A DNA stretch of 64,000 bases, from positions 1-64,000 of the IMG/VR virus record IMGVR_UViG_3300020601_000007. One strand, given 5' to 3'. Below are positions 1 to 64,000 of this stretch, piece after piece. The translations under genes and the position numbers were made by a program. Numbering within the stretch: position 1 is the stretch's first letter; each line of letters begins with the position of its first letter. Under the pieces are notes generated by a model. The model was given only the letters and a program-made list of their open reading frames with translations, was not told the DNA's origin and did not search any database. Origin of the DNA: a virus.

Positions 1-622
1 CAAGGAGTGAAGCGGGTGCGTCAGCGAGCGAAAGGAGTTTCTCATCATTGAGTTCAATCGAACCATCCTCGTCCAAAAGTGACTCTGGGAAGATGAAAAT
101 GATGCTAAGGGCGACTGCTTCGCCGTCCTTATTCCTTCCAAGGAGACAGGGATAAAGACCATCGCCTAAACCGGCATCTGTCCAGACCCCATCCTCATTG
201 GCATTCCACCAGTAGTTGTCTGGGTCTTTCTCATATCGGTCGTATTCCCACTCTCGTGCAGCCTGTCCGTCTTCGTTGTTGTATTTCACAGCATTCCAAA
301 TGCTCATCCGTCCACTGTCGACGCCAAGGCTTGAGTTGTATTCCCATTCGCTGACTTTTTCGTAGCGCCTCATTCCTTCAGCCCTCGGGCTTTTCCGGAT
401 GATACGCAGTCTTGCGACTCGCTCGCCGAAATTGTAGGTTTTTTCCTCACCTTCTTTGGTGGTGTATTGGCCTGTTATCTCGCCTCGAGCAACCCGGACT
501 TCGTATTCTCCGGGCTTCATCGCTATTTCAAATTCGCCGACTTCTGTGCCCACGCTGTAACACGGGTCAGTTGCGGCCACGCTCTCACCGAGCGTGATGT
601 TGCAGAGTTTTTGCTCTTGCAC
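1..622 (-). CDS. DUF4241-like protein, partial (runs off the left edge)
   Basis: Not in the ORF track because there is no stop in the window. Manual translation from motif GTG at 622 is open to base 1 and contains LGVDSG...GLGDGLYPCLLGRNKDGEAVALSIIF. Confidence 0.6.
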   Translation of the reverse strand, partial: MQEQKLCNITLGESVAATDPCYSVGTEVGEFEIAMKPGEYEVRVARGEITGQYTTKEGEEKTYNFGERVARLRIIRKSPRAEGMRRYEKVSEWEYNSSLGVDSGRMSIWNAVKYNNEDGQAAREWEYDRYEKDPDNYWWNANEDGVWTDAGLGDGLYPCLLGRNKDGEAVALSIIFIFPESLLDEDGSIELNDEKLLSLADAPASLL

Positions 623-629
623 GATTGGC

Positions 630-1067
630 TCATTCGTTTTTGAGCCGTTGACATTTTCGACAGTGCCCCCAGTCACACCATTTGGACGGGTGGGCTTCTT
701 CGATGAAATCCATGACCAAGTCAGCGTAGTGCTCGTCGTGCATGGTTTCCATGATGTGTTCAGAAAATTGGAGTCGTTCCTCCAGAACGTCGATTTTGTC
801 GTAGGTTCTCTTCAACTCAGCAATCAGGTCAGGAACGGCGGCCATAGCAATCAAATTACAATGGTCTTCCACCGTCAGGAGTCCGTCATTGTTTATCACG
901 TTGTAATTCCAAGACGGGTATTGGGCGATGATAGAGTTGTTGCGTCCCGCCTCTTCAGCATGGATTTCGCCTCCATCATGTTCCCATTTTCCTTCTGACA
1001 TACCTTCAAACTGAGTCAAGTCGATTCGCTGCGGCTTGTCCGCAGTTGGTTCATCGTTTGATGACAC
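630..1067 (-). CDS. hypothetical protein
   Basis: ORF 630..1154; in-frame CAATC-GTG start at 1067, directly after the primase stop. Confidence 0.7.
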   Translation of the reverse strand: MSSNDEPTADKPQRIDLTQFEGMSEGKWEHDGGEIHAEEAGRNNSIIAQYPSWNYNVINNDGLLTVEDHCNLIAMAAVPDLIAELKRTYDKIDVLEERLQFSEHIMETMHDEHYADLVMDFIEEAHPSKWCDWGHCRKCQRLKNE

Positions 1068-1074
1068 GATTGCC

Positions 1075-2205
1075 TCACCACAAAGGTGGGCTTGGTTCAA
1101 AGTCGTCCAAGTCATCTGCGTTGATGACTTGACACAGGCGTCCTCTCTTGCCATGAATGGTTCCCGGTAGACGAATGATTCGTCTTGGGTCAGGGGTGAC
1201 GTCGTAGTCGATGAGGATTCCTTCTCTCTTCACACGCTTGACAAACCATGTTTTCCATGCCTTGTCGAGTCGTTGGAGTTTTGCCGAGGGTGTATGCTTG
1301 TTCCCTGCTCGGTAGAGTTTCTCAATGCTCTCTTTCGCCTCGCCGTGTAGATTCGGTTCGAGTCTCCAGCCGAAGTCAATGAGGTGGAATCCTTTACCGC
1401 CACTGAAAACAATGACGGGTTCTTGGTCCGATACGATGTCTTGTTCCTGATACCATTCCAACAGTTTCTTCGTTTCCGCTGCTGATTCCTCGAACGTCTC
1501 CATTTCGTAGTCGACGTCGAAATACAGTTCACGGAAGAAAAATGTGTTGTTCCTGACATGGGACATTCCTTTCTTCTTGAATTTCTTGGCACCGCCCTTG
1601 CTTAGCGGGTCGGGGCCGATGGATTGCGGGTTATACCATGCACCAGTTGAATAATACACATGGTGCGGGGCATATTGCATCAAGCGACGTTTGAGGTTTT
1701 TCTTGCCTCTTTCGTCGTTCTTGAATGTGTCCAGCAATTTCATGACGCGCATCCGTTGCTGCCGTTCGTCCCAGATGAAGAAGCGTAATTGCCTCCACTG
1801 AGCGTAGGGCGGGAGCCACAAGTTGTTGTGGTCCACATTCTGGTAGTAGCGTCGTATGGCGCGTGTTCTGCGCCTCATTACCAATCGTTGTTGCTCTTTC
1901 CATTCTGGGGTCTGTCGTAGCGATACATCGAAGCATCGTCGAAGAGCCCTTGCCGTCAGCGTAGCCAGCGGTAGTGCAGGGCAGTCGCAATCGTTTGCTC
2001 CTTTCCTATCACATGCTGGGTGATGTTGCTTCGGGAAATATTTCCCGAAGAGGCTGATGACATTCAATGGATTGCGAATAAATGAACGGAGGTCATAGGC
2101 GTGGTGTTCACAGAACACCTCACCCGGCTTCGCTTCCAATTTGCAGCGAGTTCCGTCTTTCTTCGTAGCGTCACAACGAGTGTAGTTGTGTTCCCATTCG
2201 GTCAC
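1075..2205 (-). CDS. priS: archaeo-eukaryotic primase catalytic (small) subunit with N-terminal Cys/His finger
   Basis: AEP motifs RELYFDVD, FSGGKGFH, DYDVTPDPRRIIRLPGTIH; N-terminal CxATKKDGTRC...FCEHH; motif GTG start. Confidence 0.88.
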   Translation of the reverse strand: MTEWEHNYTRCDATKKDGTRCKLEAKPGEVFCEHHAYDLRSFIRNPLNVISLFGKYFPKQHHPACDRKGANDCDCPALPLATLTARALRRCFDVSLRQTPEWKEQQRLVMRRRTRAIRRYYQNVDHNNLWLPPYAQWRQLRFFIWDERQQRMRVMKLLDTFKNDERGKKNLKRRLMQYAPHHVYYSTGAWYNPQSIGPDPLSKGGAKKFKKKGMSHVRNNTFFFRELYFDVDYEMETFEESAAETKKLLEWYQEQDIVSDQEPVIVFSGGKGFHLIDFGWRLEPNLHGEAKESIEKLYRAGNKHTPSAKLQRLDKAWKTWFVKRVKREGILIDYDVTPDPRRIIRLPGTIHGKRGRLCQVINADDLDDFEPSPPLW

Positions 2206-2223
2206 GATTGCTCTTTTCGAGCG

Positions 2224-2745
2224 TTATTTGGGAGTTCCATCACCATGATGATACGTGTGGGGTCGGTATTCACAAGTGACAAGGTCACAGAGGTTGTTCT
2301 TTGCTGTATAAACAGTCGCACCGCACGTTTCACACGTTTTTGTCGCATGTTGCGATTGCCGCATGCGCTCGTAATGCAGTTCGGATAGTTCCGAAGCGCT
2401 TCGCGCTGGAATCCTTTGACTCTCGAGTGCTTCGTCGAGCCAAATGCTGTGTGTGTAGTTTTCATCGTTGATGTTGCTCCATACGAGGATGCGGATTCTG
2501 CCGCCTTCGTTTTCAACCTTTATCTGCGCTCCGTGCCCATCGACCGACATCGCGTCACCGTAGCCTTTGAACATCAGGTAAAAACCGTCGTGGTTTTCAC
2601 TGTTGTCGTTGGCTGTTTGTGATGAAACGATTTTGTAGGCGACTGATTCGCCCTCGTCGTTCCAAGGTTTGATGATTCCTCGATTCAGAATTTTGATTGT
2701 TGGTTCATTGTTCCACCAATCTTCTATGTCTTTTTCTTCAGACAC
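2224..2745 (-). CDS. hypothetical protein with C-terminal CxxC
   Basis: In-frame CATTC-GTG start at 2745. Confidence 0.7.
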   Translation of the reverse strand: MSEEKDIEDWWNNEPTIKILNRGIIKPWNDEGESVAYKIVSSQTANDNSENHDGFYLMFKGYGDAMSVDGHGAQIKVENEGGRIRILVWSNINDENYTHSIWLDEALESQRIPARSASELSELHYERMRQSQHATKTCETCGATVYTAKNNLCDLVTCEYRPHTYHHGDGTPK

Positions 2746-2755
2746 GAATGAGGAC

Positions 2756-2959
2756 TCAGTCCTCTTGTTGTTGCAGTTTCTCCCACGCATTGTCAACACG
2801 AGCATTGTCAGGCATTTCTAAGCCCCATGCATTCCAAATTGCCTCTTCACATGTCTTGCAGTATCGAGGAACGATGTTTCCATGGTGGTCAACATCAAGG
2901 TCGATTTTCGGCAAGGAAATGCGGCATTTGAAACAGAGGGAACCGTCGTAGTCCTTCAT
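2756..2959 (-). CDS. small CxxC/CxxC zinc-finger protein
   Basis: ATG overlaps the upstream stop (ATGA); CFKC...CKTC. Confidence 0.6.
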   Translation of the reverse strand: MKDYDGSLCFKCRISLPKIDLDVDHHGNIVPRYCKTCEEAIWNAWGLEMPDNARVDNAWEKLQQQED

Positions 2960-3375
2960 TCTCGTCTCTCCGGAGCGGGGGGGTTTGGATTCAATACAGC
3001 CCATTGGCTCTTGCATCCTTTGCACCAAAAGTTGAACGTTTTTTTCGCAACCGCGACTTGGGCGAGTTCGCCACAGCCGTCGCAGACATCATCACCAACA
3101 TCATAGTGTCGGATACCACGGAGAGAGGCCGCTTTGGCCAACTTGAGGAACCTTTCAGTGTATTCGGGGTTCATCATGGTCTCGACCGTTTTGTTTTTCA
3201 GTTCAAGGTCGGAGATGGTGTCTTTCGCGATTTGTTCAACCGCCTCGTTGTAAGAGGCTCCGCACGAGGAACACAAGACTTGCGTTTCAGAGTCACGCTG
3301 GTCGTGTGCCATTCTGTGCATTTTGATTCGTGTGTCTAAGCAGAAGACACATGCTGGTGTATCATTGGATAACAC
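2956..3375 (-). CDS. double zinc-ribbon protein
   Basis: Motif GTG at 3375; four CxxC pairs. Confidence 0.65.
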   Translation of the reverse strand: MLSNDTPACVFCLDTRIKMHRMAHDQRDSETQVLCSSCGASYNEAVEQIAKDTISDLELKNKTVETMMNPEYTERFLKLAKAASLRGIRHYDVGDDVCDGCGELAQVAVAKKTFNFWCKGCKSQWAVLNPNPPAPERRE

Positions 3376-3382
3376 GATTGCC

Positions 3383-3697
3383 TTACGAGGTGGCGTAATA
3401 TCGACTGTCTGGTGGACAGTCGCACTTTTGCTTTTCACCGTAAGGCGTTGTGGTGAGACACTCTTTTTCTCCCTCCCAATACCGACACACTACCCCGTAG
3501 TATTCGGGGTCATCTTCAGCGAGGTGCAGGCAATTGGGACATAGGTCTCGGTTGTGGTGAGGGTGCATGGTGATGTGCCAGCCTTCCTCATTTTCAGCGC
3601 AAGAAACACAGAAGGCACCACAGTTGGAGCAGTCGATGCTCTCATCTGGGCATTCCTCGTTGCATTTGTTGCACTTTGGTGTCCATTCATTGGTCAC
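3383..3697 (-). CDS. Cys-rich zinc-finger protein
   Basis: Motif GTG start; several CxxC. Confidence 0.65.
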   Translation of the reverse strand: MTNEWTPKCNKCNEECPDESIDCSNCGAFCVSCAENEEGWHITMHPHHNRDLCPNCLHLAEDDPEYYGVVCRYWEGEKECLTTTPYGEKQKCDCPPDSRYYATS

Positions 3698-3718
3698 GAT
3701 TGCCCGAAGGCATGGACC

Positions 3719-4543
3719 TCATTGGGTCCAGAAAGGATGGTCGTCTTCTTCGGTCTTGGCCCAAAAGCACCCTGATACGCCCCGTCCAAACGGGAGCATA
3801 GAGAATGATGCTTTTTCATCGGTAGACCAGCGCATGGCGGCTATCATCCGCCAACCTGAAGCAATCAGAATGAACGGTAGTTGTGCTTCAAGGCTCGGGT
3901 CAAGAGCCTCGCTGCAACCTTCGTTCTCAAAAACACTGACGATGTGTTTCCACATCTCTTGTGTTGTTCTGGCAAAGTGTCTTCGTAGCACCCAGCGCTC
4001 CCGTAGGATTTCGGGGCGTGTTTGCACTGGGTTGTGCTCGAGGATAAATTCCTCACACAGAACCACAAGTTGCTGTATCAGAGCGTCTTCTTTGACACGC
4101 TGGTCCCACACTGTGCTTGCACGGAAATGGTTGTGAAGGTCCTGAGGATTCAATTTCCAAAGTTCCTTCTTTCCGTCATACAGTTTGGCACTTTTGACTT
4201 CATCCAGTGGAGCAGATTGTTCTGGCTCCGTGGTGGTTGTTGGCATGAACGTTCTCATTTCGAGACCACGTTCGTTGGCTATCGTTGTGAGCAAGTGCTC
4301 CTTGAATTTCGTAGCCACCTCAGTGATTGTTTTCCGAGAGTCGTCTTCGTCGCTGCCTCCATCGCCTTGCAGGAACTTGTTCAGTCCCTGCTCAGCCTCG
4401 AGCAGCATGCCAAAATAAATTTCGACGGCTTGACGTGTCTTCTGCATGATGGTGACGAACTGTCCGACAGGTATCGGGGTTTCAAGTTCGATTCCATCAC
4501 AAGAAACAACGTTGCCGTCGTTATCCATGTGGATTCCTTCCAC
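3719..4543 (-). CDS. hypothetical protein
   Basis: 274 aa; motif GTG start. Confidence 0.75.
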   Translation of the reverse strand: MEGIHMDNDGNVVSCDGIELETPIPVGQFVTIMQKTRQAVEIYFGMLLEAEQGLNKFLQGDGGSDEDDSRKTITEVATKFKEHLLTTIANERGLEMRTFMPTTTTEPEQSAPLDEVKSAKLYDGKKELWKLNPQDLHNHFRASTVWDQRVKEDALIQQLVVLCEEFILEHNPVQTRPEILRERWVLRRHFARTTQEMWKHIVSVFENEGCSEALDPSLEAQLPFILIASGWRMIAAMRWSTDEKASFSMLPFGRGVSGCFWAKTEEDDHPFWTQ

Positions 4544-4552
4544 GATTGGAGG

Positions 4553-4732
4553 TCAAGACCTCCGGTGAACCTCAGCCACCATTTCATGAATCGGGTTTGG
4601 TCCCTTGTTGATACGGACCAGTGCGCCTTGTTCGTAAAGGAACTCGGCTGCACTCCATTCAGAAGTGGGCTGAAATCTCTTGTCGCGCCATTGGCTGCGA
4701 CGGGCTGCGAAATACGGCGAAGGTTCGGTCAT
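4553..4732 (-). CDS. small hypothetical protein (59 aa, below the ORF-track cutoff)
   Basis: ATGA overlap with the upstream stop; its TGA lies in the junction hairpin at 4548-4563. Confidence 0.55.
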   Translation of the reverse strand: MTEPSPYFAARRSQWRDKRFQPTSEWSAAEFLYEQGALVRINKGPNPIHEMVAEVHRRS

Positions 4733-4932
4733 TGGTAGTCCTCCTCTTCAAACTCGGCTTGTTCGTTGGCTATCTGCTTTGCCTTGTCTCGCTCTTCGGC
4801 GAGAGCAGAGACGGCTTTGCTGAAAGCCTGTGCAACTTCTTCAGACCTGACTTGAGACGCCATGTCAATCAACATGGCAGTCGCATTTCTGAGGCCTTCG
4901 TAGTAGCCGAGGTGATAGTCAGAGGAACTCAT
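4729..4932 (-). CDS. small hypothetical protein
   Basis: ATGA overlap; GAGGAGGA RBS. Confidence 0.6.
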   Translation of the reverse strand: MSSSDYHLGYYEGLRNATAMLIDMASQVRSEEVAQAFSKAVSALAEERDKAKQIANEQAEFEEEDYQ

Positions 4933-5270
4933 TCCTCCTCACTCCTCTTTTGCATTTCGCTTGCTGGGATTTCTCCATCAGCGGTGAGGACAATGTCCTC
5001 TTCTTCACATGTCTCGTGGTAAATGGTCTTCTTCAGCGACTTCAAGGGGTAGTCGTTACCGTTCCATTCGCCGTGATATGAAAACACGGCGTGAACAGCC
5101 ACTTCCTTGAAGTGGATGCTCTGGGACTGTGCCACCGCGATGGCAATTTCCTTTTTGTCGTATCTGAACCGTTCCACGTGGGCATGGTCGTTTGTGCATT
5201 CGACCTCGAAGTAGGCGTCAAATTCTCCTGACTGCGCTACCGCGAGGATGGTGTGTGTGCTTGCGCTCAC
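4929..5270 (-). CDS. hypothetical protein
   Basis: Motif GTG at 5270 (alternative ATG at 5291). Confidence 0.65.
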   Translation of the reverse strand: MSASTHTILAVAQSGEFDAYFEVECTNDHAHVERFRYDKKEIAIAVAQSQSIHFKEVAVHAVFSYHGEWNGNDYPLKSLKKTIYHETCEEEDIVLTADGEIPASEMQKRSEEE

Positions 5271-5287
5271 GATTGAGACGAAGGGAA

Positions 5288-5875
5288 TCATTCCTCTTCG
5301 GTCTCGGGGACGGGGTCGTCCACATTTTCGGTGTGAATCAAGTTCTTGAAAATCAGGCTGTATGCTCGGGAAGCAACCGGACCTTGCAGCAGGTTAATCC
5401 AATCCCTTTTGTTCCACTCAGCGTATTCACTGTCGGTCGTGGCAACGAAAGGAACCATCGTTTGATTCCCTGTTTCGACGCAATCATAGGTGTATTCTCC
5501 TGTGTTCACGTCAGCCACAAAAAACATGTGGGGCATAGCGCCCTCAAATCTGAGGCGCCCTTCAAATGTGCAATTGTAAAACACGATGTAATCATCGCTA
5601 TCGCAAGTGAAGGTCACGTTTCGGAATACGCATCGTGTGAAAGCATTTGAAGTTCCATCGTCCAGTCGACCTCGAAAATTCAGTTGTTCGTAGGTCTCAT
5701 TTCGGTAGGAGTTACCAATCATTGGGCGTATTGGCCTCGTTCCCCGGCTTTCCCGGTAGCGGGCCAACGTCTGTTTCAATTCATTGATTTCTTCCTGCAA
5801 CTCCTCCATTTTCGAGGCTTTGCTTGTGATTTCGGGCGGCTTGAGCCGCCATAAGAGAGTTTTGTCTTCTCTCAC
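5288..5875 (-). CDS. hypothetical protein with a short beta-helix-like (FxxxxF) segment
   Basis: Motif GTG at 5875; FTRCVFRNVTF...FYNCTFEG. Confidence 0.6.
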   Translation of the reverse strand: MREDKTLLWRLKPPEITSKASKMEELQEEINELKQTLARYRESRGTRPIRPMIGNSYRNETYEQLNFRGRLDDGTSNAFTRCVFRNVTFTCDSDDYIVFYNCTFEGRLRFEGAMPHMFFVADVNTGEYTYDCVETGNQTMVPFVATTDSEYAEWNKRDWINLLQGPVASRAYSLIFKNLIHTENVDDPVPETEEE

Positions 5876-5883
5876 GATTGAGG

Positions 5884-6144
5884 CTAATCGCCTCGTGTGT
5901 AGTAAAAGTGCTGTATTCGGCAGGGGAGCACGACGGTCAAATTGCACTCGTCGCAGCATCTCCCCAGTGTCACCGGCGTTGGGTTGTGCCCCATGCCATG
6001 AAACCGGATACCGCAGATGGCACATTTGTGCCAGTGCTTTATGATGATTTCAATCGGAACGCCTGTTTCATTGGCTAACGCCATTTCTTGCTCTGTGACA
6101 AGGTGTTCAGGTTTCCCGGTTAAGCGCCTTTTCAGATTGCTCAC
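5884..6144 (-). CDS. small zinc-finger protein
   Basis: Motif GTG; CAIC...GHNPTPV...RCCDECN. Confidence 0.65.
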   Translation of the reverse strand: MSNLKRRLTGKPEHLVTEQEMALANETGVPIEIIIKHWHKCAICGIRFHGMGHNPTPVTLGRCCDECNLTVVLPCRIQHFYYTRGD

Positions 6145-6155
6145 GATTGCCTCCG

Positions 6156-6512
6156 TCAGTTTCTCACCTTGAGGGTGTTTTCAGGATAAGCGAGGTTCCC
6201 ACAGTTGGGGCAAAGGAAATCAGTGTCTGTGTTGTCTGTTTCCTCTTTGAGGACTGCTTTCTGTCCGTGCTGAGATTGTCTCCAGCCGCACCAGTGTTCA
6301 GTCCTGACTTGTCTGATGTGTTTGCATTCGTAACTCGGCTTTTTCACATGGTGTAAAATCCAGCCGGGGCACGAGCAGCGCCATTCCCGTGTCAGTTTGT
6401 TCGTCGACGGGCGGTAGATGTCTTGAATTGACACTTCGTATGACACATCATCTCTTGATTCAGACGAGACTTCAATTTTGAAGCGCTCGTTGGAGATACA
6501 TGCGTATTTCAC
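6156..6512 (-). CDS. SWIM zinc-finger protein
   Basis: CSCPGW...CKHI (CxC-x(n)-CxH) plus CPNCG; motif GTG. Confidence 0.75.
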   Translation of the reverse strand: MKYACISNERFKIEVSSESRDDVSYEVSIQDIYRPSTNKLTREWRCSCPGWILHHVKKPSYECKHIRQVRTEHWCGWRQSQHGQKAVLKEETDNTDTDFLCPNCGNLAYPENTLKVRN

Positions 6513-6521
6513 GATTGGGGC

Positions 6522-7832
6522 TCATTCGTCCCCGGTCTCATCATCAAGTTCGATGTTCATGAGTTGTCGCAGGCGGTTGGCCTGCTGTTGGCTCTTTGAG
6601 GTGACAGCAAGAAGGCGGGCATCGAAGGCGTTCTGAACCCCTGATTGGGGAGCAGTAGCCTCGGTAATGCCGCTGCCGACTACCTGTCGCATGTTTCCGA
6701 GTTTCCTCTTCAAATCACGCTGCTCACGGAACAAACGGTCGATTTCCTTTGGCAGGTCCTCGTCGTCTGAATCGCGCACAACGGTGAGTAGGTCTTCGTA
6801 GTATGCGTTCACCGAAGAGACAACTTCTCGAGCAACGTCCTGTCGCAGATATTCCATCTGGCGGGCGTCGTCAACATATCCAAGAAGACGGAAGGTCGTT
6901 GCCGACGAAGCCGTGACACGCACGAGTTCGCCGTCTTCTCCTTCTTCGTAGGAGTCTTCTATCAGGTTCACAGTTCCGAACCAGTTGATGAGTTCCGAAA
7001 AGGGCACGAGGTATTCCATGTAGCGTTGGTCTCGATTCCAGTCGGGGATGTAGTAGACACCGCCGGAAGAACCTCCGAAGCGCATGCCGCCGACGTCCTT
7101 TACAGCACGTCGCATGATGGCACGCAGAGCCTCTTGGTCCACGGTGGTGGCTTCCCGAATCAATCCTTGTCGTAGGGTGTTGGTCACTTCCCGAATTTGC
7201 TCGGGACTCACCTTCACTGATGCATCCCATGGCGTGACTTCGTAAAGTCCAGCCAGTTCGCTCAGTTCCGCACGGGTCGAATTTTCCAGTGTTCGTCCAT
7301 GCAGGGTTTGGTGCACATATCGTCGGGTCCACTTGTAAAGTTCGCTTCCTCGTTGTGGTGGGATGTAGCGGATTCGGAAGAGGTCTTCCGTCACGCTGTC
7401 CCACTGTCCGGTAGCGACGTTCTTTCCTCGCCATCGGCGAACAAGTTTCCATTCCTTGCTATGTCGCAACATGACGACTTCGTAGAAGACTCTGGCGACT
7501 CTGTTGCCGCTTTTGTCTTCCCAGTCATCTGTCTCGACAAGACCAGCGTCTCGGTTCAAGTCCTTCAATGCAAAAGAGAAGGCTTTGCTTCCGCTCCGTG
7601 GTCTGGGCACCCAAGAATCCCAATCAATCCCATGGTGGGACCAATCGTATGGTTCTGATGCCCCGTAGCCGGGTATTCCCAACTCTCGTCCTTTCGAGAC
7701 CAATTCCTCATAGGGAACTGTGCCAGCAAAAATGGCATAGAACCCGAGGTGGCCCCGACAAGGGACTTCGGTGTTGTTACTCACGAAGCCCTCTTCTTCA
7801 AGCGGGCTTCTTTGGTTTGCGTCATTTGACAC
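6522..7832 (-). CDS. DUF6744/DUF3150-like protein
   Basis: GGVYYIP motif and helical C-terminus; motif GTG at 7832; family recalled, not searched. Confidence 0.5.
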   Translation of the reverse strand: MSNDANQRSPLEEEGFVSNNTEVPCRGHLGFYAIFAGTVPYEELVSKGRELGIPGYGASEPYDWSHHGIDWDSWVPRPRSGSKAFSFALKDLNRDAGLVETDDWEDKSGNRVARVFYEVVMLRHSKEWKLVRRWRGKNVATGQWDSVTEDLFRIRYIPPQRGSELYKWTRRYVHQTLHGRTLENSTRAELSELAGLYEVTPWDASVKVSPEQIREVTNTLRQGLIREATTVDQEALRAIMRRAVKDVGGMRFGGSSGGVYYIPDWNRDQRYMEYLVPFSELINWFGTVNLIEDSYEEGEDGELVRVTASSATTFRLLGYVDDARQMEYLRQDVAREVVSSVNAYYEDLLTVVRDSDDEDLPKEIDRLFREQRDLKRKLGNMRQVVGSGITEATAPQSGVQNAFDARLLAVTSKSQQQANRLRQLMNIELDDETGDE

Positions 7833-7867
7833 GATTGGCTCGCACAGCGGGCCGTAGTTGTTGGCTT

Positions 7868-8113
7868 TCAAGCCATCTCGTCAGACCATTCGTCACGCAC
7901 AGCGTTGGCGCTGGCGGATGCAGCCATCATGGCTTCCATCATGGTCAGACGGGCAAAGATATGAGCACACACGAATGTTGGTCCGATGATGCTGCCTCGT
8001 CCGGGCAGCGCCACTTCTACGACAACATCGTCCAAAGCAACCCCGTCAATGTTGAGGGTCACTTGACTTCCGATGTCTTCTTTCGTGTATGTTTTGTCGT
8101 TTTGATTCGACAC
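7868..8113 (-). CDS. hypothetical protein
   Basis: Motif GTG start. Confidence 0.6.
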   Translation of the reverse strand: MSNQNDKTYTKEDIGSQVTLNIDGVALDDVVVEVALPGRGSIIGPTFVCAHIFARLTMMEAMMAASASANAVRDEWSDEMA

Positions 8114-8123
8114 GATTGGACGC

Positions 8124-9026
8124 TCACAGGCGCCCGATGAAGTTGTCTCCGTGTTTTACCGTTCGCTTGGACGGCTTCACTTTTGAGACCTTCATAAGTC
8201 GGTTGTTGTTTTGAGGCCAGATGAATTCGTGATTCATCAGTTGTTCTCTGGTAATGAACCACCTGCCAGCGGGAATGTTCTTTTCCCGGCCTTCGGGGTC
8301 TCTTACCCTCACCGGTTTGGGGATGTCCAATACACATGGCGTATTCATCATGTTCACATGCTGAATGACACTTGGCTTCAGCCGCCCAGTGAAAGACGAA
8401 GGAACCCTTTCGAGGTCCTCTTCCTGTTTCCAAAAGTGCGGCAAGACTCCTTGCTGAGGGAAGTGAGAAACGTCCTCTTCCTCAGGGGGAAGAGCAAGTT
8501 TCAGCATCTCTCTGAATACAGGTGTGATGGTAGGGTCTCCCAATTGAGCATATTCTCCACATTGGAGATTGGTCCAAATTTCGTGCATGGCGTTGTGATA
8601 AATCGTCGCAACTGCTTGCTTACGGTAAGGTTGTTGTGCAGTTTGCAGTGCTTCCGGTAAGACACGTCGCATCGTTGACGTCGTGCTTTCCTCACGCATC
8701 ATGTAAAACAACCCTTCCTCCGGGTTGGTTTGCGGAACGTTGCACGTGGGGTTGAATTGGTAAAAGACCAACCAGAAATCCTGAGAGAGTCTCAAGTGGA
8801 TGGTCGGTGTATTGTGTTTCCTCGCGGTCCCGTTCGTTAAGTCGACGGGGTAACTCACGACTTTTTCCCGAACATGTTGCGGAACAAACAGGTTAGTAGT
8901 GTATCCTTGGGCATTGGTTGTAAATTGTTCCAAGAAACGTTCGTTTGACACGGTCGGGTGTATTTTGATTCTGTCACTCATGAGCAGTTGCTCGAGAGTG
9001 AGATTGGGGCTATTGGTTTCAGCCAC
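8124..9026 (-). CDS. hypothetical protein
   Basis: 300 aa; motif GTG start. Confidence 0.75.
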   Translation of the reverse strand: MAETNSPNLTLEQLLMSDRIKIHPTVSNERFLEQFTTNAQGYTTNLFVPQHVREKVVSYPVDLTNGTARKHNTPTIHLRLSQDFWLVFYQFNPTCNVPQTNPEEGLFYMMREESTTSTMRRVLPEALQTAQQPYRKQAVATIYHNAMHEIWTNLQCGEYAQLGDPTITPVFREMLKLALPPEEEDVSHFPQQGVLPHFWKQEEDLERVPSSFTGRLKPSVIQHVNMMNTPCVLDIPKPVRVRDPEGREKNIPAGRWFITREQLMNHEFIWPQNNNRLMKVSKVKPSKRTVKHGDNFIGRL

Positions 9027-9035
9027 GAATGAGGC

Positions 9036-9299
9036 TCATTGAGCCTCGGTTTTTTGCGTTTCGGAGTCTTCCTCTTCTTCTTTGTGAACAACTCGCATGT
9101 AGTGTGTTGGTGCGTTGTCACTTTTGCGGAAGTCTTTCGGCCATATTTCGATGGTGTCTCCGTATTGCAGTCGGCGAAACGCCATGAGGTCGACCTTACC
9201 GTCTTCAAGTTTGACGGTGTAGTAGGTCTTGTCTTCGCGTTTCAGGTTCTTGATTGTTCGGACCCAAAGGCCCGTGAGGTAGGTGTTGAGCCGTCCCAC
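9036..9299 (-). CDS. hypothetical protein
   Basis: Motif GTG start. Confidence 0.65.
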   Translation of the reverse strand: MGRLNTYLTGLWVRTIKNLKREDKTYYTVKLEDGKVDLMAFRRLQYGDTIEIWPKDFRKSDNAPTHYMRVVHKEEEEDSETQKTEAQ

Positions 9300-9308
9300 G
9301 AATGTTCC

Positions 9309-9746
9309 TCAGTGTATCAGTGCTTCACAATGACACAGACCGAAGAACTTGTCGAAGGCGTATGTCCCCGGATTGAGTTGCTTCAATGCGTTGGACGGGC
9401 CTTCGAGTTGGACCGTGAACGGAGTAGGTCCGAGAACCTCCTCCATGTTTTCCCATGGTTCAGTCGACAGATACACTGTGGCTTCGTAAAGCGAAGTGTG
9501 CTGTCGATTCAGAGTTTTCATGGTGACTTTGAACACGGCGTATTCCTGCGTGCGTTTCAGCAACGTAAAGGAAAACGTCCGTTCCAATCCACCTGCAACT
9601 TCTGTTGGGAACTCTCTTTTGTGAGAGTGCACGAATTCGTATTTCAGGAAATCTGCTACATCAACGTAGATTCGCCCGTATTGGTTGTATCTCCGTTTGA
9701 TGGTTTCCTCGGTTTCGTTTCCCATTCGGTTTAGACGCCTGTCCAC
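9309..9746 (-). CDS. hypothetical protein
   Basis: GTG preceded by GAGGA; tiles between neighbours. Confidence 0.6.
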   Translation of the reverse strand: MDRRLNRMGNETEETIKRRYNQYGRIYVDVADFLKYEFVHSHKREFPTEVAGGLERTFSFTLLKRTQEYAVFKVTMKTLNRQHTSLYEATVYLSTEPWENMEEVLGPTPFTVQLEGPSNALKQLNPGTYAFDKFFGLCHCEALIH

Positions 9747-10129
9747 TCCTCTTCACCTCCGGAGAGGCGAGAAAGGAATTGCTCGACAAAGCGGTTCCAG
9801 ACATCGGGGTTGTTCACGTATCGTGGTTGTATGAGATTTGTTGCATAGATGAAATACGGGAGAGCGTGTTCCCTGAATTCCCTTCCCCGTTGATTGAGTC
9901 CAGTAGCAGTGAAGAACGAAGTCGCATCAACCATGGATGCGACGTCGTCTGCTTGCTGCTGTATTTTGAAAAGCAAGTTCGACACTCGCATTCCAACTTT
10001 CATTCCCTGCACTCGCAGGTAGGGGGGGATGAATTCTTCTCGGTTTATCCCGAGGTGTATCCATCCATTTTTGAGAACCCGGTTGCTCTTGTAGGGTTCA
10101 TCCACACGGTTTTCACATTGTGTTTCCAC
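9731..10129 (-). CDS. hypothetical protein
   Basis: Motif GTG at 10129. Confidence 0.65.
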   Translation of the reverse strand: METQCENRVDEPYKSNRVLKNGWIHLGINREEFIPPYLRVQGMKVGMRVSNLLFKIQQQADDVASMVDATSFFTATGLNQRGREFREHALPYFIYATNLIQPRYVNNPDVWNRFVEQFLSRLSGGEEEWTGV

Positions 10130-10140
10130 GAATGAAGTGG

Positions 10141-11235
10141 TCACGAGACATCAAGTTCTTCGGCCACTTCTTGGTGCTCGGTTGAAATGTCTTCACCGAG
10201 TCTTGCTTTCTGCGCAATAAAGGCGAGATACCATTCTCGCACTGCTTGTTTTTGTTGTTCATTCATTTCTTCACCATCTGGTGCTTTGGCCCAATCTCCT
10301 GCATTGAGGTCCCCCCCACACATGTGGGGGATGAACCTCTCGGTTTGGATAAAGGGCTTGAGGGCTTGGGGTGAGATGAAGGTTCTGACATAATTCGCCA
10401 GTTGATTCTCTGCTTTGAACACAGGGAAAACCACCTTTTCCGTTGCTTTTCTCAAGCACGCTCCACTCCAAGATTTTCCTTTGATTCCGATAACAGGCCG
10501 TCGTCCAGTGCTTCGGGCTGAATCGAACATCATTCCTCTGAGCGTTGTTTTCGCAACGCCAATAAAGACTACATCCTTTCCTTTTGCGCCTGCTCTTGTT
10601 AGGCAGCGCTTGAGGTCATTCGCAGATATTTGAATCACGTAGGACGTTTCTGTCGCAGCGTAAAATCTGGTTTTGACCTTTTTCGGGATGTAAATTGGTG
10701 CCATTTGCGGGCTGTAAAGCCCAATGCCAGAAGGCGCAAATGTAGCAAGAATGAATTTCTCCTTTTCCTTGAGAACCTGCTGGCGCAGGAAGGAATATGG
10801 GAGTTCAAATTGATAGTCGGTTTGGAAGAGTTCTCCGTAATCGACGATGACGTTTTCACCAACATAAGACGGTGTGCAGTCATGTGGCAGCATTTCGCTG
10901 CGCAGAATAAATGACGTTTCAGTTACGATAACATCAAGTGGTCCAGAGTCCTTCCGATAAGCGTGATAGGAGGTAGCAAAACTTGCCTTGAAAGGCAAGC
11001 CTGCTCCTACAATTTCGGGCTTGTTATCGACGAAAATGCTCTGGCTGTCTTGTCCGCCATGGAAGACAATTTTCTTTCCATCAAAATACACAGTCAGAGC
11101 GCGATGCCCAATACTGTGTCCGGATTTGTTATACATTCCGAGGGAAGAGAAAATTTGACTTGCCGTTTTTGACGGACGTATGATTGTGACGCCACTGTGT
11201 GGTCGGGCGTCATTCAAGGTGAGTTCTTTCACCAC
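10141..11235 (-). CDS. hypothetical protein (beta-rich; sliding-clamp-like fold possible but unverified)
   Basis: Motif GTG at 11235; 364 aa. Confidence 0.7.
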   Translation of the reverse strand: MVKELTLNDARPHSGVTIIRPSKTASQIFSSLGMYNKSGHSIGHRALTVYFDGKKIVFHGGQDSQSIFVDNKPEIVGAGLPFKASFATSYHAYRKDSGPLDVIVTETSFILRSEMLPHDCTPSYVGENVIVDYGELFQTDYQFELPYSFLRQQVLKEKEKFILATFAPSGIGLYSPQMAPIYIPKKVKTRFYAATETSYVIQISANDLKRCLTRAGAKGKDVVFIGVAKTTLRGMMFDSARSTGRRPVIGIKGKSWSGACLRKATEKVVFPVFKAENQLANYVRTFISPQALKPFIQTERFIPHMCGGDLNAGDWAKAPDGEEMNEQQKQAVREWYLAFIAQKARLGEDISTEHQEVAEELDVS

Positions 11236-11246
11236 GATTGAGAAGG

Positions 11247-11435
11247 TCAAGCCCTCCCGTTGTGCATGTCCTCGACACGCTTCTGAACTTCGTCAACGCT
11301 TGTTGCGATGAAGAAGGATTCCAGCCGTTCAAGGACTTCAGCAATACGCTGAGTGCTCTCAGCAATTGATTGAATGGAGTTTTCCATGCGTATGATTCGT
11401 CTCATGGTATCCAGTTCGATTTGTGTGTGTGACAC
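11247..11435 (-). CDS. small coiled-coil protein
   Basis: Variant motif CACTC-GTG at 11435 after a GCGCA-CC-TGCGC hairpin. Confidence 0.55.
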   Translation of the reverse strand: MSHTQIELDTMRRIIRMENSIQSIAESTQRIAEVLERLESFFIATSVDEVQKRVEDMHNGRA

Positions 11436-11447
11436 GAGTGCGCAGGT

Positions 11448-11484
11448 GCGCAAAAGAAAAAACCGACGGCGAAAGCCGTCGGCA
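11448..11484 (-). terminator. hairpin plus U-tract terminator-like element
   Basis: CCGACGGC-TTTC-GCCGTCGG followed by TTTTTTCTTTTGCG; same tail at about 19700, 21905 and 30240. Confidence 0.6.
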
Positions 11485-11521
11485 AATGACGATTGGAAGC
11501 AAATGCTTCCCAAAATCAAGT

Positions 11522-11908
11522 CTATCTCTGTTCTTTGAGATGCTCGAGGTAAGGAATCATGTTGTTAAGCACTTCAATCTGGGTCTTCAAAGCATCATTC
11601 TCAAGTTTCAAATTGGACATTTTGCCTTCCAGAAGCGTGAGTTTTCGTTGACGTTGTCTTGACTGTTCAGCGACAGCCTTGAGTTGAATTTCCAAGTGTT
11701 CCTTTTCGCTTCTGACTCTGAGAAGAGATGCTTCCAGTGCCGTATTTGTATCGTGTTCCTCTTCGAGCAAAGCGTTCTTGAGCAATATCTGCTTCTTCAC
11801 TTCGTTTTCGAGGCCAACAATGACCTCCTCGAGTTGCTTGATTTTTTCTTCTTTTGAAATTTTTACAGAGATTGAATCTCTGTTAGCGAGTCTTTCAATG
11901 AATCTCAC
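11522..11908 (-). CDS. coiled-coil protein
   Basis: Motif GTG at 11908; heptad-rich. Confidence 0.7.
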   Translation of the reverse strand: MRFIERLANRDSISVKISKEEKIKQLEEVIVGLENEVKKQILLKNALLEEEHDTNTALEASLLRVRSEKEHLEIQLKAVAEQSRQRQRKLTLLEGKMSNLKLENDALKTQIEVLNNMIPYLEHLKEQR

Positions 11909-11955
11909 GATTGCACCGTCACCAACGAATCCGGAGTTCGTCCGGGTCGTCGTAT

Positions 11956-12510
11956 TCACAGGTGCGTATTTCTGAAAAGGGCTGTATCAATGACAGGGGT
12001 TTCATCAGTTTGGGGGTGGTGAAATCCCCAGCCCCACTTTCCCCTCTTATCGCATACCGGTTCAGGTCCCGACGGCATAGGTCGAGCCCATTGGGGGTCC
12101 TCTGCGAGTAGGCGATTTCTGAATGCTTCAATCTTCGCTTGCAGGTCTTCTGCATTTTGCTCAGAAAGCATCCCAATCACCTGTCGCATGCACTGTTGTT
12201 GGTCAACAATCAGGGCATAGAGGCGGTATTGGTCTTTTCTTAGGGCAGCGTGGTCGTCTTTGAGCGCGTTGTATTTTGCACTCACGGCACGAAGAAAGGT
12301 TTCCTTGGTTTCCAGTTCCTTTCCGATTACCTGACAATGAGCCATCAGTTCAGTTTTGTCCCTCTGCAACTTCGCTAAAGCGTCATTGGACTGCTTCAAT
12401 TTCTCGCACGTTGAGTCGTGGACACTTTGAAGAGCCTTGAGTTGCTCACTGAGAGGGATGATTGTGCGTGGGGTATTTCCCACGTTGAGTCGATTCATAA
12501 AGGTCGACAC
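11956..12510 (-). CDS. coiled-coil protein; N-terminus shared with ORF 23440..23958
   Basis: Motif GTG; MSTFMNRLNVG. Confidence 0.7.
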   Translation of the reverse strand: MSTFMNRLNVGNTPRTIIPLSEQLKALQSVHDSTCEKLKQSNDALAKLQRDKTELMAHCQVIGKELETKETFLRAVSAKYNALKDDHAALRKDQYRLYALIVDQQQCMRQVIGMLSEQNAEDLQAKIEAFRNRLLAEDPQWARPMPSGPEPVCDKRGKWGWGFHHPQTDETPVIDTALFRNTHL

Positions 12511-12519
12511 GAATGACCC

Positions 12520-13026
12520 TCATTCTGAGGAGTCTTGAGGCATGCGGAGCAGTGATGCTCCTTTCCTTGTGTTGGTTATGGTCCGCTTCAATTCTGCGTT
12601 TTCCGCTTGAAGTTCGTTGTATTGTTCTGCCAGTTTTTCAAAAGCAGTGCCTTTGTCTGGTTCCATGAAGCGCAGTTCTGTCGGCAGGTCTCCTGCTTTC
12701 AATATCGCTTCCATTTTCTCGTCTTTTTCTTCAAGTTGGAATTTGAGTTGTTCAACCTCGGCCTTGGTAGCCATCAGTTGAGACTCAACCTTCATCATCT
12801 CGAAGCGAGGGACCATTTTTTGGAACTCGACCCCGTATTCAATAACAGATTCGAGTTGTTTGATTTTTGATTCCAGTTCGCTGATTTGCGCACCTTGGTC
12901 GACTATCCGCATTTTGTTCTTTGCGGCTTCGTCATACAGTCTCGTGCGTTCTTTGCGTGAAATCTCAACCATTTCGTTTTCATCATCGGAATGGTTAATT
13001 GGGGATATGAGAACTTTTCTCTTCAC
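12520..13026 (-). CDS. coiled-coil protein
   Basis: Variant CATTCG-GTG at 13026 after the GTCTC-AATTGA-GAGAC hairpin that holds the upstream stop. Confidence 0.65.
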   Translation of the reverse strand: MKRKVLISPINHSDDENEMVEISRKERTRLYDEAAKNKMRIVDQGAQISELESKIKQLESVIEYGVEFQKMVPRFEMMKVESQLMATKAEVEQLKFQLEEKDEKMEAILKAGDLPTELRFMEPDKGTAFEKLAEQYNELQAENAELKRTITNTRKGASLLRMPQDSSE

Positions 13027-13036
13027 CGAATGTCTC

Positions 13037-13735
13037 TCAATTGAGACGGTAAATGTAGAACGTGTGCGTTCCAATTTGAACTTCATGCTCCTCGTGGTCG
13101 TAACTTGCGACGAAATTTCCTCGTCCATCAGCGCCAATTGCTGCTTCGACGAATGAGTTCAACCCACAGGTTGATTCAATCAGTCGCCGAACAGCGTCAT
13201 TTGCGCTTTCACACTGCGGTTGCAGTGCAGAAAAGACCTCTTCAGGTAGGCTTGTCTGGCCCGCAAGAAAAGAAGTGTTGAAGGCCCAGAGCGATTCACG
13301 AATGTATTCGCTCGCTCGGGCATCTGCTTCTTCATCAGTGCAGACCAGCCAGTCTGAGTGCTCGTCACCGCTAAAGTCATCAGTCACGTATTCGATGTCT
13401 TCACCAGCGACGTTGAAGTCGTAATGCAGCCGAATCCTATCGGAGGATGAAATCCTGTGGATGTCGATTCGGTATTGACCGCCACTCGAAAAGTGAGTAG
13501 CGAGGGCATAGCCTCGGGCAAAACCAAGGCCGACACTTTCATGTCCTGAAAGTTCACGTTGCATTTGTGTTATGATTGGGAGAGGACTCAGGATACATGT
13601 TCGACCGAACATTCGTGGATTCGAGCCTTCACTTTCTGCACTGACACTTTCCGGGTCAGTGAAAAGGCTGTATCTCTTCTCTCTCTCCTCTACGGACTCT
13701 TTTGGTGGTCCGTTGAGTCGCGTTTCAAACGACAC
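13037..13735 (-). CDS. hypothetical protein
   Basis: Motif GTG at 13735. Confidence 0.7.
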   Translation of the reverse strand: MSFETRLNGPPKESVEEREKRYSLFTDPESVSAESEGSNPRMFGRTCILSPLPIITQMQRELSGHESVGLGFARGYALATHFSSGGQYRIDIHRISSSDRIRLHYDFNVAGEDIEYVTDDFSGDEHSDWLVCTDEEADARASEYIRESLWAFNTSFLAGQTSLPEEVFSALQPQCESANDAVRRLIESTCGLNSFVEAAIGADGRGNFVASYDHEEHEVQIGTHTFYIYRLN

Positions 13736-13742
13736 GATTGGC

Positions 13743-13988
13743 TCAGAGGAAACTTGTTGTTCCAATGGCCACCAAGCCCTCTTCTTCGTTGTTGGCGATG
13801 ACGAGGGCGAGGTCTGGTGCCACACGGAACAAGAAACGTTCGTTTGTTCCGCCGTCAAGCACCGTTCCTTCCAAGCAAAACCCCGGTGAGAGGTCGCTTG
13901 AGAATTCTTCGATTTCAAGTGAGTTTCGTCGCATGGCTTGAGCCACTCGAGGTTTGACTCTCACTTTCTTGATGGTGATGTTCACCAC
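13743..13988 (-). CDS. hypothetical protein
   Basis: Motif GTG start. Confidence 0.65.
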   Translation of the reverse strand: MVNITIKKVRVKPRVAQAMRRNSLEIEEFSSDLSPGFCLEGTVLDGGTNERFLFRVAPDLALVIANNEEEGLVAIGTTSFL

Positions 13989-13997
13989 GATTGGGCC

Positions 13998-14936
13998 TCA
14001 GTAGGCCCGTAGGATGTCCAGCGAAGGAAGCACTGCTTCCTGACTGAGACAAAGTAGGGTCGGGTTGTCCCCTTCCCCAACGACAAAGTCGCCATTGGAG
14101 TTCGCAGCAGCAGCACGCATGAGTTTCTGAACAACTTCCGTTGCCATCTCACGCTCACTCTCAGTAGCCTCGACGGACTCAATGAGAGCATTGGTGTCGG
14201 CGGTTGAATTCGCCTCAATTGCTGACTTCATGGCATCATAGATGCCGCTGAACATTTCTCCGATAGGGCGACCCTTCGGTTTCTTTGGTGTGTTGAGTTT
14301 CGGTGAGCCTCCGCCTGAGCCCTTCGGTTTCTTGGCTCCTTTCGGAACTTTGATTGTTCGGGGCTTCTGAGCGTAAGGAACTGAATCCTTCTTGGCTTCT
14401 GCTTCGGCAGCCTTCTTGGCAGCGATACGTTCACGCATTCGTTCTCCAGCAGCCTTACGCTTCTCTGGGGTCCAGCCTGCGGTGCTTCGCTTCTTGGGCT
14501 TTGCCTTGGGCTTTGCTTCCTCGGGTTTCTGCTCTTCCGTTTGCTTGCTCTTTGGTTTTGTCGACCAAGGCTTTTCAGCACGGATTGCTTTCATCCTTTC
14601 AGACGCTGCCTTTCGCCTTTCCGGCGTCCAGCCAGATGCTTTGGGCTTCACTTTTTCTTCTTGTGCCTTCGATACAGGCACTTTCAACACGGGCTCCTCT
14701 TTCTGAGGGGCAGTTTGATTTGACGAGTCATCAACAGAAGAAGGCTTCTTGAAAATTCCAGACTCAAACAACAACATGTGCTTGAGGTGGTCCAGATATT
14801 CCTTCTCGGTATCGAACTCGTATGTCACGGTGTAACGTGGCACGGTTGCAGGTCTTACGTTGGCGTTTCTCCTATTTAATCGGGATGAAATCCCATTTTG
14901 GTGAGCATTTGCCCGGATGGGCAAGCCAGTGCTCAA
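13998..14936 (-). CDS. Lys-rich, probably nucleic-acid-binding protein with duplicated GWTPE(R/K)RKAA(S/G)ERM motif
   Basis: Two internal repeats; very basic; start uncertain. Confidence 0.65.
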   Translation of the reverse strand: MSTGLPIRANAHQNGISSRLNRRNANVRPATVPRYTVTYEFDTEKEYLDHLKHMLLFESGIFKKPSSVDDSSNQTAPQKEEPVLKVPVSKAQEEKVKPKASGWTPERRKAASERMKAIRAEKPWSTKPKSKQTEEQKPEEAKPKAKPKKRSTAGWTPEKRKAAGERMRERIAAKKAAEAEAKKDSVPYAQKPRTIKVPKGAKKPKGSGGGSPKLNTPKKPKGRPIGEMFSGIYDAMKSAIEANSTADTNALIESVEATESEREMATEVVQKLMRAAAANSNGDFVVGEGDNPTLLCLSQEAVLPSLDILRAY

Positions 14937-15017
14937 GGCTGGACGCTTTGTCTGGGTTATTGGTTCAATAACCCGTCTCGAGAACGTCGTCGCCAGTCCC
15001 GCCTGCTTACGATTGGC

Positions 15018-15710
15018 TCACCCATACATTGGGTTGTAGCCGTTGGTTTTGTCTTTGGATTTGTCTTCTGAGGAGACCTTTTCGTCGTTGCTGAGCACTT
15101 GGTTCTCGTCGATTTTGAATTCGACGAGGGGCCCGCTATTGTCGAAACCTCGAATTTTGACATTCAGGGCGTTGACATCAATGGGGCGTAGTGAATGCCG
15201 CCCCATTTCTTGGACGACAAAACTGCCAGCAGCGGAAAGCACTTCCTCAACGAAACGTTCCATTTCGTTGAGTGCATCCGTCAGATTTTCCTTGACATAT
15301 TGGAAGGCTTCATCGGATTGAGGCGAATGTTTGTTGCGAACTTCTGCTTGTCGTAGCAGAACCTTCCCGATAGCGTTCTTCATTTTCGGGGTGTTCACAA
15401 AGTCGACAGCAGGATTGAATTCACCTGCTTCCATTTTTTGCTTCATTTCATTCCGGATGTTGTCATCCTCATTCCATGCTTTACGAAGGAGTTCCATTGA
15501 CTCCTGAAAGAGCACGTCGAAACCAGCAACAACATCTCGGCTCGTGGTCCCACGAATGTCTCGTATCAGGACCCACGGTAGTCTTCGTTTTTGCGTGGTT
15601 TCGAGGTAGTCGTCTCCCTCTTTTTCATACACATGGTAAATTGCCAGAGCAGTCAACATCTCGGCGAAGTTGAGTGTCTCTGGTGTTCGTCCATTCCAGA
15701 TGGCTCGCAC
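15018..15710 (-). CDS. hypothetical protein
   Basis: Motif GTG start after a GAC-GAAA-GTC hairpin. Confidence 0.75.
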   Translation of the reverse strand: MRAIWNGRTPETLNFAEMLTALAIYHVYEKEGDDYLETTQKRRLPWVLIRDIRGTTSRDVVAGFDVLFQESMELLRKAWNEDDNIRNEMKQKMEAGEFNPAVDFVNTPKMKNAIGKVLLRQAEVRNKHSPQSDEAFQYVKENLTDALNEMERFVEEVLSAAGSFVVQEMGRHSLRPIDVNALNVKIRGFDNSGPLVEFKIDENQVLSNDEKVSSEDKSKDKTNGYNPMYG

Positions 15711-15799
15711 GATTGACTTTCGTCATTGGTAAAAAGGAAAGGGGAGCAACGCTCCCAGCAGGTTCCTTGAACGAATGCCCCGAAGGGCGGTAGACGTTA

Positions 15800-17503
15800 T
15801 CAGATTCGACTGAAATCCCTTGGCACAGCCTTTGCCTTGTCGGCGTTAGGACGTGCACTTGCTGGAATCAGCCGCTTTGCCATGGCTTCCTCTCGGAGGG
15901 CCTCAATGGTCTTTTGGTCCGCTGCCGGACCGACCATCTCAAGGGCCTCTACGAGTTCGTCCATTGTTGGCTCACGTTCCCCGTCAGCAAATGAAACTGC
16001 ACAGGCCTTTCGGACTGCCGCTTCGATGCCACGACCGTTGAAGTCCTCGGTTTGTGCAGCCAAGGCTTCGATGTCGAAGTTATCGGGGTTTTCTTTGAGT
16101 TCGGTCAATTTGAGTTTGAAAATTTCGGCTCGTGCCTCTTCGGTTGGTAGGTCGAAGAAGAACTTGTCTTCAAACCGGTCGAGGAGTTCTCGCGGTAGTT
16201 TGTCCATGTGGTTGCATGTAAAGACGAAATACACGCCATCCGTGTTCTCCTGCATGAAAGTCAGGAGAAGGGACAGCACGCCTTGGGAGGCGCCGCCGTC
16301 TCGGGCAGCGTCTGTCGTCGCAAACAATTTTTCCGCTTCATCCACGAGGACGATACAGGGAGCACCCGCAACAAACTGTTTCAGTTGGTTGCGGAATAAA
16401 TTCTCTGAACCGCCCACCAGTTCGTTCTTCATGTGGTTGGCTTGCATGAGATACAGTTGCATGTTCATGCTGTTGGCCATGGCTTTCGCAATCATGGTTT
16501 TGCCGGTTCCGTGAAGACCGTGGAAGATGGTGCCCATGGGAGGGCGTCCGAACTTTTCAATCGCATTTGGTTTGAACCTTTGCGCATTGACTTGCACGAT
16601 GCGCTTGACATTGTCAAGACCACCGAGGTCGTCAAACGTCACTTCGGTTTTCAGGATGTTCATTCCCTTTGCCTTCATGATGTTGGTCCGTTCGTTGTTG
16701 AGCCATTCTGGCGAGAACGTTCCCGTGCTGCCAAGACTCATCAACAAGTTGTTTTCCGTCTCAAATGACGTGAAACCTGAACATGCTCGTGCTACAACCT
16801 CAATTTCCTCTTGGGTCAGTTGGGCTGGTAGTTGATAATCCGAAAATTGGTCGGGGTCGTTTTTGAACGTCTCGACGTATCGGGTAACCATTTGAGTGCG
16901 GTCAGTCAAGGTAGGGAGCGGCAGGTCGATAACTCGAATCAACTGCTCCAACTCGACTGGAATTTTCCACGCCTCAGGGCTAAGCATGATAACGGTTTTT
17001 GGTTGACCCGAATCGCAGATGTCTCGAAGGAGAACTTTCTGCGCGTCAAGGGTCGTCGGTTCTTTCGGCATAGGAGCCGAACCGATGAAATTTTGCCAGT
17101 CACATAGGACAAAATTTACACCTCCAGATTGGGCTTTGGGGTCGTAGTCTCGGATGAACGAGAAAATCTCGTCGTAATCGTCGACAGCGACGTCTTCGCC
17201 TTCGATTGGGCGACACATGAGCGAGCGCTCATCGTCTTCGTCCAACTCTTCTACTGGGACATACGCTCCGTCCTCGTCATCGGCGAACAGTCCATATCGG
17301 CGGAAGCCGGTGGATTGATGCCAAACGTAGGTTTTGCGTGCGTTTCCAGAGTCTCTGTTGAGAGTGGGTGCTTTTCGCACTGCGAAGTCGCAGATTTCTT
17401 TAATCGCCTCTTTTTCTTCTGGGGTGCTGAATGCGACACCGGCCATGGCTGCTGAAGCGCATTCCATAAGGGCGGTGTCCAAGATGTCTTTAAATGTAGA
17501 CAC
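15800..17503 (-). CDS. Ycf46-like AAA+ ATPase
   Basis: FDDLGGL, Walker A GLHGTGKT, Walker B IVLVDEAEK, LLDRF...FFFDLP; degenerate N-terminal AAA-like domain. Confidence 0.85.
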   Translation of the reverse strand: MSTFKDILDTALMECASAAMAGVAFSTPEEKEAIKEICDFAVRKAPTLNRDSGNARKTYVWHQSTGFRRYGLFADDEDGAYVPVEELDEDDERSLMCRPIEGEDVAVDDYDEIFSFIRDYDPKAQSGGVNFVLCDWQNFIGSAPMPKEPTTLDAQKVLLRDICDSGQPKTVIMLSPEAWKIPVELEQLIRVIDLPLPTLTDRTQMVTRYVETFKNDPDQFSDYQLPAQLTQEEIEVVARACSGFTSFETENNLLMSLGSTGTFSPEWLNNERTNIMKAKGMNILKTEVTFDDLGGLDNVKRIVQVNAQRFKPNAIEKFGRPPMGTIFHGLHGTGKTMIAKAMANSMNMQLYLMQANHMKNELVGGSENLFRNQLKQFVAGAPCIVLVDEAEKLFATTDAARDGGASQGVLSLLLTFMQENTDGVYFVFTCNHMDKLPRELLDRFEDKFFFDLPTEEARAEIFKLKLTELKENPDNFDIEALAAQTEDFNGRGIEAAVRKACAVSFADGEREPTMDELVEALEMVGPAADQKTIEALREEAMAKRLIPASARPNADKAKAVPRDFSRI

Positions 17504-19007
17504 GATTGACTTTACGGGTGGGATTGAGGCAGAAGCGCAAGGGTAAGACGCCTCAGGTCGGGGATGGACCCTTAACCCGGAGGTTGCTCACCCCACCTGC
17601 TTTCATTTTGCATTCTCAGGTAGGTGTTCGTGTCTAAGCGCATAGGCCTGCTTTGCCTGAAAATCAGGAAATAGCAGGGTAATTTTGTGCTCAGTAATCA
17701 CAGACTCTTCGATTCCAAGGAGCATCCGGTAGCGTAGGCTACTTTTCGCACAGATGCAACAGTAATGTCCGTTGCAGCCGTATCCTGATAGATTCTGGTG
17801 AAAAACCGGAATGAACAGTCGATTCATTTCTTGTCTTTCCAGATTTAAATCAGGAAGTCTTTCCTTTTCAGGTTAGAAGTTTGAGATTTGTATTCTTTTG
17901 AATGCAATATTTGGTCGGTTTCTGATGATTCAGAACCACCTCAACCAGATATTGACTGAGTTGTGATTTTTGTCTTGAGCAGTTGTTGTTCTGCTGCCCA
18001 GTCCATTTCGCCGCTCTTCTGGAGTTCCACACGTGTGGTATCCAGTTTTGGTTCACTTTTCAGGCGGAATGTTCGTTCGTAGTGTTCCTGAACACATTTT
18101 CCATCGTCTCTGGCCTTCAGTGCTCTGGAGACAGGTGTGTTCAGATTCTTGTTGACAGTTGAGGAGAAATTTGCCAGTTGGCGTCTTCTACTCCTTTTTC
18201 TTTCGCATCACTCCTGTGATGGATGTTCTGTCTGTTGATTGGGAATTTCCTTGTTCTTTTCCTCCGCATGCGCCCTTTGTCCAGACGCTAATGTTTCCTC
18301 TTCCCCAGTGTGGGAAGTTTCATCCATTTGTTTCAGATTCTGATTACGAGATTTCGTCAATTTCTGAATTACTTCATCCGTCGGCGAATTCGTGGTCTCG
18401 GTGGTTTCCATGGATTCCATGGGTCCCCTGAGGTTCAAGTTCTTTTCCCTTTTACGATACAAATGTCCGTTGTGTTTGTGCGCCGTGCAATTTTCGGTAA
18501 TTAACCGTCTCTGACATGTTTGATGGAAGTCAGTGGTCGTGTGTTCCGAAATGGTCTGCTTCAGATTTACCATCGTGAGTGGTAATTCTTCGATGCATGC
18601 AGCGGGCGTCAACTCAGTTTTTCCAATATTCCTCCTTTCACGGACGTTGCACCTGCTTTTGGCAGGATTTATCTCGTGAATCAGGTAGACCCGGGAACTT
18701 ATCCCAGCATTTCGCCGAGGAACTCGAGTCGTATTGGTAGTTGAACTTCCACAATTTTTCGATGAATAAATCGTCGATATTTGCGGATGTATTTGTTTGG
18801 TGTCGGTGGTGGGCGGTGGCCGCAATAGGCTCTCGCACGCTCAGCGTGCATGCTCCTTTTCTGCGTCCTTTTTGCCGTCCGTCCTTTTGCGTCCCGCAGC
18901 GCGCTGAGCGTGCGAGAGCATTTTTATCCGTCATTGGGGGACGGTTGTCCCCCTCAGTGGCAGTTTCCTGCCAATCCCGAATGGGCGGTTGTAGCGCCCG
19001 GTGAGCA

Positions 19008-19223
19008 TCACCCGTGCCGGAGAGTCTGTCCAGTCCCCTTGCCGCCTTCATAGCGTTCAGAGGTGTGTTTGGACTCGCCCTTGCCGAGTTTCTTGCTCAG
19101 TTTCTTGAATATGTCGTCAGTCACTGTTTCACATTTGATGCCCTTGAGCCCATCTGTTTTCAGTTCCACTCGCCCATCAGGGTAGTAGCGGATGACAACT
19201 GTTTCTTTTTGCTTTTTCTTCAT
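19008..19223 (-). CDS. DUF2997 family protein
   Basis: IRYYPDGRVELKTDGLKGIKC...TSERY pattern; next to DUF1257. Confidence 0.75.
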   Translation of the reverse strand: MKKKQKETVVIRYYPDGRVELKTDGLKGIKCETVTDDIFKKLSKKLGKGESKHTSERYEGGKGTGQTLRHG

Positions 19224-19688
19224 TCAGAACCCTCCTTTGGAGAACGTCGCTTCGTAGCAGGTGTTTCCTTCTTCGTCGACGACTTTCTTCAGTGTGTGCT
19301 TCTTGAAGCCCTTCTTTTTCAATCCATGCTTCACAAATGCGTGGTTGGTCTTTTGCAGAACAGCAGATACCACGGTAGCGCGGCTGGTGTTTTCGATGTC
19401 GGCTTCTTGGATTTGCTTTCGGTTGTGTCCGACCGCATACCAATCTGCTACGACTTCGTAGTTACCAGTTTCTGTGTTTGCTTCAAAGCCGATGTCACCA
19501 GAATTGCCAAGCCGGACAACAATGTCCGCCTGCATCTGGCGTCCGCTTCGTTCACCACGAACGGGCAGTTTCTCGCCCTCATTCGCTACGAGGACGCATT
19601 GGTCCCCAAACATTTCCTGAAGGGCCTCAATGAGGTGTTCCTTCTTCCACACTTCAAGTGTGGTGGGTGTCTTTCTAACAACTGACAC
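19224..19688 (-). CDS. DUF1257 (Ycf35-like) protein
   Basis: LIEALQEM...ADIVV...DIGF...YEVVADWY; motif GTG at 19688. Confidence 0.75.
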   Translation of the reverse strand: MSVVRKTPTTLEVWKKEHLIEALQEMFGDQCVLVANEGEKLPVRGERSGRQMQADIVVRLGNSGDIGFEANTETGNYEVVADWYAVGHNRKQIQEADIENTSRATVVSAVLQKTNHAFVKHGLKKKGFKKHTLKKVVDEEGNTCYEATFSKGGF

Positions 19689-19698
19689 GATTGACTTT

Positions 19699-19737
19699 CG
19701 CGCAAAAGAAAAACCGACAGCAGGGTATGCCGTCGGC
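19699..19737 (-). terminator. hairpin plus TTTTTCTTTTGCG terminator-like element
   Basis: CCGACGGCA...TGCTGTCGG stem followed by a U-tract. Confidence 0.55.
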
Positions 19738-19768
19738 GTTTTCTTTGTTCGTAGGTCGTGTAACGGTT

Positions 19769-19842
19769 GCCCCGTAGGGCGGAAAAGGCCGCTCAAGCAG
19801 CCTTGGCTGCAAGAGAAGCGTTGTTCAGCACAGAGTGCTGGA
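19769..19842 (-). ncRNA. structured repeat B, copy 1 of 7 (others ~22901, 25571, 26196, 27072, 27641, 28387)
   Basis: Three hairpins: stem with UCU loop, GCAGCC-AA-GGCUGC, GCCC-UACG-GGGC; covariation between copies. Confidence 0.65.
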
Positions 19843-19865
19843 AGCCGACAGGGGTCGGGGCGTTC

Positions 19866-21245
19866 TCACCCTTGAGAGAGTGATTGTGCCTCGTCCTCGT
19901 CTTGGCGCTCCCCAGAGGGGAATGCCTTGCCGGTGCGGCGAGTCGCAGCAGGTGGTCCACGCTTGCTCTTCGTCTTCTTGGAGGCCGGAGCCTCGTCGTC
20001 GATGATGAGCCAGTGACCGTTGTGGAGACGCAGGGTCTTTCCATTGTCCATGGAAACCTGCATCACATCAAGGTCATCTTCAGTGATGGTGTAGGGTGCC
20101 AAGTCCTGATACTCGGGCCCGTAGGCGGGCTTGAGTTCAGGGTTGGGCAACCAACCACGGGAGAGAAGACCAGCACGGGACCACGCCTTGTGCGCCTCCA
20201 CGTCTCGGAGGAGGTGTGCACGTGCAGGGTTGAGGACGGTCCCATCAGGGAAGGTGACGATTCGGTTCAGGTAAAACGAATCGTCACCCTTGTTGGGCGT
20301 CTTCACGTAGACCCAGTCAATGTCGACACTGACGGGGTCACCGGTGCGGGTGTGGTGTGAGTCTGGTCCATCCATGACCACGGCACGCTGTGGGAAGACG
20401 TTGACAGTCTTCTTGAGGCGCCATGCCTTGGATGGTGCTTCCTCGTCCTTGAGGCGGTAGTAGGCCTCGAAGACTTTGCGGAAGCGGGTCTTCGTCAAAA
20501 CCGTGCCCTTGGCGACCGTCAACTTGACGGGCTTACCTCGGGAAGTGGTGTTGAAGGTGTGGGTGTCGTGCAGCCAATGTGCGAATTGGCCACCGGCGGT
20601 GAAGTCAGGGTTGTAGCCCTTCACAATGCCTTCTTGAACCGCTTCGCCCATGCCTTGGAAGGCATCGAGGGTCAGGTTCTGTTCGGCAAGGAAGTGCAGG
20701 AATCCCTTGTTGTAGGATTCCACTCCTGCTTCAAACGCCGCCTGCACGGCGGCGTTGATGCGGGGACGTGAGTGCTTCGTAAAGAGGTCAGCGCTCATTT
20801 CCCTGTCAGCCTTCCCGAAATCGAGTTCCGGGTGCAGCGTCAAGAACGTGCGGAATGCGGTGAAACCGAATCCCCTGCCGTAGGCATCAGTCAAGCCCTT
20901 CCTGTCCGAAAGGTCCTTCAGTTCCCTGAAGGTGTCAATGGCCAAGTTGGGGTCGACGACGAAAATGGCAAGCGAGGTCATCATGTCGAGGATGTCCTGC
21001 ACGGTGTGGGCGGCCAGTTGGCCTCCCTTGCGTGGGACATTCATCAACAGTTGACAGAACATCAGCGTCCACTGAGCGGACGAGACGATTCCGTTGCGAG
21101 CCACGGTCGAAACCTTGGGTCTGTTGTCGTTCTTGTTGCGATTGGCGTTTCCTCGGGCCTCTCGCCCGCTGGAGCCGCTCTTTGCTCCATTCTTGTTTTT
21201 GGTAGACATAGAGTCACCGATTGGAAGGAGTGACCAAATGGTCAT
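19866..21245 (-). CDS. hypothetical protein, 447-459 aa
   Basis: Long ORF; alternative ATG at 21209 preceded by CAATC-GGTGA. Confidence 0.8.
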   Translation of the reverse strand: MTIWSLLPIGDSMSTKNKNGAKSGSSGREARGNANRNKNDNRPKVSTVARNGIVSSAQWTLMFCQLLMNVPRKGGQLAAHTVQDILDMMTSLAIFVVDPNLAIDTFRELKDLSDRKGLTDAYGRGFGFTAFRTFLTLHPELDFGKADREMSADLFTKHSRPRINAAVQAAFEAGVESYNKGFLHFLAEQNLTLDAFQGMGEAVQEGIVKGYNPDFTAGGQFAHWLHDTHTFNTTSRGKPVKLTVAKGTVLTKTRFRKVFEAYYRLKDEEAPSKAWRLKKTVNVFPQRAVVMDGPDSHHTRTGDPVSVDIDWVYVKTPNKGDDSFYLNRIVTFPDGTVLNPARAHLLRDVEAHKAWSRAGLLSRGWLPNPELKPAYGPEYQDLAPYTITEDDLDVMQVSMDNGKTLRLHNGHWLIIDDEAPASKKTKSKRGPPAATRRTGKAFPSGERQDEDEAQSLSQG

Positions 21246-21382
21246 TCACTTCCGTTGTGCGCCTGTTCCTGCTGTTTGTTCTTCGGTTTTCGAGGAACGT
21301 ATCCAGTAGGGTTTGCAGTTTTGAGTGATTGCGTCAGATTCGCAGGTTTGCGGTTCTGATTTTTCTTCGGTGCAGGTTGCAC
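21242..21382 (-). CDS. small basic peptide (46 aa)
   Basis: Motif GTG at 21382 with perfect GTGCA-ACC-TGCAC hairpin; stop overlaps the next ATG. Confidence 0.45.
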   Translation of the reverse strand: MQPAPKKNQNRKPANLTQSLKTANPTGYVPRKPKNKQQEQAHNGSE

Positions 21383-21904
21383 GATTGACTTACGGGTGGA
21401 GCGACGGTTTGCTGAACCGACCGCTCCGGGCAGGAGGCTTTGAATGCCTGCGAGGGCACCTCCCTATGTCTGACCTTGGTGTAGCGTTCGTCCCACGAAA
21501 CAACACATGTGCAAGCACATGGCTGTCGGAGTTCGATACCCTTACATGAAATCCCCGAAGGCGGGTTAAGCCTCCATTCACGCTCTCATTCCTTCAGCAC
21601 ACCATGTGGGACGGTCAGTCACGAATGAGAGCATTCATGATGTGCTGCGATTGTTACGGGTGGGACTGCTGCTCCGCACAGCAGCCCCGGCGAGACACTG
21701 CAAAGGTGAAGAGCAGCGTCAAGGTCTTGGTTGTTTGTCCCCGGGAACGAATCCCTTCGGCGCATCCACAAGACAACGGATAACGCACAACGATTGACGA
21801 ATGTTCCAATCAGTCCACAGCCGCCCTAATCGGAGACGACGGCTTGTGGGCCAATGGGCGTATTTGGGCACCTTCCCTCGAATAAATCCAAGTTCCAGCG
21901 ACCA

Positions 21905-21945
21905 CGCAAAAGAAAAACGGTCAGCAAATTTGCATCTGCTGACCA
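21905..21945 (-). terminator. hairpin plus TTTTTCTTTTGCG terminator-like element
   Basis: GGTCAGCAGAT...ATTTGCTGACC stem followed by a U-tract. Confidence 0.55.
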
Positions 21946-22197
21946 TTCCTCTCCAATTGACGACTGGCAACCCTCACGAGGTAAATCACCTCGGTATTGG
22001 GTTTGCCGGACGAGACTGCCTTGCTTGGCGGCTTGTTGGTTTTTTCGCCGCAGCATCGTTCTCTCGATGCTTATGGGGTGGAGAAACAAGTCCGTTTCAC
22101 CCCGAACCCTCCGTTCGGGTTCTTTCAAGTCCTCTTGCCCTTTTGCCTGTCGGCAGGGAAAGACCCTACCGGGTCTTTTGAGGCTTAAACAGTCTCA

Positions 22198-22473
22198 AAC
22201 GATTGGCTACCCTCCGGAGGAATAATCCTCCTTTGGGTGCCACATGCTGCGAGCCCCATAGTGGCAAGGGGGGCAATTCGTCACCGCCCGCAGCACTAAC
22301 TGAGCATGGTGTGCCACCACCATTGATTGCTCAGATAACGATTGGCTACCCGCCGGAGGAATAATCCTCCTTTGGGTGCCACATGCTGCGCTCTCCCCAT
22401 AGTGGCATGGGTCAATGTGCACGTCAGGACTTGACGGTGTCGCAGCACTAACTGAGCATGGTGCCCAGATAAC
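22198..22473 (-). ncRNA. two tandem copies of pseudoknotted structured repeat D
   Basis: UGCUGCG/CGCAGCA stem; CCC(C)/GGG(G) hairpin whose loop UGCCAC can pair with downstream GUGGCA; GGAGGA/UCCUCC hairpin; third copy at 31025. Confidence 0.65.
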
Positions 22474-22487
22474 GACTGAGGGTCGTC

Positions 22488-22530
22488 TCCCCTCCAGTGT
22501 ATATACGCTGGAAGGAGTGATAACACTCAA
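22488..22530 (-). promoter_or_regulatory. promoter-like repeat C, copy 1
   Basis: CCCCTCCA(G/T)TGTATATACGCTG plus GTGATA(A/G)CAC; 4 copies in the window. Confidence 0.6.
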
Positions 22531-22837
22531 GAAAACCTCTCCCTTTCAAGCCTCAATTCCGTCGAATTGTCGGTCTTGAGTGGTTGAGGTGCCTCTGAAC
22601 ATGTTGTTTCGTTGGGCCGTTGATACCATCTCAGGCTTGACCGAACGTATGTTCGTGGCTCAACCGTGGTGAGGCTCAGACTTGCCAGAGTCATCTCCAC
22701 GGAAGGAACAGTTAGCAATCCGGGCCCGTGCACTGTTCAAACAGCGGGCTTCGGTTATCATAGGGCTCTCAGCAGGGGAGACGGTTCACGCCTCCGGGCC
22801 GAGAGGAATATCCCCTCAAACGGGTGGAGAGGTTGTT

Positions 22838-22879
22838 CCCCTCCATTGTATATACGCTGCAAGAAGTGATAGCACTCAC
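22838..22879 (-). promoter_or_regulatory. promoter-like repeat C, copy 2
   Basis: Same TATA core and GTGATAGCAC site. Confidence 0.6.
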
Positions 22880-23010
22880 GCAGGAATACATGTAACGGTT
22901 GCCCCGTAGGGCGGAAAAGGCCGCTCAAGCAGCCTTGGCTGCGTGAGAAGCGTTGTTCAAGTCAGAGACCTGAGAGAGAAGACAGTGCAGTGTGTTGAGC
23001 ACTCAAATGC

Positions 23011-23427
23011 TCAGCCGTTCCCATATCGTGTTGGCCACGAAGCAGGGTCGCCTTGACTGTTCTTGATTGCGTCTCGCATCTCATCGCTGAGGTCGAGGAG
23101 CGTATCAGCACAGTTCGTGCAGCAGCGGTGCCCGTTGAACACACCGAGGGTGTGTGCGGGCTTGCGGCAAAAGTAGCACTTGTTGTCGTAGGTTCCTCCA
23201 TTGTAAATGGAGACCTCGATTCCGTCCTTGTAGCACCGCCACTTTGGTGTCCGTGGGGTTCTCGGGATGGTGTAGGTCTCGCATTCATGGCATCGTCCAC
23301 ATGTGCAGTCGGTTCGGATGAGTGAGAGTGCTCCCACCATCGTGCGAAGGCTCCTGTTGAACTCTTCGTTGTCTTCTTGTGGAGAGGAATCCCCCTCTCC
23401 CGGGGTTGCGTCATTGTTGGTTGACAC
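23011..23427 (-). CDS. zinc-finger protein with shared leader A
   Basis: MSTNNDATPGEGDSSP; CxC/CxxC motifs; motif GTG. Confidence 0.7.
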   Translation of the reverse strand: MSTNNDATPGEGDSSPQEDNEEFNRSLRTMVGALSLIRTDCTCGRCHECETYTIPRTPRTPKWRCYKDGIEVSIYNGGTYDNKCYFCRKPAHTLGVFNGHRCCTNCADTLLDLSDEMRDAIKNSQGDPASWPTRYGNG

Positions 23428-23439
23428 GAATGAGACCAG

Positions 23440-23958
23440 TCATTGACTGGGCTCGGTTTTGAAAATGAATCCTTGGTCTCGTCCTCGGGTTGGTCTGGCT
23501 GGAGGTTTTGCACTCCAGTAGTCCTCCAGCCTACTGGAGTGAGGTTTTGCACTCCAGTAGTCCTCCGAGATTTTCATTTCGAGTTCTTGGCGGCGTTGTT
23601 TCACCTTGTAAAGGAAGTTTCTGTGAAACCCCTTTTTCAAGTCTTCAATAGCCTCTTCTCTGCGTTTCTCCGCCCACTCGAACGGAGTTGCACGGTGGCC
23701 ATACTTCTCGATTTTTTCGATAAAAATCGGGTTGTGGCAACTGAGCCCGTTGAAGAGGTTAGCGATGGCCGCTTTTGTGTAGCCCACGGGGGGCTTTGGG
23801 AGGCATGCCACGGCAGCCATGCTTGCTGTAAAAACATCAAGCATGTTCGCAGGGGACTTCCACCGGTATTCATTTTCGTGTTGATTGACAGAAGGCTGTT
23901 CAGCCTTTGCCGTGCGTGGGGAAGTCCCCACGTTGAGTCGATTGATAAAGGTCGACAC
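23440..23958 (-). CDS. hypothetical protein with EDYWSAKP duplication
   Basis: Motif GTG at 23958 (alternative ATG at 23988). Confidence 0.65.
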   Translation of the reverse strand: MSTFINRLNVGTSPRTAKAEQPSVNQHENEYRWKSPANMLDVFTASMAAVACLPKPPVGYTKAAIANLFNGLSCHNPIFIEKIEKYGHRATPFEWAEKRREEAIEDLKKGFHRNFLYKVKQRRQELEMKISEDYWSAKPHSSRLEDYWSAKPPARPTRGRDQGFIFKTEPSQ

Positions 23959-23987
23959 GATTGACGAATTGAGGTCATTCTCAGCCA

Positions 23988-24236
23988 TCAGGCTTCGACG
24001 TATTCCTCGTAGATGTATTCGTCCGTCTCAATCCGTAGTTTGAGTTGGGACGCAGATGCAATCTGAAATTTCGGAACAATTCGTCCGCTTTCAGTGCATT
24101 CAGTGCACGGTTCAAAGAGGTTCTTATCGGATGTCTCCCAGCAAGTGGGGCATTTCCAAAGTGGAAACCTCATGTCATGTGCGTCGATTTGGCCCTTGCA
24201 TCCGCAGGGGCATTGGTGTCTCCCATCATGTGACAC
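23988..24236 (-). CDS. small Cys-rich protein
   Basis: Motif GTG; CPCGC, CPTC, CTEC. Confidence 0.65.
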   Translation of the reverse strand: MSHDGRHQCPCGCKGQIDAHDMRFPLWKCPTCWETSDKNLFEPCTECTESGRIVPKFQIASASQLKLRIETDEYIYEEYVEA

Positions 24237-24249
24237 GAATGGAGAACCG

Positions 24250-24843
24250 TCATTGACAGTCCTCCGGGTTGTGTAAAAGTTCAGCGCAATCGAAGTTTGC
24301 TTCGATATACCAAGTCAGTTCCGTTGGCTTGATGCCGGGGCGATGACCGAAGGCGATTGATACCTCCTTTTCTCCCCAAAGTCCGAACCAACGGACATTC
24401 AGTTGTCCGAGCGGCCAAATCGTCCATCTCTGGTTTGGTCCCCAATATTCCGACGTATGGAATCTTCTGCCCCACTCTCGACAGGCGTCAAGGGTATAGG
24501 GCGATTCCTCAATGCGGGTTTGGTTATCCATGCAGCGACAGCGCTTTATTTCGCCATCGTAGCCGACAGTTTGGGGGTGGTTGACCTTCCCCCGGTAGCA
24601 TCCGGCTCTGTGATAAATAGACGTTTCTTTGTCCTTGTAAAAGTTCATAGAAAGAATTTCTTGGTCGCAGTCAGGGCAGTGGAGGGACAAGCCACCGAGG
24701 TTCTCTCGGATATGCGTTGCTCCACAGCAAAGGAATTCTGGCGTGCAAGGCCAATATCCGTCGCTATCGCATCCTTTCATGTGCGCCAACTTTTTGATTT
24801 TCAAAGGCTCTTGAGCCTCTGTGATTGCGTCATTGGATGACAC
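24250..24843 (-). CDS. Cys-rich hypothetical protein
   Basis: Motif GTG at 24843. Confidence 0.65.
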   Translation of the reverse strand: MSSNDAITEAQEPLKIKKLAHMKGCDSDGYWPCTPEFLCCGATHIRENLGGLSLHCPDCDQEILSMNFYKDKETSIYHRAGCYRGKVNHPQTVGYDGEIKRCRCMDNQTRIEESPYTLDACREWGRRFHTSEYWGPNQRWTIWPLGQLNVRWFGLWGEKEVSIAFGHRPGIKPTELTWYIEANFDCAELLHNPEDCQ

Positions 24844-24856
24844 GAATGAAGGAGGG

Positions 24857-25168
24857 TCATTGACCGTCCTTCTCACGCTCCTCGCTTTGGAGCATGCCTT
24901 CATAGAGGCGAACAGCCTCCAGAAAGGGTTTGAGCAGAGCATCACGCTGTTCCTCATTGAGGTAGCGTGGTTTGCTCCAATAAGGCAAAGGTCCCATAAC
25001 GAACTTGAATGGGTTGTGCAAAAATTGCTCATAAGTCAAGTTGATGTGCTGAAGCACACTCGATGGAACTTTTCTGCCTTTGGTGATTACCCCCTCGAAC
25101 TCACGAGAACTCGGAACTCGGGGGAAGTCGGGAATCTCCCGACCTTGGGGGGTGCGACTTTGAGTCAC
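24857..25168 (-). CDS. hypothetical protein
   Basis: Motif GTG start. Confidence 0.65.
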   Translation of the reverse strand: MTQSRTPQGREIPDFPRVPSSREFEGVITKGRKVPSSVLQHINLTYEQFLHNPFKFVMGPLPYWSKPRYLNEEQRDALLKPFLEAVRLYEGMLQSEEREKDGQ

Positions 25169-25566
25169 GAATGGTCAGTGGTTTTGGCCACTGCCTTTTG
25201 GCGTTTTACCGCCATTTTTGTCCGACAGTCGAGGCAATACAGTTCGCCTTGTCCCGTGCGGTTTTCACACCGCCACGGACCGAAAACGGTCTTGTTGTTG
25301 CCGAAGTGCACTTTCCACCCCTCGTGCGAGGAATAGAAGTGTATTGGTCCTCCATTGTGGTTGAAACAAAGTGAATCAACGCGCCAAATGTCCTTCTGTT
25401 GAAAGGTTTGGGTAGAGGATTTGTCGGGGGTCCAGAAGCCGATTCCTTGAACCATCGGGGTGCGGTTGATGTATTTCACACTCCTGAGGTATCCGAGGCG
25501 CTCGGCTCGTTCGATTGCTCCCCTCAAAAATGGAAGAGGGGTTAGACGAAATGACAATTTTGTCAC
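25165..25566 (-). CDS. hypothetical protein with C-terminal zinc ribbon
   Basis: Variant CATCC-GTG at 25566, downstream of a repeat B copy. Confidence 0.6.
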   Translation of the reverse strand: MTKLSFRLTPLPFLRGAIERAERLGYLRSVKYINRTPMVQGIGFWTPDKSSTQTFQQKDIWRVDSLCFNHNGGPIHFYSSHEGWKVHFGNNKTVFGPWRCENRTGQGELYCLDCRTKMAVKRQKAVAKTTDHS

Positions 25567-25654
25567 GGATGGCCGCTCAAGCAGCCTTGGCTGCAAGAGA
25601 AGCGTTGTAACACGTCAGAGACGTGGATGCACAAAGCAACTGAACCACTGATGG

Positions 25655-26191
25655 TCAGTCCCAGTCGTCACAGCCGCGGGGGCAATACTTGAGGACGTAG
25701 CCCCTCCAGAGGACGTTTGCTCCGGTCAGAAGGTTGTAGTGGTAGCGGGGGTAGTCCGTCTGAGCAATCAAGTGCTCAATGGGTTCCCATCGCTTCACAA
25801 CGTTCGGTTTCCACTGTGTCGAGTCGTCAGTCCCGAAGGTTCTGACAGCGAAGTCAGCCAGCAGTTGCGTGAAAAGCCGCACATCTGCGCGGCAGTCGTA
25901 GCAGAAATCCTTTTCCTTTCGGAAACGTTCTGCCCACTCTTCTTTCGATGCGAAGAGTTCGCTGACAATGGACTTCACCTTTTCCTCGTCGATGACACGC
26001 ATGCCGTCTTCGGTGGAAAATGCTTCCATCTGAATCCGCATTCCCGCTCCGCCCACGTTGAGGGACATGAGGTGGATTGCTTCAGGGTCGAGCAGTGCTT
26101 CTTGGAACACGATGTCGAAGACATCGAGTCTGTTGCTTGTGTTTGGAGAGGAATCCCCCTCTCCCGGGGGTGCTTCGTTTTTGGTTTGCAC
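25655..26191 (-). CDS. hypothetical protein with shared leader A
   Basis: CACCC-GTG start; VQTKNEAPPGEGDSSP. Confidence 0.7.
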   Translation of the reverse strand: MQTKNEAPPGEGDSSPNTSNRLDVFDIVFQEALLDPEAIHLMSLNVGGAGMRIQMEAFSTEDGMRVIDEEKVKSIVSELFASKEEWAERFRKEKDFCYDCRADVRLFTQLLADFAVRTFGTDDSTQWKPNVVKRWEPIEHLIAQTDYPRYHYNLLTGANVLWRGYVLKYCPRGCDDWD

Positions 26192-26290
26192 GGGTGCCCC
26201 GTAGGGCGAAAGGTCGCTCAAGCAGCCTTGGCCGCAAGAGAAACGTTGTTACAGCACAGAGTGCTGGATGTTGGGCGAAACAACGGAGTC

Positions 26291-27067
26291 TCAGAACTTG
26301 TGGATGACTTCCCACAAGTCGTTCTCACTGAGGTGCGTTCGCACCTGCTTTCGATACGCCGCTTGGGATGGTCGACCGGGCTTCCCCTTGGTAGGGGGTT
26401 CGGTGATACCCAAGTGCGCACGAAGTCGCATGAGGTTGTCGTGGGTCATCACATCGAACAGTTGCTCGAAGTAGATGCCGTCAGTTGGTTCTGCCTTGTT
26501 GAAGTTGCCATCGTCGACAGTAGCGTTCTTCAGGAAGTCCGCTTGGGTGTCTTCGACAATGCGCTCCAGAAGGTAGGCCTGAACCGCTGCGAAATTCTGC
26601 TTCAAGAACTTCGTCGGTTGCTTGTTCCACTTCTGCTCGAACATTCCCTTGTTGGCCGTGGTTTTGACGACCCAGTGGCCATCATCAGCCGCAGGTCCCA
26701 AAATCAAATGTCCGAAAATGGAGTCTCTGAGGAACACAGCAGGCCCATCCTTGTGCATGTGGACAAACCACCAGTTGTCAAAGGAGACACTGAGTGGTCG
26801 GCCACAGCCAAGCATCCCGTGAACATTCGCGTGCTGCTTGAGAGCACGCTGTGCTTGACGTTCTTGGTTGTTCGCTTGCTGGATGGCATGCTTCGTCAGG
26901 TAGGCAAAGTTTCCCTTGCGTGCCATCGCTTCGATGCAAAGGCACATCACCCTGACAAATTCTGTCAGTTGCGTTGTTGTCCAGTGTCCGATAGCATCAG
27001 ACACCTTCGCCGGTGTGTTTGGAGAGGAATCCCCCTCTCCCGGGGGTGCTTCGTTGTTGGTTTGCAC
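26291..27067 (-). CDS. hypothetical protein with shared leader A
   Basis: CATCC-GTG at 27067; the ORF-track extension to 27682 overlaps the neighbouring gene. Confidence 0.7.
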   Translation of the reverse strand: MQTNNEAPPGEGDSSPNTPAKVSDAIGHWTTTQLTEFVRVMCLCIEAMARKGNFAYLTKHAIQQANNQERQAQRALKQHANVHGMLGCGRPLSVSFDNWWFVHMHKDGPAVFLRDSIFGHLILGPAADDGHWVVKTTANKGMFEQKWNKQPTKFLKQNFAAVQAYLLERIVEDTQADFLKNATVDDGNFNKAEPTDGIYFEQLFDVMTHDNLMRLRAHLGITEPPTKGKPGRPSQAAYRKQVRTHLSENDLWEVIHKF

Positions 27068-27167
27068 GGATGCCCCGTAGGGCGAAAGGTCGCTCAAGCA
27101 GTCTTGACTGCAAGAGAAACGTTGTTCAGCACAGAGTGCTGGAATGAAGACTCGTTGGTTGCAGGGT

Positions 27168-27629
27168 TCAGATGTTCCCACAGGAGCAGCGGTTGCCACA
27201 CGACACCCTTCGGTAGTCGTGCTTCTCCTTGCATCCTTTACACATGGGCATGACGGGGGTTCCCCTCCCATTGAATTTCTGCCAAAGGATTGCGCGGTCA
27301 GGGCAACGGACGGTCTTCGCGTCGCAGCCACCGCCAATGCGATAGCCCTTGCATGCGTGGACGCCCAGTTTTTCGAGCGTTTCTTCCGGAACGTTGCCAC
27401 TTGGCACAGTGAGGGAATATCGAGGATTCCCACCGGCTGCCAAAATAGCCCAGTATCGGTCGTGCTCTTCCTGTGGAGAGTCGAGATTTCGGATGTATTT
27501 TTTGATGATATACATCGGATAACCCTGCTCAACGAAGTGGTTTTTCCATTGTTGGTCCGACCACCATTCTCGGTCTTCTTCTGGAGAGGAATCCCCCTCT
27601 CCCGGGGTTGCGTCGTTGTTGGTTGACAC
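27168..27629 (-). CDS. Cys-rich protein with shared leader A
   Basis: Motif GTG; MSTNNDATPGEGDSSP. Confidence 0.7.
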   Translation of the reverse strand: MSTNNDATPGEGDSSPEEDREWWSDQQWKNHFVEQGYPMYIIKKYIRNLDSPQEEHDRYWAILAAGGNPRYSLTVPSGNVPEETLEKLGVHACKGYRIGGGCDAKTVRCPDRAILWQKFNGRGTPVMPMCKGCKEKHDYRRVSCGNRCSCGNI

Positions 27630-27734
27630 GATTGACGGGTGCCCCGTAGGGCGAAAGGTCGCTCAAGCAGCCTTGGCCGCAAGAGAAACGTTGTTCAGCA
27701 CAGAGTGCTGGATGTTGGTCGAAACAAACGAACT

Positions 27735-28382
27735 TCACGCAAAGAGAGCCTCAAGACCATCATGGTCAGGGCGCTCCGATTTGCATTCTGCACAGCAGCC
27801 TTGGTAAGGCAACCACTGGTTCGGCCATCCCGCTTGTAGGGTGATTGGCTTGACCAGTTGCGCTTCGTAGTAGCATTCGGTGCAGATGTATTCGTTTTCA
27901 GTCAGATTCGATTCGCCCTCGACGGGCTCCTTGGTGTCGTTCAGGTTGATGCGATACCAAGTCGGCGTTTCCTTACCCCTGCTCAGCAGTTGCGGTCTGC
28001 GCAAGTAGGTGAAGAACTCAGGGTGGTCAAAAATCAGATAAGCAGTGCTCATCTTCGGAATGAAGGTTGGCCAATTTTTATCAGTCGGGTGAATCCAGCC
28101 ATCTGGCACGTCAGAATCGAGCCGTCGACCATCGCGGTGACCGCCAGCAGCCAAAATCTCGTTGGTGCTGACATGTCCCCAGTATCGACAGTTGACTGAA
28201 TCATCATGATACACATCGTGTGGCCCAGCGTAGTCGTAGAAGACTCGGTCGCCGAAAAGCCTGAATGCTCGAATGTCCCAATCATGGATGTGAATGGTTT
28301 TTCGTTCTCGCGTTGTGTTCAATTGCTTGACAGTTGGAGAGGAATCCCCCTCTCCCGGGGGTGCTTCGTTGTTGGTTTGCAC
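27735..28382 (-). CDS. hypothetical protein with shared leader A and C-terminal CxxC pairs
   Basis: CATCC-GTG at 28382. Confidence 0.7.
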   Translation of the reverse strand: MQTNNEAPPGEGDSSPTVKQLNTTRERKTIHIHDWDIRAFRLFGDRVFYDYAGPHDVYHDDSVNCRYWGHVSTNEILAAGGHRDGRRLDSDVPDGWIHPTDKNWPTFIPKMSTAYLIFDHPEFFTYLRRPQLLSRGKETPTWYRINLNDTKEPVEGESNLTENEYICTECYYEAQLVKPITLQAGWPNQWLPYQGCCAECKSERPDHDGLEALFA

Positions 28383-28481
28383 GGATGCCCCGTAGGGCGA
28401 AAGGCCTCGCAAGCAGCCTTGGCTGGTTGAGAAGCGTTGACAGCACAGAGTGCTGGGATGAAGACTCGATGCTTGCGGAAC

Positions 28482-28724
28482 TCATTCGTCGGTCAGTTCG
28501 AGCAGTTCGCCAATGAGTTCAGGGACAGAGTTTTCTTCTTCGAGCGAAGCGAATTGCTTCTTGATGAAATCCCTGAGAATTACGATGAGACGGTTCTTCA
28601 TGGCGAGGCGGGCCTCAAGTTCGGCCACCTTTTTCATCGCCAGTTGCACGGCATACGAAATTCGAGCATCCTCTTGGGCTTGCTTGAGTTCTTCGGGTGT
28701 GCGTGGTCCCCATCCTCCCATCAT
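28482..28724 (-). CDS. small coiled-coil protein
   Basis: GGAGG RBS; ATG overlaps the stop of the 31-aa peptide. Confidence 0.6.
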   Translation of the reverse strand: MMGGWGPRTPEELKQAQEDARISYAVQLAMKKVAELEARLAMKNRLIVILRDFIKKQFASLEEENSVPELIGELLELTDE

Positions 28725-28816
28725 TCATCCCTCCGTGAGGGCTGGTCGCATGTCTTGCAGTCTTCTTGTGGAGAGGAATCCCCCTCTCCCGGGGTTGCGT
28801 CGTTGTTGGTTGACAC
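28721..28816 (-). CDS. 31-aa peptide MSTNNDATPGEGDSSPQEDCKTCDQPSRRDE (leader A plus CxxC core)
   Basis: Manual translation from motif GTG at 28816. Confidence 0.5.
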   Translation of the reverse strand: MSTNNDATPGEGDSSPQEDCKTCDQPSRRDE

Positions 28817-28823
28817 GAATGAC

Positions 28824-29663
28824 TCACTGGACGAGAGCGCAGTGCCCCATAGGAGCACGGCGTTCAAACCACTCGTCGAGGAAAGCCTTGAACTTCTCAA
28901 CGGTGCTCACGTCTCGGTCGTGCTTGTCAAAAACACAGCCGGACAGTTGCCCGTTGGGGTCAATGCTCAGTTCCTCATAGCCAGCGTAGCACTGGCTGAG
29001 CCCCAGCATGTGATGTGTGCAGGGCTCGGTGAGTTGGTTTTGGGTTTTTGTCCCAGTGATGTCGAGGTGGTCCAGTTCAAACGCTTCTTGAAAGAGTTCC
29101 TCAAAGCGCTCCATGGAGCCGTAGTTTTGCGCAAGCGGCTTCATCATCAGGTGAGAAATGCTGCTTGAACGCCTGTCGAGTCGCTTGATGAAGGAAGGGT
29201 CCTTCACCCAGTCAAAGACTTCGACAGAATATGTCAGATTGACATTGAAGTGTCCCTTCCAGCCGTTGTCGTCGAGGTAGGCGGCTGCCTTCTCAACGAA
29301 CGTTGTTGCTTGTTCTGGGTTCGCAAACCGCTCCGTATCAACAGACATCGAGATGATGTCGAAGTTGCGGAGCAGCGTTGGGCTCATGCTCAAAATCACT
29401 TGGTGGGTCGTCGTCATGTTGACAACCATACCGAGTTCCTTTGCCACCTCAGCAAGACCAAGGTGTTCGGCCATCCTCGATTGAGGGTTGACCAAGAGCG
29501 CCAGTTCGTTGAATCCAGCGGTCGATGCCGTCTCAAGGATGTCCTCGAAATACGACATGGGCAATTCGGCTTGAAGGAGTTCTTCAAGGCCGGGAATATC
29601 AGTCAGATAGCATCCAGTGCAACTGAGTCTGCAATCCCGGGTGGGGTGTAAGAAAAGTCTCAC
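28824..29663 (-). CDS. radical SAM enzyme with twitch/SPASM-like C-terminus
   Basis: CRLSCTGC (CxxxCxxC); CYAG...SIDPNGQLSGC. Confidence 0.85.
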   Translation of the reverse strand: MRLFLHPTRDCRLSCTGCYLTDIPGLEELLQAELPMSYFEDILETASTAGFNELALLVNPQSRMAEHLGLAEVAKELGMVVNMTTTHQVILSMSPTLLRNFDIISMSVDTERFANPEQATTFVEKAAAYLDDNGWKGHFNVNLTYSVEVFDWVKDPSFIKRLDRRSSSISHLMMKPLAQNYGSMERFEELFQEAFELDHLDITGTKTQNQLTEPCTHHMLGLSQCYAGYEELSIDPNGQLSGCVFDKHDRDVSTVEKFKAFLDEWFERRAPMGHCALVQ

Positions 29664-29786
29664 GATTGACGAATGCCGTCCCGCCGAGCGGGGAGGAGGG
29701 CGCAGGTGGGCGTCACCTCCTGCCCCAAAGGGCGGCGGGTTGGGTTGGCATTGGGCTCACAGCATCTGGTCAATTCATTCAGCGAA

Positions 29787-30224
29787 TCAGAGGTCTCGCC
29801 ACGGATTGAATCCAGTCATCCATTGATACCAGTTGGAGCAGCCTGAGCAGGTTGCTACGCTGGGTTCAAGTTCAGTCCATCTCTTCACGCTTCCCTTGGG
29901 AATCGTCTCGATGAGAATGGTGGGGATGTTCCACTTTTGGAACCTCTTATCGTCGTCTAAACGGAAGTGCCGAAAGATGGTGGAAAGGAATCCCTCGTGT
30001 GGACAGGGACAGACATCCGGGTCGTAGGCCATGGATGAATCCCAACTGAGAACGGTTTCTCGGGTTGGTAAATCCTCGTATTCGCTGGGGTCGCGTCCAA
30101 ATGCGGTGTAGGCGGCCCAGACATAGGCGTCGTAGACGTCGCCGATGTCATCAGGCAGAGATACGCTCTCTTGGGCGGAGGAAACAGCCCGTTCCTCTTG
30201 GGGGTTAGCGTCTTTTTTGTTCAT
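29787..30224 (-). CDS. hypothetical protein
   Basis: ATG at 30224 preceded by CAATCGGTTACA. Confidence 0.6.
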   Translation of the reverse strand: MNKKDANPQEERAVSSAQESVSLPDDIGDVYDAYVWAAYTAFGRDPSEYEDLPTRETVLSWDSSMAYDPDVCPCPHEGFLSTIFRHFRLDDDKRFQKWNIPTILIETIPKGSVKRWTELEPSVATCSGCSNWYQWMTGFNPWRDL

Positions 30225-30238
30225 TGTAACCGATTGTA

Positions 30239-30275
30239 GCGCAAAAGAAAAATCCCACGGCATCTGCCGTGGGTG
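30239..30275 (-). terminator. hairpin plus TTTTTCTTTTGCG terminator-like element
   Basis: CCCACGGCA-GA-TGCCGTGGG followed by a U-tract. Confidence 0.55.
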
Positions 30276-30976
30276 TCTGGCATCGCCTGACTTTTCTTTT
30301 CATTACGGGTGGGACGGGGATGCACACTGAGAATTTTCGTGCACGCTCCGCCCCCTTTCGTGCACGGGGTGCACGCTTTTTGGGGTTTGGGGGGTTCTCT
30401 CAGATTTGGCGTAGTCCTAATTCATAGCCGGTCCCCCCGGACGATTGACGGGTGGGGCGGTTTCAACATTGTCTGCGCATCACAATGCTCAGCCCCTTAC
30501 AGTGCAAGTGCACTGGATAAGTGGGGCACTGCCCCACTTGTTGTCGCCTTTTCATCGGCGCAACGATTGACGGGTTCACATCTGTTTTTCACCGGCCTTC
30601 CTCGTGCATTATCGCCTTCACCCGAAGTGGTCAGGCGCATTTTGTAGCCCGAAAGGGCATCAATGCACGCACAATGGTCTCTGCCCTTGCGGACAGGTAG
30701 TCGGTGTTCTGTTCGCCCCACATGGGGCGCCATCGCATTACTTGCGGCCATGAGGCACAAGGCGTTTCCGCCGAGGCCCACGCTTCTAATTTCTGGCCCT
30801 CTCAGATGTGAGAGTTGAGCGTGTTAATCGTTAAAATCGGCACTTTCACTACCGGGCGAACACTCTATGAGCATCGCTCTGGTTCGCTTTTCGTTCCAGT
30901 GCCTAAAGTCGATTGAACGACTTTGCGGGTGGAGGGGGTCTACCATGTTAGGGCTGTCTCCAGCACATAGGTGACC

Positions 30977-31016
30977 TCCCCCTCCATTGTATATACGCTG
31001 ACAGCAGTGCTATCAG
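30977..31016 (-). promoter_or_regulatory. promoter-like repeat C, copy 3
   Basis: cccctccattgtatatacgctg; operator-like site inverted (gtgctatca). Confidence 0.55.
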
Positions 31017-31024
31017 TCGTGCAT

Positions 31025-31193
31025 AACGATTGGCTACCCGCCGGAGGCTTCTGGCCGACCTCTAAGGCCGTCGTCAGAAGAAGTCTCCTCCTTTGGGTGC
31101 CACATGCTGCGAGCCCCCATAGTGGCAAGGGGGAGCAAAACTTTCAGAGAAAGCCCCCCGCAGCACTACCTGAGCATGGTGCCCAGATAACGG
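31025..31193 (-). ncRNA. structured repeat D, copy 3
   Basis: Conserved core; variable stems replaced by other base-paired stems. Confidence 0.65.
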
Positions 31194-31232
31194 TTGGAGG
31201 GGGTTCGGGAAAACACATACAAAATAACCCTT

Positions 31233-31280
31233 CCCCCTCCATTGTATATACGCTGGAAAGGGTGATAGCACTCAAGAAAA
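31233..31280 (-). promoter_or_regulatory. promoter-like repeat C, copy 4 (head of the left gene array)
   Basis: Same TATA core and GTGATAGCAC site. Confidence 0.6.
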
Positions 31281-31480
31281 GGTGGGGTGGCGCATGAAGA
31301 ACAGTCAAGAGAAACTGGCTCGGGGTGCGCCGCCCCGGAGAGTCCCCGGGCGAACTGCCGTTGGAGAACTCGAAAATAAAGGTTGGGAGTGTGCGGAAAC
31401 CATGGGCCCCAAACCCAGAAAGCCCACCCCGGGCCACACACCCCCGGAGGTGCCGGGGCATGCGATGGAACAAGGACGAC

Positions 31481-31789
31481 CTATTTGTTCTTTGGGGGAT
31501 TGATTTCAACCCATCCTCGACGAATGCGCTCCTCCTCAGGGAGGTTTTCTGTCATCGCCCAGAAGGACGTGGTGACGTTTGAGCCATCCTTTCGCTCCGT
31601 CCTCATACGACGGAATTGTGGTCGGCGGCGCAGCAGATTCGCAAGACCAGCGGTAGTGACGCCGTCCTTGGTGTTGCTGTTCAACCAGTCTCGGATAGCG
31701 TGAAAGGTGAGTTCCTTGACGTTGTCGTTTTCCTCATACACACGGAAACAGCGCTCGATATTCTGAACCACTCGGCTGTATCGAGCCAT
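31481..31789 (-). CDS. winged-helix protein (DUF3860-like)
   Basis: IRDWLNSNTKDGVTTAGLANLLRR; family recalled, not searched. Confidence 0.55.
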   Translation of the reverse strand: MARYSRVVQNIERCFRVYEENDNVKELTFHAIRDWLNSNTKDGVTTAGLANLLRRRPQFRRMRTERKDGSNVTTSFWAMTENLPEEERIRRGWVEINPPKNK

Positions 31790-31790
31790 T

Positions 31791-31913
31791 TCAAGTCCTC
31801 CTTGCCATGTATTCATCAATGAGCCGCTGAATGACTTCCCAGTTGGACTCACGGGCGAGGGCGAGGCCCTTCAAACGCTCAAGGTCATATTTTCGGATTC
31901 GGGTTGTGGTCAT
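31791..31913 (-). CDS. small ribbon-helix-helix/antitoxin-like DNA-binding protein
   Basis: MTTTRIRK..LERLK...ESNWEVIQRLI. Confidence 0.6.
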   Translation of the reverse strand: MTTTRIRKYDLERLKGLALARESNWEVIQRLIDEYMARRT

Positions 31914-32036
31914 AGCGTCGTTCGCTGCCATTGATACGCTGAGAGCGCTGAAGCATATAAGGCAGACTCCTCCTGAGGCATACCAGACCACTTCCTTTAA
32001 GTCCACAGCGGAAGTGGATTGTTTTTGGGAGCAACC

Positions 32037-32489
32037 ATGCAGACCTACACCTATTACCTGACAATTGAAGTTGAAGCGATGAATGATGAATCAGCCGAAA
32101 ACAAACTCGAAGGGCTGTTGAAAGGGCTTGATTTGAAGAAAAACAAGCACCTGACCCTGACGAGCCTCGAATTGGATGACGGCGGCGAGGGCGAAGGAGA
32201 CACCGGAGACGAGGAAGAAGAGGAGTCCTCTCCGACCACCAAAAAAGAGCGCCCCCCTATCCGCCTGCCCAAAGGAAAGGGCTCCGCAAAGTGGGACGAT
32301 GAATTTGAGGATGCTGATTGGGACGAACTCGATGAAGAAAAGAAGGAGAAAGTCAAGGTCAGCGCAGAAGAACTTGCCAGTGACGATGATGACTGGGAGT
32401 GGGAAGACGACGACTGGGATGCTGAGGAAGACGATGATGAAGACGATGATGAAGACGACGACATCAGCGGGCTCCTGAAGGGTCTTTGA
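32037..32489 (+). CDS. highly acidic protein
   Basis: D/E-rich C-terminal half; TTTAA box upstream. Confidence 0.7.
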   Translation: MQTYTYYLTIEVEAMNDESAENKLEGLLKGLDLKKNKHLTLTSLELDDGGEGEGDTGDEEEEESSPTTKKERPPIRLPKGKGSAKWDDEFEDADWDELDEEKKEKVKVSAEELASDDDDWEWEDDDWDAEEDDDEDDDEDDDISGLLKGL

Positions 32490-32725
32490 TGTATTCCGCT
32501 GACGACCCGTGGGGAGAAAACGCTCTTCTCCGGGCGGATGAGCCGCCGCTCAAAGCCCATGCTATTCTGTGCGCAATTTCTGCCTTTGTTTTCGGGATTT
32601 ATTTTCTGCTGAGTGTTTTCGTTGACGGTGCTCAAGTGGGGCAGGTTGGGTGGCTTTTGCTGACCGTGTATTTCGTTTGGCGTAGCATCACGTATTTCCA
32701 AGAACTGAATGCTGATTTGGATTAA
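32486..32725 (+). CDS. two-TM membrane protein
   Basis: Two hydrophobic segments. Confidence 0.6.
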   Translation: MMYSADDPWGENALLRADEPPLKAHAILCAISAFVFGIYFLLSVFVDGAQVGQVGWLLLTVYFVWRSITYFQELNADLD

Positions 32726-32755
32726 CCCTTTATCCGAAGAGGTATTGCGTAATCC

Positions 32756-33010
32756 ATGGAAGACGATTCGTTGTTCCGTGTTAAGGGGCACCCACTCCAG
32801 TGTAAGCACCGCCCGTTGAGCGATGCCGAGGCAGCGCTTTTGCTCAGGGAAGAGGGAATTGAATTGAGTCAAATCCCTCCAATTTTCGCAGACGACCCCG
32901 CTTTGGAGTCAATTCGTGTCCCGGTAGGGACTGTAATCGAGGTGACACGGCCTGAAGTCTTCGGATTTCCCGAGCACAGGTATTATCGTCGCATTGTCAT
33001 TGGATGGTGA
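32756..33010 (+). CDS. rpo5: RNA polymerase subunit Rpo5 (RpoH; Rpb5 C-terminal domain only)
   Basis: H-PLQ-KH...LSQIPPIFADDP...GTVIEVTR...YYRRIV; TTTAT box about 27 nt upstream. Confidence 0.9.
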   Translation: MEDDSLFRVKGHPLQCKHRPLSDAEAALLLREEGIELSQIPPIFADDPALESIRVPVGTVIEVTRPEVFGFPEHRYYRRIVIGW

Positions 33011-33011
33011 T

Positions 33012-33455
33012 GTGAAGTTGGAGATATGGACGGACGGGTCGTGCTACAAGAGCGACAGCACGGATGCGATTGGCGATGCAGGCTCCGGTATCGTCTGCAT
33101 TGATGCTGACAATGACAAAATCCTGTTCCTCTTGGGAGAATACATCGGAGTGGAGTCGAACAACTACGCAGAATACCGAGCAATCGAACTTGGCCTTGAA
33201 GAGGTGAACCGCCGATATGAGGTGGACGAGTCCTTTGAAATTGAAGTCGTTTCCGACTCAAAATTGGCAGTCAATACCCTCTCTGGAAATTGGAAGACCG
33301 ATAAGCCACACTTGAGAGAAATCATGGCCCGCATTCAAGAAATTGAAGCAGACATGGGAGTCATTCTTCAATATTCGTGGGTCAAAGCCCACATCGGGAT
33401 TCACTACAACGAACTGGCCGACTATCTGGCATACAACGCTGCGAGGGGAGATTGA
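33012..33455 (+). CDS. rnhA: ribonuclease HI
   Basis: WTDGS, NNYAEY, SDSKL, WVKAHIG...NELADYLA. Confidence 0.92.
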   Translation: MKLEIWTDGSCYKSDSTDAIGDAGSGIVCIDADNDKILFLLGEYIGVESNNYAEYRAIELGLEEVNRRYEVDESFEIEVVSDSKLAVNTLSGNWKTDKPHLREIMARIQEIEADMGVILQYSWVKAHIGIHYNELADYLAYNAARGD

Positions 33456-36400
33456 TGGTTATCATGGAGCCGGAAGAGGACTCGCTGCGAGTCAGCAAAT
33501 TCTTCTGGTTCCTTCCGTATGCAGAAATCAAGGATACCGTGGAGCGAGGCCGTGGTCAACGGGTTTTTTCTTTCGACCAACGCTTTGTGCCCAGTGACAA
33601 ATTTTCAGCAGCAAAGTGGTTTTACACAGACGAAGCCGCTGGCCTGAGGGCTCAATCTGACCACATGGTCATGGTGTCTGTTCAAAACAAGACCTTCGAG
33701 CCAACTGTCAACACGCCTGTGAAGCCGGATGACTATTTGGACGCTGACATTTTCCACACAGGAGAAGAAACCGAATACCCCGGATACATCATCGAAGCAT
33801 TTGAGGCTGAACTCCGCTTCTTCGTCGTCGACAACTTCTCCATGTTCTCGAAGGTTCATGAGTGGCATTCCCTTGACATGGGCTTCCTGAGCCCTGAAGA
33901 GGTTCTGGCGATGTCCAAGGTCAAAGTCACAGACCCTGAGATTTACAACGAGGATGCCGAGCGCTCACCACGAAGGAACGGTCCAGAGGACATTCGGATG
34001 GGAACCTTCGAGAAGGACACCGCCTGCGGAACCTGCCAAAAAACATGGAAGAACAATTTCCTTCAGTCGTGCCCCGGTCACTTTGGACATATCTCACTGG
34101 AGGTCCCGATTCCCAACTGGATGTTCATTGGCGGTGACAAGGAGCCGCTATCGGCGTCCCCGCTGTTGTATGCCCTCAACAGCACTTGTATGCATTGTAG
34201 TGGTCTCCTGATTGCCAAGAAGGAGAATTTGGAACTGCTGGAGGAAAAGGTCACAGCCGTGCGAGAAAGCAACCTGCTGAACACCGCAGGATACGACATC
34301 ATCCGAAAAACGGTGAAAATGCTCATCAATGTGGAGCACAGTGCGCGCTGGAGCGAGGCTGGGCTCAAAAAGAAGGATGTCCCTAAGAACATCACATGCC
34401 CGCACTGTGAGCAAGTCTCTCCTCAACTCACGTTCCATTTGTCGTATTCTGCTGGGCAACAGTTCGTATTTGCGCCGAAGGAAGGTGCTTATGACCCTGA
34501 GAAAGACGAAATGGTGTATTATCCGTATAAGCAGGTCCACGATTGGCTGCAAGACATCAGCGAAAAAGACGCCTCAATGCTCGGCTTTTCTTCTGGCTCT
34601 CGTCCTGCTGACATGTTTTTCACAAACCTACCTGTTATCCCAGTGGTAGCACGACCACCTGCGTCAACGCCCAGTGGGGGGCTCGTCCCCAATGACCTCA
34701 GCGACCTTTATTCCAACGTGGTCAAAATCAACAACCGAATCAAGCGGGACCGCGCCGCCGCCTCGCAGGTTGAGCGGTTGAGCAAGAAATTGTTTCAGGC
34801 AGTCAGCCAGTTGTTGACAGGACAGAAGTCCTCCATCGGTTCCGGCGGCATGAGGACAGCCTTGACGAAGGCTGGGCTTGCTCCACAGAACCTTCGTGGT
34901 TTGTTCGACCGAATCACAGGGGTTGGCCGCCAGAAAAACACCATGCGGCGCAACCACCAAGGGAAAGTGAACGAGGGCGTTGCGTATTCGGTCATCACGC
35001 CTGACCCCTCGTTGGAAATCAACGAAGTCGGCGTTCCGTATCCAGTCTGTCTTGAATTGACCATCGAAGAGGAAGTGACTGAAAGCAACATCGAGTTCCT
35101 CCGTCAATGCGTGCTCAACGGCAAGCAAACCGCCATCAGGAAGGGCCAGAAATACAAGGACATCGACCCTTCTCGATACCCCGGAGCACATTACCTTCGA
35201 CCCCCATCGAGCAGTGGCTATGACCTCGGTTTCGAGGACGTGCCAGAGCGATACCGAGCCAGCACACGGCGGGTCGTGAGCGCTGAAGTCCAAATCGGGG
35301 CAAAGGTCAAGCGAAACATCATCGCTGGGGACATCATTCTTTTCACACGCGCACCGGCCCTGCACCGTCAAAACATGATTGCGTTCAAAGTGGTTCCGAG
35401 CAAGAGCCGAAGCCTTTCATTCAATCCGTCCGTGTGCATACCGTTCAACGCAGATTACGACGGAGATGCCATGCGTATGTTCGTTCCACAAACCAAGGAA
35501 GCCATTGAAGAGGCACGCACAACCATGATGCCATCACACCAGATGTTGCACACACGATACGGACGGACGTTCCTCACGTTCGACCAAGACGAAATCAGCG
35601 GTTCGTATTTGCTCACATTCAAAAACAAAGAAGCCGAAGGTGGAATCCATCCAGACAAAAGGAATGGCTGGGGCTTTGACGAGGATGGCTATCCCATCCT
35701 TTCTCGGAATCGCGTCCTCAACCTGCTCTCACGGGCGTTCACACGCACAGACGACGGCCTTGATTACATGACTCAGTTGCCCAACCCGATTTCCAAGGGG
35801 CCTTACAAGGGGTGCTATCGTGGACGAGACATTGTCTCAATGTTTATCCCTGATGGAATCAACGCAGAATACAAGGCCAAGGACGGGGAAACGAACGTTG
35901 TGATTGAAGACGGAATCGTCAAAGAGGGCGTTCTGGATGAGAAGTTCTTTGGAACAAAATCAGGAGTCCTCGCTGCTGCATTCGTTTATCGCTTTGGCTG
36001 GGACGAGGGACATCGACAGTTGGAACGGATGACCAACCTTCTGTCTCGGGTTGTTTTCGCAGCGCACATGGAATACGGTTTCTCTCTGGGCATCACTGAT
36101 ATTTCATTCAAGGGACGGCAGGCTGAGTGGATTGGCGACCCCATCCTCGGAGGACCGGTAGGGAGGTTTTACGACGGAATTGACGAGAAGTTCGAGGAGG
36201 TCAACGAACGGGTCTCTGAAGTTGAGCGCTTGTTCCGTTCTCGCCGTTTGAATGAAATCGAGGGTATCACCGAAGCAGACCTCAAAACCGCTCTCAAGGA
36301 CCCTGTTCTGGCAAAAGAGCAGGTCATTGGACGAATCACCAAGGAATACGAGGACTACGCACAGAAAAGTGTTCTGGATGAGCAGCCAAGCACAAACGCC

Positions 36401-38212
36401 ATGAACATCACAGTGAACTCAGGGGGGCGTGGAAACAAAAGCCAACTTCAGCAGATGACTGCGGTTTATGGTCAACATCAACTGACAGGCGAAGGGCGCC
36501 CTCGCCACGGCATCAACCCGGACAGGACACTCGCCCACTTCAAGGGAGGACAGGTTATTGTCCCAGCAGATGCGGGTGATGAGGACGCCTTCTTTGACAT
36601 GGATGGGAATTTGGTCAAACTTGTCGTCCACCCGATTGAGCCGAATGCAAAGTCTCAGGGGCTTGTCAGCCAGTGTTATGCTCGTGGTCTTGACCCAGCC
36701 GGATATTGGTTCGCTTCGACCGCAGGGCGGCGCAAACTGATGGAGTCTTCGCAGGGTGGAATCCAGAAATCGGGATACATGGAGCACAAAATGAAGCGTG
36801 CCATGGAGAACCTCATGGTCGATGAAAAGCAGCGTGTGATTGACATTCGTTCAGGCAACATCGTTTCTTTTGCTGTGGGCGGCGATGGCCTTCGGCCATA
36901 CCGAGCACGAGGCCCAGATGATGACAAAGGAGAGGGTCTTGACTTCCAACCACTGCTTCTCGACCACCAATGTATTCACGACAGGTCCCTTTATGACCAC
37001 TGCGAAACCTGTGCAAATGGACCTCAGTCCCGGCTGCAATTCGATTTTTTGCCTCAAAACCTTGAGAAACGGATGTTAGAACTGTTTTCCGGCAGGAAAG
37101 TCGACCTCAAGACGGCTGCAAGCCTGAAGAAAGAAGCCAAGCGGTATTATCAAGAGTCCATCGTTCCGACTGGTGAAATGATTGGGTCCACAGCAGCAGC
37201 AAACCTTGGTGAGCCTGCAACACAAGCCGGGTTGCGAGCATTCCACGGTGGTGGAAAGGGAAGCGTCCCAACAGTCGACCGGCTGGTGCAATACCTTGAA
37301 CTCAAGCGAGCAGAACAACAGCAGCCTGTGACCACGGTTTATCTGAAAGACGAATACAACAACGAAGAAAACGCCAAGCGTCTGGCGAATTTCAGCACGG
37401 GCATCAGGCTCAGTGAAATCGTCAAGTCCGTGGAATACGACACGGAAAATTACCGCATCATTGTCAGTTTCAACGAGCAATACAGCGAACTCTTCACCAT
37501 TGATTTCGACTACGTCTACCACACCCTCAACAAGCAAATGAAGAAGTTCGGGAGGGAAATCATTGAGATGACAGCAGGAAACGATGTCATCATTCAATGT
37601 CACGGCGAATACCGAGACCTTTTGCTCGCGAAAGAGTCGCTATCAGCCATTCCAATTTCCGGAATCAGGGACTCAGGATTGGCTTTTGCTGTCCAGAACA
37701 ATGACAACGGACGTTGGGGTGTTGAATTGAAAGGCCCAATCAAGGGAAACGACGAAATCAAAATCCCCACCTTCTGGAAGGACATCGTTGGTGTTCTTGG
37801 GCCGTATTGCGACTTGAGCCTGACTGAGTTCAGTGATTCTTGGATGGTCTACAACATCATGGGACTTGAGGCTTCGCTGATGCATCTGACGCAGATGCTC
37901 TCACGACAAATGAACGGTGCACCCGGTGTGAGCGGCATTGGTCCGCTTGACTATCGCTACATTCGCACGATGACGGACTACATGGGCGTGTTTGGTCGCC
38001 CTGTCGGTCTTGGTGTGGCTGGTCACATGGTGAAATACAACCGTTCGGTTCTTGCTGCGATGGGTGGGGAGAATCCGTGGATGAGCATCATCCCCGGTGC
38101 AGCCGTAGGGAACAGCGACAAATTGCTCGGGCCTGTTGAGGCGGTTTCGTCAGGAAAGACGCTCAATGTTGGGCAGGTGTATCGAGAAAAGACTCAAGCA
38201 GATGATGTTTGA
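33455..38212 (+). CDS. rpo1: DNA-directed RNA polymerase largest subunit, unsplit A'+A'' (Rpo1-like), divergent
   Basis: CGTC...CPGHFGHI zinc site, RAPALHR, catalytic NADYDGD (35447-35467), SGGRG, KSGYMEHKM, GEPATQ...FHGGG; TGATG coupling to rnhA. Confidence 0.93.
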   Translation: MVIMEPEEDSLRVSKFFWFLPYAEIKDTVERGRGQRVFSFDQRFVPSDKFSAAKWFYTDEAAGLRAQSDHMVMVSVQNKTFEPTVNTPVKPDDYLDADIFHTGEETEYPGYIIEAFEAELRFFVVDNFSMFSKVHEWHSLDMGFLSPEEVLAMSKVKVTDPEIYNEDAERSPRRNGPEDIRMGTFEKDTACGTCQKTWKNNFLQSCPGHFGHISLEVPIPNWMFIGGDKEPLSASPLLYALNSTCMHCSGLLIAKKENLELLEEKVTAVRESNLLNTAGYDIIRKTVKMLINVEHSARWSEAGLKKKDVPKNITCPHCEQVSPQLTFHLSYSAGQQFVFAPKEGAYDPEKDEMVYYPYKQVHDWLQDISEKDASMLGFSSGSRPADMFFTNLPVIPVVARPPASTPSGGLVPNDLSDLYSNVVKINNRIKRDRAAASQVERLSKKLFQAVSQLLTGQKSSIGSGGMRTALTKAGLAPQNLRGLFDRITGVGRQKNTMRRNHQGKVNEGVAYSVITPDPSLEINEVGVPYPVCLELTIEEEVTESNIEFLRQCVLNGKQTAIRKGQKYKDIDPSRYPGAHYLRPPSSSGYDLGFEDVPERYRASTRRVVSAEVQIGAKVKRNIIAGDIILFTRAPALHRQNMIAFKVVPSKSRSLSFNPSVCIPFNADYDGDAMRMFVPQTKEAIEEARTTMMPSHQMLHTRYGRTFLTFDQDEISGSYLLTFKNKEAEGGIHPDKRNGWGFDEDGYPILSRNRVLNLLSRAFTRTDDGLDYMTQLPNPISKGPYKGCYRGRDIVSMFIPDGINAEYKAKDGETNVVIEDGIVKEGVLDEKFFGTKSGVLAAAFVYRFGWDEGHRQLERMTNLLSRVVFAAHMEYGFSLGITDISFKGRQAEWIGDPILGGPVGRFYDGIDEKFEEVNERVSEVERLFRSRRLNEIEGITEADLKTALKDPVLAKEQVIGRITKEYEDYAQKSVLDEQPSTNAMNITVNSGGRGNKSQLQQMTAVYGQHQLTGEGRPRHGINPDRTLAHFKGGQVIVPADAGDEDAFFDMDGNLVKLVVHPIEPNAKSQGLVSQCYARGLDPAGYWFASTAGRRKLMESSQGGIQKSGYMEHKMKRAMENLMVDEKQRVIDIRSGNIVSFAVGGDGLRPYRARGPDDDKGEGLDFQPLLLDHQCIHDRSLYDHCETCANGPQSRLQFDFLPQNLEKRMLELFSGRKVDLKTAASLKKEAKRYYQESIVPTGEMIGSTAAANLGEPATQAGLRAFHGGGKGSVPTVDRLVQYLELKRAEQQQPVTTVYLKDEYNNEENAKRLANFSTGIRLSEIVKSVEYDTENYRIIVSFNEQYSELFTIDFDYVYHTLNKQMKKFGREIIEMTAGNDVIIQCHGEYRDLLLAKESLSAIPISGIRDSGLAFAVQNNDNGRWGVELKGPIKGNDEIKIPTFWKDIVGVLGPYCDLSLTEFSDSWMVYNIMGLEASLMHLTQMLSRQMNGAPGVSGIGPLDYRYIRTMTDYMGVFGRPVGLGVAGHMVKYNRSVLAAMGGENPWMSIIPGAAVGNSDKLLGPVEAVSSGKTLNVGQVYREKTQADDV

Positions 38213-40916
38213 ATCCACTATCCAAGGTTCGGATGTCCCACCCCATCGCACGATAAATCGTTGACATGACGTTCTTGACGTGCCGCTGTGCGACTGCTTC
38301 GTAGTCGACGGTGTATTCTGCGATTTCTTCTGCTTCTCGGAAAGCGATGATGCCGTTCGTTGGGATTGGCGTCGGGCCGTCCTTCACAAAAATCCAAGAC
38401 ACAGAGTCGCCCTTCTGGATGTTCTCAGTGCTGTTTGGTGAAAGGTGCTCGTTATACCACAGGCTGATTGTCGAGGACCAATAATTGTCCACGTAGCAAG
38501 CATCCTCGTCCTTTCCTTCGTCTCCTGTTTTGGGGAGGGGGCAGACACCACAATCGCAATTGATTTCCAAGCCACGCCAGTCCAAATGATGTGGGAGGTG
38601 CTTACCGACCTTGACGTTGGCCTTCATCTGTGAGATGTCCTGCTGCCCGCTGACAATGCTCCGCACCAATTTCTTGACATCACGCTGTATCAGTCGCTCG
38701 GACTTCCCGTCAAACAGTTTCTTCAAGGTTTCAATCTGCACATCACGACCCACAGGAGCAGTGTTCGTTTGCTTTGCTTCCATGCCGCTCATTTTGATGC
38801 GGGCCCATGGGTCGGTGTTGATGTCGTAATCCAGCACCTTGAATCCCTTCTTGTCGTCCCACACCTTGCGCCCTGCGTATCGGTTCTTCTTGGCGATGAA
38901 ATACCGGTCCATGATGACCTCAAGGTCAACCACAACAGCGTCGGATTGAAGTTTTTCTTGAATGCTTTCCGTCAAGAGTGTGCAGACGCGCTCAGATTCT
39001 TCCAGAACCTGCTCCTTGGTCCATTCTGATGGCATCGTGACGAAAATCGAATCAGTGTGACCGAACACCACTCGGTGACCCTCCTTCTCAGCGAGGTCTT
39101 TGATGAACAGCAGCGAGTCCCTTCCACCTTTGGTGATGGTTGCAGCAACGTCTCGGTCATACCAACTGAATTTGTCAAAGGCCATGATACCGTAAAAGGA
39201 TGCACGAAGACGCTTGACGTTCAATTGCATGGTGTTCCACTTGAGGGCACCCTTCTTGTCGCCATTGGCTTCTGCCTCCTTGAGAAGCGCTTTGTATTCA
39301 TCACGCTTCTTGTCAAGGTCGAGAACGATGCGTGGAAGCACACCCATAGGGCTGCGACGGAAGCGAACACCGTTGTGTCCAATGATGTCATCCGGCAGGT
39401 GTTCCATCCCGGGACGAACCTTGGTGCTGGAACAGGTGTTTTGCGAAACCATCATTGAGGGGTAAAGGCCAGCGAAGTCTTTGATGACAGTCCAATCGTG
39501 CAGACCGACAGAATCAGTGTAGACATCGTAGTCATCTGGCTCTCGTTCCTGAGGTTCTTTTTCTGGGTTCATCACGATGGCACCTCGCAGTTTCTCTTCC
39601 TCGTCTTCATCATCCTGCTGCTCCTCATTCCACCCCGGTGTTTCGCTCTTCCAGTCGGCGTAGCGCTCGAATTGAGTGCGAGCGAGATAGGTTGCATAGA
39701 AGGTGGATTTGAACTGACAACCAGCAAAGGCCTGCATGGACTTGAAGGAATTGATGACGTTGTATGCGTTGTCAATTTCAACCAGCAATTCGACGTCACG
39801 GATGTTGTATTGAAGGAACTCGTCCCAGTCCTTGTCGTAGTCCTTGGAGAAGAAGTCGGGGCTCGGTTGCTTCCCTCGTCCAAAGAGTGTTTGGGCAACG
39901 GTTTCCAAGCGATTCCCGGGCAGTTCGTTGTTTGTGCTGTCCTTATACAGACGACGGAAGGCCACCATCATGTCCAGCGTGTCGATTCCTCGGATAGGCT
40001 GGTATTGCCACTTGTATTCTCGGCCACCTTTGAAGGACGGTGGGTCGACGATACCGTATGGTGAAAGAACAGCACCACCGAACACCTGTCGGCGGAATAG
40101 ACCGTTCTCGCACTGACCCGCCATGCTGTTCATTGGGTGCGGGATGTCCAGTGATTCCATGCGATGATACAGAACAGGGAAGTCGTATCCAGCACTGTTC
40201 CACCCTGTGAGAACATCGAAGTCCATGGAAAAGACCCAATCAGCAAAGTGCGTGAGCATTTCCCGCTCGGTAGCGAAGCGGTATTCAAAGCCCCATTCAT
40301 GCTTGGTGTTCTGACGCTCCCACTTTGGGTGGCAGGCAAAGGCAGTGTATTGCTTGGTGAAATTGGAATACACCACGATGGAGTTCACCATTTGATTGTC
40401 CTGCCAGATGTTCAGCCGGGTGTTTTCCAACCAGTCCATTTTGTCTGGGTCGTCACCACGGAATTGGAGTGCTTCGATGTCAAAATACCCCACATGGTAG
40501 TCGGAGTCGTGCGATTCAAGGTCGAGTTTCTGGTCAATGACGACAGCGTCCTCCTGTGGGAGGTCAGCCCCATACACAGGCCCGTAATTGTTGAGGAAAT
40601 AGCGCACCTTCGCAGACGTGTAGCATTCGACACGATACAGCGGCTGCTTGTCCTCGGTCTGTCCGTCTTGAACAAAGGAATGAATCTCCTCATTGTTCTT
40701 GAAATATGCAAGCACTTGGTCAGTCGTCTCGAAGTCGATACCGCGCCCGTTGCGAAGCAAACGGAAGGTCTTGGGAGACATGAAGAAGCGAGGGTATTGG
40801 TCATAGAAATCCACCTTTCGGCAACCGTCCTCACGGTATCGCACTGCAACACGATGTCCGTCAGTCGGGCGTCCTTTCCACCCCGGCGATTGTTCACAGA
40901 TGCTGATGTTGGTCAT
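38163..40916 (-). CDS. polB: family B DNA polymerase with 3'-5' exonuclease
   Basis: FDIE, GWNSAGYD, YNIRDV, DFAGLYPS, KRLRASFYG, FGHTDS, KKNRYAG. Confidence 0.93.
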   Translation of the reverse strand: MTNISICEQSPGWKGRPTDGHRVAVRYREDGCRKVDFYDQYPRFFMSPKTFRLLRNGRGIDFETTDQVLAYFKNNEEIHSFVQDGQTEDKQPLYRVECYTSAKVRYFLNNYGPVYGADLPQEDAVVIDQKLDLESHDSDYHVGYFDIEALQFRGDDPDKMDWLENTRLNIWQDNQMVNSIVVYSNFTKQYTAFACHPKWERQNTKHEWGFEYRFATEREMLTHFADWVFSMDFDVLTGWNSAGYDFPVLYHRMESLDIPHPMNSMAGQCENGLFRRQVFGGAVLSPYGIVDPPSFKGGREYKWQYQPIRGIDTLDMMVAFRRLYKDSTNNELPGNRLETVAQTLFGRGKQPSPDFFSKDYDKDWDEFLQYNIRDVELLVEIDNAYNVINSFKSMQAFAGCQFKSTFYATYLARTQFERYADWKSETPGWNEEQQDDEDEEEKLRGAIVMNPEKEPQEREPDDYDVYTDSVGLHDWTVIKDFAGLYPSMMVSQNTCSSTKVRPGMEHLPDDIIGHNGVRFRRSPMGVLPRIVLDLDKKRDEYKALLKEAEANGDKKGALKWNTMQLNVKRLRASFYGIMAFDKFSWYDRDVAATITKGGRDSLLFIKDLAEKEGHRVVFGHTDSIFVTMPSEWTKEQVLEESERVCTLLTESIQEKLQSDAVVVDLEVIMDRYFIAKKNRYAGRKVWDDKKGFKVLDYDINTDPWARIKMSGMEAKQTNTAPVGRDVQIETLKKLFDGKSERLIQRDVKKLVRSIVSGQQDISQMKANVKVGKHLPHHLDWRGLEINCDCGVCPLPKTGDEGKDEDACYVDNYWSSTISLWYNEHLSPNSTENIQKGDSVSWIFVKDGPTPIPTNGIIAFREAEEIAEYTVDYEAVAQRHVKNVMSTIYRAMGWDIRTLDSGFKHHLLESFLDTPAQH

Positions 40917-41116
40917 TTTGAAACCTCCTCGCCACTCGGTAGCGAAGCACCCGTGAATCGCCACTCATGAGCAGTCACCTTGAGGTTTTTGAGGAACAGC
41001 AACTCCAAAGCCTCACCGAGGTGCTTTTTGCAGACGTGAACAGTGGATACCAAATGGGTTTTGCCCTCAGTGACGGCTGGGTCGCCACAAAAATCGCACT
41101 TGGGGAAAAAGGTCAT
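40913..41116 (-). CDS. small zinc-finger protein
   Basis: CDFC...CKKH; overlaps the polB start. Confidence 0.6.
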   Translation of the reverse strand: MTFFPKCDFCGDPAVTEGKTHLVSTVHVCKKHLGEALELLFLKNLKVTAHEWRFTGASLPSGEEVSK

Positions 41117-41246
41117 TTCTTCCCCTCCCTCTTGTAATAGGCGTCGGCCTCACGCAATTGCTTGAGGAACCATTTCTGCACCTCAGATGATGCTTTCGGG
41201 TCGTGGTATCCTGCACGCAATTTTGCCAAGTCGTATTTTTGCTTCT

Positions 41247-42101
41247 TCATGGTGTCACCTCGTCAGCGATGCGCACAACGCTCCCGTCGTGGTTGTATTC
41301 GATTGCGCGATGGTGAGCGAGCCACAGAAGGGGGTAATAATGGCCCTCGAAATATTCAGAACGATGAGCGTGTCCTGCCCATGCGTCCGTTGAGACGCCG
41401 AAGAACGGTGCGATGTATTCACGGATTTCTTTGGAGGTGATGACATGTCCTTTCTCAAAGCGTTGCAGCCAAACCCACATGATGCGAGCGTAGCGTTTGT
41501 TGACGCGATGAACCTGCTCTTTGACCTCGCCCGTTTCCCTGTTCTTTCGGAACACGGTGAGGTAAATGTCTCCCTCTTTGTTGTCAATGCGGGTGTATCG
41601 TTCCTTCTTTTCTGTCTGCAAAAGCAAACGGGCGCCTTCGATACCTTCGGAGATGGGAAGCACTGTCTGCCCGGGTAGCAGTTCGATTTCTTCGGGCACA
41701 TCCTCCATCATGTCTTGCGTTGCCTGTGCGACTTCTTTTGCAGTGCAGCCAGCGACACATTTGAAGCCGACCAAAGCGACTTGGAGGTTGTTTTGCTTGT
41801 TGTCCTTCCCCTTGGCAGCACACGAAGGGCACTGAGCGGAATACCAACCATCACCACCAGAGCGGGTGAGGTTCACCAAATGCTCTCGTGCCTCCCACAC
41901 GCTGTTCTCACCGCGTGCGTCAAGGAAAGGCAGTGGTTTGCCTGAATTGTGGGCTTCGACCAGTGCCTCGAGTCGTGCAAGTTCAGCCTCGCTTGAAAAC
42001 AGGACGAAGCCATTGGACACCCGCTGGTGTTTCAGTTTGTAGTCGGCCCGGGGAACATCCCCTGCCATCTCCAAGTAAGTCATCACTGGAACGCTGAACA
42101 T
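41247..42101 (-). CDS. protein with primase-type zinc-binding domain
   Basis: WYSAQCPSC...D...NLQV...FKCVAGC; TTTAT box upstream. Confidence 0.6.
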   Translation of the reverse strand: MFSVPVMTYLEMAGDVPRADYKLKHQRVSNGFVLFSSEAELARLEALVEAHNSGKPLPFLDARGENSVWEAREHLVNLTRSGGDGWYSAQCPSCAAKGKDNKQNNLQVALVGFKCVAGCTAKEVAQATQDMMEDVPEEIELLPGQTVLPISEGIEGARLLLQTEKKERYTRIDNKEGDIYLTVFRKNRETGEVKEQVHRVNKRYARIMWVWLQRFEKGHVITSKEIREYIAPFFGVSTDAWAGHAHRSEYFEGHYYPLLWLAHHRAIEYNHDGSVVRIADEVTP

Positions 42102-42139
42102 AGGCGGCTCTCATCGCCTCAAGCACATAAACCTTCAGG

Positions 42140-42685
42140 TCAGACTTGCGTATCCTCATCATCGGGAACGGTGTCCTGCGAGCCCTTGCCGACTTTGGGA
42201 ACAGCCGAGACGACTGTTTTCAGGGTCTTGTCAACAGCACCCATGGCGGAACCAGCAACGTATCGTGCAGGGTTGATTTTCTCGTCTGCATCCTTGTCTC
42301 GGAGGGCAGATGGGACACCTTGGTTGGTCATGTGGTGAAGCATGAGCCATGCTTGCGCATCGGTCAGTTCTTCACCGTGGCCTTCACGGACCCAGTGCTT
42401 GATGGTCTTCAGAACTGCACGGTATCCGTGCTCAGCGAATTGCTTGTTCATCGTGTCAATCCAGTCTTCTTGCAGAATGACGATGTTCTTGAACGTCTTT
42501 GCCAGAATACCGACTTCTTTTCCTTCGTAATCGTAGCGGACCTCTTTGCCCATGAAGTGGGCTGGAACGCAGCGGCCATATAACTTACCGAAGAATCGCA
42601 CGAAAAATGTCGAAATCATAGAGCGGTCGGATTTCACTTTGCGGTTCAGTTTCATTACCACACTGATTGCCTCGTGATTTTGCAT
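42140..42685 (-). CDS. hypothetical protein
   Basis: 181 aa; start uncertain. Confidence 0.6.
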   Translation of the reverse strand: MQNHEAISVVMKLNRKVKSDRSMISTFFVRFFGKLYGRCVPAHFMGKEVRYDYEGKEVGILAKTFKNIVILQEDWIDTMNKQFAEHGYRAVLKTIKHWVREGHGEELTDAQAWLMLHHMTNQGVPSALRDKDADEKINPARYVAGSAMGAVDKTLKTVVSAVPKVGKGSQDTVPDDEDTQV

Positions 42686-42832
42686 CAGTGTCTTTCAGTG
42701 CAGCGTTTGTGTGGAGATTCACCCCCAGCCAGTCATAAAGAACCCAAAAATCGTCATCCCGTTTTTTGTTCTCAAAACACTCATAACGTCCGTTCTGCAT
42801 GCTCATTTTGCGATGTTTTTTTTGAAGAGCCA

Positions 42833-43153
42833 TCAAATCACCTTGCAGCGCAGAGTCTCCTGCCCGCACTTTGGACACTGCGTAGGCGTATGAAGTTCTT
42901 TGGGCTCCCCGAGCCCTGTCATTTGGTTGCGGTAGTCGCAGGGACCGGTGCAGATGAACAGAAATGTCCGTGCCTTTCCGAGGAGCACCTCGCCAAAGCG
43001 CTCGAATTGTGCACACACCTTCAGCATCTCCGAATCGGTGATTTCCAGTTCAGCCACCTTGATTCCCTTTGCTTTCACGATGAAATTCCAGCCGTTTGCC
43101 ACCTGTCCGACATTGAAACTCATTCCGTTCTTCTCAAGAATTTTCTCGCTCAC
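42833..43153 (-). CDS. zinc-ribbon protein
   Basis: CTGPC...CPKCG; GTGA overlap with the recombinase stop. Confidence 0.6.
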   Translation of the reverse strand: MSEKILEKNGMSFNVGQVANGWNFIVKAKGIKVAELEITDSEMLKVCAQFERFGEVLLGKARTFLFICTGPCDYRNQMTGLGEPKELHTPTQCPKCGQETLRCKVI

Positions 43154-44061
43154 AACAATGCCTCCCATTCGTATTCGTGATTTTCTCCATCCTCAGTCTG
43201 ATATTTTCCTTTGTAGAATTCTTCCTTTTGGATGATGCCTCGGATTGTTGGGCCGGTCCAAACCTTCCCCTCCTGACGGGTGGGAACGTTCCTTTCATCC
43301 AGCGCCTTTGCCACCTCAGAATAGGTCATCCCTGAGCGATGGAGAGCGAATATTTCTTTCAAAATGGGAACCTCTGAAGGCTCTGGAACCAGCATTCCCT
43401 TGTCCTCACTTTCCTCCGTCTTAGCGAAGAGCGATGCATAGCCGTATGGTGGACGGCCAGTGTGTTTCCCAGCGTTCTTTTTGCCTCGCAGTCCTGCTTT
43501 CGTGCGTGCCTTGATGAGGTCCACCTCCATGGCCGCAAAGGCTGTCATGATGCGGAAAATAAGCATCCCAACCGGGGTCGTAGTGTCAACTTGAATGTCA
43601 AGAAAAGCGAAGTCTCGGTCAGCCGTTCGCAGCGTATCCGCCCACTCACCAGCGTTCCTGACGTTGCGGTGGAGGCGGTCCATTTTGGCCCCGACAACCA
43701 CATCCCATTCATTCATTTCCTCCATCATCTGCTGATAGGCTGGCCGTGAAACGTTCGTTCCTGAGAAACCCTCATCCCGATACACCTTGACGACCTCCCA
43801 GCCTTGCATGGCGCAATAGGCACGGCACTCTCGCACCTGCTGGTCGATGGAGGTCTCCGATTGAAGGTCGGTTGATACCCGTCCGTAAATGACGGCTCGA
43901 ATCGGTTCCTCAGATGTTTCAGAACCCCCCCTTGTCAGAAGGGGGGCAAATGACAGGATTCCAACAGGGATGGTATAAGCAAGTGAATGAATCAGGTATG
44001 CAATCATCGGTTTGCCCTCATAATCAGGGGGTAAAGCGGTGGAAATAAAGGTTGGTGCCAT
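43150..44061 (-). CDS. serine recombinase (resolvase plus recombinase domain)
   Basis: YGRVSTDLQ catalytic Ser, DEGFSG, RPAYQQM, DRLHR, GRPPYGY; start uncertain. Confidence 0.9.
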   Translation of the reverse strand: MAPTFISTALPPDYEGKPMIAYLIHSLAYTIPVGILSFAPLLTRGGSETSEEPIRAVIYGRVSTDLQSETSIDQQVRECRAYCAMQGWEVVKVYRDEGFSGTNVSRPAYQQMMEEMNEWDVVVGAKMDRLHRNVRNAGEWADTLRTADRDFAFLDIQVDTTTPVGMLIFRIMTAFAAMEVDLIKARTKAGLRGKKNAGKHTGRPPYGYASLFAKTEESEDKGMLVPEPSEVPILKEIFALHRSGMTYSEVAKALDERNVPTRQEGKVWTGPTIRGIIQKEEFYKGKYQTEDGENHEYEWEALL

Positions 44062-44327
44062 GTAATGTGGGCACTTTACATCTGGCCATGAACCCTTTCC
44101 TTTACCATTTCACCCTTTACATCTCCACTTTTTGCTGTTTTTTGCCCCTTTAGGGGGGGTATGAAGGGGTAAAATCAGGATTCTTGAAAAAATCTGCTGA
44201 ATTCTGGCCAAAAAGAGGGATTTCGGGGGTTCGACACCCGAACTCCCCCTATTTCCCTTGAAGGGTGGGTTTGCACAAGGGGCCTTTCTGCAAAAGGTTA
44301 TAGGCCTTTGAGCCTGAGACAAAATTC

Positions 44328-44573
44328 ATGGCTCGACACAAGAGGACGCTTCGGTTCATTCACCGCATCCTCGAGGAAAGCGATAGGCCCCTGACGGCAG
44401 ACGCCATCCGAGACCTCATGGCATTGATGCAACATGGTTACAAAGGAACAGCATCCAGCACCCCCTCTACGAGGGTCATCGCTCAATTGCTCTGTCGGAA
44501 GCAATTCGAGAAAGTCGACACCCTGCCTTGTCGGACAGGGCTATATACGCTCGCCACGGAGGAATCATCATGA
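44328..44573 (+). CDS. winged-helix-like protein
   Basis: ILEESDRPLTADAIRD; TTATA box about 30 nt upstream. Confidence 0.55.
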   Translation: MARHKRTLRFIHRILEESDRPLTADAIRDLMALMQHGYKGTASSTPSTRVIAQLLCRKQFEKVDTLPCRTGLYTLATEESS

Positions 44574-45485
44574 ACGAAGTGAGCGTTTTCATTGGCGTCC
44601 TTGCGGCTGTCCTGACATATTTTTTCGCTCCGTTTTTGTTCCGAAAGGAACCAACGGAACGCGTCGTTTATTCGAGGGGATACGTCCCAGCCCGCTGGAT
44701 GTGGGAAATCGAACTGATGGAAAAGGAGGAGGAATGATGTATCACGAATCTGAAGAAGGAAAGCGAGTCAAAGAGTGGGAGAGTGAATTCAAGGAAAACC
44801 TTGACGCTTTTGACAGGCATGAGGAGGCCCACATGCAGTGCCCCACATGCTACGAATTGTTTCCAAATGCGGCGCCAGCGTTCATCTCACTGTTGCTCAG
44901 TGTTGAGTGCATCCCCTGTTGGACAGCAAGGAAATACCCCGGGAAGGTGGAAGACGAATGAAATATTGGGTGAATTTTGACAAGGTGCTGAATGCGAAGG
45001 ACGCCCGAAAGCAGGGCCTCAATCCTGTTATTCGGTGGCACAGCCCCGGTATGAGACTGGGCAAGAGCGTGATTTTCAAGTCCGAATCCGGTTGGAAATA
45101 CCCTCTTTGTGAGGTCTGTGATGAACAGGATTGGCCGGGTGTTGACGGTATCGCCAACGGGTGCGGGCTGATTGAATACCCAAAACGTTCCATGAACTTT
45201 TGGTGCACGTTTTGTTTCATGAACAATCACGCAGAAAAGGTCGTTCATCGGATTTTAGGAACACCGGAAGAACGGGGGTGGGATTGAATGACCGAAGTGC
45301 TTGACGCCAAAATGAAGGACGAGTGTCACATCATGCTCCTTGTGCGCCGAGACAGCGGTGACGTGTGGGAAGACTACGGTTCCATCCTGCGCGTTGAGCG
45401 GGCCATTTTCGACGGTCTGCTCGACTGGGTTGGAGACAAAGAGCCACCTGAGTGGTGGGAGGGAAAGAAGCATGGGATTGCATGA
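44570..45485 (+). other. run of four small coupled hypothetical ORFs (44570-44737, 44734-44961, 44958-45287, 45288-45485)
   Basis: ATGA overlaps and GGAGG-type RBS; two carry CxxC pairs. Confidence 0.55.
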
Positions 45486-46014
45486 AAATTTCGGAAGCGG
45501 GAACGCAGATGCGAACCCTGAACTCAAGCCAAACGATGTCATCATGACACCACGACATATCGCCAAGCAGATGATTGACTTCTACGAAATCAAGGACTGT
45601 GAGAGGGTGCTTGACCCCTGCGCAGGCGACGGAGCGTTCTTCGACCAATACCCCAAGGAGGCCATCAAATACCGTATGGAAATCAGTGAGGGTTTGGACT
45701 TCTTCGATTGGGATGTCAATCGCAGCCCGCATATTGACTGGATTATCACCAATCCGCCATACAGCATTTTCCCGCAGTTCCTTGAGCACTGCTTCAAAGT
45801 CGCAGACAACGTGTGTTTGCTGATTCCCTTGGCCAAATTGGTGTCAAGCCTGAAGCGAATCAACATGGTGATGGACTACGGCGGCATTGTTTCCATGCGT
45901 GTCATCGGTGCCAGCCGCTGTGGATTCCCATTTGGTTTCCCTGCTGCCGCTATCCACATGAAGCGAGGATACACAGGGGAGACACTGATTGAGATGTGGG
46001 AGGACAGCCAATGA
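45472..46014 (+). CDS. N6-adenine DNA methyltransferase
   Basis: VLDPCAGDG (motif I), IITNPPY (motif IV). Confidence 0.85.
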   Translation: MGLHENFGSGNADANPELKPNDVIMTPRHIAKQMIDFYEIKDCERVLDPCAGDGAFFDQYPKEAIKYRMEISEGLDFFDWDVNRSPHIDWIITNPPYSIFPQFLEHCFKVADNVCLLIPLAKLVSSLKRINMVMDYGGIVSMRVIGASRCGFPFGFPAAAIHMKRGYTGETLIEMWEDSQ

Positions 46015-46256
46015 CCTTCCCGAGGAAGCAACAGCGAGAGTGTGCCAACCTTCACTGCCGACGGCTGATTTCCAACCACTACAAGAATTGCGTGAGGTGC
46101 GGAACATGCGCACGCTTGGAGAGGGAGGCGAATGAATGATTGTCAAGCGCTGGTGCCGCCGTTGCGGTCAACAGAAGCCCCTCAAGGATTTCGATGAGGC
46201 AGGAGACCACCTCCGCCGATATTGCAGCGAGAGATGCGTCTCAGGAATCAAGTGAG

Positions 46257-46330
46257 CGCCCCTGCCCGGATTTGAACCGGGGTTATCGGCTCCGCAAGCC
46301 GATGTGATGTCCAAACTACACTACAAGGGC
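46257..46330 (-). tRNA. tRNA-Arg(GCG)
   Basis: Cloverleaf: acceptor GCCCTTG/CAGGGGC, anticodon arm TCGGC-TTGCGGA-GCCGA, T arm CCCGG-TTCAAAT-CCGGG; no encoded CCA; TTTAT box about 28-32 nt upstream. Confidence 0.92.
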
Positions 46331-46365
46331 AACGGACGTTGCTCATACGGCTCGGCCATAAAGGT

Positions 46366-46584
46366 TCACTTGTGAAAATTGCAGCGCCCACCAAAACGGA
46401 CACGACCGACCTGACGACACGGTTTCCCCTGAGAATTGATAGCGCCACAGCGGTATCGTTCAGGTGGGTTCCGATGGCAATTGTAGCACAGGAGAGGCTC
46501 TTCCTTGTCCTTCCTCTTGTTCACGGAGGACGCTGACACACCCTCACCACAAGCCACACAATGGTTCGCATGAATACGGTGCAT
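46366..46584 (-). CDS. double zinc-finger protein (DUF5763-like finger)
   Basis: CVAC...CYNC...RCGAINSQGKPC...CNFH. Confidence 0.55.
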   Translation of the reverse strand: MHRIHANHCVACGEGVSASSVNKRKDKEEPLLCYNCHRNPPERYRCGAINSQGKPCRQVGRVRFGGRCNFHK

Positions 46585-46979
46585 GCAACCTTCGCTTGAA
46601 GCAACGGACTTAACCTTCACGGGTGGTTCGGACAGAACGTATATATGCGAGATACCTGCGAGCGCATACACATGAACCAAGAGTGGGCATACGGGGTCCT
46701 GATAATTGGCCTTTGCATGGCTTGGATGTGGTGGTTGAGCACGAAACTCGAACCTCATAGTGAGCATCCTATTACCCCCGAACCGTGGTCAATTCACCCG
46801 AAAAAGGAGCGTGAAGAAGAATGATGGGGATGAAATTTCGGATTGAATGCTACAATCAGGGGCTTGATGACTGGATTCTGTATGCTTTTGCCAAGACCGA
46901 AAATGACGCCCGCCAGAAAATGTCGATGGCCATTTTGAAAACACAACACACGGCTGTCCGTATGACGGAGGTGGCCTGA

Positions 46980-47207
46980 ATGCCCTCCATACCATGTGGT
47001 TCCTGCGGTAAATACATCACAGTGAAGCCTCGCAGTGTGCTTGAACATCGCCCTAACCTATGCAGTGCCTGCTACCGCCCTCAACTTGAGTCCGGGCATT
47101 TCCGGTGCAAGGCAACAAATCGGCACGGAAAGCGCTGTTCACTTCCGACCAAGCCCGGGCACGAGACATGCACGGTCCACCTTGGAGCGATGGAGGTGAG
47201 GGTTTGA
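46980..47207 (+). CDS. double zinc-finger protein, paralog of 46366..46584
   Basis: CGSC...CSAC...RCKATNRHGKRC...CTVH; GGAGGT RBS. Confidence 0.65.
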   Translation: MPSIPCGSCGKYITVKPRSVLEHRPNLCSACYRPQLESGHFRCKATNRHGKRCSLPTKPGHETCTVHLGAMEVRV

Positions 47208-47637
47208 CATATATCGAACCACCAAAGAAGCATTCTCACCACCCCTGCTGGTATTGTGGTGGACGAGTCATTTGGTCGTGCGACTACGACCCAGAAGGTC
47301 TGGGCTACGATGAAGGAACAGAAGGGATTGTTTCGCACCTGCACTGCATGGACTGTAATGCGTTCATCGAATACCGACGAATTCAAGGGGAGCAATACGA
47401 CGAGGATGATGCCTGATGCCACTTTCCCGTAAGAGCGAGTTCTTTTGTGGCCGTATTCTTGCTGTTCTTGAGCACCATCGGGGTCAGTGGATGACCTCAA
47501 AACAGGTTGCTGAAAGTCTTCCCGATGAAACAGTGTATGCTTGGAACAGCAGCACGGTAGCCATGCTGCTTGGCATCATGGGCAGGAAAGGGCAGATTGA
47601 GGTCCAAACGACGTCACCAAAAAAATACAGGGTGTAA
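47204..47637 (+). other. two small ORFs: zinc ribbon (47204-47416) and winged-helix-like (47416-47637)
   Basis: CWYC...CMDC; WMTSKQVAE; coupled starts. Confidence 0.55.
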
Positions 47638-47639
47638 GC

Positions 47640-48242
47640 ATGGGCCTTTACGTCTTCAAATCAAGTCATGCAGACTACATCAAAGTGGGGTTCACCTCTT
47701 GGGATAACCCGTGGTATCGTGTGAACGGCTCCGCTGGCGTTCCTTTGGGTTTCAGCAGCGTCCGACACCCCGAGAGCCTCAAGGGGCGCGTTGGTCCGAG
47801 CGACCTCGAACTGTTAGGTTGGTGGCCTGAATGCACGCATGAGCAGGAGAATGCGATACACACACTGTTGCGGCGCATCAGCGTTGTCGGCGAATGGTAT
47901 GCGCTGGAGGAACTACCGCTCTTCTTTTCGTTAATGAAGGCCTCCTGTGGCTCCTCAAAGCATGAGTCGGTGAGGACGCCCGAGAAGCCCCTCAAGTCCG
48001 AGGAAGTGGCCCCTGAGCCCCCAAAGAACCCAACGCCAAGGAGTGGGCAAAGGTGGAGCCCAGAAGAGGACCAGAAACTGCGGAGCCGTGTTGGGCAGCA
48101 GTGGAAAGAAGTGAGCCCTGTTGATTTTGTCAAGCAGAATCATGAGTGGTTTGGCCGCTCAAAAACCGCACTGATGGCTCGGCTCAAAAAACTCGGAAAG
48201 GTCGTGTGGGAAGAAAATAAGGCCAATTGGAAGGTGTCATAA
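47640..48242 (+). CDS. GIY-YIG/T5orf172-like nuclease domain fused to a Myb-like motif
   Basis: GLYVF...YIKVGFT...GEWY; RWSPEEDQKL. Confidence 0.65.
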   Translation: MGLYVFKSSHADYIKVGFTSWDNPWYRVNGSAGVPLGFSSVRHPESLKGRVGPSDLELLGWWPECTHEQENAIHTLLRRISVVGEWYALEELPLFFSLMKASCGSSKHESVRTPEKPLKSEEVAPEPPKNPTPRSGQRWSPEEDQKLRSRVGQQWKEVSPVDFVKQNHEWFGRSKTALMARLKKLGKVVWEENKANWKVS

Positions 48243-48247
48243 CCTTC

Positions 48248-49706
48248 ATGTCCAATGGGGTGCTTGCATTGACCATGGAGGAGGATTGGGATGATGAGAC
48301 TCCCGCTTGGACGGTATCCGAAGAACCCGAATACAACCCAGTCCAAGCCCTCAAGGATTTAACACCCCTTGCTGAGTTCCTGATGTCCAGTGCGAGTTCA
48401 CTTTCCTTCAAGGGCGTGCGCACGGGCGTGGAATTCGATGGGGAGTTCCTCTTCGAGACCATTGAATTGAAAGACTTCAAACAGGCTTACATCAAAATGT
48501 GTTACCACAAAGGAGACCTCGTTTCTGTCGCCGTTTGCCACAAGGACTACGATGCCCCACAAATCATTCTGCCAGCGCCGGATGTCTTCGTTGAAGGCTG
48601 AACAAACGAAACCACAGGAATGGTTAAAGGGCGTATCCCCTTGGTTTGGAATCCCGGTGATACAATGGCAACAGGAGTCGAAGAATATCTGGCTGAAATG
48701 GGAATGACAAAGGCGATGCTTGAGGTCCTTGACCCAACGCTGAGCAACACACGACAGGTGTCGCTGAAGACATTTGGCATGGTTGAAGACCAGAAACAAA
48801 CCACACTCCTGAATCTCCCCGTGAAGACCGCTTGATTTAATTCCACGACGTGGAAAGAGCAACACATGGGACGAAAAAAGCGCGGTGACCTGAGAAGCAG
48901 GGAACTCTCCTTGCATCTGCGAATCCAAACCAAAAAGGACCTCATCAGCAGGCTTCTGGAACAGTTCGCTGACCTCAAAGAAAAAATTTCTGAGGAAAAG
49001 GCCGACCTGCGCTCAATGCTCGAGGAGCATCGGGACATACGAAACGAATTGAAAGAACAAGAGGGATACCAATGGTAAATACGAAAGTGACAGAAGGAGA
49101 AAGGGCAGATGCTGAATGGTGGCTCGGGTATTGGAAGAACGTTGCATCGTGGCTCGTTCATCAACTTGAGGACGAAGTGAAGCACGAAGGGTCAATCGCA
49201 GCGACCATCCCTATCATCAAGCGAGAACTGGCTGGTCAATATGGGAATCAGTGATGTTCTGAAGGATTTTGGAGACAGCGTTGTCTCCGGTGCAGCAGAA
49301 ACGATACGCACAGAAGGGAAGGACTTCACTGTCCGAGTCAACCTCGACATCCCTGTGGATGACAAGGCGATTATCGCCCTTGCATTCAGCCAAATCAAGG
49401 AGCAAGCAAAAGAGGCAGCGGAGAAAATAGACCGGCGCTGGAAAATCACACAGGCCATGTTCGGTGTGGCCATCGTCCTTCAGTTCGCAGCCACCATCCT
49501 AAACGTTTAAGACCACGTTGCAGAAGGGACGGTTCATGAAATACGTGGTGATTGACAAAAGTGACATGGACGCCGTCAGGGTCCTTTTCATTGGGAACGA
49601 CAAGGCAGAAGTGCAAGGGTGGCTCGGTGGCTACAAGAAAATGACCGATGCTGCTGGACTTTGGAACGCAGGGGACATCGTGGTGGCTCCCTATGACGAC
49701 GAATGA
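48248..49706 (+). other. cluster of six small hypothetical ORFs (48248-48601, 48620-48835, 48866-49078, 49072-49254, 49241-49510, 49536-49706)
   Basis: Tiled ORFs; TTTAA boxes before 48866 and 49536. Confidence 0.55.
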
Positions 49707-50598
49707 GAGCATTCGCTCAAACGGGAAGCGGTGGCAAAACAACCACATCTCACCGAGCAAACTGAATGTTTGGCTCAAGTGTCCTGCTGCCTTCTGGTTC
49801 CACTACATCAAGCGTCTACCCCGTAAGAACAAGGTGTTCTTCCCGCAGGGAACGGCTGTTCACTTTGGTGTTGAACTCCTCAATAAAGACCTCAACATGG
49901 GGAAGACCCCGGACTACGACTATTACGTCCTGAAAATGGAGGAGGTTTGGAATGAGGAAATCGAACGTGGAGGAGAACTCTTCGACTCAAAGGACAACGA
50001 AATCGCTCCCAGCCGATATTCCTACCACTTCAACGAGGTGGAGCGCTGGTTCAAAATTTATTTTGATGCTGCCGAGCGAGGCGCTGTCCCAGACTTTGAC
50101 CCCACCTCAGTCATTGAGACAGAACTGGACGTGATGCGCCGTGTCATCCACCCTGTCCATGGTGACCTCGGTGTGTTCATTCGTGGCAAAATTGACTGGG
50201 TCATCGACCTCGACAGCGACGTAGCGCGCCTTGCTGACCTGAAAACAGCCTCGACCCATTGGATGGGTCAGTGGAGCGAAACCAAGGCGAGTTCACAACT
50301 CCAAGCAACCGCATACGGCTACGCCGTGGGCAAGGACCTCGACTTTTCCTACATGGTCATCCCAAAGGCATCAGCAAAGGATGCACCCTCGACAAGGCTG
50401 GAGCACTACCGCACGAAGCGAGGTGCTACCCAATACGCAAAATTGGAAGACCTCATCTACAACTTCGTTCAGCAAACGGACGTTTTGAACAACTACGAAG
50501 GGTTTGTCCCGTATCCGAACCCTGACCCGAGCAAATACAAGCACTGCAACAAACTGTGCGACTACAAGGCCGCCTGTCAGAAGGAATTCTTTGAGTGA
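49693..50598 (+). CDS. PD-(D/E)XK nuclease, Cas4/RecB/AddB-like, with four Cys
   Basis: ISPSKL..W.KCP, GKIDWV, DLKT, QATAY, CNKLCDY..C. Confidence 0.85.
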   Translation: MTTNESIRSNGKRWQNNHISPSKLNVWLKCPAAFWFHYIKRLPRKNKVFFPQGTAVHFGVELLNKDLNMGKTPDYDYYVLKMEEVWNEEIERGGELFDSKDNEIAPSRYSYHFNEVERWFKIYFDAAERGAVPDFDPTSVIETELDVMRRVIHPVHGDLGVFIRGKIDWVIDLDSDVARLADLKTASTHWMGQWSETKASSQLQATAYGYAVGKDLDFSYMVIPKASAKDAPSTRLEHYRTKRGATQYAKLEDLIYNFVQQTDVLNNYEGFVPYPNPDPSKYKHCNKLCDYKAACQKEFFE

Positions 50599-50603
50599 TA
50601 TGA

Positions 50604-50840
50604 ATGCTGTTTTGGGATGAGTGGCTCGGCTTTGACTGGATGGCATTCCGCCAGTTCCTGTTCAGTGTTGGTTGCCTCAGCCTGATGATTTCCCTTATCG
50701 CTACAACCGAGGGACATGCGTGGTGGCAGCCATACGCTTCTGTCTGGGGCTTCTTTGCCTCAAACGCTACAATCTCCATCATCGGGGCCATGTTTGCCAT
50801 GACAGCGCTCTTTTGGTTTTGGAGGTTCAAGGTGGTTTGA
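50604..50840 (+). CDS. two-TM membrane protein
   Basis: Hydrophobic segments. Confidence 0.5.
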   Translation: MLFWDEWLGFDWMAFRQFLFSVGCLSLMISLIATTEGHAWWQPYASVWGFFASNATISIIGAMFAMTALFWFWRFKVV

Positions 50841-51448
50841 TGAAAGCGATATATCTGCATAACACCAACAAGTCGACACCGATTGACTTCTTCCTACCTA
50901 TCGCACAGGAGTATGCGTTGAAACTTGGCTGGACGAAACCAGTGGTTTTTTCTGACGGATGGGACGAGCCAGAGGACTGGAACATGATGGTGGAATACGC
51001 CACGCACAAAACGAACCGCCTGACGGATGTCATTTTGATAAATTTGAGCCGCTGGCATGGGCGACTTGAGCAAGCAAAAGAGGAACTCACGCACTTGGAA
51101 AATCATGGAATTGTGGTGCACGTGGTTCAGACCAGTCACTTTTTGCCCAAAATACACGACAAACGGACGTTGGAGAGGGCTTTTGACATTATTTCGAGTT
51201 GGACCTATTTCACGGACGTTATGTCGCTCAAAACACGGGAGGGCATGAGGCACCGAAAAGGCGGTCGCCTCCCCTACGGGCTCACGCGAGAGAACGGAAG
51301 CGTGGTCCAACACCCAGAACACTATCCAATCGTCGAGCGAGTGATGGGCATGTATGAAAGAGAAGTCGCTGTCCCTGAGATAGCACGGGACATGAACATC
51401 TCACAGTCAAAGGTCCGCTCAATCATCCGGGCTTGGAAAGACCGTTAA
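50840..51448 (+). CDS. degenerate serine-recombinase-like protein with C-terminal HTH
   Basis: Resolvase layout and GGRLPYG retained; YxRVS and DRLxR lost. Confidence 0.55.
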   Translation: MKAIYLHNTNKSTPIDFFLPIAQEYALKLGWTKPVVFSDGWDEPEDWNMMVEYATHKTNRLTDVILINLSRWHGRLEQAKEELTHLENHGIVVHVVQTSHFLPKIHDKRTLERAFDIISSWTYFTDVMSLKTREGMRHRKGGRLPYGLTRENGSVVQHPEHYPIVERVMGMYEREVAVPEIARDMNISQSKVRSIIRAWKDR

Positions 51449-52560
51449 GCGAAAATGTCCAGTGGATTATTGCCACGGCCACGACGGGTGCCACGCTGCT
51501 TTGTGAAATATCGCATGGCCAACAAATAGGCGACCACAGCAGCCGGGATGGCATAAGTCCCGGTCGTGCGCACGGCTGAACCGACGATGCTCCGTGGGGC
51601 TGGTTCAGACACGCCGAGTTCGCCCATCAATTTACTGCGCTGAGCATGAAGTGCGCTGATTCCTTTTCGGACGTTAATGGCCATGTTGCGAAGTCCCTGT
51701 GAATTGCTGTCACCATTGAGAAGAACAGATTTTTGGTTGTAATCAGTCTGCAACACAGTCACCAACAGAGAGAGGCCACCAATCGCACCGGGTTCCAGTG
51801 CCTCGGGCTTGGTTTTCTGCAAGTGTCGAGCGTAGTTGAGATTCTTCCTCGCAGCATCAAGTTCCTGCTTCTTTGCGATGAGTATTTCCTCCTGCTCCTT
51901 GATTTGCTCGTTGATGACTACCAAGGATTTGTCCAATTTCGTGATGCCGTCCTGAACTTCGGCTAATTGCTTGGTTTTGGTAAAGGTCTCCCTGTCTGCT
52001 TGGTCGAGGTTATCGGGGATGTGGGAAACCATCATTGTGGATTCCTCGAATGGACGTGCGCTCCTACCGTATCTCGTCTTGAACCTGCTTTTGTATTCTG
52101 CGTGGACCTTGGCCTTGGAAGCCTTGGGACCAAGGTCCTTTTCAACCTGCAAATACAGTTCCGTGCCTTTGATTTCCCCTGTGTTCGTAGGGGTGGCATC
52201 TGATTCCCAGTCCCTCACTGAAAGAGACCAATCGTCATCCAGACCGTCCCCACCCTTAACGATGGTCGGGTCATCAAACACGCTGGATGTTCGTGTCATG
52301 AACTGGTTGGAGATGTCCACATCATTTGCGATATTGCGCGCTGTTTCGTATTGCAGGCGTCGTGCCCTGTCGTTTCCAAAGTCGATTGCACCCATGGCGT
52401 TGAATCGGGCCTTCTTGATGCTCTCGTTTGCCATCTGGCGAACATAAGTGGGTGGCCCACTGATTGCTGAGATTTGGTTTCGGATGGCTCGCTGTCGGTT
52501 CCGAGCCTTGTGAACGTGAGCCAATTGTGCATTGAATTCTGCTCGCTTCATTCGTTCCAC
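51445..52560 (-). CDS. coiled-coil protein with C-terminal membrane anchor
   Basis: 371 aa; C-terminal hydrophobic helix and basic tail. Confidence 0.7.
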   Translation of the reverse strand: MERMKRAEFNAQLAHVHKARNRQRAIRNQISAISGPPTYVRQMANESIKKARFNAMGAIDFGNDRARRLQYETARNIANDVDISNQFMTRTSSVFDDPTIVKGGDGLDDDWSLSVRDWESDATPTNTGEIKGTELYLQVEKDLGPKASKAKVHAEYKSRFKTRYGRSARPFEESTMMVSHIPDNLDQADRETFTKTKQLAEVQDGITKLDKSLVVINEQIKEQEEILIAKKQELDAARKNLNYARHLQKTKPEALEPGAIGGLSLLVTVLQTDYNQKSVLLNGDSNSQGLRNMAINVRKGISALHAQRSKLMGELGVSEPAPRSIVGSAVRTTGTYAIPAAVVAYLLAMRYFTKQRGTRRGRGNNPLDIFA

Positions 52561-52868
52561 TTCCTTGTCAGGTATGAAAGCAACATCATGCCTCCAGCAG
52601 TGCCCAAATACGACATGCTGAACAGCGCTCTGAAACTGTTGTCTCCCAGTGCTTTTCCAACGGCGAAGCCTAAAACACCTGTTCCTACGCCGAATGAAGC
52701 GTAGTGCGTGACTTTTCCGACCTTTTTGAGTGCTGGGGACACGCCACTGAGAGCGTTAGCGAGTTGTGCTGCTTGGTGGACGTTTCCCATCATTCCTTCA
52801 CTCTCCGGCATTTTGTATGTTGATGATTTGACTGTGTGTGCTTTGACCTTTGACATGTCCCGGCTCAT
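52548..52868 (-). CDS. small membrane protein
   Basis: Two hydrophobic Gly-rich helices. Confidence 0.6.
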   Translation of the reverse strand: MSRDMSKVKAHTVKSSTYKMPESEGMMGNVHQAAQLANALSGVSPALKKVGKVTHYASFGVGTGVLGFAVGKALGDNSFRALFSMSYLGTAGGMMLLSYLTRKWNE

Positions 52869-53152
52869 GCATTCAGCACCCCAAGCGTGATGATATACAA
52901 CCCGGCAACTGTTGTAGCACCCTTTGCTGTTGCGACTTTACGGAACTTGAGCGTCCTCTTGAGTTCCTTGACAACATTTTCTGCCCCGGGGAAACCAAGG
53001 CCAGCGTAGACCAAGGTTGCTCCAAGAAGTAATTTCTGTTGGCGGGGAGAACGGATGTTGATGATGGGGAGGTCAACGAATCCGAGACCGTTGTTTCCCA
53101 TCGAACCGAACGCTCGTGCCCGTTCAAATTGGACGTTGCGTGCGCTGCTCAT
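52865..53152 (-). CDS. small membrane protein
   Basis: Two hydrophobic helices; GLG motif. Confidence 0.6.
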   Translation of the reverse strand: MSSARNVQFERARAFGSMGNNGLGFVDLPIINIRSPRQQKLLLGATLVYAGLGFPGAENVVKELKRTLKFRKVATAKGATTVAGLYIITLGVLNA

Positions 53153-53171
53153 GGTCCTCGCATGCCATCCA

Positions 53172-53624
53172 TCAAATTAACCGTTTCGTTGACAAGTCGA
53201 ATACTGGCATGGGCATCTCGGTCAGTGCGTATTGAAATATTGCTTCACCTCTGCGGGTATTCAGATTCCAGCGAAGGTAAGAATATTCAGCAAAGAAGGC
53301 GCTGCCGTCCTCGTAATAGGTGCCGTATTTGTATGCCCTTGCCATGCGTTCGAGGGCTTGACGGTGTAATATTTTGTCCGCACCAGAAAAATATGGGAGT
53401 GCCATGGCGCGCTGAACGAACGTGTCGATGTCAGTCACGTCCGAATATTCGCTTGTGACGCCCTCGTCCCTCCACAATGTTGGTGGGTGCGGGACTTCAC
53501 TACGGCGCCCATAGCGACCCGTTTGGTATTGGATGGTCGGTATCGCCGCAGCGACATTCCGTGTCTGGGAAACGAACAGCAAAGCAACCGCAAGGATGAG
53601 CACCGTGCGCCTGCTTGACATCAA
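53172..53624 (-). CDS. membrane-anchored protein, paralog of 53626..53988
   Basis: N-terminal TM; YQTGRYG...IDTFVQRAM...ALE. Confidence 0.65.
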   Translation of the reverse strand: MMSSRRTVLILAVALLFVSQTRNVAAAIPTIQYQTGRYGRRSEVPHPPTLWRDEGVTSEYSDVTDIDTFVQRAMALPYFSGADKILHRQALERMARAYKYGTYYEDGSAFFAEYSYLRWNLNTRRGEAIFQYALTEMPMPVFDLSTKRLI

Positions 53625-53625
53625 A

Positions 53626-53988
53626 TCACGCCTTTGGGATTGGCCATGTCAAGTCGACTTTACGGTTGTAATACACTGCTTCGTTGATGGCATTCTCCAA
53701 AGCATCTCCGTTTGCGAACGTGTATCCGTATTGGTAATTCAACATCGCCCGGTCAACGTATTCACGGATGGAGGAAGAGGAAGCCGTGTATTGGGGCCAG
53801 CGCTGCGTGAGGTATCGGTAGGTCGAAAGGCTCATCTCGGTGCCATACCCGGGCCATATTTCAGTGGAAAAAGAAATACGGTCTCGCTCACCGTATTGCC
53901 CGGGAACGTATTTCGGTCCAAAAACGGTGTTTGCGACACCAATCAGTGCTGCTGCGATGACGATATTCCGAATGCTCAGGAGTTTCAT
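53626..53988 (-). CDS. membrane-anchored protein, paralog of 53172..53624
   Basis: N-terminal TM; YVPGQYG...IREYVDRAM...ALE. Confidence 0.65.
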   Translation of the reverse strand: MKLLSIRNIVIAAALIGVANTVFGPKYVPGQYGERDRISFSTEIWPGYGTEMSLSTYRYLTQRWPQYTASSSSIREYVDRAMLNYQYGYTFANGDALENAINEAVYYNRKVDLTWPIPKA

Positions 53989-54026
53989 GTCAGGCCGCCC
54001 TGACACCTTGGAGGTAGGCAGTCAAA

Positions 54027-54767
54027 TTAAGCGTTTTGTCCCATGTGCCCAAAGCGTCCGGCTTGAGGGTTCCCCGGTTGCTGTGGCATCATACCGGGCT
54101 GCATTTGGTTCTGCGCAGGGGGGAGGCCGAGGGTTCCACGGATGAGAGAAGAGCCGAAACCACCCAACGCTGCACCCATCCCCGCCCGTTGTGGCTGCAT
54201 CATCTGTTGCTGTTGCATCATCTGCTGTTGCATCATTTGTTGCTGCATCTGCTGCTGCATCATGTTCTGTTGGTGTCCACCCATCAACTGCATGGCTTGC
54301 ATGTCTGCCTGAGAGACAGCCATCTGCATTTCTTGGGTTGGGACGACCTTTGACACCTGCATGTCGATGTTCTCCTGCGTGATGGAGGAATATTCCGTTG
54401 CTGCTTCAGCGTTCACGGTGAGTGCCCCACCTCGCTCGCTTGATGAGACAATGGCTCCGCTCTTGAAGAGAGAATACATTTCCTTCCGCACAACAAGGGC
54501 GATGAGGTTAGCGAATTCCGTCATGAAATTGGGGTATGAGAGGAAGAAAAGGGCAACTTGATTCGGATGTGCTGCCATCAAGTGGTAAAACAGCGCCACT
54601 TGGTCCTCGTTGTTCATTCCGTTGGTCATGCTGTCGACCTGACTCATCGCAGCCTGTCCGGCCATAGCCGTCAAACCTGATTGATTGGCAGCAGCCGCAA
54701 CTTGTCCGAGGCCATTCGGCATCAGAGATTGTGAGTTATTCGAGTTTCCAAAGAGTCCCATTTTCAT
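54027..54767 (-). CDS. Gln/Met-rich low-complexity protein
   Basis: MMQQQ repeats; AGGAG RBS. Confidence 0.7.
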   Translation of the reverse strand: MKMGLFGNSNNSQSLMPNGLGQVAAAANQSGLTAMAGQAAMSQVDSMTNGMNNEDQVALFYHLMAAHPNQVALFFLSYPNFMTEFANLIALVVRKEMYSLFKSGAIVSSSERGGALTVNAEAATEYSSITQENIDMQVSKVVPTQEMQMAVSQADMQAMQLMGGHQQNMMQQQMQQQMMQQQMMQQQQMMQPQRAGMGAALGGFGSSLIRGTLGLPPAQNQMQPGMMPQQPGNPQAGRFGHMGQNA

Positions 54768-54810
54768 TCGCTCCTACCTAACGCACGTATGTCATGGACT
54801 TGAACATTCC

Positions 54811-55587
54811 TCATTGATATGCCTCCCTCATCGCTGTGTCAAAGGCAGCGTCAAACATCTGCTCTTGGCTTTGTTCTTGCTCCATGTATTCATTGATGGT
54901 TTCCGCATGGCCGTAGGGACGTCCGTCTGTCCCGACGCCATTGATGTAGTCGTAATCGAAAATCAACATCGAAATGCGGTTTCGCCCGACCGAGTCTGGG
55001 ACACGCACGATGGGAATCCCATCCTTCTCGGCTTCAATGAAGGCTTCTCCCCACTTGGAGGCAAGGGGTGTTTGCGGCTTTTCTGCGGGTTTCTTGATGG
55101 GGATGAACGAAACCCCCTTCTTCCTCATCTGACGGAAAAAGCCGCGCTCGTTTTCCCTTTCTTCTTGCTCCATCCACTCACTGAGCAATTTGAACAACTG
55201 AAGTGCTTGTGGGCAATACGTTCCCGACATTGGTCGTCCACGCCCCGGGATGACACCGGTCCATGGTGTGAACTGGATTGTTCGGCCACGGTCGTCGAGA
55301 AGGTATTCTCGCTTAAGGTCCCCGTAGTCTTGATTGCGACAATCCACCCCAGTGACGACGCACTGGTATGGTTTGTTGTGCTTGTAGCCGAAGAACCCAA
55401 TGGTTCGCTTCACTGGCTTCAGCGTCTTGACAGCGCGCTTGATGTTTTTCTTTCGCGCACGCACGGGGTCGGCGTGTCGGCTAAACTCAAAGTCGATGAC
55501 AGGCGTCACCGCATCCCAGTCCATGTTTCGGTTCTGTGGCAAGGTGCCAAACAGTTCTTTCATTCGTTCCTCTTGGTAGTTGTTCAT
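54811..55587 (-). CDS. hypothetical protein
   Basis: 258 aa; ATGA-coupled to the GTPase. Confidence 0.7.
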   Translation of the reverse strand: MNNYQEERMKELFGTLPQNRNMDWDAVTPVIDFEFSRHADPVRARKKNIKRAVKTLKPVKRTIGFFGYKHNKPYQCVVTGVDCRNQDYGDLKREYLLDDRGRTIQFTPWTGVIPGRGRPMSGTYCPQALQLFKLLSEWMEQEERENERGFFRQMRKKGVSFIPIKKPAEKPQTPLASKWGEAFIEAEKDGIPIVRVPDSVGRNRISMLIFDYDYINGVGTDGRPYGHAETINEYMEQEQSQEQMFDAAFDTAMREAYQ

Positions 55588-56318
55588 AGGTCACTCATCC
55601 CTTTCATTATCGCGTCTTCCACGTTCCAGCCAACCATGGCCGATACAGCGTCCACCCTTGCCGGGATGCGCATTTCTTGGAGTTGGTAAAGGTGTTCCTT
55701 GAAAGGAGCGAAAATCGGGTGTTCTGAAATCAAACCCCGCTCCCATTGAGAATAACCCTGTTCATCCATCCATTCGTCAGCCTTGTTTGCGAGAATAATG
55801 ATGCGTGAAGGACGCCACTTTCGCGCCTTGAAGCGCCGAATGAGACCGATTCCCCGTGGTTTCTTTCCTGTCATGAGGGACTCCACGATGTATCCGAGAG
55901 CCAATTGATTCGATGTGTCGTCTGGATTGAGGAGATGACGGTGGTCAATCATGATGATGAGCGTTTTGATTCGACGCTGATACATGTCTCGCAACCACAT
56001 GGGGAAATATTCCTTGTGCCCACCAATGTCCCTTGAAACGACCGTTTTGTGGAGGCCATCTGAACGGACCCTGTGGATTTGCTTTGTCGGCATTTTGTGG
56101 TTTCTGGTCAGCCAAGAGCGCCGGTGATGCGTCCTCTCATTTTCCCCCAACGGGCGAACCTTTCCTTCTGTCATCAATTGGCGGTCGAGGGTTGACTTCC
56201 CCGTCTCGCTGAAACCATACACACCAATGTTGTGCGTGACGTATGTCCCTGCCTTGTCAAAAAACCGCCAGAAACCGTGAGCAACAACAATTGCGCTGGT
56301 TGAGATGGGGTCGACCAA
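55584..56318 (-). CDS. small Ras/Arf-like P-loop GTPase
   Basis: G1 GFSETGKS, G3 DIGG, G4 NKAD, G5 VSA. Confidence 0.8.
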   Translation of the reverse strand: MVDPISTSAIVVAHGFWRFFDKAGTYVTHNIGVYGFSETGKSTLDRQLMTEGKVRPLGENERTHHRRSWLTRNHKMPTKQIHRVRSDGLHKTVVSRDIGGHKEYFPMWLRDMYQRRIKTLIIMIDHRHLLNPDDTSNQLALGYIVESLMTGKKPRGIGLIRRFKARKWRPSRIIILANKADEWMDEQGYSQWERGLISEHPIFAPFKEHLYQLQEMRIPARVDAVSAMVGWNVEDAIMKGMSDL

Positions 56319-56322
56319 TCAA

Positions 56323-56541
56323 TCACCCCAGAATCCATCCGATGATACCAGCGTGACCCGATGCCTTGTAGATGGCGTAGTCGGTGACCGCTGTCACGAC
56401 CACGCCAGTGCCTGTGAGAATCAGGGACCAGAAGGCGTATTTGATGCGCAGGTATCGCATCGCCCATGTTGTCCCCAAGTGCGTGTTTTTCATCAGGGAT
56501 TCCACTTGAGCGTCCTGACTGTCGTTGAAAATGATGCCCAT
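56323..56541 (-). CDS. small membrane protein
   Basis: One TM helix. Confidence 0.6.
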   Translation of the reverse strand: MGIIFNDSQDAQVESLMKNTHLGTTWAMRYLRIKYAFWSLILTGTGVVVTAVTDYAIYKASGHAGIIGWILG

Positions 56542-56650
56542 TTCACTCTCCCCTGCTGTTCATTCCACAATCATCGGTGTTGATAACACCGTTGGTCTCC
56601 ACGGACCATGCGCTTGCATGTGCCCCCAGAGGCCGTTGGTGCACCGCATC

Positions 56651-57469
56651 TCACTCCGCTGCTTCGGTCATCGGCTCGGTCCCGCTTGGTGTCAAGTCGA
56701 GCGAACTCGTCGCGGATGATGGAGCGGAGGGTTGCGTAGTCGGGATAGGGGAGTTCAGCGTCAGTTTCGGGCCTATCGGGATTCCCATGATTCGGTGCCG
56801 GTCGATTCCGAACTGCTCCGGGGTCAGGGGTGCTTGCGGTGCTGATTGGCTTTGTAATGCCTGAATCTGCGCCATCACCTGCTGAATCCCTTCCAAGTTT
56901 CCCATCAGTTGCTGAGATTCTGTTGGGGTGATGACATTGTCTGCCATCGCTGCTGAGAGGTTTCCCTGATACATGGCCATCTGTTGTCCAAGAACCACCT
57001 CAAGTTGTGCCTTTTCCTGCTCGAACTTCAATTGTGCCATGCGGCGTCGGTTGGAGTTCCGCATTCGCTTGAGTTGTCGGCGGTGCTGGGAGGAATCCTC
57101 AAACATCGCTCGGTAGATGAAATAGAACGCTGCTTGGACTGAAAACCCAGCGAACCCGTAGAAAATAGCGCTCTCGTATGCAGTGTTGAAGTGGCTCCAT
57201 GTCCAGTTCACATACAGCAGAATACAAAACGCAAGCAAAATTGATTGGAACAACATGGTTCCAAGCAATCGCAACTCGCTCTCTCGCAACTGGTCCCGGT
57301 AGTCCTGCTCTTCGTCACTGACTTCACCCAAAAGGGTGTTCAGGAGCGGGTTGTTCCCAATGATGTCAGGACTGACAACCAATTCGTGCCACCTCCAAAA
57401 GTCCAAGCATTTCAATCCGGTCTGCTGGTTCATGCGTGAAGAGTTCAACCCCTTCGGGGCCCTCCACAA
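56651..57469 (-). CDS. two-TM protein with cytoplasmic coiled coil
   Basis: Two TM helices then a Q/R-rich helix; start uncertain. Confidence 0.65.
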   Translation of the reverse strand: MWRAPKGLNSSRMNQQTGLKCLDFWRWHELVVSPDIIGNNPLLNTLLGEVSDEEQDYRDQLRESELRLLGTMLFQSILLAFCILLYVNWTWSHFNTAYESAIFYGFAGFSVQAAFYFIYRAMFEDSSQHRRQLKRMRNSNRRRMAQLKFEQEKAQLEVVLGQQMAMYQGNLSAAMADNVITPTESQQLMGNLEGIQQVMAQIQALQSQSAPQAPLTPEQFGIDRHRIMGIPIGPKLTLNSPIPTTQPSAPSSATSSLDLTPSGTEPMTEAAE

Positions 57470-57536
57470 TCACCAGAAACCTTGCCTCGGAACCTCGCAG
57501 GGCCCGGATACCTTCCTGTATTTGTTTCACATTCAT

Positions 57537-57815
57537 TCAATTCACCTTGTAGGTTTTGAGGATAACCTGAACATCCTTCATTGAGTCAGAACTGAGATTC
57601 CCCTCCATCACTTCAAACAACTTCATGGCAGTTTTGAGGGATTTGGGAAACCAAAAGAGGTCGTATTTCGGACTTTTCTCGATGGTAATGCCGTTCCCAT
57701 CGAAATTGTATTCCTTCGTGCTGAACCACTCATCGGGGAGTGTCATTTCCCAGTCTCGCGCCTCTTGAAGACCACGGACAGACTTCACCAACTTGACACA
57801 GACTTGATTCGTCAT
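57537..57815 (-). CDS. hypothetical protein
   Basis: ATG just after the thermosome stop. Confidence 0.55.
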   Translation of the reverse strand: MTNQVCVKLVKSVRGLQEARDWEMTLPDEWFSTKEYNFDGNGITIEKSPKYDLFWFPKSLKTAMKLFEVMEGNLSSDSMKDVQVILKTYKVN

Positions 57816-57819
57816 TTGC

Positions 57820-59358
57820 TCACTCTCCGAATTCGTCCGGTTCACGGGCGATGATGATGTTGTCAATACGCAAGAGCATGGACGCCGTGGACGTAGCAGA
57901 CTCAAGAGCGCGTAGAACGACCTTCATCGGCTCCACGACCTTTTCTGCTGCCATGTCGACGACCTCCCCAGTGTAGACGTTGAGGCCTGCGGTCTTGTTG
58001 CCCTCTGCGTGTGCCTTGCGAAGTTCTCGAAGGGTGGCGATAGGCTGCATCTGCCCGCTGTTCTCGGCAAGGGTCAGGGGGATGATTTCCAGTGCATCTG
58101 CGAATGCTTCGACTGCGAGGGACTCAAGTCCACCGACGCTCGTAGCGAATTCACGCAGGCGAATAGCCAACTCAACTTGAGATGCTCCTCCGCCCGCCAG
58201 AACCTTGCCCTCTTTGCGAGCAACGTGAACGACACCGATTGCATCATCCATGGCACGAGCGATTTCTTGGGATGCCTGCTGGGTAGGGGCTTGGACCACG
58301 ATGGAAACAGCGTTCTTGTTTGGTGTTCCTCGTAGCAAAAAGAAACCGCGCTGTCCGTTGGTGGACTCGACCTCTTCAATGGCCTCGCATGTTCCGAGGT
58401 CGTCAGACTCAAGGTCTTCGAGTTCTGCCACGATGAGAGCGTTGGTCGCATCAGAGATGGCCTCAAGGTTGGAGGCGGAACAGCGGCGACAGGCGATGAT
58501 GCCGTTGCGAGCGAAAATTTCAGCAAGGGTCGGGTGAATGTCCTTCATTGTCAGAATAACGTTCGTTCCAAGGTTGGCGATGTGTTCAGCCATGTTGGCG
58601 ATGAGAGTGCGCTGGCGCTGACGGAAGGCTTCGGCTTCTTCTGCACTGTTGAATTGGAGGTTGGTCCCCTTCGCCATGGCAGGTAGGTCAAGAGCACCTT
58701 CAATGAGAGCGATGCGCGCATTGTCAAGGCTGGAAGGCATGGCGCTGTGCATTTTCATTTGACCGACGAGAATGCCGTCAGGAGCATAGGACTCCGAAAC
58801 GGGAGAACCGTAGCGAGAAAGGACATTGATGGAACCCGGTGCAGCCTGCTCGGTTGCCTTCACGCACAGTTCAGCCAGATGTTCTCGTTCCACTTCTGCG
58901 GTTTTCCCTGTCATGGCGGTCATAGCGATGTCCAAGAAATATTCGTCAGCAGGGATGGTCAGGTCCTCGATGATTTCTTGGCACTTAGCAAGGGCGATTT
59001 GGTATCCATTGACGATGGTTGTTGGGTGGACTCGCTTTGCGAGAAGGTCTTCCGCTTGCTTCAGCAGTTCTCCGGTCTTGACAATGGCTGATGTGGTTCC
59101 GTCGTAGCACTCTTCTTCCTGCGTGCGTGCGACTTCCACCATCATTTTTGCAGTGGCGTGCGTGAAGTTCGTTTCTTTCAGGATGGTTGCACCATCATTG
59201 GTGATGACGGTTCGGCCAGTGGCATCGACCAACTGCTTGTCCATCCCCTTTGGTCCAAGTGTTGAGCGAACGAGTTCAGCGACAAATTTGCCGATGCTGA
59301 TGTTCACTTCTTGGGCGGTTTGCTGCTTTTGCTGCTTCGCGTCGGTGGGTTGACTCAT
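57820..59358 (-). CDS. ths: group II chaperonin (thermosome subunit)
   Basis: STLGPKGMDK, TNDGATIL, YDGTTS, GGGASQ, LAENSG, V(V)EP, LLRIDNII. Confidence 0.93.
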   Translation of the reverse strand: MSQPTDAKQQKQQTAQEVNISIGKFVAELVRSTLGPKGMDKQLVDATGRTVITNDGATILKETNFTHATAKMMVEVARTQEEECYDGTTSAIVKTGELLKQAEDLLAKRVHPTTIVNGYQIALAKCQEIIEDLTIPADEYFLDIAMTAMTGKTAEVEREHLAELCVKATEQAAPGSINVLSRYGSPVSESYAPDGILVGQMKMHSAMPSSLDNARIALIEGALDLPAMAKGTNLQFNSAEEAEAFRQRQRTLIANMAEHIANLGTNVILTMKDIHPTLAEIFARNGIIACRRCSASNLEAISDATNALIVAELEDLESDDLGTCEAIEEVESTNGQRGFFLLRGTPNKNAVSIVVQAPTQQASQEIARAMDDAIGVVHVARKEGKVLAGGGASQVELAIRLREFATSVGGLESLAVEAFADALEIIPLTLAENSGQMQPIATLRELRKAHAEGNKTAGLNVYTGEVVDMAAEKVVEPMKVVLRALESATSTASMLLRIDNIIIAREPDEFGE

Positions 59359-59404
59359 GTTTCTCAGAAGGGCCCGTTTGACAAGTGGGCTTAAAGGAAG
59401 CGGC

Positions 59405-59872
59405 TCAAACCGCAATCCAATGAAGGGTCTGACTGCCACTGGCTGCACACAAGAAAATGGATGAACCACGTGTGATTTCAAGGGTCAGCGAACCACCTGC
59501 CGCAATTGGGAAGCCGACGGTTGCTGAAGTCGCTGAATTTCCTACCCGAATGACTTGCCCGTTTCCAGAATCTGCGCTGAGCGTGATGCTACGTTGCGCG
59601 ACAATCGGGATGATTTGATTGTTGGTCCCGCTTGCATAGGCGTCGGAATAATAGTCGTCAAGAGAACGTGCGGTGTTCGTGATGGTCATCGACACGAAGC
59701 CGTATTCAGTCCCTCCTGCACTGCGCAGTGATGGGAACTTCTCAACGCCACTATCTACGGTCTTCAATTTGGCGTAAGCGGAATCAGAATCAACCACGCC
59801 TTCGAGGGGGTAATTGTCAGCCCCACCCGAACTGGGTCCTTTGCGCTTGACGCTTATGGGTTCTCCTGCCAT
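59405..59872 (-). CDS. beta-rich putative virion/spike-base-like protein
   Basis: NGQVIRVG...GFPIAAGGSLTLEI pattern; inference only. Confidence 0.45.
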   Translation of the reverse strand: MAGEPISVKRKGPSSGGADNYPLEGVVDSDSAYAKLKTVDSGVEKFPSLRSAGGTEYGFVSMTITNTARSLDDYYSDAYASGTNNQIIPIVAQRSITLSADSGNGQVIRVGNSATSATVGFPIAAGGSLTLEITRGSSIFLCAASGSQTLHWIAV

Positions 59873-59953
59873 GATGACAATGCAGGGTGCTCTTGCTCTT
59901 GAGTGTTTCTGAACATGGGATGCTTTATGACCACAACGTCAAGAGCGTGCAGC

Positions 59954-60391
59954 ATGAAGGTCGTAAGCCGCCCGGAAGTCAAAGGTCCAACAGGGAACTG
60001 CAAAGCATGTGGGTCAGTGACTCGCTCACACATCCTCGAGAAAGCCACTTATGAGGAATACGAAATCGTCACATCGGAAGAATACGAAGAATACGTTGAC
60101 GACTTTGAAGAGGAAACCGGAGAGGAGGAAATTGAACTCCGATACCGTTTGCTTGACCGTCCGACTGTCATGTGTCATCGTTGCTGGGTTCCCTTCCGAG
60201 AGGCTCAGTGCACTCACCTTGAAGAGCACCTCGAAGAATGGCTGGAGGCCCCGCTGGAACACACTCCAAAAATCAAAGTGTTCCTTGCCCGATGGAAATA
60301 CCACTGCTTTGACGAAATTGCAGACAAAGGCAAAGACAACGTCCGTTCTCTTCGCACTGCCATCAAGGAGGCGATGTTGAATGTCGAATGA
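59954..60391 (+). CDS. zinc-ribbon protein
   Basis: CKAC...CHRC. Confidence 0.6.
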   Translation: MKVVSRPEVKGPTGNCKACGSVTRSHILEKATYEEYEIVTSEEYEEYVDDFEEETGEEEIELRYRLLDRPTVMCHRCWVPFREAQCTHLEEHLEEWLEAPLEHTPKIKVFLARWKYHCFDEIADKGKDNVRSLRTAIKEAMLNVE

Positions 60392-60611
60392 AAAAGCCAT
60401 GGCCATCATTGACGACTGTCGTGCTCGTCTCCAAGAAGCCGGGGTCGAGGATGTCATGATTGCGATGGGCGGGGAGGGCGGGGTTGCTTTCTCCTTCAGT
60501 GGCGCTACGAAGACACTCGCCTACCTCTCAATGTCTGCATGGCTTGAAGTCATGATGTCGTCCATGGCGAGTCAGCATGTGGAATCAGGACCACTGACAG
60601 ATGATATTTGA
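60381..60611 (+). CDS. hypothetical protein
   Basis: GGAGG RBS. Confidence 0.55.
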   Translation: MSNEKAMAIIDDCRARLQEAGVEDVMIAMGGEGGVAFSFSGATKTLAYLSMSAWLEVMMSSMASQHVESGPLTDDI

Positions 60612-60621
60612 GGTTGGTAAC

Positions 60622-61248
60622 ATGGCAAAAGACGAACGAATCAAAGCAAACGAATGGGAGGTCAAAAAGCGGTGCCCGATTTGCAGCGACATCGCTGCGA
60701 ACAAAATCGACCTTGAAGGAGAACAACTGTTTGATGACCCTGAGAAGAAGAAGCCGATGTTCTGTCCCAACATTCTGGACAAAGAAACCGGGCAAATGTG
60801 TGGGCACACCGACATCCGTATTTTCCACGAAATTGGTTCAGTGGAAATCGCACGCACGTCCACGCGTGGGGACACGCAGCCTTGGGCACACATTACGGTT
60901 GTCCGATGCATGTCCTGCGACTGGCGGCATGTTGTCGCCACCAACCCCTGTTTGGGCAACCCGTGGGACGAAGTGATGGGCTTTGCACGCCCGATGGACC
61001 AATCGAAGGAGACCAAGCGCAAGATTCGGTTCTCCAACGAGCAGGCGGTCGGACTGCGAGCGCATGATGAGAAATACGACAAGAAAACGGCTCTCCGGAA
61101 CAAAAGGTATAAGTCCACGCGTAAGGTGCGTAATCATGAGGAGGGTGGAAAGGCATCCCAAGGAACAGAAAGTGAGTTCACCTATGTCCCGACAAAAGAA
61201 GAGAAGCGCCTCCCCCGATTCAGCAAAAACAAAAAGAAAAAGGATTGA
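60622..61248 (+). CDS. zinc-binding basic protein
   Basis: CPIC, CPN...CG, CMSC. Confidence 0.65.
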   Translation: MAKDERIKANEWEVKKRCPICSDIAANKIDLEGEQLFDDPEKKKPMFCPNILDKETGQMCGHTDIRIFHEIGSVEIARTSTRGDTQPWAHITVVRCMSCDWRHVVATNPCLGNPWDEVMGFARPMDQSKETKRKIRFSNEQAVGLRAHDEKYDKKTALRNKRYKSTRKVRNHEEGGKASQGTESEFTYVPTKEEKRLPRFSKNKKKKD

Positions 61249-61430
61249 TTGAGATGGCAAAAGAAATCAAAGAAACGAACATCAGCGTGAGCATGAACTA
61301 CAAAGGACTCGAATTCACCTTGTCCCAGCAAGTCAGCAACTACGAACTCGAAGAGCGACTCGACATTTTGGTCGCTCAAGTCAAGGCGTTGTCTGCTGCC
61401 TCCGCTGGCTTGGCAGACCCCGAAGCCTGA
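61245..61430 (+). CDS. small hypothetical protein
   Basis: Tiled after the previous ORF. Confidence 0.5.
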   Translation: MIEMAKEIKETNISVSMNYKGLEFTLSQQVSNYELEERLDILVAQVKALSAASAGLADPEA

Positions 61431-61431
61431 T

Positions 61432-61779
61432 TCAAGCACGCTTTTTTGCGTAGCGGTATGCCAGCAAAGGCAGACCGATTAAAATCGTCAGATTTACCAC
61501 TGTTTTGGCCACAGCGCCAGCGTTCTCGCTGACCTTTTCCCTGACCTGCTCAACCGGTGTTGGTTTGTCGGGTGGGGCTAACGGGCCAAAGAAACCACTG
61601 GCTGACATGTCTACGCCTTGATACACTCCACCTCGACGCTTCGAGAATGGCGCAGCGCTCTTCTCATATCGGTTGTCGAGAGCGAGACTGTTGAAATCAT
61701 CTGCCCACGTCCTTGACATCGGGTCATGAGCGTGCGGGCTGAACCGTGTGGTCTTACGGTGCATGTCGTCGTGTCCCAC
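61432..61779 (-). CDS. C-terminally anchored membrane protein
   Basis: C-terminal TM and KKR tail. Confidence 0.6.
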   Translation of the reverse strand: MGHDDMHRKTTRFSPHAHDPMSRTWADDFNSLALDNRYEKSAAPFSKRRGGVYQGVDMSASGFFGPLAPPDKPTPVEQVREKVSENAGAVAKTVVNLTILIGLPLLAYRYAKKRA

Positions 61780-61952
61780 GCTCCCACCTCACTTTTGATT
61801 CCTTTCTACCAAAAACATCCCGGTGTGGGCAGCACTGTATCCAAGGAACGCCACTGCGAGACCCCTGCGCCCTCCCTTGAAGTGGTAAGCGGATAGGCCA
61901 AGGCAAGCGGCGGTGACGCTAAGCGTGAGCACCTGAGTGACTGAGAGAGCCA

Positions 61953-62183
61953 TCACCAGAAACCTCCCAAATAGCCCTCAGAATACGCTCGGTGCCTGAA
62001 AGGTGTTCCGGTTTCTTCACCGGAGGATGAGACCCTGTGGGCGTGCTCGTAGAAGTCATTTGAGTTATTAAACGTGACATAAGCGTTGGCTCCCCAAGCA
62101 ACAAGCAAGATGGCCAAGAGCCCGTAGAAAGAAACCATGTCTCTTTCCTCGAGATAGTCGTGGCCGTGGTCAAAATACCCCAT
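61953..62183 (-). CDS. small membrane protein
   Basis: One TM; GGTGA RBS. Confidence 0.55.
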   Translation of the reverse strand: MGYFDHGHDYLEERDMVSFYGLLAILLVAWGANAYVTFNNSNDFYEHAHRVSSSGEETGTPFRHRAYSEGYLGGFW

Positions 62184-62855
62184 TCAAATCACCACCATGT
62201 CTTCTGCGGTCTCAGGGACGAAGCCATCCATCGAATACAGGTTAGCGACTGCACCCTCGAGTTTGATTTCTTCTCGCTTTGCTCCGAATTGCTGTTTCCC
62301 AGTGAAGTGGGAAGGAGCAGAACCGAGACCGACGCTCTGTGCGATACGGCGTCGTAGAGAAGGCGGAGTGGACCTCATGCGGCCAAACATACCAGAGGAG
62401 GCTCCAGTGCGCTCCAGAAGCGTAGGAGCGGCTTCCTTGGGCATCATGGCGTGGGAGGCACTGGTCGATGTGGTCGTGGAGGTGGAAGCGCCGAGGCCTC
62501 CGAGTTCCTTCAGGCGGTCGGCTTGACCGGAGTGCATTTTCGAGGCGGCTTTCAATTCCGTCTGGATTTTCTCCAATTTCTCTTTTTGAGACTTGGACAG
62601 GTGAGCGAGAGAGGAAGCCTTCTCATGCTTTAGCCATGCTTCAGGTCCTTCTGCTGCGATTCCCATGTTGGCCACGCCATTGGTGTAGGATGCGGAATAC
62701 GGAGAAGAGCCTTTGGGGGCAGTGAGTGCTTTGATGAGACTGGTGCCAGCATAATACAAGGCGACAGCACCACAAAGAGAGACGATGGGGTGTTCATCCA
62801 CGAAACGGTCAAGTTCCGATGCGGTCGGGATAATCGTTCCAATAAATTTCACCAT
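62184..62855 (-). CDS. membrane-associated putative virion protein
   Basis: N-proximal TM; GLG motifs. Confidence 0.6.
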   Translation of the reverse strand: MVKFIGTIIPTASELDRFVDEHPIVSLCGAVALYYAGTSLIKALTAPKGSSPYSASYTNGVANMGIAAEGPEAWLKHEKASSLAHLSKSQKEKLEKIQTELKAASKMHSGQADRLKELGGLGASTSTTTSTSASHAMMPKEAAPTLLERTGASSGMFGRMRSTPPSLRRRIAQSVGLGSAPSHFTGKQQFGAKREEIKLEGAVANLYSMDGFVPETAEDMVVI

Positions 62856-63280
62856 CAGTTATCACTCCTAAAGGGGTCGTTGCTTTGCTGGTAGAGGTAA
62901 TATCCGCCAGCCCCACCACCGAACACAAGCGCACCAATCCCAGCAGCAAGTGCTGCTTTCTTCAGGGTGTAGGTGTTCAGTCGAGTGGAAAGGGAGGGGG
63001 CTGCCATGATGAGGATGAGACCAAGAAGCGCTCCACCGGCACCGATGGCACCGACTTGAGGAGCATTGAGGGCACCAAGGCCACTCATCTGACGATATGT
63101 CAGGTAGTCGTGAACGGCGTTCAATCGGTCATCTGCCGTAGCAACGTATGTTTGTGCCCACTCATCCACTTTGGTTTCAGGGCCGACGATGTCTTTCAAG
63201 CGAGATGCATTCGCATCTATGGAGCGTATTTGTGAGCGGACCATGTAGTTTGAGTGGCGGCTCAAACACGTCCCCTCCAC
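62855..63280 (-). CDS. membrane-associated putative virion protein
   Basis: Helical domain, GLGA, two TM. Confidence 0.6.
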   Translation of the reverse strand: MEGTCLSRHSNYMVRSQIRSIDANASRLKDIVGPETKVDEWAQTYVATADDRLNAVHDYLTYRQMSGLGALNAPQVGAIGAGGALLGLILIMAAPSLSTRLNTYTLKKAALAAGIGALVFGGGAGGYYLYQQSNDPFRSDN

Positions 63281-63750
63281 AACTTCTGAACGCCTGACAG
63301 ACCGGCGAAGACAGAAGCCCCAGTGTGGAGGTCAACAAGAGAGGACGGTGCTGGCTTCGCAATCGGTTGCTCTCCGTATCGTTGACGCATAGGGGCCGTT
63401 CCGGTCTTGTCAAAGAACGCTGACTCATAGGCTTGTGGGGTTGGTTTTGTTGGAGTCTTGAAACGGGTGTCAACATACAGGGAAGGGTTTCGGATGGGTG
63501 CAGCGTTCAAGTGCTGGGTGTCCCTGTAAAAATCACCCTTGTATTGCCCCTCATCGGGGGATGGAGCATAGGCACGGCCAAGGTTGCCGAGAGCCGCATC
63601 ACCGTATAGGATGCGTCGGTAGTTTCGCCCGATGAAATTGCTCGTGCCTTCAAGGACCATTGGGATAATAACTGCTCCAGAAAGAGCGGCCCACAGGATG
63701 TCTCGGTCAGCAAGTCGAAGCAACGGATGTTTATACGCCATTTTCATCAC
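63262..63750 (-). CDS. membrane-associated hypothetical protein
   Basis: N-proximal hydrophobic segment. Confidence 0.6.
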   Translation of the reverse strand: MMKMAYKHPLLRLADRDILWAALSGAVIIPMVLEGTSNFIGRNYRRILYGDAALGNLGRAYAPSPDEGQYKGDFYRDTQHLNAAPIRNPSLYVDTRFKTPTKPTPQAYESAFFDKTGTAPMRQRYGEQPIAKPAPSSLVDLHTGASVFAGLSGVQKLWRGRV

Positions 63751-64000
63751 CCATCAAAGGAAACCCGCTTCAGCCGACGGACTTCTGCACTATAAATCTG
63801 AACAGTCGGATTGTTGTCAGCAGGCGTTGTGAGGTTGCCGAAGGAAGTTCCGTTGTTATTCGTGTCAGTCGGACCGGCTGTGGTGTTTGTCGGGTCATAG
63901 TTTTGAAACACCATCGTTGGTGGCGGTGATGCAAGACCCGGAGCAACCGTCACTTTGCAGACGCCAGTGTATGCTGAGCCCCCGTTTGCTGCAAAACGTG
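63747..64000 (-). CDS. partial hypothetical protein (Thr/Asn/Pro-rich)
   Basis: Frame appears open to the right edge. Confidence 0.4.
   Translation of the reverse strand, partial: RFAANGGSAYTGVCKVTVAPGLASPPPTMVFQNYDPTNTTAGPTDTNNNGTSFGNLTTPADNNPTVQIYSAEVRRLKRVSFDG

Follow-up and report, generated by a model that had tools for sequence, protein, structure and literature searches.

What does a virus-like element build with the largest subunit of RNA polymerase (RNAP) and one small subunit, when no gene for the second-largest subunit accompanies them? The question is raised by a stretch of 64,000 nucleotides (here called the window), which is positions 1 to 64,000 of the 110-kb IMG/VR virus record IMGVR_UViG_3300020601_000007. 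Reviews, at least in the passage cited, describe archaeal viruses as encoding no RNA polymerase and relying wholly on the host enzyme (PMC5569661), and an abundant marine family that carries a catalytic RNAP subunit without its partner stands against that view. The genes concerned, and the parts of the largest subunit discussed below, are as follows.

32756..33010, plus strand: Rpo5/RpoH-like small RNAP subunit, 84 aa (Pfam Rpb5_C)
33012..33455, plus strand: RNase HI, 147 aa from the GTG at 33012 (Pfam RNase_H)
33455..38212, plus strand: Rpo1, unsplit RNAP largest subunit equivalent to A' plus A'', 1585 aa (Rpb1 domains 1-5)
33455..33859, plus strand: family-specific N-terminal domain of Rpo1, about 135 aa, ahead of the A' homology (alignment and fold model)
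35447..35467, plus strand: catalytic metal-binding motif NADYDGD, residues 691-697 (motif and family alignment)
36713..36826, plus strand: bridge helix region, AGRRKLMESSQGGIQKSGY, with a one-residue insertion and family-specific residues (alignment with archaeal A')
36971..37012, plus strand: Cys/His cluster C-x-H-x7-C-x2-C, HQCIH...HCETC, residues 1197-1212 (family alignment)
37208..37258, plus strand: trigger loop, GEPATQAGLRAFHGGGK (alignment with archaeal A'')
38163..40964, minus strand: family B DNA polymerase, PolB (Pfam DNA_pol_B and exonuclease domains)

The initial annotation placed Rpo5, RNase HI and an Rpo1 of about 1585 aa in one run, and both the Pfam matches and the packing of the DNA bear this out. 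The first ORF (32756-33010) matches PF01191 (Rpb5_C) with 46.3 bits against a cut-off of 23.5 (E 3.7e-12) and scores 41 bits with the NCBIfam RpoH model, under the equivalog cut-off of 83; it consists solely of the C-terminal 'assembly' domain, like archaeal RpoH. The second (ORF 32994-33455) matches Pfam RNase_H with 49.1 bits (E 8.8e-13), and its translation holds the D-E-D-D acidic residues in TDGS, NNYAEY, SDS and NELAD. Read directly from the DNA, the Rpo5 stop at 33008-33010 is followed 1 nt later by the likely RNase H start, GTG 33012, and the Rpo1 start, ATG 33455, shares 1 nt with the RNase H stop (TGATG), which gives the 1585-aa protein. PolB is convergent with rpo1, the two 3' ends overlapping by 50 nt.

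To follow this arrangement beyond the window we used two sets, four genomes consisting of the 110-kb record and three relatives (G000-G003), and 74 metagenome loci. The order rpo5, RNase H, rpo1 is kept in all four genomes and in 47-48 metagenome loci, that is, in all those with sufficient upstream flank: Rpo5 is over the Pfam cut-off in each genome and is detected in 47 of the loci, and RNase HI lies between rpo5 and rpo1 in 4/4 genomes and 48 loci. PolB follows rpo1 in 66 of the 74 loci, which are all those with sufficient flank on that side, and the convergent arrangement is present in these 66 and also in G001. In G002 and G003 an additional gene of 236-281 aa, with no Pfam family match, is found within the operon. 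The rpo5-rnhA-rpo1 run is thus a conserved operon, retained in every relative with sufficient flank among the four genomes and 74 loci. In four metatranscriptome libraries from salt marsh, contigs with identities of at least 99% span the three operon genes and PolB, although these are contigs of low depth, even across neighbouring genes, for which DNA carry-over is possible.

Is the large subunit of this operon an intact enzyme component? Judged from its sequence, Rpo1 is a complete, unsplit largest-subunit homologue with an intact metal-binding motif and intact zinc sites, bridge helix and trigger loop. All five Rpb1 domains (PF04997, PF00623, PF04983, PF05000 and PF04998) occur in order and over their cut-offs in one ORF, 33377-38212; residue numbers here are counted from the GTG at 33377 and not from the ATG at 33455. 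Across 20 diverse members of the family the catalytic motif shows no change at N691, A692, D693, D695, G696 or D697, and it is the sole DxDGD motif in ORFs of at least 300 aa that is conserved across the four genomes. All family members share G1117, R1119, G1127 and G1133 in the bridge helix. The trigger loop reads ATQAGLRAFH where the aligned archaeal A'' has GEPGTQMTLRTFH, and residues E1279, P1280, Q1283, A1284, L1286, R1287, F1289, H1290, G1293 and K1294 are invariant in the 20 members. This invariance, at catalytic, zinc, bridge-helix and trigger-loop positions alike, is kept between members that are only 30-70% identical to each other. Comparison with a close relative over 1520 codons gives a dN/dS of 0.09, indicating purifying selection, and an AlphaFold model of residues 27-1226 (pLDDT 79.7) has its best fold matches among archaeal Rpo1N. 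With invariant catalytic residues, a low dN/dS and a fold nearest to archaeal Rpo1N, the protein looks functional.

It is also very divergent. Archaeal Rpo1N (E 1e-83) and Rpo1C (E 6e-18) are its nearest relatives of solved structure, but identity to any cellular A' found is at most 30%, and the scores lie far below the NCBIfam equivalog cut-offs, at 422.5 bits against 819 for NF006336 (A') and 99.8 bits against 420.65 for TIGR02389 (A''). In the alignment with archaeal A' the near-universal switch 2 sequence GKRVxFSARTVI is replaced by GKVNEGVAYSVI. There are two family-specific additions, an N-terminal domain and a Cys/His knuckle. The knuckle residues C1199, H1201, C1209 and C1212 are invariant in the family, and their columns are empty in the archaeal A' sequences; as archaeal A' ends at about residue 1177 and A'' begins at about 1223, the cluster sits exactly at the A'/A'' junction. 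Much of this had been read from the letters of the window: an unsplit and divergent Rpo1, A' and A'' regions fused through a C/H-rich linker, an N-terminal extension of about 130 aa (measured here as about 135 aa, since archaeal A' homology begins at residue 162-165), and variant bridge-helix and trigger-loop sequences, the former quoted as GRRKLMESSQGGIQKSGY, both of which were located in the protein. The variant catalytic motif NADYDGD that was also singled out is present at residues 691-697, but it is no fixed trait of the family, as the 51%-identical relative G001 carries NADFDGD.

Modelled alone, the N-terminal domain gives a fold with pLDDT 85.9 and pTM 0.76, with W44 and G136 invariant and F42, P72, A78, A87 and R91 nearly so; its sequence matches are limited to the family itself. 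Foldseek returned no match at E up to 0.001. With VIA-align all matches are weak (Z below 5), the best having Z 4.9 and an rmsd of 4.1 over 89 aligned residues, and the majority of the weak top 50 are proteins of ADP-ribosyltransferase (ART) fold, either ARTs or NADase toxins. There is no glutamate among the family-invariant columns of the domain, and the ART triads compared are H-Y-E and R-S-E. We regard an ADP-ribosyltransferase-like fold as a lead only, taken from predicted structure.

The partner subunits were then sought across the four genomes. The Pfam families Rpb2_3, Rpb2_6 and Rpb2_7, as well as RNA_pol_L (Rpo3/11), Rpb6 and TBP, have no match there at E up to 1; the same families gave matches in control genomes. 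The motif GxKxxxxHGxKG is absent from the four genomes and the 74 loci. The statement in the initial annotation that no second-largest subunit gene is present holds well beyond the window, as neither the 110-kb record, window included, nor any of the three relatives yielded an Rpb2 domain, and the whole-contig search which it had proposed returned no Rpo2, no TBP and no ribosomal operon. One of the relatives, G003, is complete (140,336 bp, terminal repeats, CheckV completeness 100%). Of the initiation factors, TFB is encoded in one subclade and is 50-56% identical to Thermoplasmatota TFBs; matches to a TFIIS zinc ribbon in G002 and G003 fall under the cut-off, and TFIIS was not accepted for these genomes. 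The active centre of a multisubunit RNAP requires a second double-psi beta-barrel, contributed by the second-largest subunit. An RNAP of Rpo1 and Rpo5 alone cannot be autonomous.

The element, then, probably rebuilds the host polymerase rather than supplying a complete one. Because no gene for the second barrel is present even in the complete relative, viral Rpo1 and Rpo5 would need host Rpo2. The most likely mechanism, to which we give an even chance, is a chimeric polymerase. In this model the two viral subunits would take the place of their host counterparts and combine with host Rpo2 and the host's small subunits. Initiation by the chimeric enzyme would rely on host TBP together with host TFB or, in one subclade, TFB of viral origin. 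The altered DNA-contacting elements (switch 2 and the bridge helix) and the extra domains would favour viral transcription or protect it. RNase HI in the operon and the adjacent DNA polymerase suggest that transcription may be coupled to R-loop or primer processing in replication. For the contact between the two viral subunits, a model of the Rpo1-Rpo5 complex scored 0.79 and the best of three controls 0.00, the mark used being one reached by 58/80 solved complexes and 2/110 mismatched pairs; at least 97% of the contacts recur between runs, and the partner pLDDT is at least 84. This supports Rpo1-Rpo5 binding, although Rpb5-Rpb1 complexes have been solved, so the pass may reflect memory. Rpo5 is a co-inherited and predicted binding partner of Rpo1. 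The divergence of Rpo1 (identity of at most 30%, the altered switch 2 and the bridge-helix insertion) raises the question of whether host Rpo2 still fits.

The most probable of the alternatives is an autonomous viral polymerase whose second-largest subunit has diverged past recognition, or is non-homologous, and is encoded among the large ORFs. The beta-like subunits in the RNAPs of jumbo phages and crAss-like phages are barely recognisable and offer a parallel. In the right arm there are ORFs of 1103, 894, 829, 697, 923 and 933 aa without an explanatory Pfam family, several large right-arm ORFs are conserved across the four genomes, and the additional gene in the operon of G002 and G003 could also be considered; a partner without sequence likeness may be found among these many large ORFs without detectable homologues. 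We nevertheless judge this reading unlikely, given the negative Rpb2 and GxKxxxxHGxKG searches and a PDB search (E up to 1) in which four large ORFs without an assigned family matched no RNAP chain. Furthermore, Rpo1 is readily recognised, so an undetectable partner would be an odd asymmetry. For the 1103-aa ORF the Atlas lead is a weak one to a ligase/primase-polymerase (LigD-like), at 0.86; since this is below the level that counts, it was not taken as an identification.

A second alternative concerns the nature of the element, which could be plasmid-like or otherwise extrachromosomal, or a fragment of an unknown cell, with Rpo1 as a cellular paralogue. Further genes of the window bear on this and on the third alternative below:

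1075-2205: archaeo-eukaryotic primase-like gene
43150..44061, minus strand: serine recombinase ('resolvase'), a group D marker (Pfam Resolvase, E 5e-38, and Recombinase domain)
57820..59481, minus strand: thermosome (group II chaperonin), a group D marker (Pfam Cpn60_TCP1, E 1.7e-140)

For the unresolved 'magrovirus group D' four markers were given by Philosof et al. (2017), namely DNAP B, thermosome, resolvase and RNAP A, so that the group and its 'RNA polymerase A' were already published, in one sentence (PMC5434244). All four co-occur here, and by this co-occurrence the stretch is assigned to a group D element. Such an element is a large dsDNA virus-like element tied to marine Thermoplasmatota (Poseidoniales), the host assignment being based on the TFB of a relative, labels of metagenome-assembled genomes (MAGs) and the literature and not on this genome. 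For group D no morphogenetic module was found, enrichment in the cellular size fraction was observed and a plasmid-like nature was raised (PMC5434244, PMC10160649), all of which speak for the non-viral reading. Among about 30 right-arm and central proteins scanned there is likewise no capsid, portal or terminase match in Pfam or PHROG, and IMG/VR yielded just three other records of the family. In the same set of proteins, however, a HerA/FtsK-type ATPase of 238 aa has a match to a packaging-ATPase PHROG (E 1.6e-17), the sole packaging-type match, and the record has no rRNA and one tRNA. The small size of the complete relative (merely 140 kb, with terminal repeats), the lack of rRNA, the missing Rpo2, Rpo6, Rpo3/11 and TBP and the packaging-type ATPase exclude a cellular fragment, whereas an element lacking a capsid is still conceivable; we find the non-viral reading as a whole quite unlikely.

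The virus-like character and archaeal affinity proposed at the outset are accordingly retained, the former with the IMG/VR record, the ATPase and the rRNA and tRNA content, the latter with best matches to archaeal Rpo1N and Rpo1C and with the Thermoplasmatota-like TFB of a relative. A proposed link between the RNAP and unusual left-arm signals gained no support and was dropped as a trait of the family: CAWTCGTG is enriched in the left arm of this genome only, and relatives with the RNAP module have no such enrichment. The family comprises more than 120 protein clusters at 90% identity in addition to the 74 metagenome loci, and has no member among GenBank phage records. One relative, P0079, is encoded on a 234-kb contig.

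A third alternative is a role in replication, in which the Rpo1 enzyme would make primer or R-loop RNA at an origin, RNase HI would process it and PolB would extend it. Transcript-primed replication of this kind is known for ColE1 plasmids and mitochondrial DNA. In each of the 66 loci with sufficient flank rpo1 is tied to both RNase HI and PolB, and the 3' overlap of rpo1 and PolB is about 50 nt throughout the clade around this genome; both observations fit such a role. The element, however, also has the archaeo-eukaryotic primase-like gene, and a subclade adds TFB, a promoter-specific initiation factor. We regard a replication role as very unlikely; moreover it still requires a second catalytic subunit and is therefore a variant of the chimeric enzyme and not an alternative to it. 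The weakest alternative, in which Rpo1 and Rpo5 are a decoy that traps host Rpo2 and the assembly subunits in an inactive form and leaves the remaining polymerase to transcribe the virus, is highly improbable, for although the encoded subunit set is incomplete and archaeal viruses do inhibit host RNAP, as in the cited account of ATV RIP/ORF145 (PMC5123050), the catalytic aspartates, trigger-loop Q/L/R/F/H and bridge-helix glycines do not vary across a very deep family and a decoy needs none of them, the dN/dS is 0.09, and 1585 aa would make a costly inhibitor.

Returning to the chimeric polymerase, how old is the subunit on which it would depend? Bacterial beta' sequences, which share the universal pattern FNADFDGD, were obtained as outgroup. 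In trees the Rpo1 family forms a clade on a long stem (0.86-1.16 substitutions per site) that falls outside the archaeal A' sequences sampled, and it is separate from, not within, the giant-virus sequences of IMG/VR. The initial annotation had proposed a distinct RNAP lineage, to be given up if a ribosomal operon were present and the protein nested on a short branch within a cellular lineage; neither was found, and the proposal stands. The broader reading, that a widespread marine archaeal virus family swaps the largest subunit and Rpo5 of the host RNAP for its own, in a takeover undescribed for viruses and with subunits from an old independent branch, we put at somewhat under an even chance. 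If it is true, the long stem and unsplit gene would mark an old and independent lineage in the archaeal/eukaryotic RNAP tree; if the viral subunit enters the host enzyme, this would be a new mode of transcription capture by a virus and a natural experiment on the exchangeable parts of the RNAP core. The family brings a deep, unsplit lineage into discussions of the relationships among archaeal, eukaryotic and giant-virus polymerases, and the findings bear on the nature of 'magrovirus group D', a question dating from 2017.

It remains to set the system against those already known. The published accounts of magrovirus group D (PMC5434244; Xu et al. 2023, PMC10160649) share with ours the marine or brackish setting and, for the about 30 proteins scanned here, the lack of a recognised head-tail module, but give one sentence to the polymerase gene and no closed genome; beyond these papers, the present analysis adds the operon, a complete genome without Rpo2, an Rpo1 that is unsplit and has extra domains, a subclade with TFB, and the packaging-type ATPase. 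With cellular archaeal Rpo1 (A' plus A'') the viral protein shares domain order, fold, zinc sites, catalytic motif, bridge helix and trigger loop, and with archaeal Rpo5/H the short form and the position of rpo5 upstream of rpo1. It differs in being unsplit, at most 30% identical and altered in switch 2 and the bridge helix, and in having the N-terminal domain and junction knuckle, which cellular archaeal Rpo1 lacks. The cellular archaeal operon has the order rpoH-rpoB-rpoA1-rpoA2, and the position of rpoB is occupied here by RNase HI. The Nucleocytoviricota (poxviruses, ASFV and giant viruses) likewise carry an unsplit Rpb1-type subunit and an Rpb5 homologue. Their genomes carry genes for both catalytic subunits and for several small ones, and their transcription is autonomous, whereas only Rpo1 and Rpo5 are found here, in a separate clade. 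In the literature searched we found no description of a virus that replaces the catalytic largest subunit of RNAP. T4 takes over host RNAP by sigma replacement and ADP-ribosylation. The proposed outcome here is the same as for T4 and, in the account cited, for ATV RIP/ORF145 (PMC5123050), namely host transcription redirected without a complete viral enzyme; but while these, so far as that account extends, add factors or modify subunits, in the chimeric polymerase proposed here the catalytic largest subunit itself would be replaced.

The element encodes an unsplit largest RNA polymerase subunit, Rpo1, in one run with Rpo5 and RNase H, and this module meets a family B DNA polymerase (PolB) head-on. 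These genes and the other recognisable ones of the source record, a linear IMG/VR virus sequence of 110,123 bp that CheckV rates as 79% complete and of which the window is the first 64 kb, are as follows.

32756-33010, co-directional with the RNase H gene and rpo1: Rpo5, Rpb5 C-terminal domain
33012-33455, co-directional with rpo5 and rpo1: RNase H, four acidic residues kept
33377-38212, single ORF: Rpo1, Rpb1 domains 1 to 5 in order
38163-40964, minus strand: PolB, convergent on rpo1
43150-44061: serine recombinase
57820-59481: thermosome
in the record: PD-(D/E)XK nuclease
left arm: archaeo-eukaryotic primase-like protein and AAA+ ATPase
71417-72133 of the record: HerA/FtsK-type ATPase, 238 aa, matching a PHROG of packaging ATPases (E 1.6e-17)

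The genes of the module are tightly packed, with the rpo5 stop codon (33008-33010) followed by the GTG that probably opens RNase H at 33012, and the RNase H stop sharing one base with an ATG at 33455 (TGATG). From this ATG, Rpo1 has 1585 residues, which bears out the initial annotation of an unsplit protein of that length beside Rpo5 and RNase HI; residue numbers used here count from the upstream GTG at 33377. Lying on opposite strands, rpo1 and PolB overlap at their 3' ends by 50 nt (38163-38212); the relative G001 and the closer metagenome loci have a similar overlap of 38-50 nt, which is missing from the clades of the relatives G002 and G003.

In Rpo1, archaeal A' aligns with the part that begins at residue 162-165 and ends at about 1177, and archaeal A'' with the part between about 1223 and 1601; since they align head to tail, the protein is the equivalent of both joined. 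The junction of about 45 residues carries a Cys/His cluster, whose residues C1199, H1201, C1209 and C1212 never vary within the family and occupy columns where archaeal A' is empty. Across 20 members at 32-70% identity the two clamp zinc sites, NADxDGD, the bridge-helix glycines and the trigger-loop Q, L, R, F and H are also invariant. The motifs quoted in the initial annotation are all present, although NADYDGD is not a fixed family trait, as the tyrosine varies and is phenylalanine in G001. Switch 2 reads GKVNEGVAYSVI in the family as against the near-universal GKRVxFSARTVI, one residue is inserted in the bridge helix (SSQGGIQKSGY versus TAVRTSQSGY), and the trigger-loop sequence is TQAGLRAFHGGG. 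Residues 27-1226, modelled with AlphaFold at a mean pLDDT of 79.7, are structurally closest to archaeal Rpo1N chains, with Pol II and Pol III next.

The N-terminal extension, put earlier at roughly 130 aa, comprises 135 aa (window 33455-33859) that form a compact alpha/beta domain when folded alone (pLDDT 85.9) and that are found by sequence in this family only. Foldseek gave no matches for it, and a wide structural search returned weak ones (Z 2-4.9, the best 4.9), almost all ADP-ribosyltransferase or NADase folds. The domain has no conserved catalytic triad, and no catalytic glutamate is among its family-invariant columns. The predicted likeness to an ADP-ribosyltransferase fold may serve as a lead only.

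Unsplit homologues of 1520-1730 aa form well over a hundred clusters in the protein database, many of them on marine contigs of 100-140 kb, some of which carry the bin label 'Candidatus Poseidoniales archaeon', 'Euryarchaeota archaeon' or even 'Flavobacteriales'. Among the three relatives found in IMG/VR, Rpo1 identity is 51% in G001, 33% in G002 and 29% in G003. The last of these, rated 100% complete, is 140,336 bp long and carries terminal repeats, with about 55 bases shared by its two ends; it is syntenic with our record over nearly the whole length, and its counterpart of the part missing from our record is roughly 19 kb. A family-specific search of metagenome contigs yielded 74 loci, in which rpo5, RNase H and rpo1 keep the same order wherever there is enough upstream flank (47-48 loci) and PolB adjoins rpo1 in 66. 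Beyond PolB, nine loci carry a TFB gene and together with G002 make up one subclade; the G002 copy (stretch L107:871-1791, plus strand) adjoins PolB and is complete, with a zinc ribbon and two cyclin repeats, and TFB is absent from the window. In G002 and G003, RNase H and rpo1 are separated by a further gene of 236-281 aa (L105:345-1055 and L103:181-1026 respectively, both minus strand), which is probably also present in several metagenome loci, judging from gaps of 700-850 nt. It belongs to no Pfam family and has no homologue in the window, and the G003 copy has a four-Cys cluster.

Two trees were computed by quick searches from about 850 aligned A'-region columns and rooted on bacterial beta', one with 61 rows (LG+G4) and one with 33 (LG+C20+F+G4). 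Both recover the family as one clade with SH-aLRT 100, its stem measuring 0.86 or 1.16 substitutions per site, and place it outside a clade (91 and 93) joining the sampled archaeal A' and giant-virus-type Rpb1 from IMG/VR. The named archaeal rows were DPANN, Desulfurococcus, Pyrobaculum and Methanomicrobiales, with no row from Thermoplasmatota or eukaryotes, and the long stem may have been attracted to the outgroup. The trees exclude a position on a short branch within any of the cellular lineages sampled, which would have spoken against the distinct polymerase lineage first proposed, and leave the origin unfixed.

Two double-psi beta-barrels, one per large subunit, are required in a multisubunit polymerase; the family keeps one, catalytically intact and under purifying selection, and does not encode the second. 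In all four genomes Rpb5_C scores above its cut-off, whereas none of Rpb2 domains 3, 6 and 7, RNA_pol_L, Rpb6 and TBP is matched with an E value of 1 or less, in searches where the named control genomes all gave matches; therefore the polymerase parts encoded are limited to Rpo1 and Rpo5, with a TFB added in one subclade. The lack of a detectable second-largest subunit, as initially annotated for the window, is confirmed, the most conserved signature of that subunit (GxKxxxxHGxKG) being absent from all six frames of the four genomes and from the 74 loci. A partner subunit hidden in the element is one alternative; most of the remaining proteins, including the very large right-arm ORFs, have no family assigned. 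The conserved DxDGD motif, however, occurs only in rpo1, and for four large ORFs of no assigned family a PDB search with an E limit of 1 showed no likeness to any RNA polymerase chain.

A complex model of Rpo1 residues 1090-1611 with Rpo5 scored 0.79, against 0.00 for the best of three controls. Of 80 solved complexes 58 attained the mark passed here, as did two of 110 mismatched pairs; the runs of the model agreed in at least 97% of contacts, with partner pLDDT of at least 84. The model supports binding, short of proof, and because Rpb5-Rpb1 complexes have been solved its pass may reflect likeness only. Compared with the close relative L193, Rpo1 shows 99.5 synonymous and 33.5 non-synonymous differences over 1520 aligned codons (dS 0.103, dN 0.0096, dN/dS 0.09), and PolB has a dN/dS of 0.03. 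The genes observed and their conservation, together with the intact motifs and purifying selection, are most simply read as a viral Rpo1 and a co-evolved Rpo5 that would join host Rpo2 and small host subunits in a chimeric enzyme, which might alter promoter choice or confer resistance to host shut-off. The other roles considered are a decoy, against which these same intact motifs speak, and priming, which the nearby DNA polymerase would favour and the element's own primase-like protein speaks against.

The TFBs of the G002 subclade are 50-56% identical to cellular TFBs, the top-listed named matches being from Thermoplasmatota, Thermoplasmata and Thermoplasmatales, and magroviruses have been associated with Marine Group II (PMC5434244). 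Together with the MAG labels, this points, indirectly for this genome, to Poseidoniales-like hosts and to TBP/TFB-dependent initiation. The stretch occurs in about 20 DNA runs made from salt marsh in 2018, which are probably from one campaign and partly the source sample. Four metatranscriptome runs from the same setting have contigs of at least 99% identity covering rpo5, RNase H, rpo1, PolB and neighbours at low depth, which is compatible with expression, DNA carry-over being possible too.

The record has one tRNA-Arg (anticodon GCG, window 46256-46330, minus strand) and no rRNA or other Rfam family; G003 likewise has a single tRNA-Arg (CCG, L088:10366-10440, plus strand). A minus-strand run of four or five genes at window 54027-57469 is kept at 40-83% identity throughout the four genomes, and one of these genes has only weak likeness to a P-loop GTPase (GTP_EFTU, E 0.0095). 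A 204-aa protein (67068-67682 of the record, minus strand) shares 99% identity with its counterpart in G001 and 86% with those in G002 and in G003, an extreme conservation beside the Rpo1 values for the same relatives; it has no Pfam or PHROG family, and its Atlas clusters are uncharacterised with mostly viral labels. Co-directional minus-strand ORFs of 2955, 1103, 894, 829, 697, 923 and 933 aa lie at 73303-104325 of the record, with almost no detectable families, the sole match being a YbjQ-like domain and zinc ribbon in the 829-aa protein. CAWTCGTG has 38 minus-strand copies at window 620-29668, against about seven expected in the whole window, mostly at ORF ends and specific to this left arm. 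G001-G003 retain the polymerase module and show no such enrichment; contrary to the possible link first suggested, nothing connects these signals with the module.

DNA polymerase, thermosome, resolvase and RNA polymerase A, the markers given by Philosof et al. (2017) for 'magrovirus group D', are all encoded in the window. Elements of this type have thus been published before, as has the mere fact that they have an 'RNA polymerase A' gene, and no paper analysing that gene was found in the literature searched. Philosof et al. did not decide between virus, provirus, plasmid and cell for group D, as neither a closed genome nor a morphogenetic block was known (PMC5434244). Xu et al. (2023) likewise detected no structural genes, noted that group D was enriched in the cellular size fraction and considered that it might be plasmid-like (PMC10160649), which bears on the alternative of a capsid-less element, as does, on the other side, the match to packaging ATPases. 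The position of RNase HI in the module hints at a link with the processing of R-loops or primers alongside the DNA polymerase. The cellular operon runs rpoH-rpoB-rpoA, and where it has rpoB this module has RNase HI in the matching place, which is consistent with descent from that operon.
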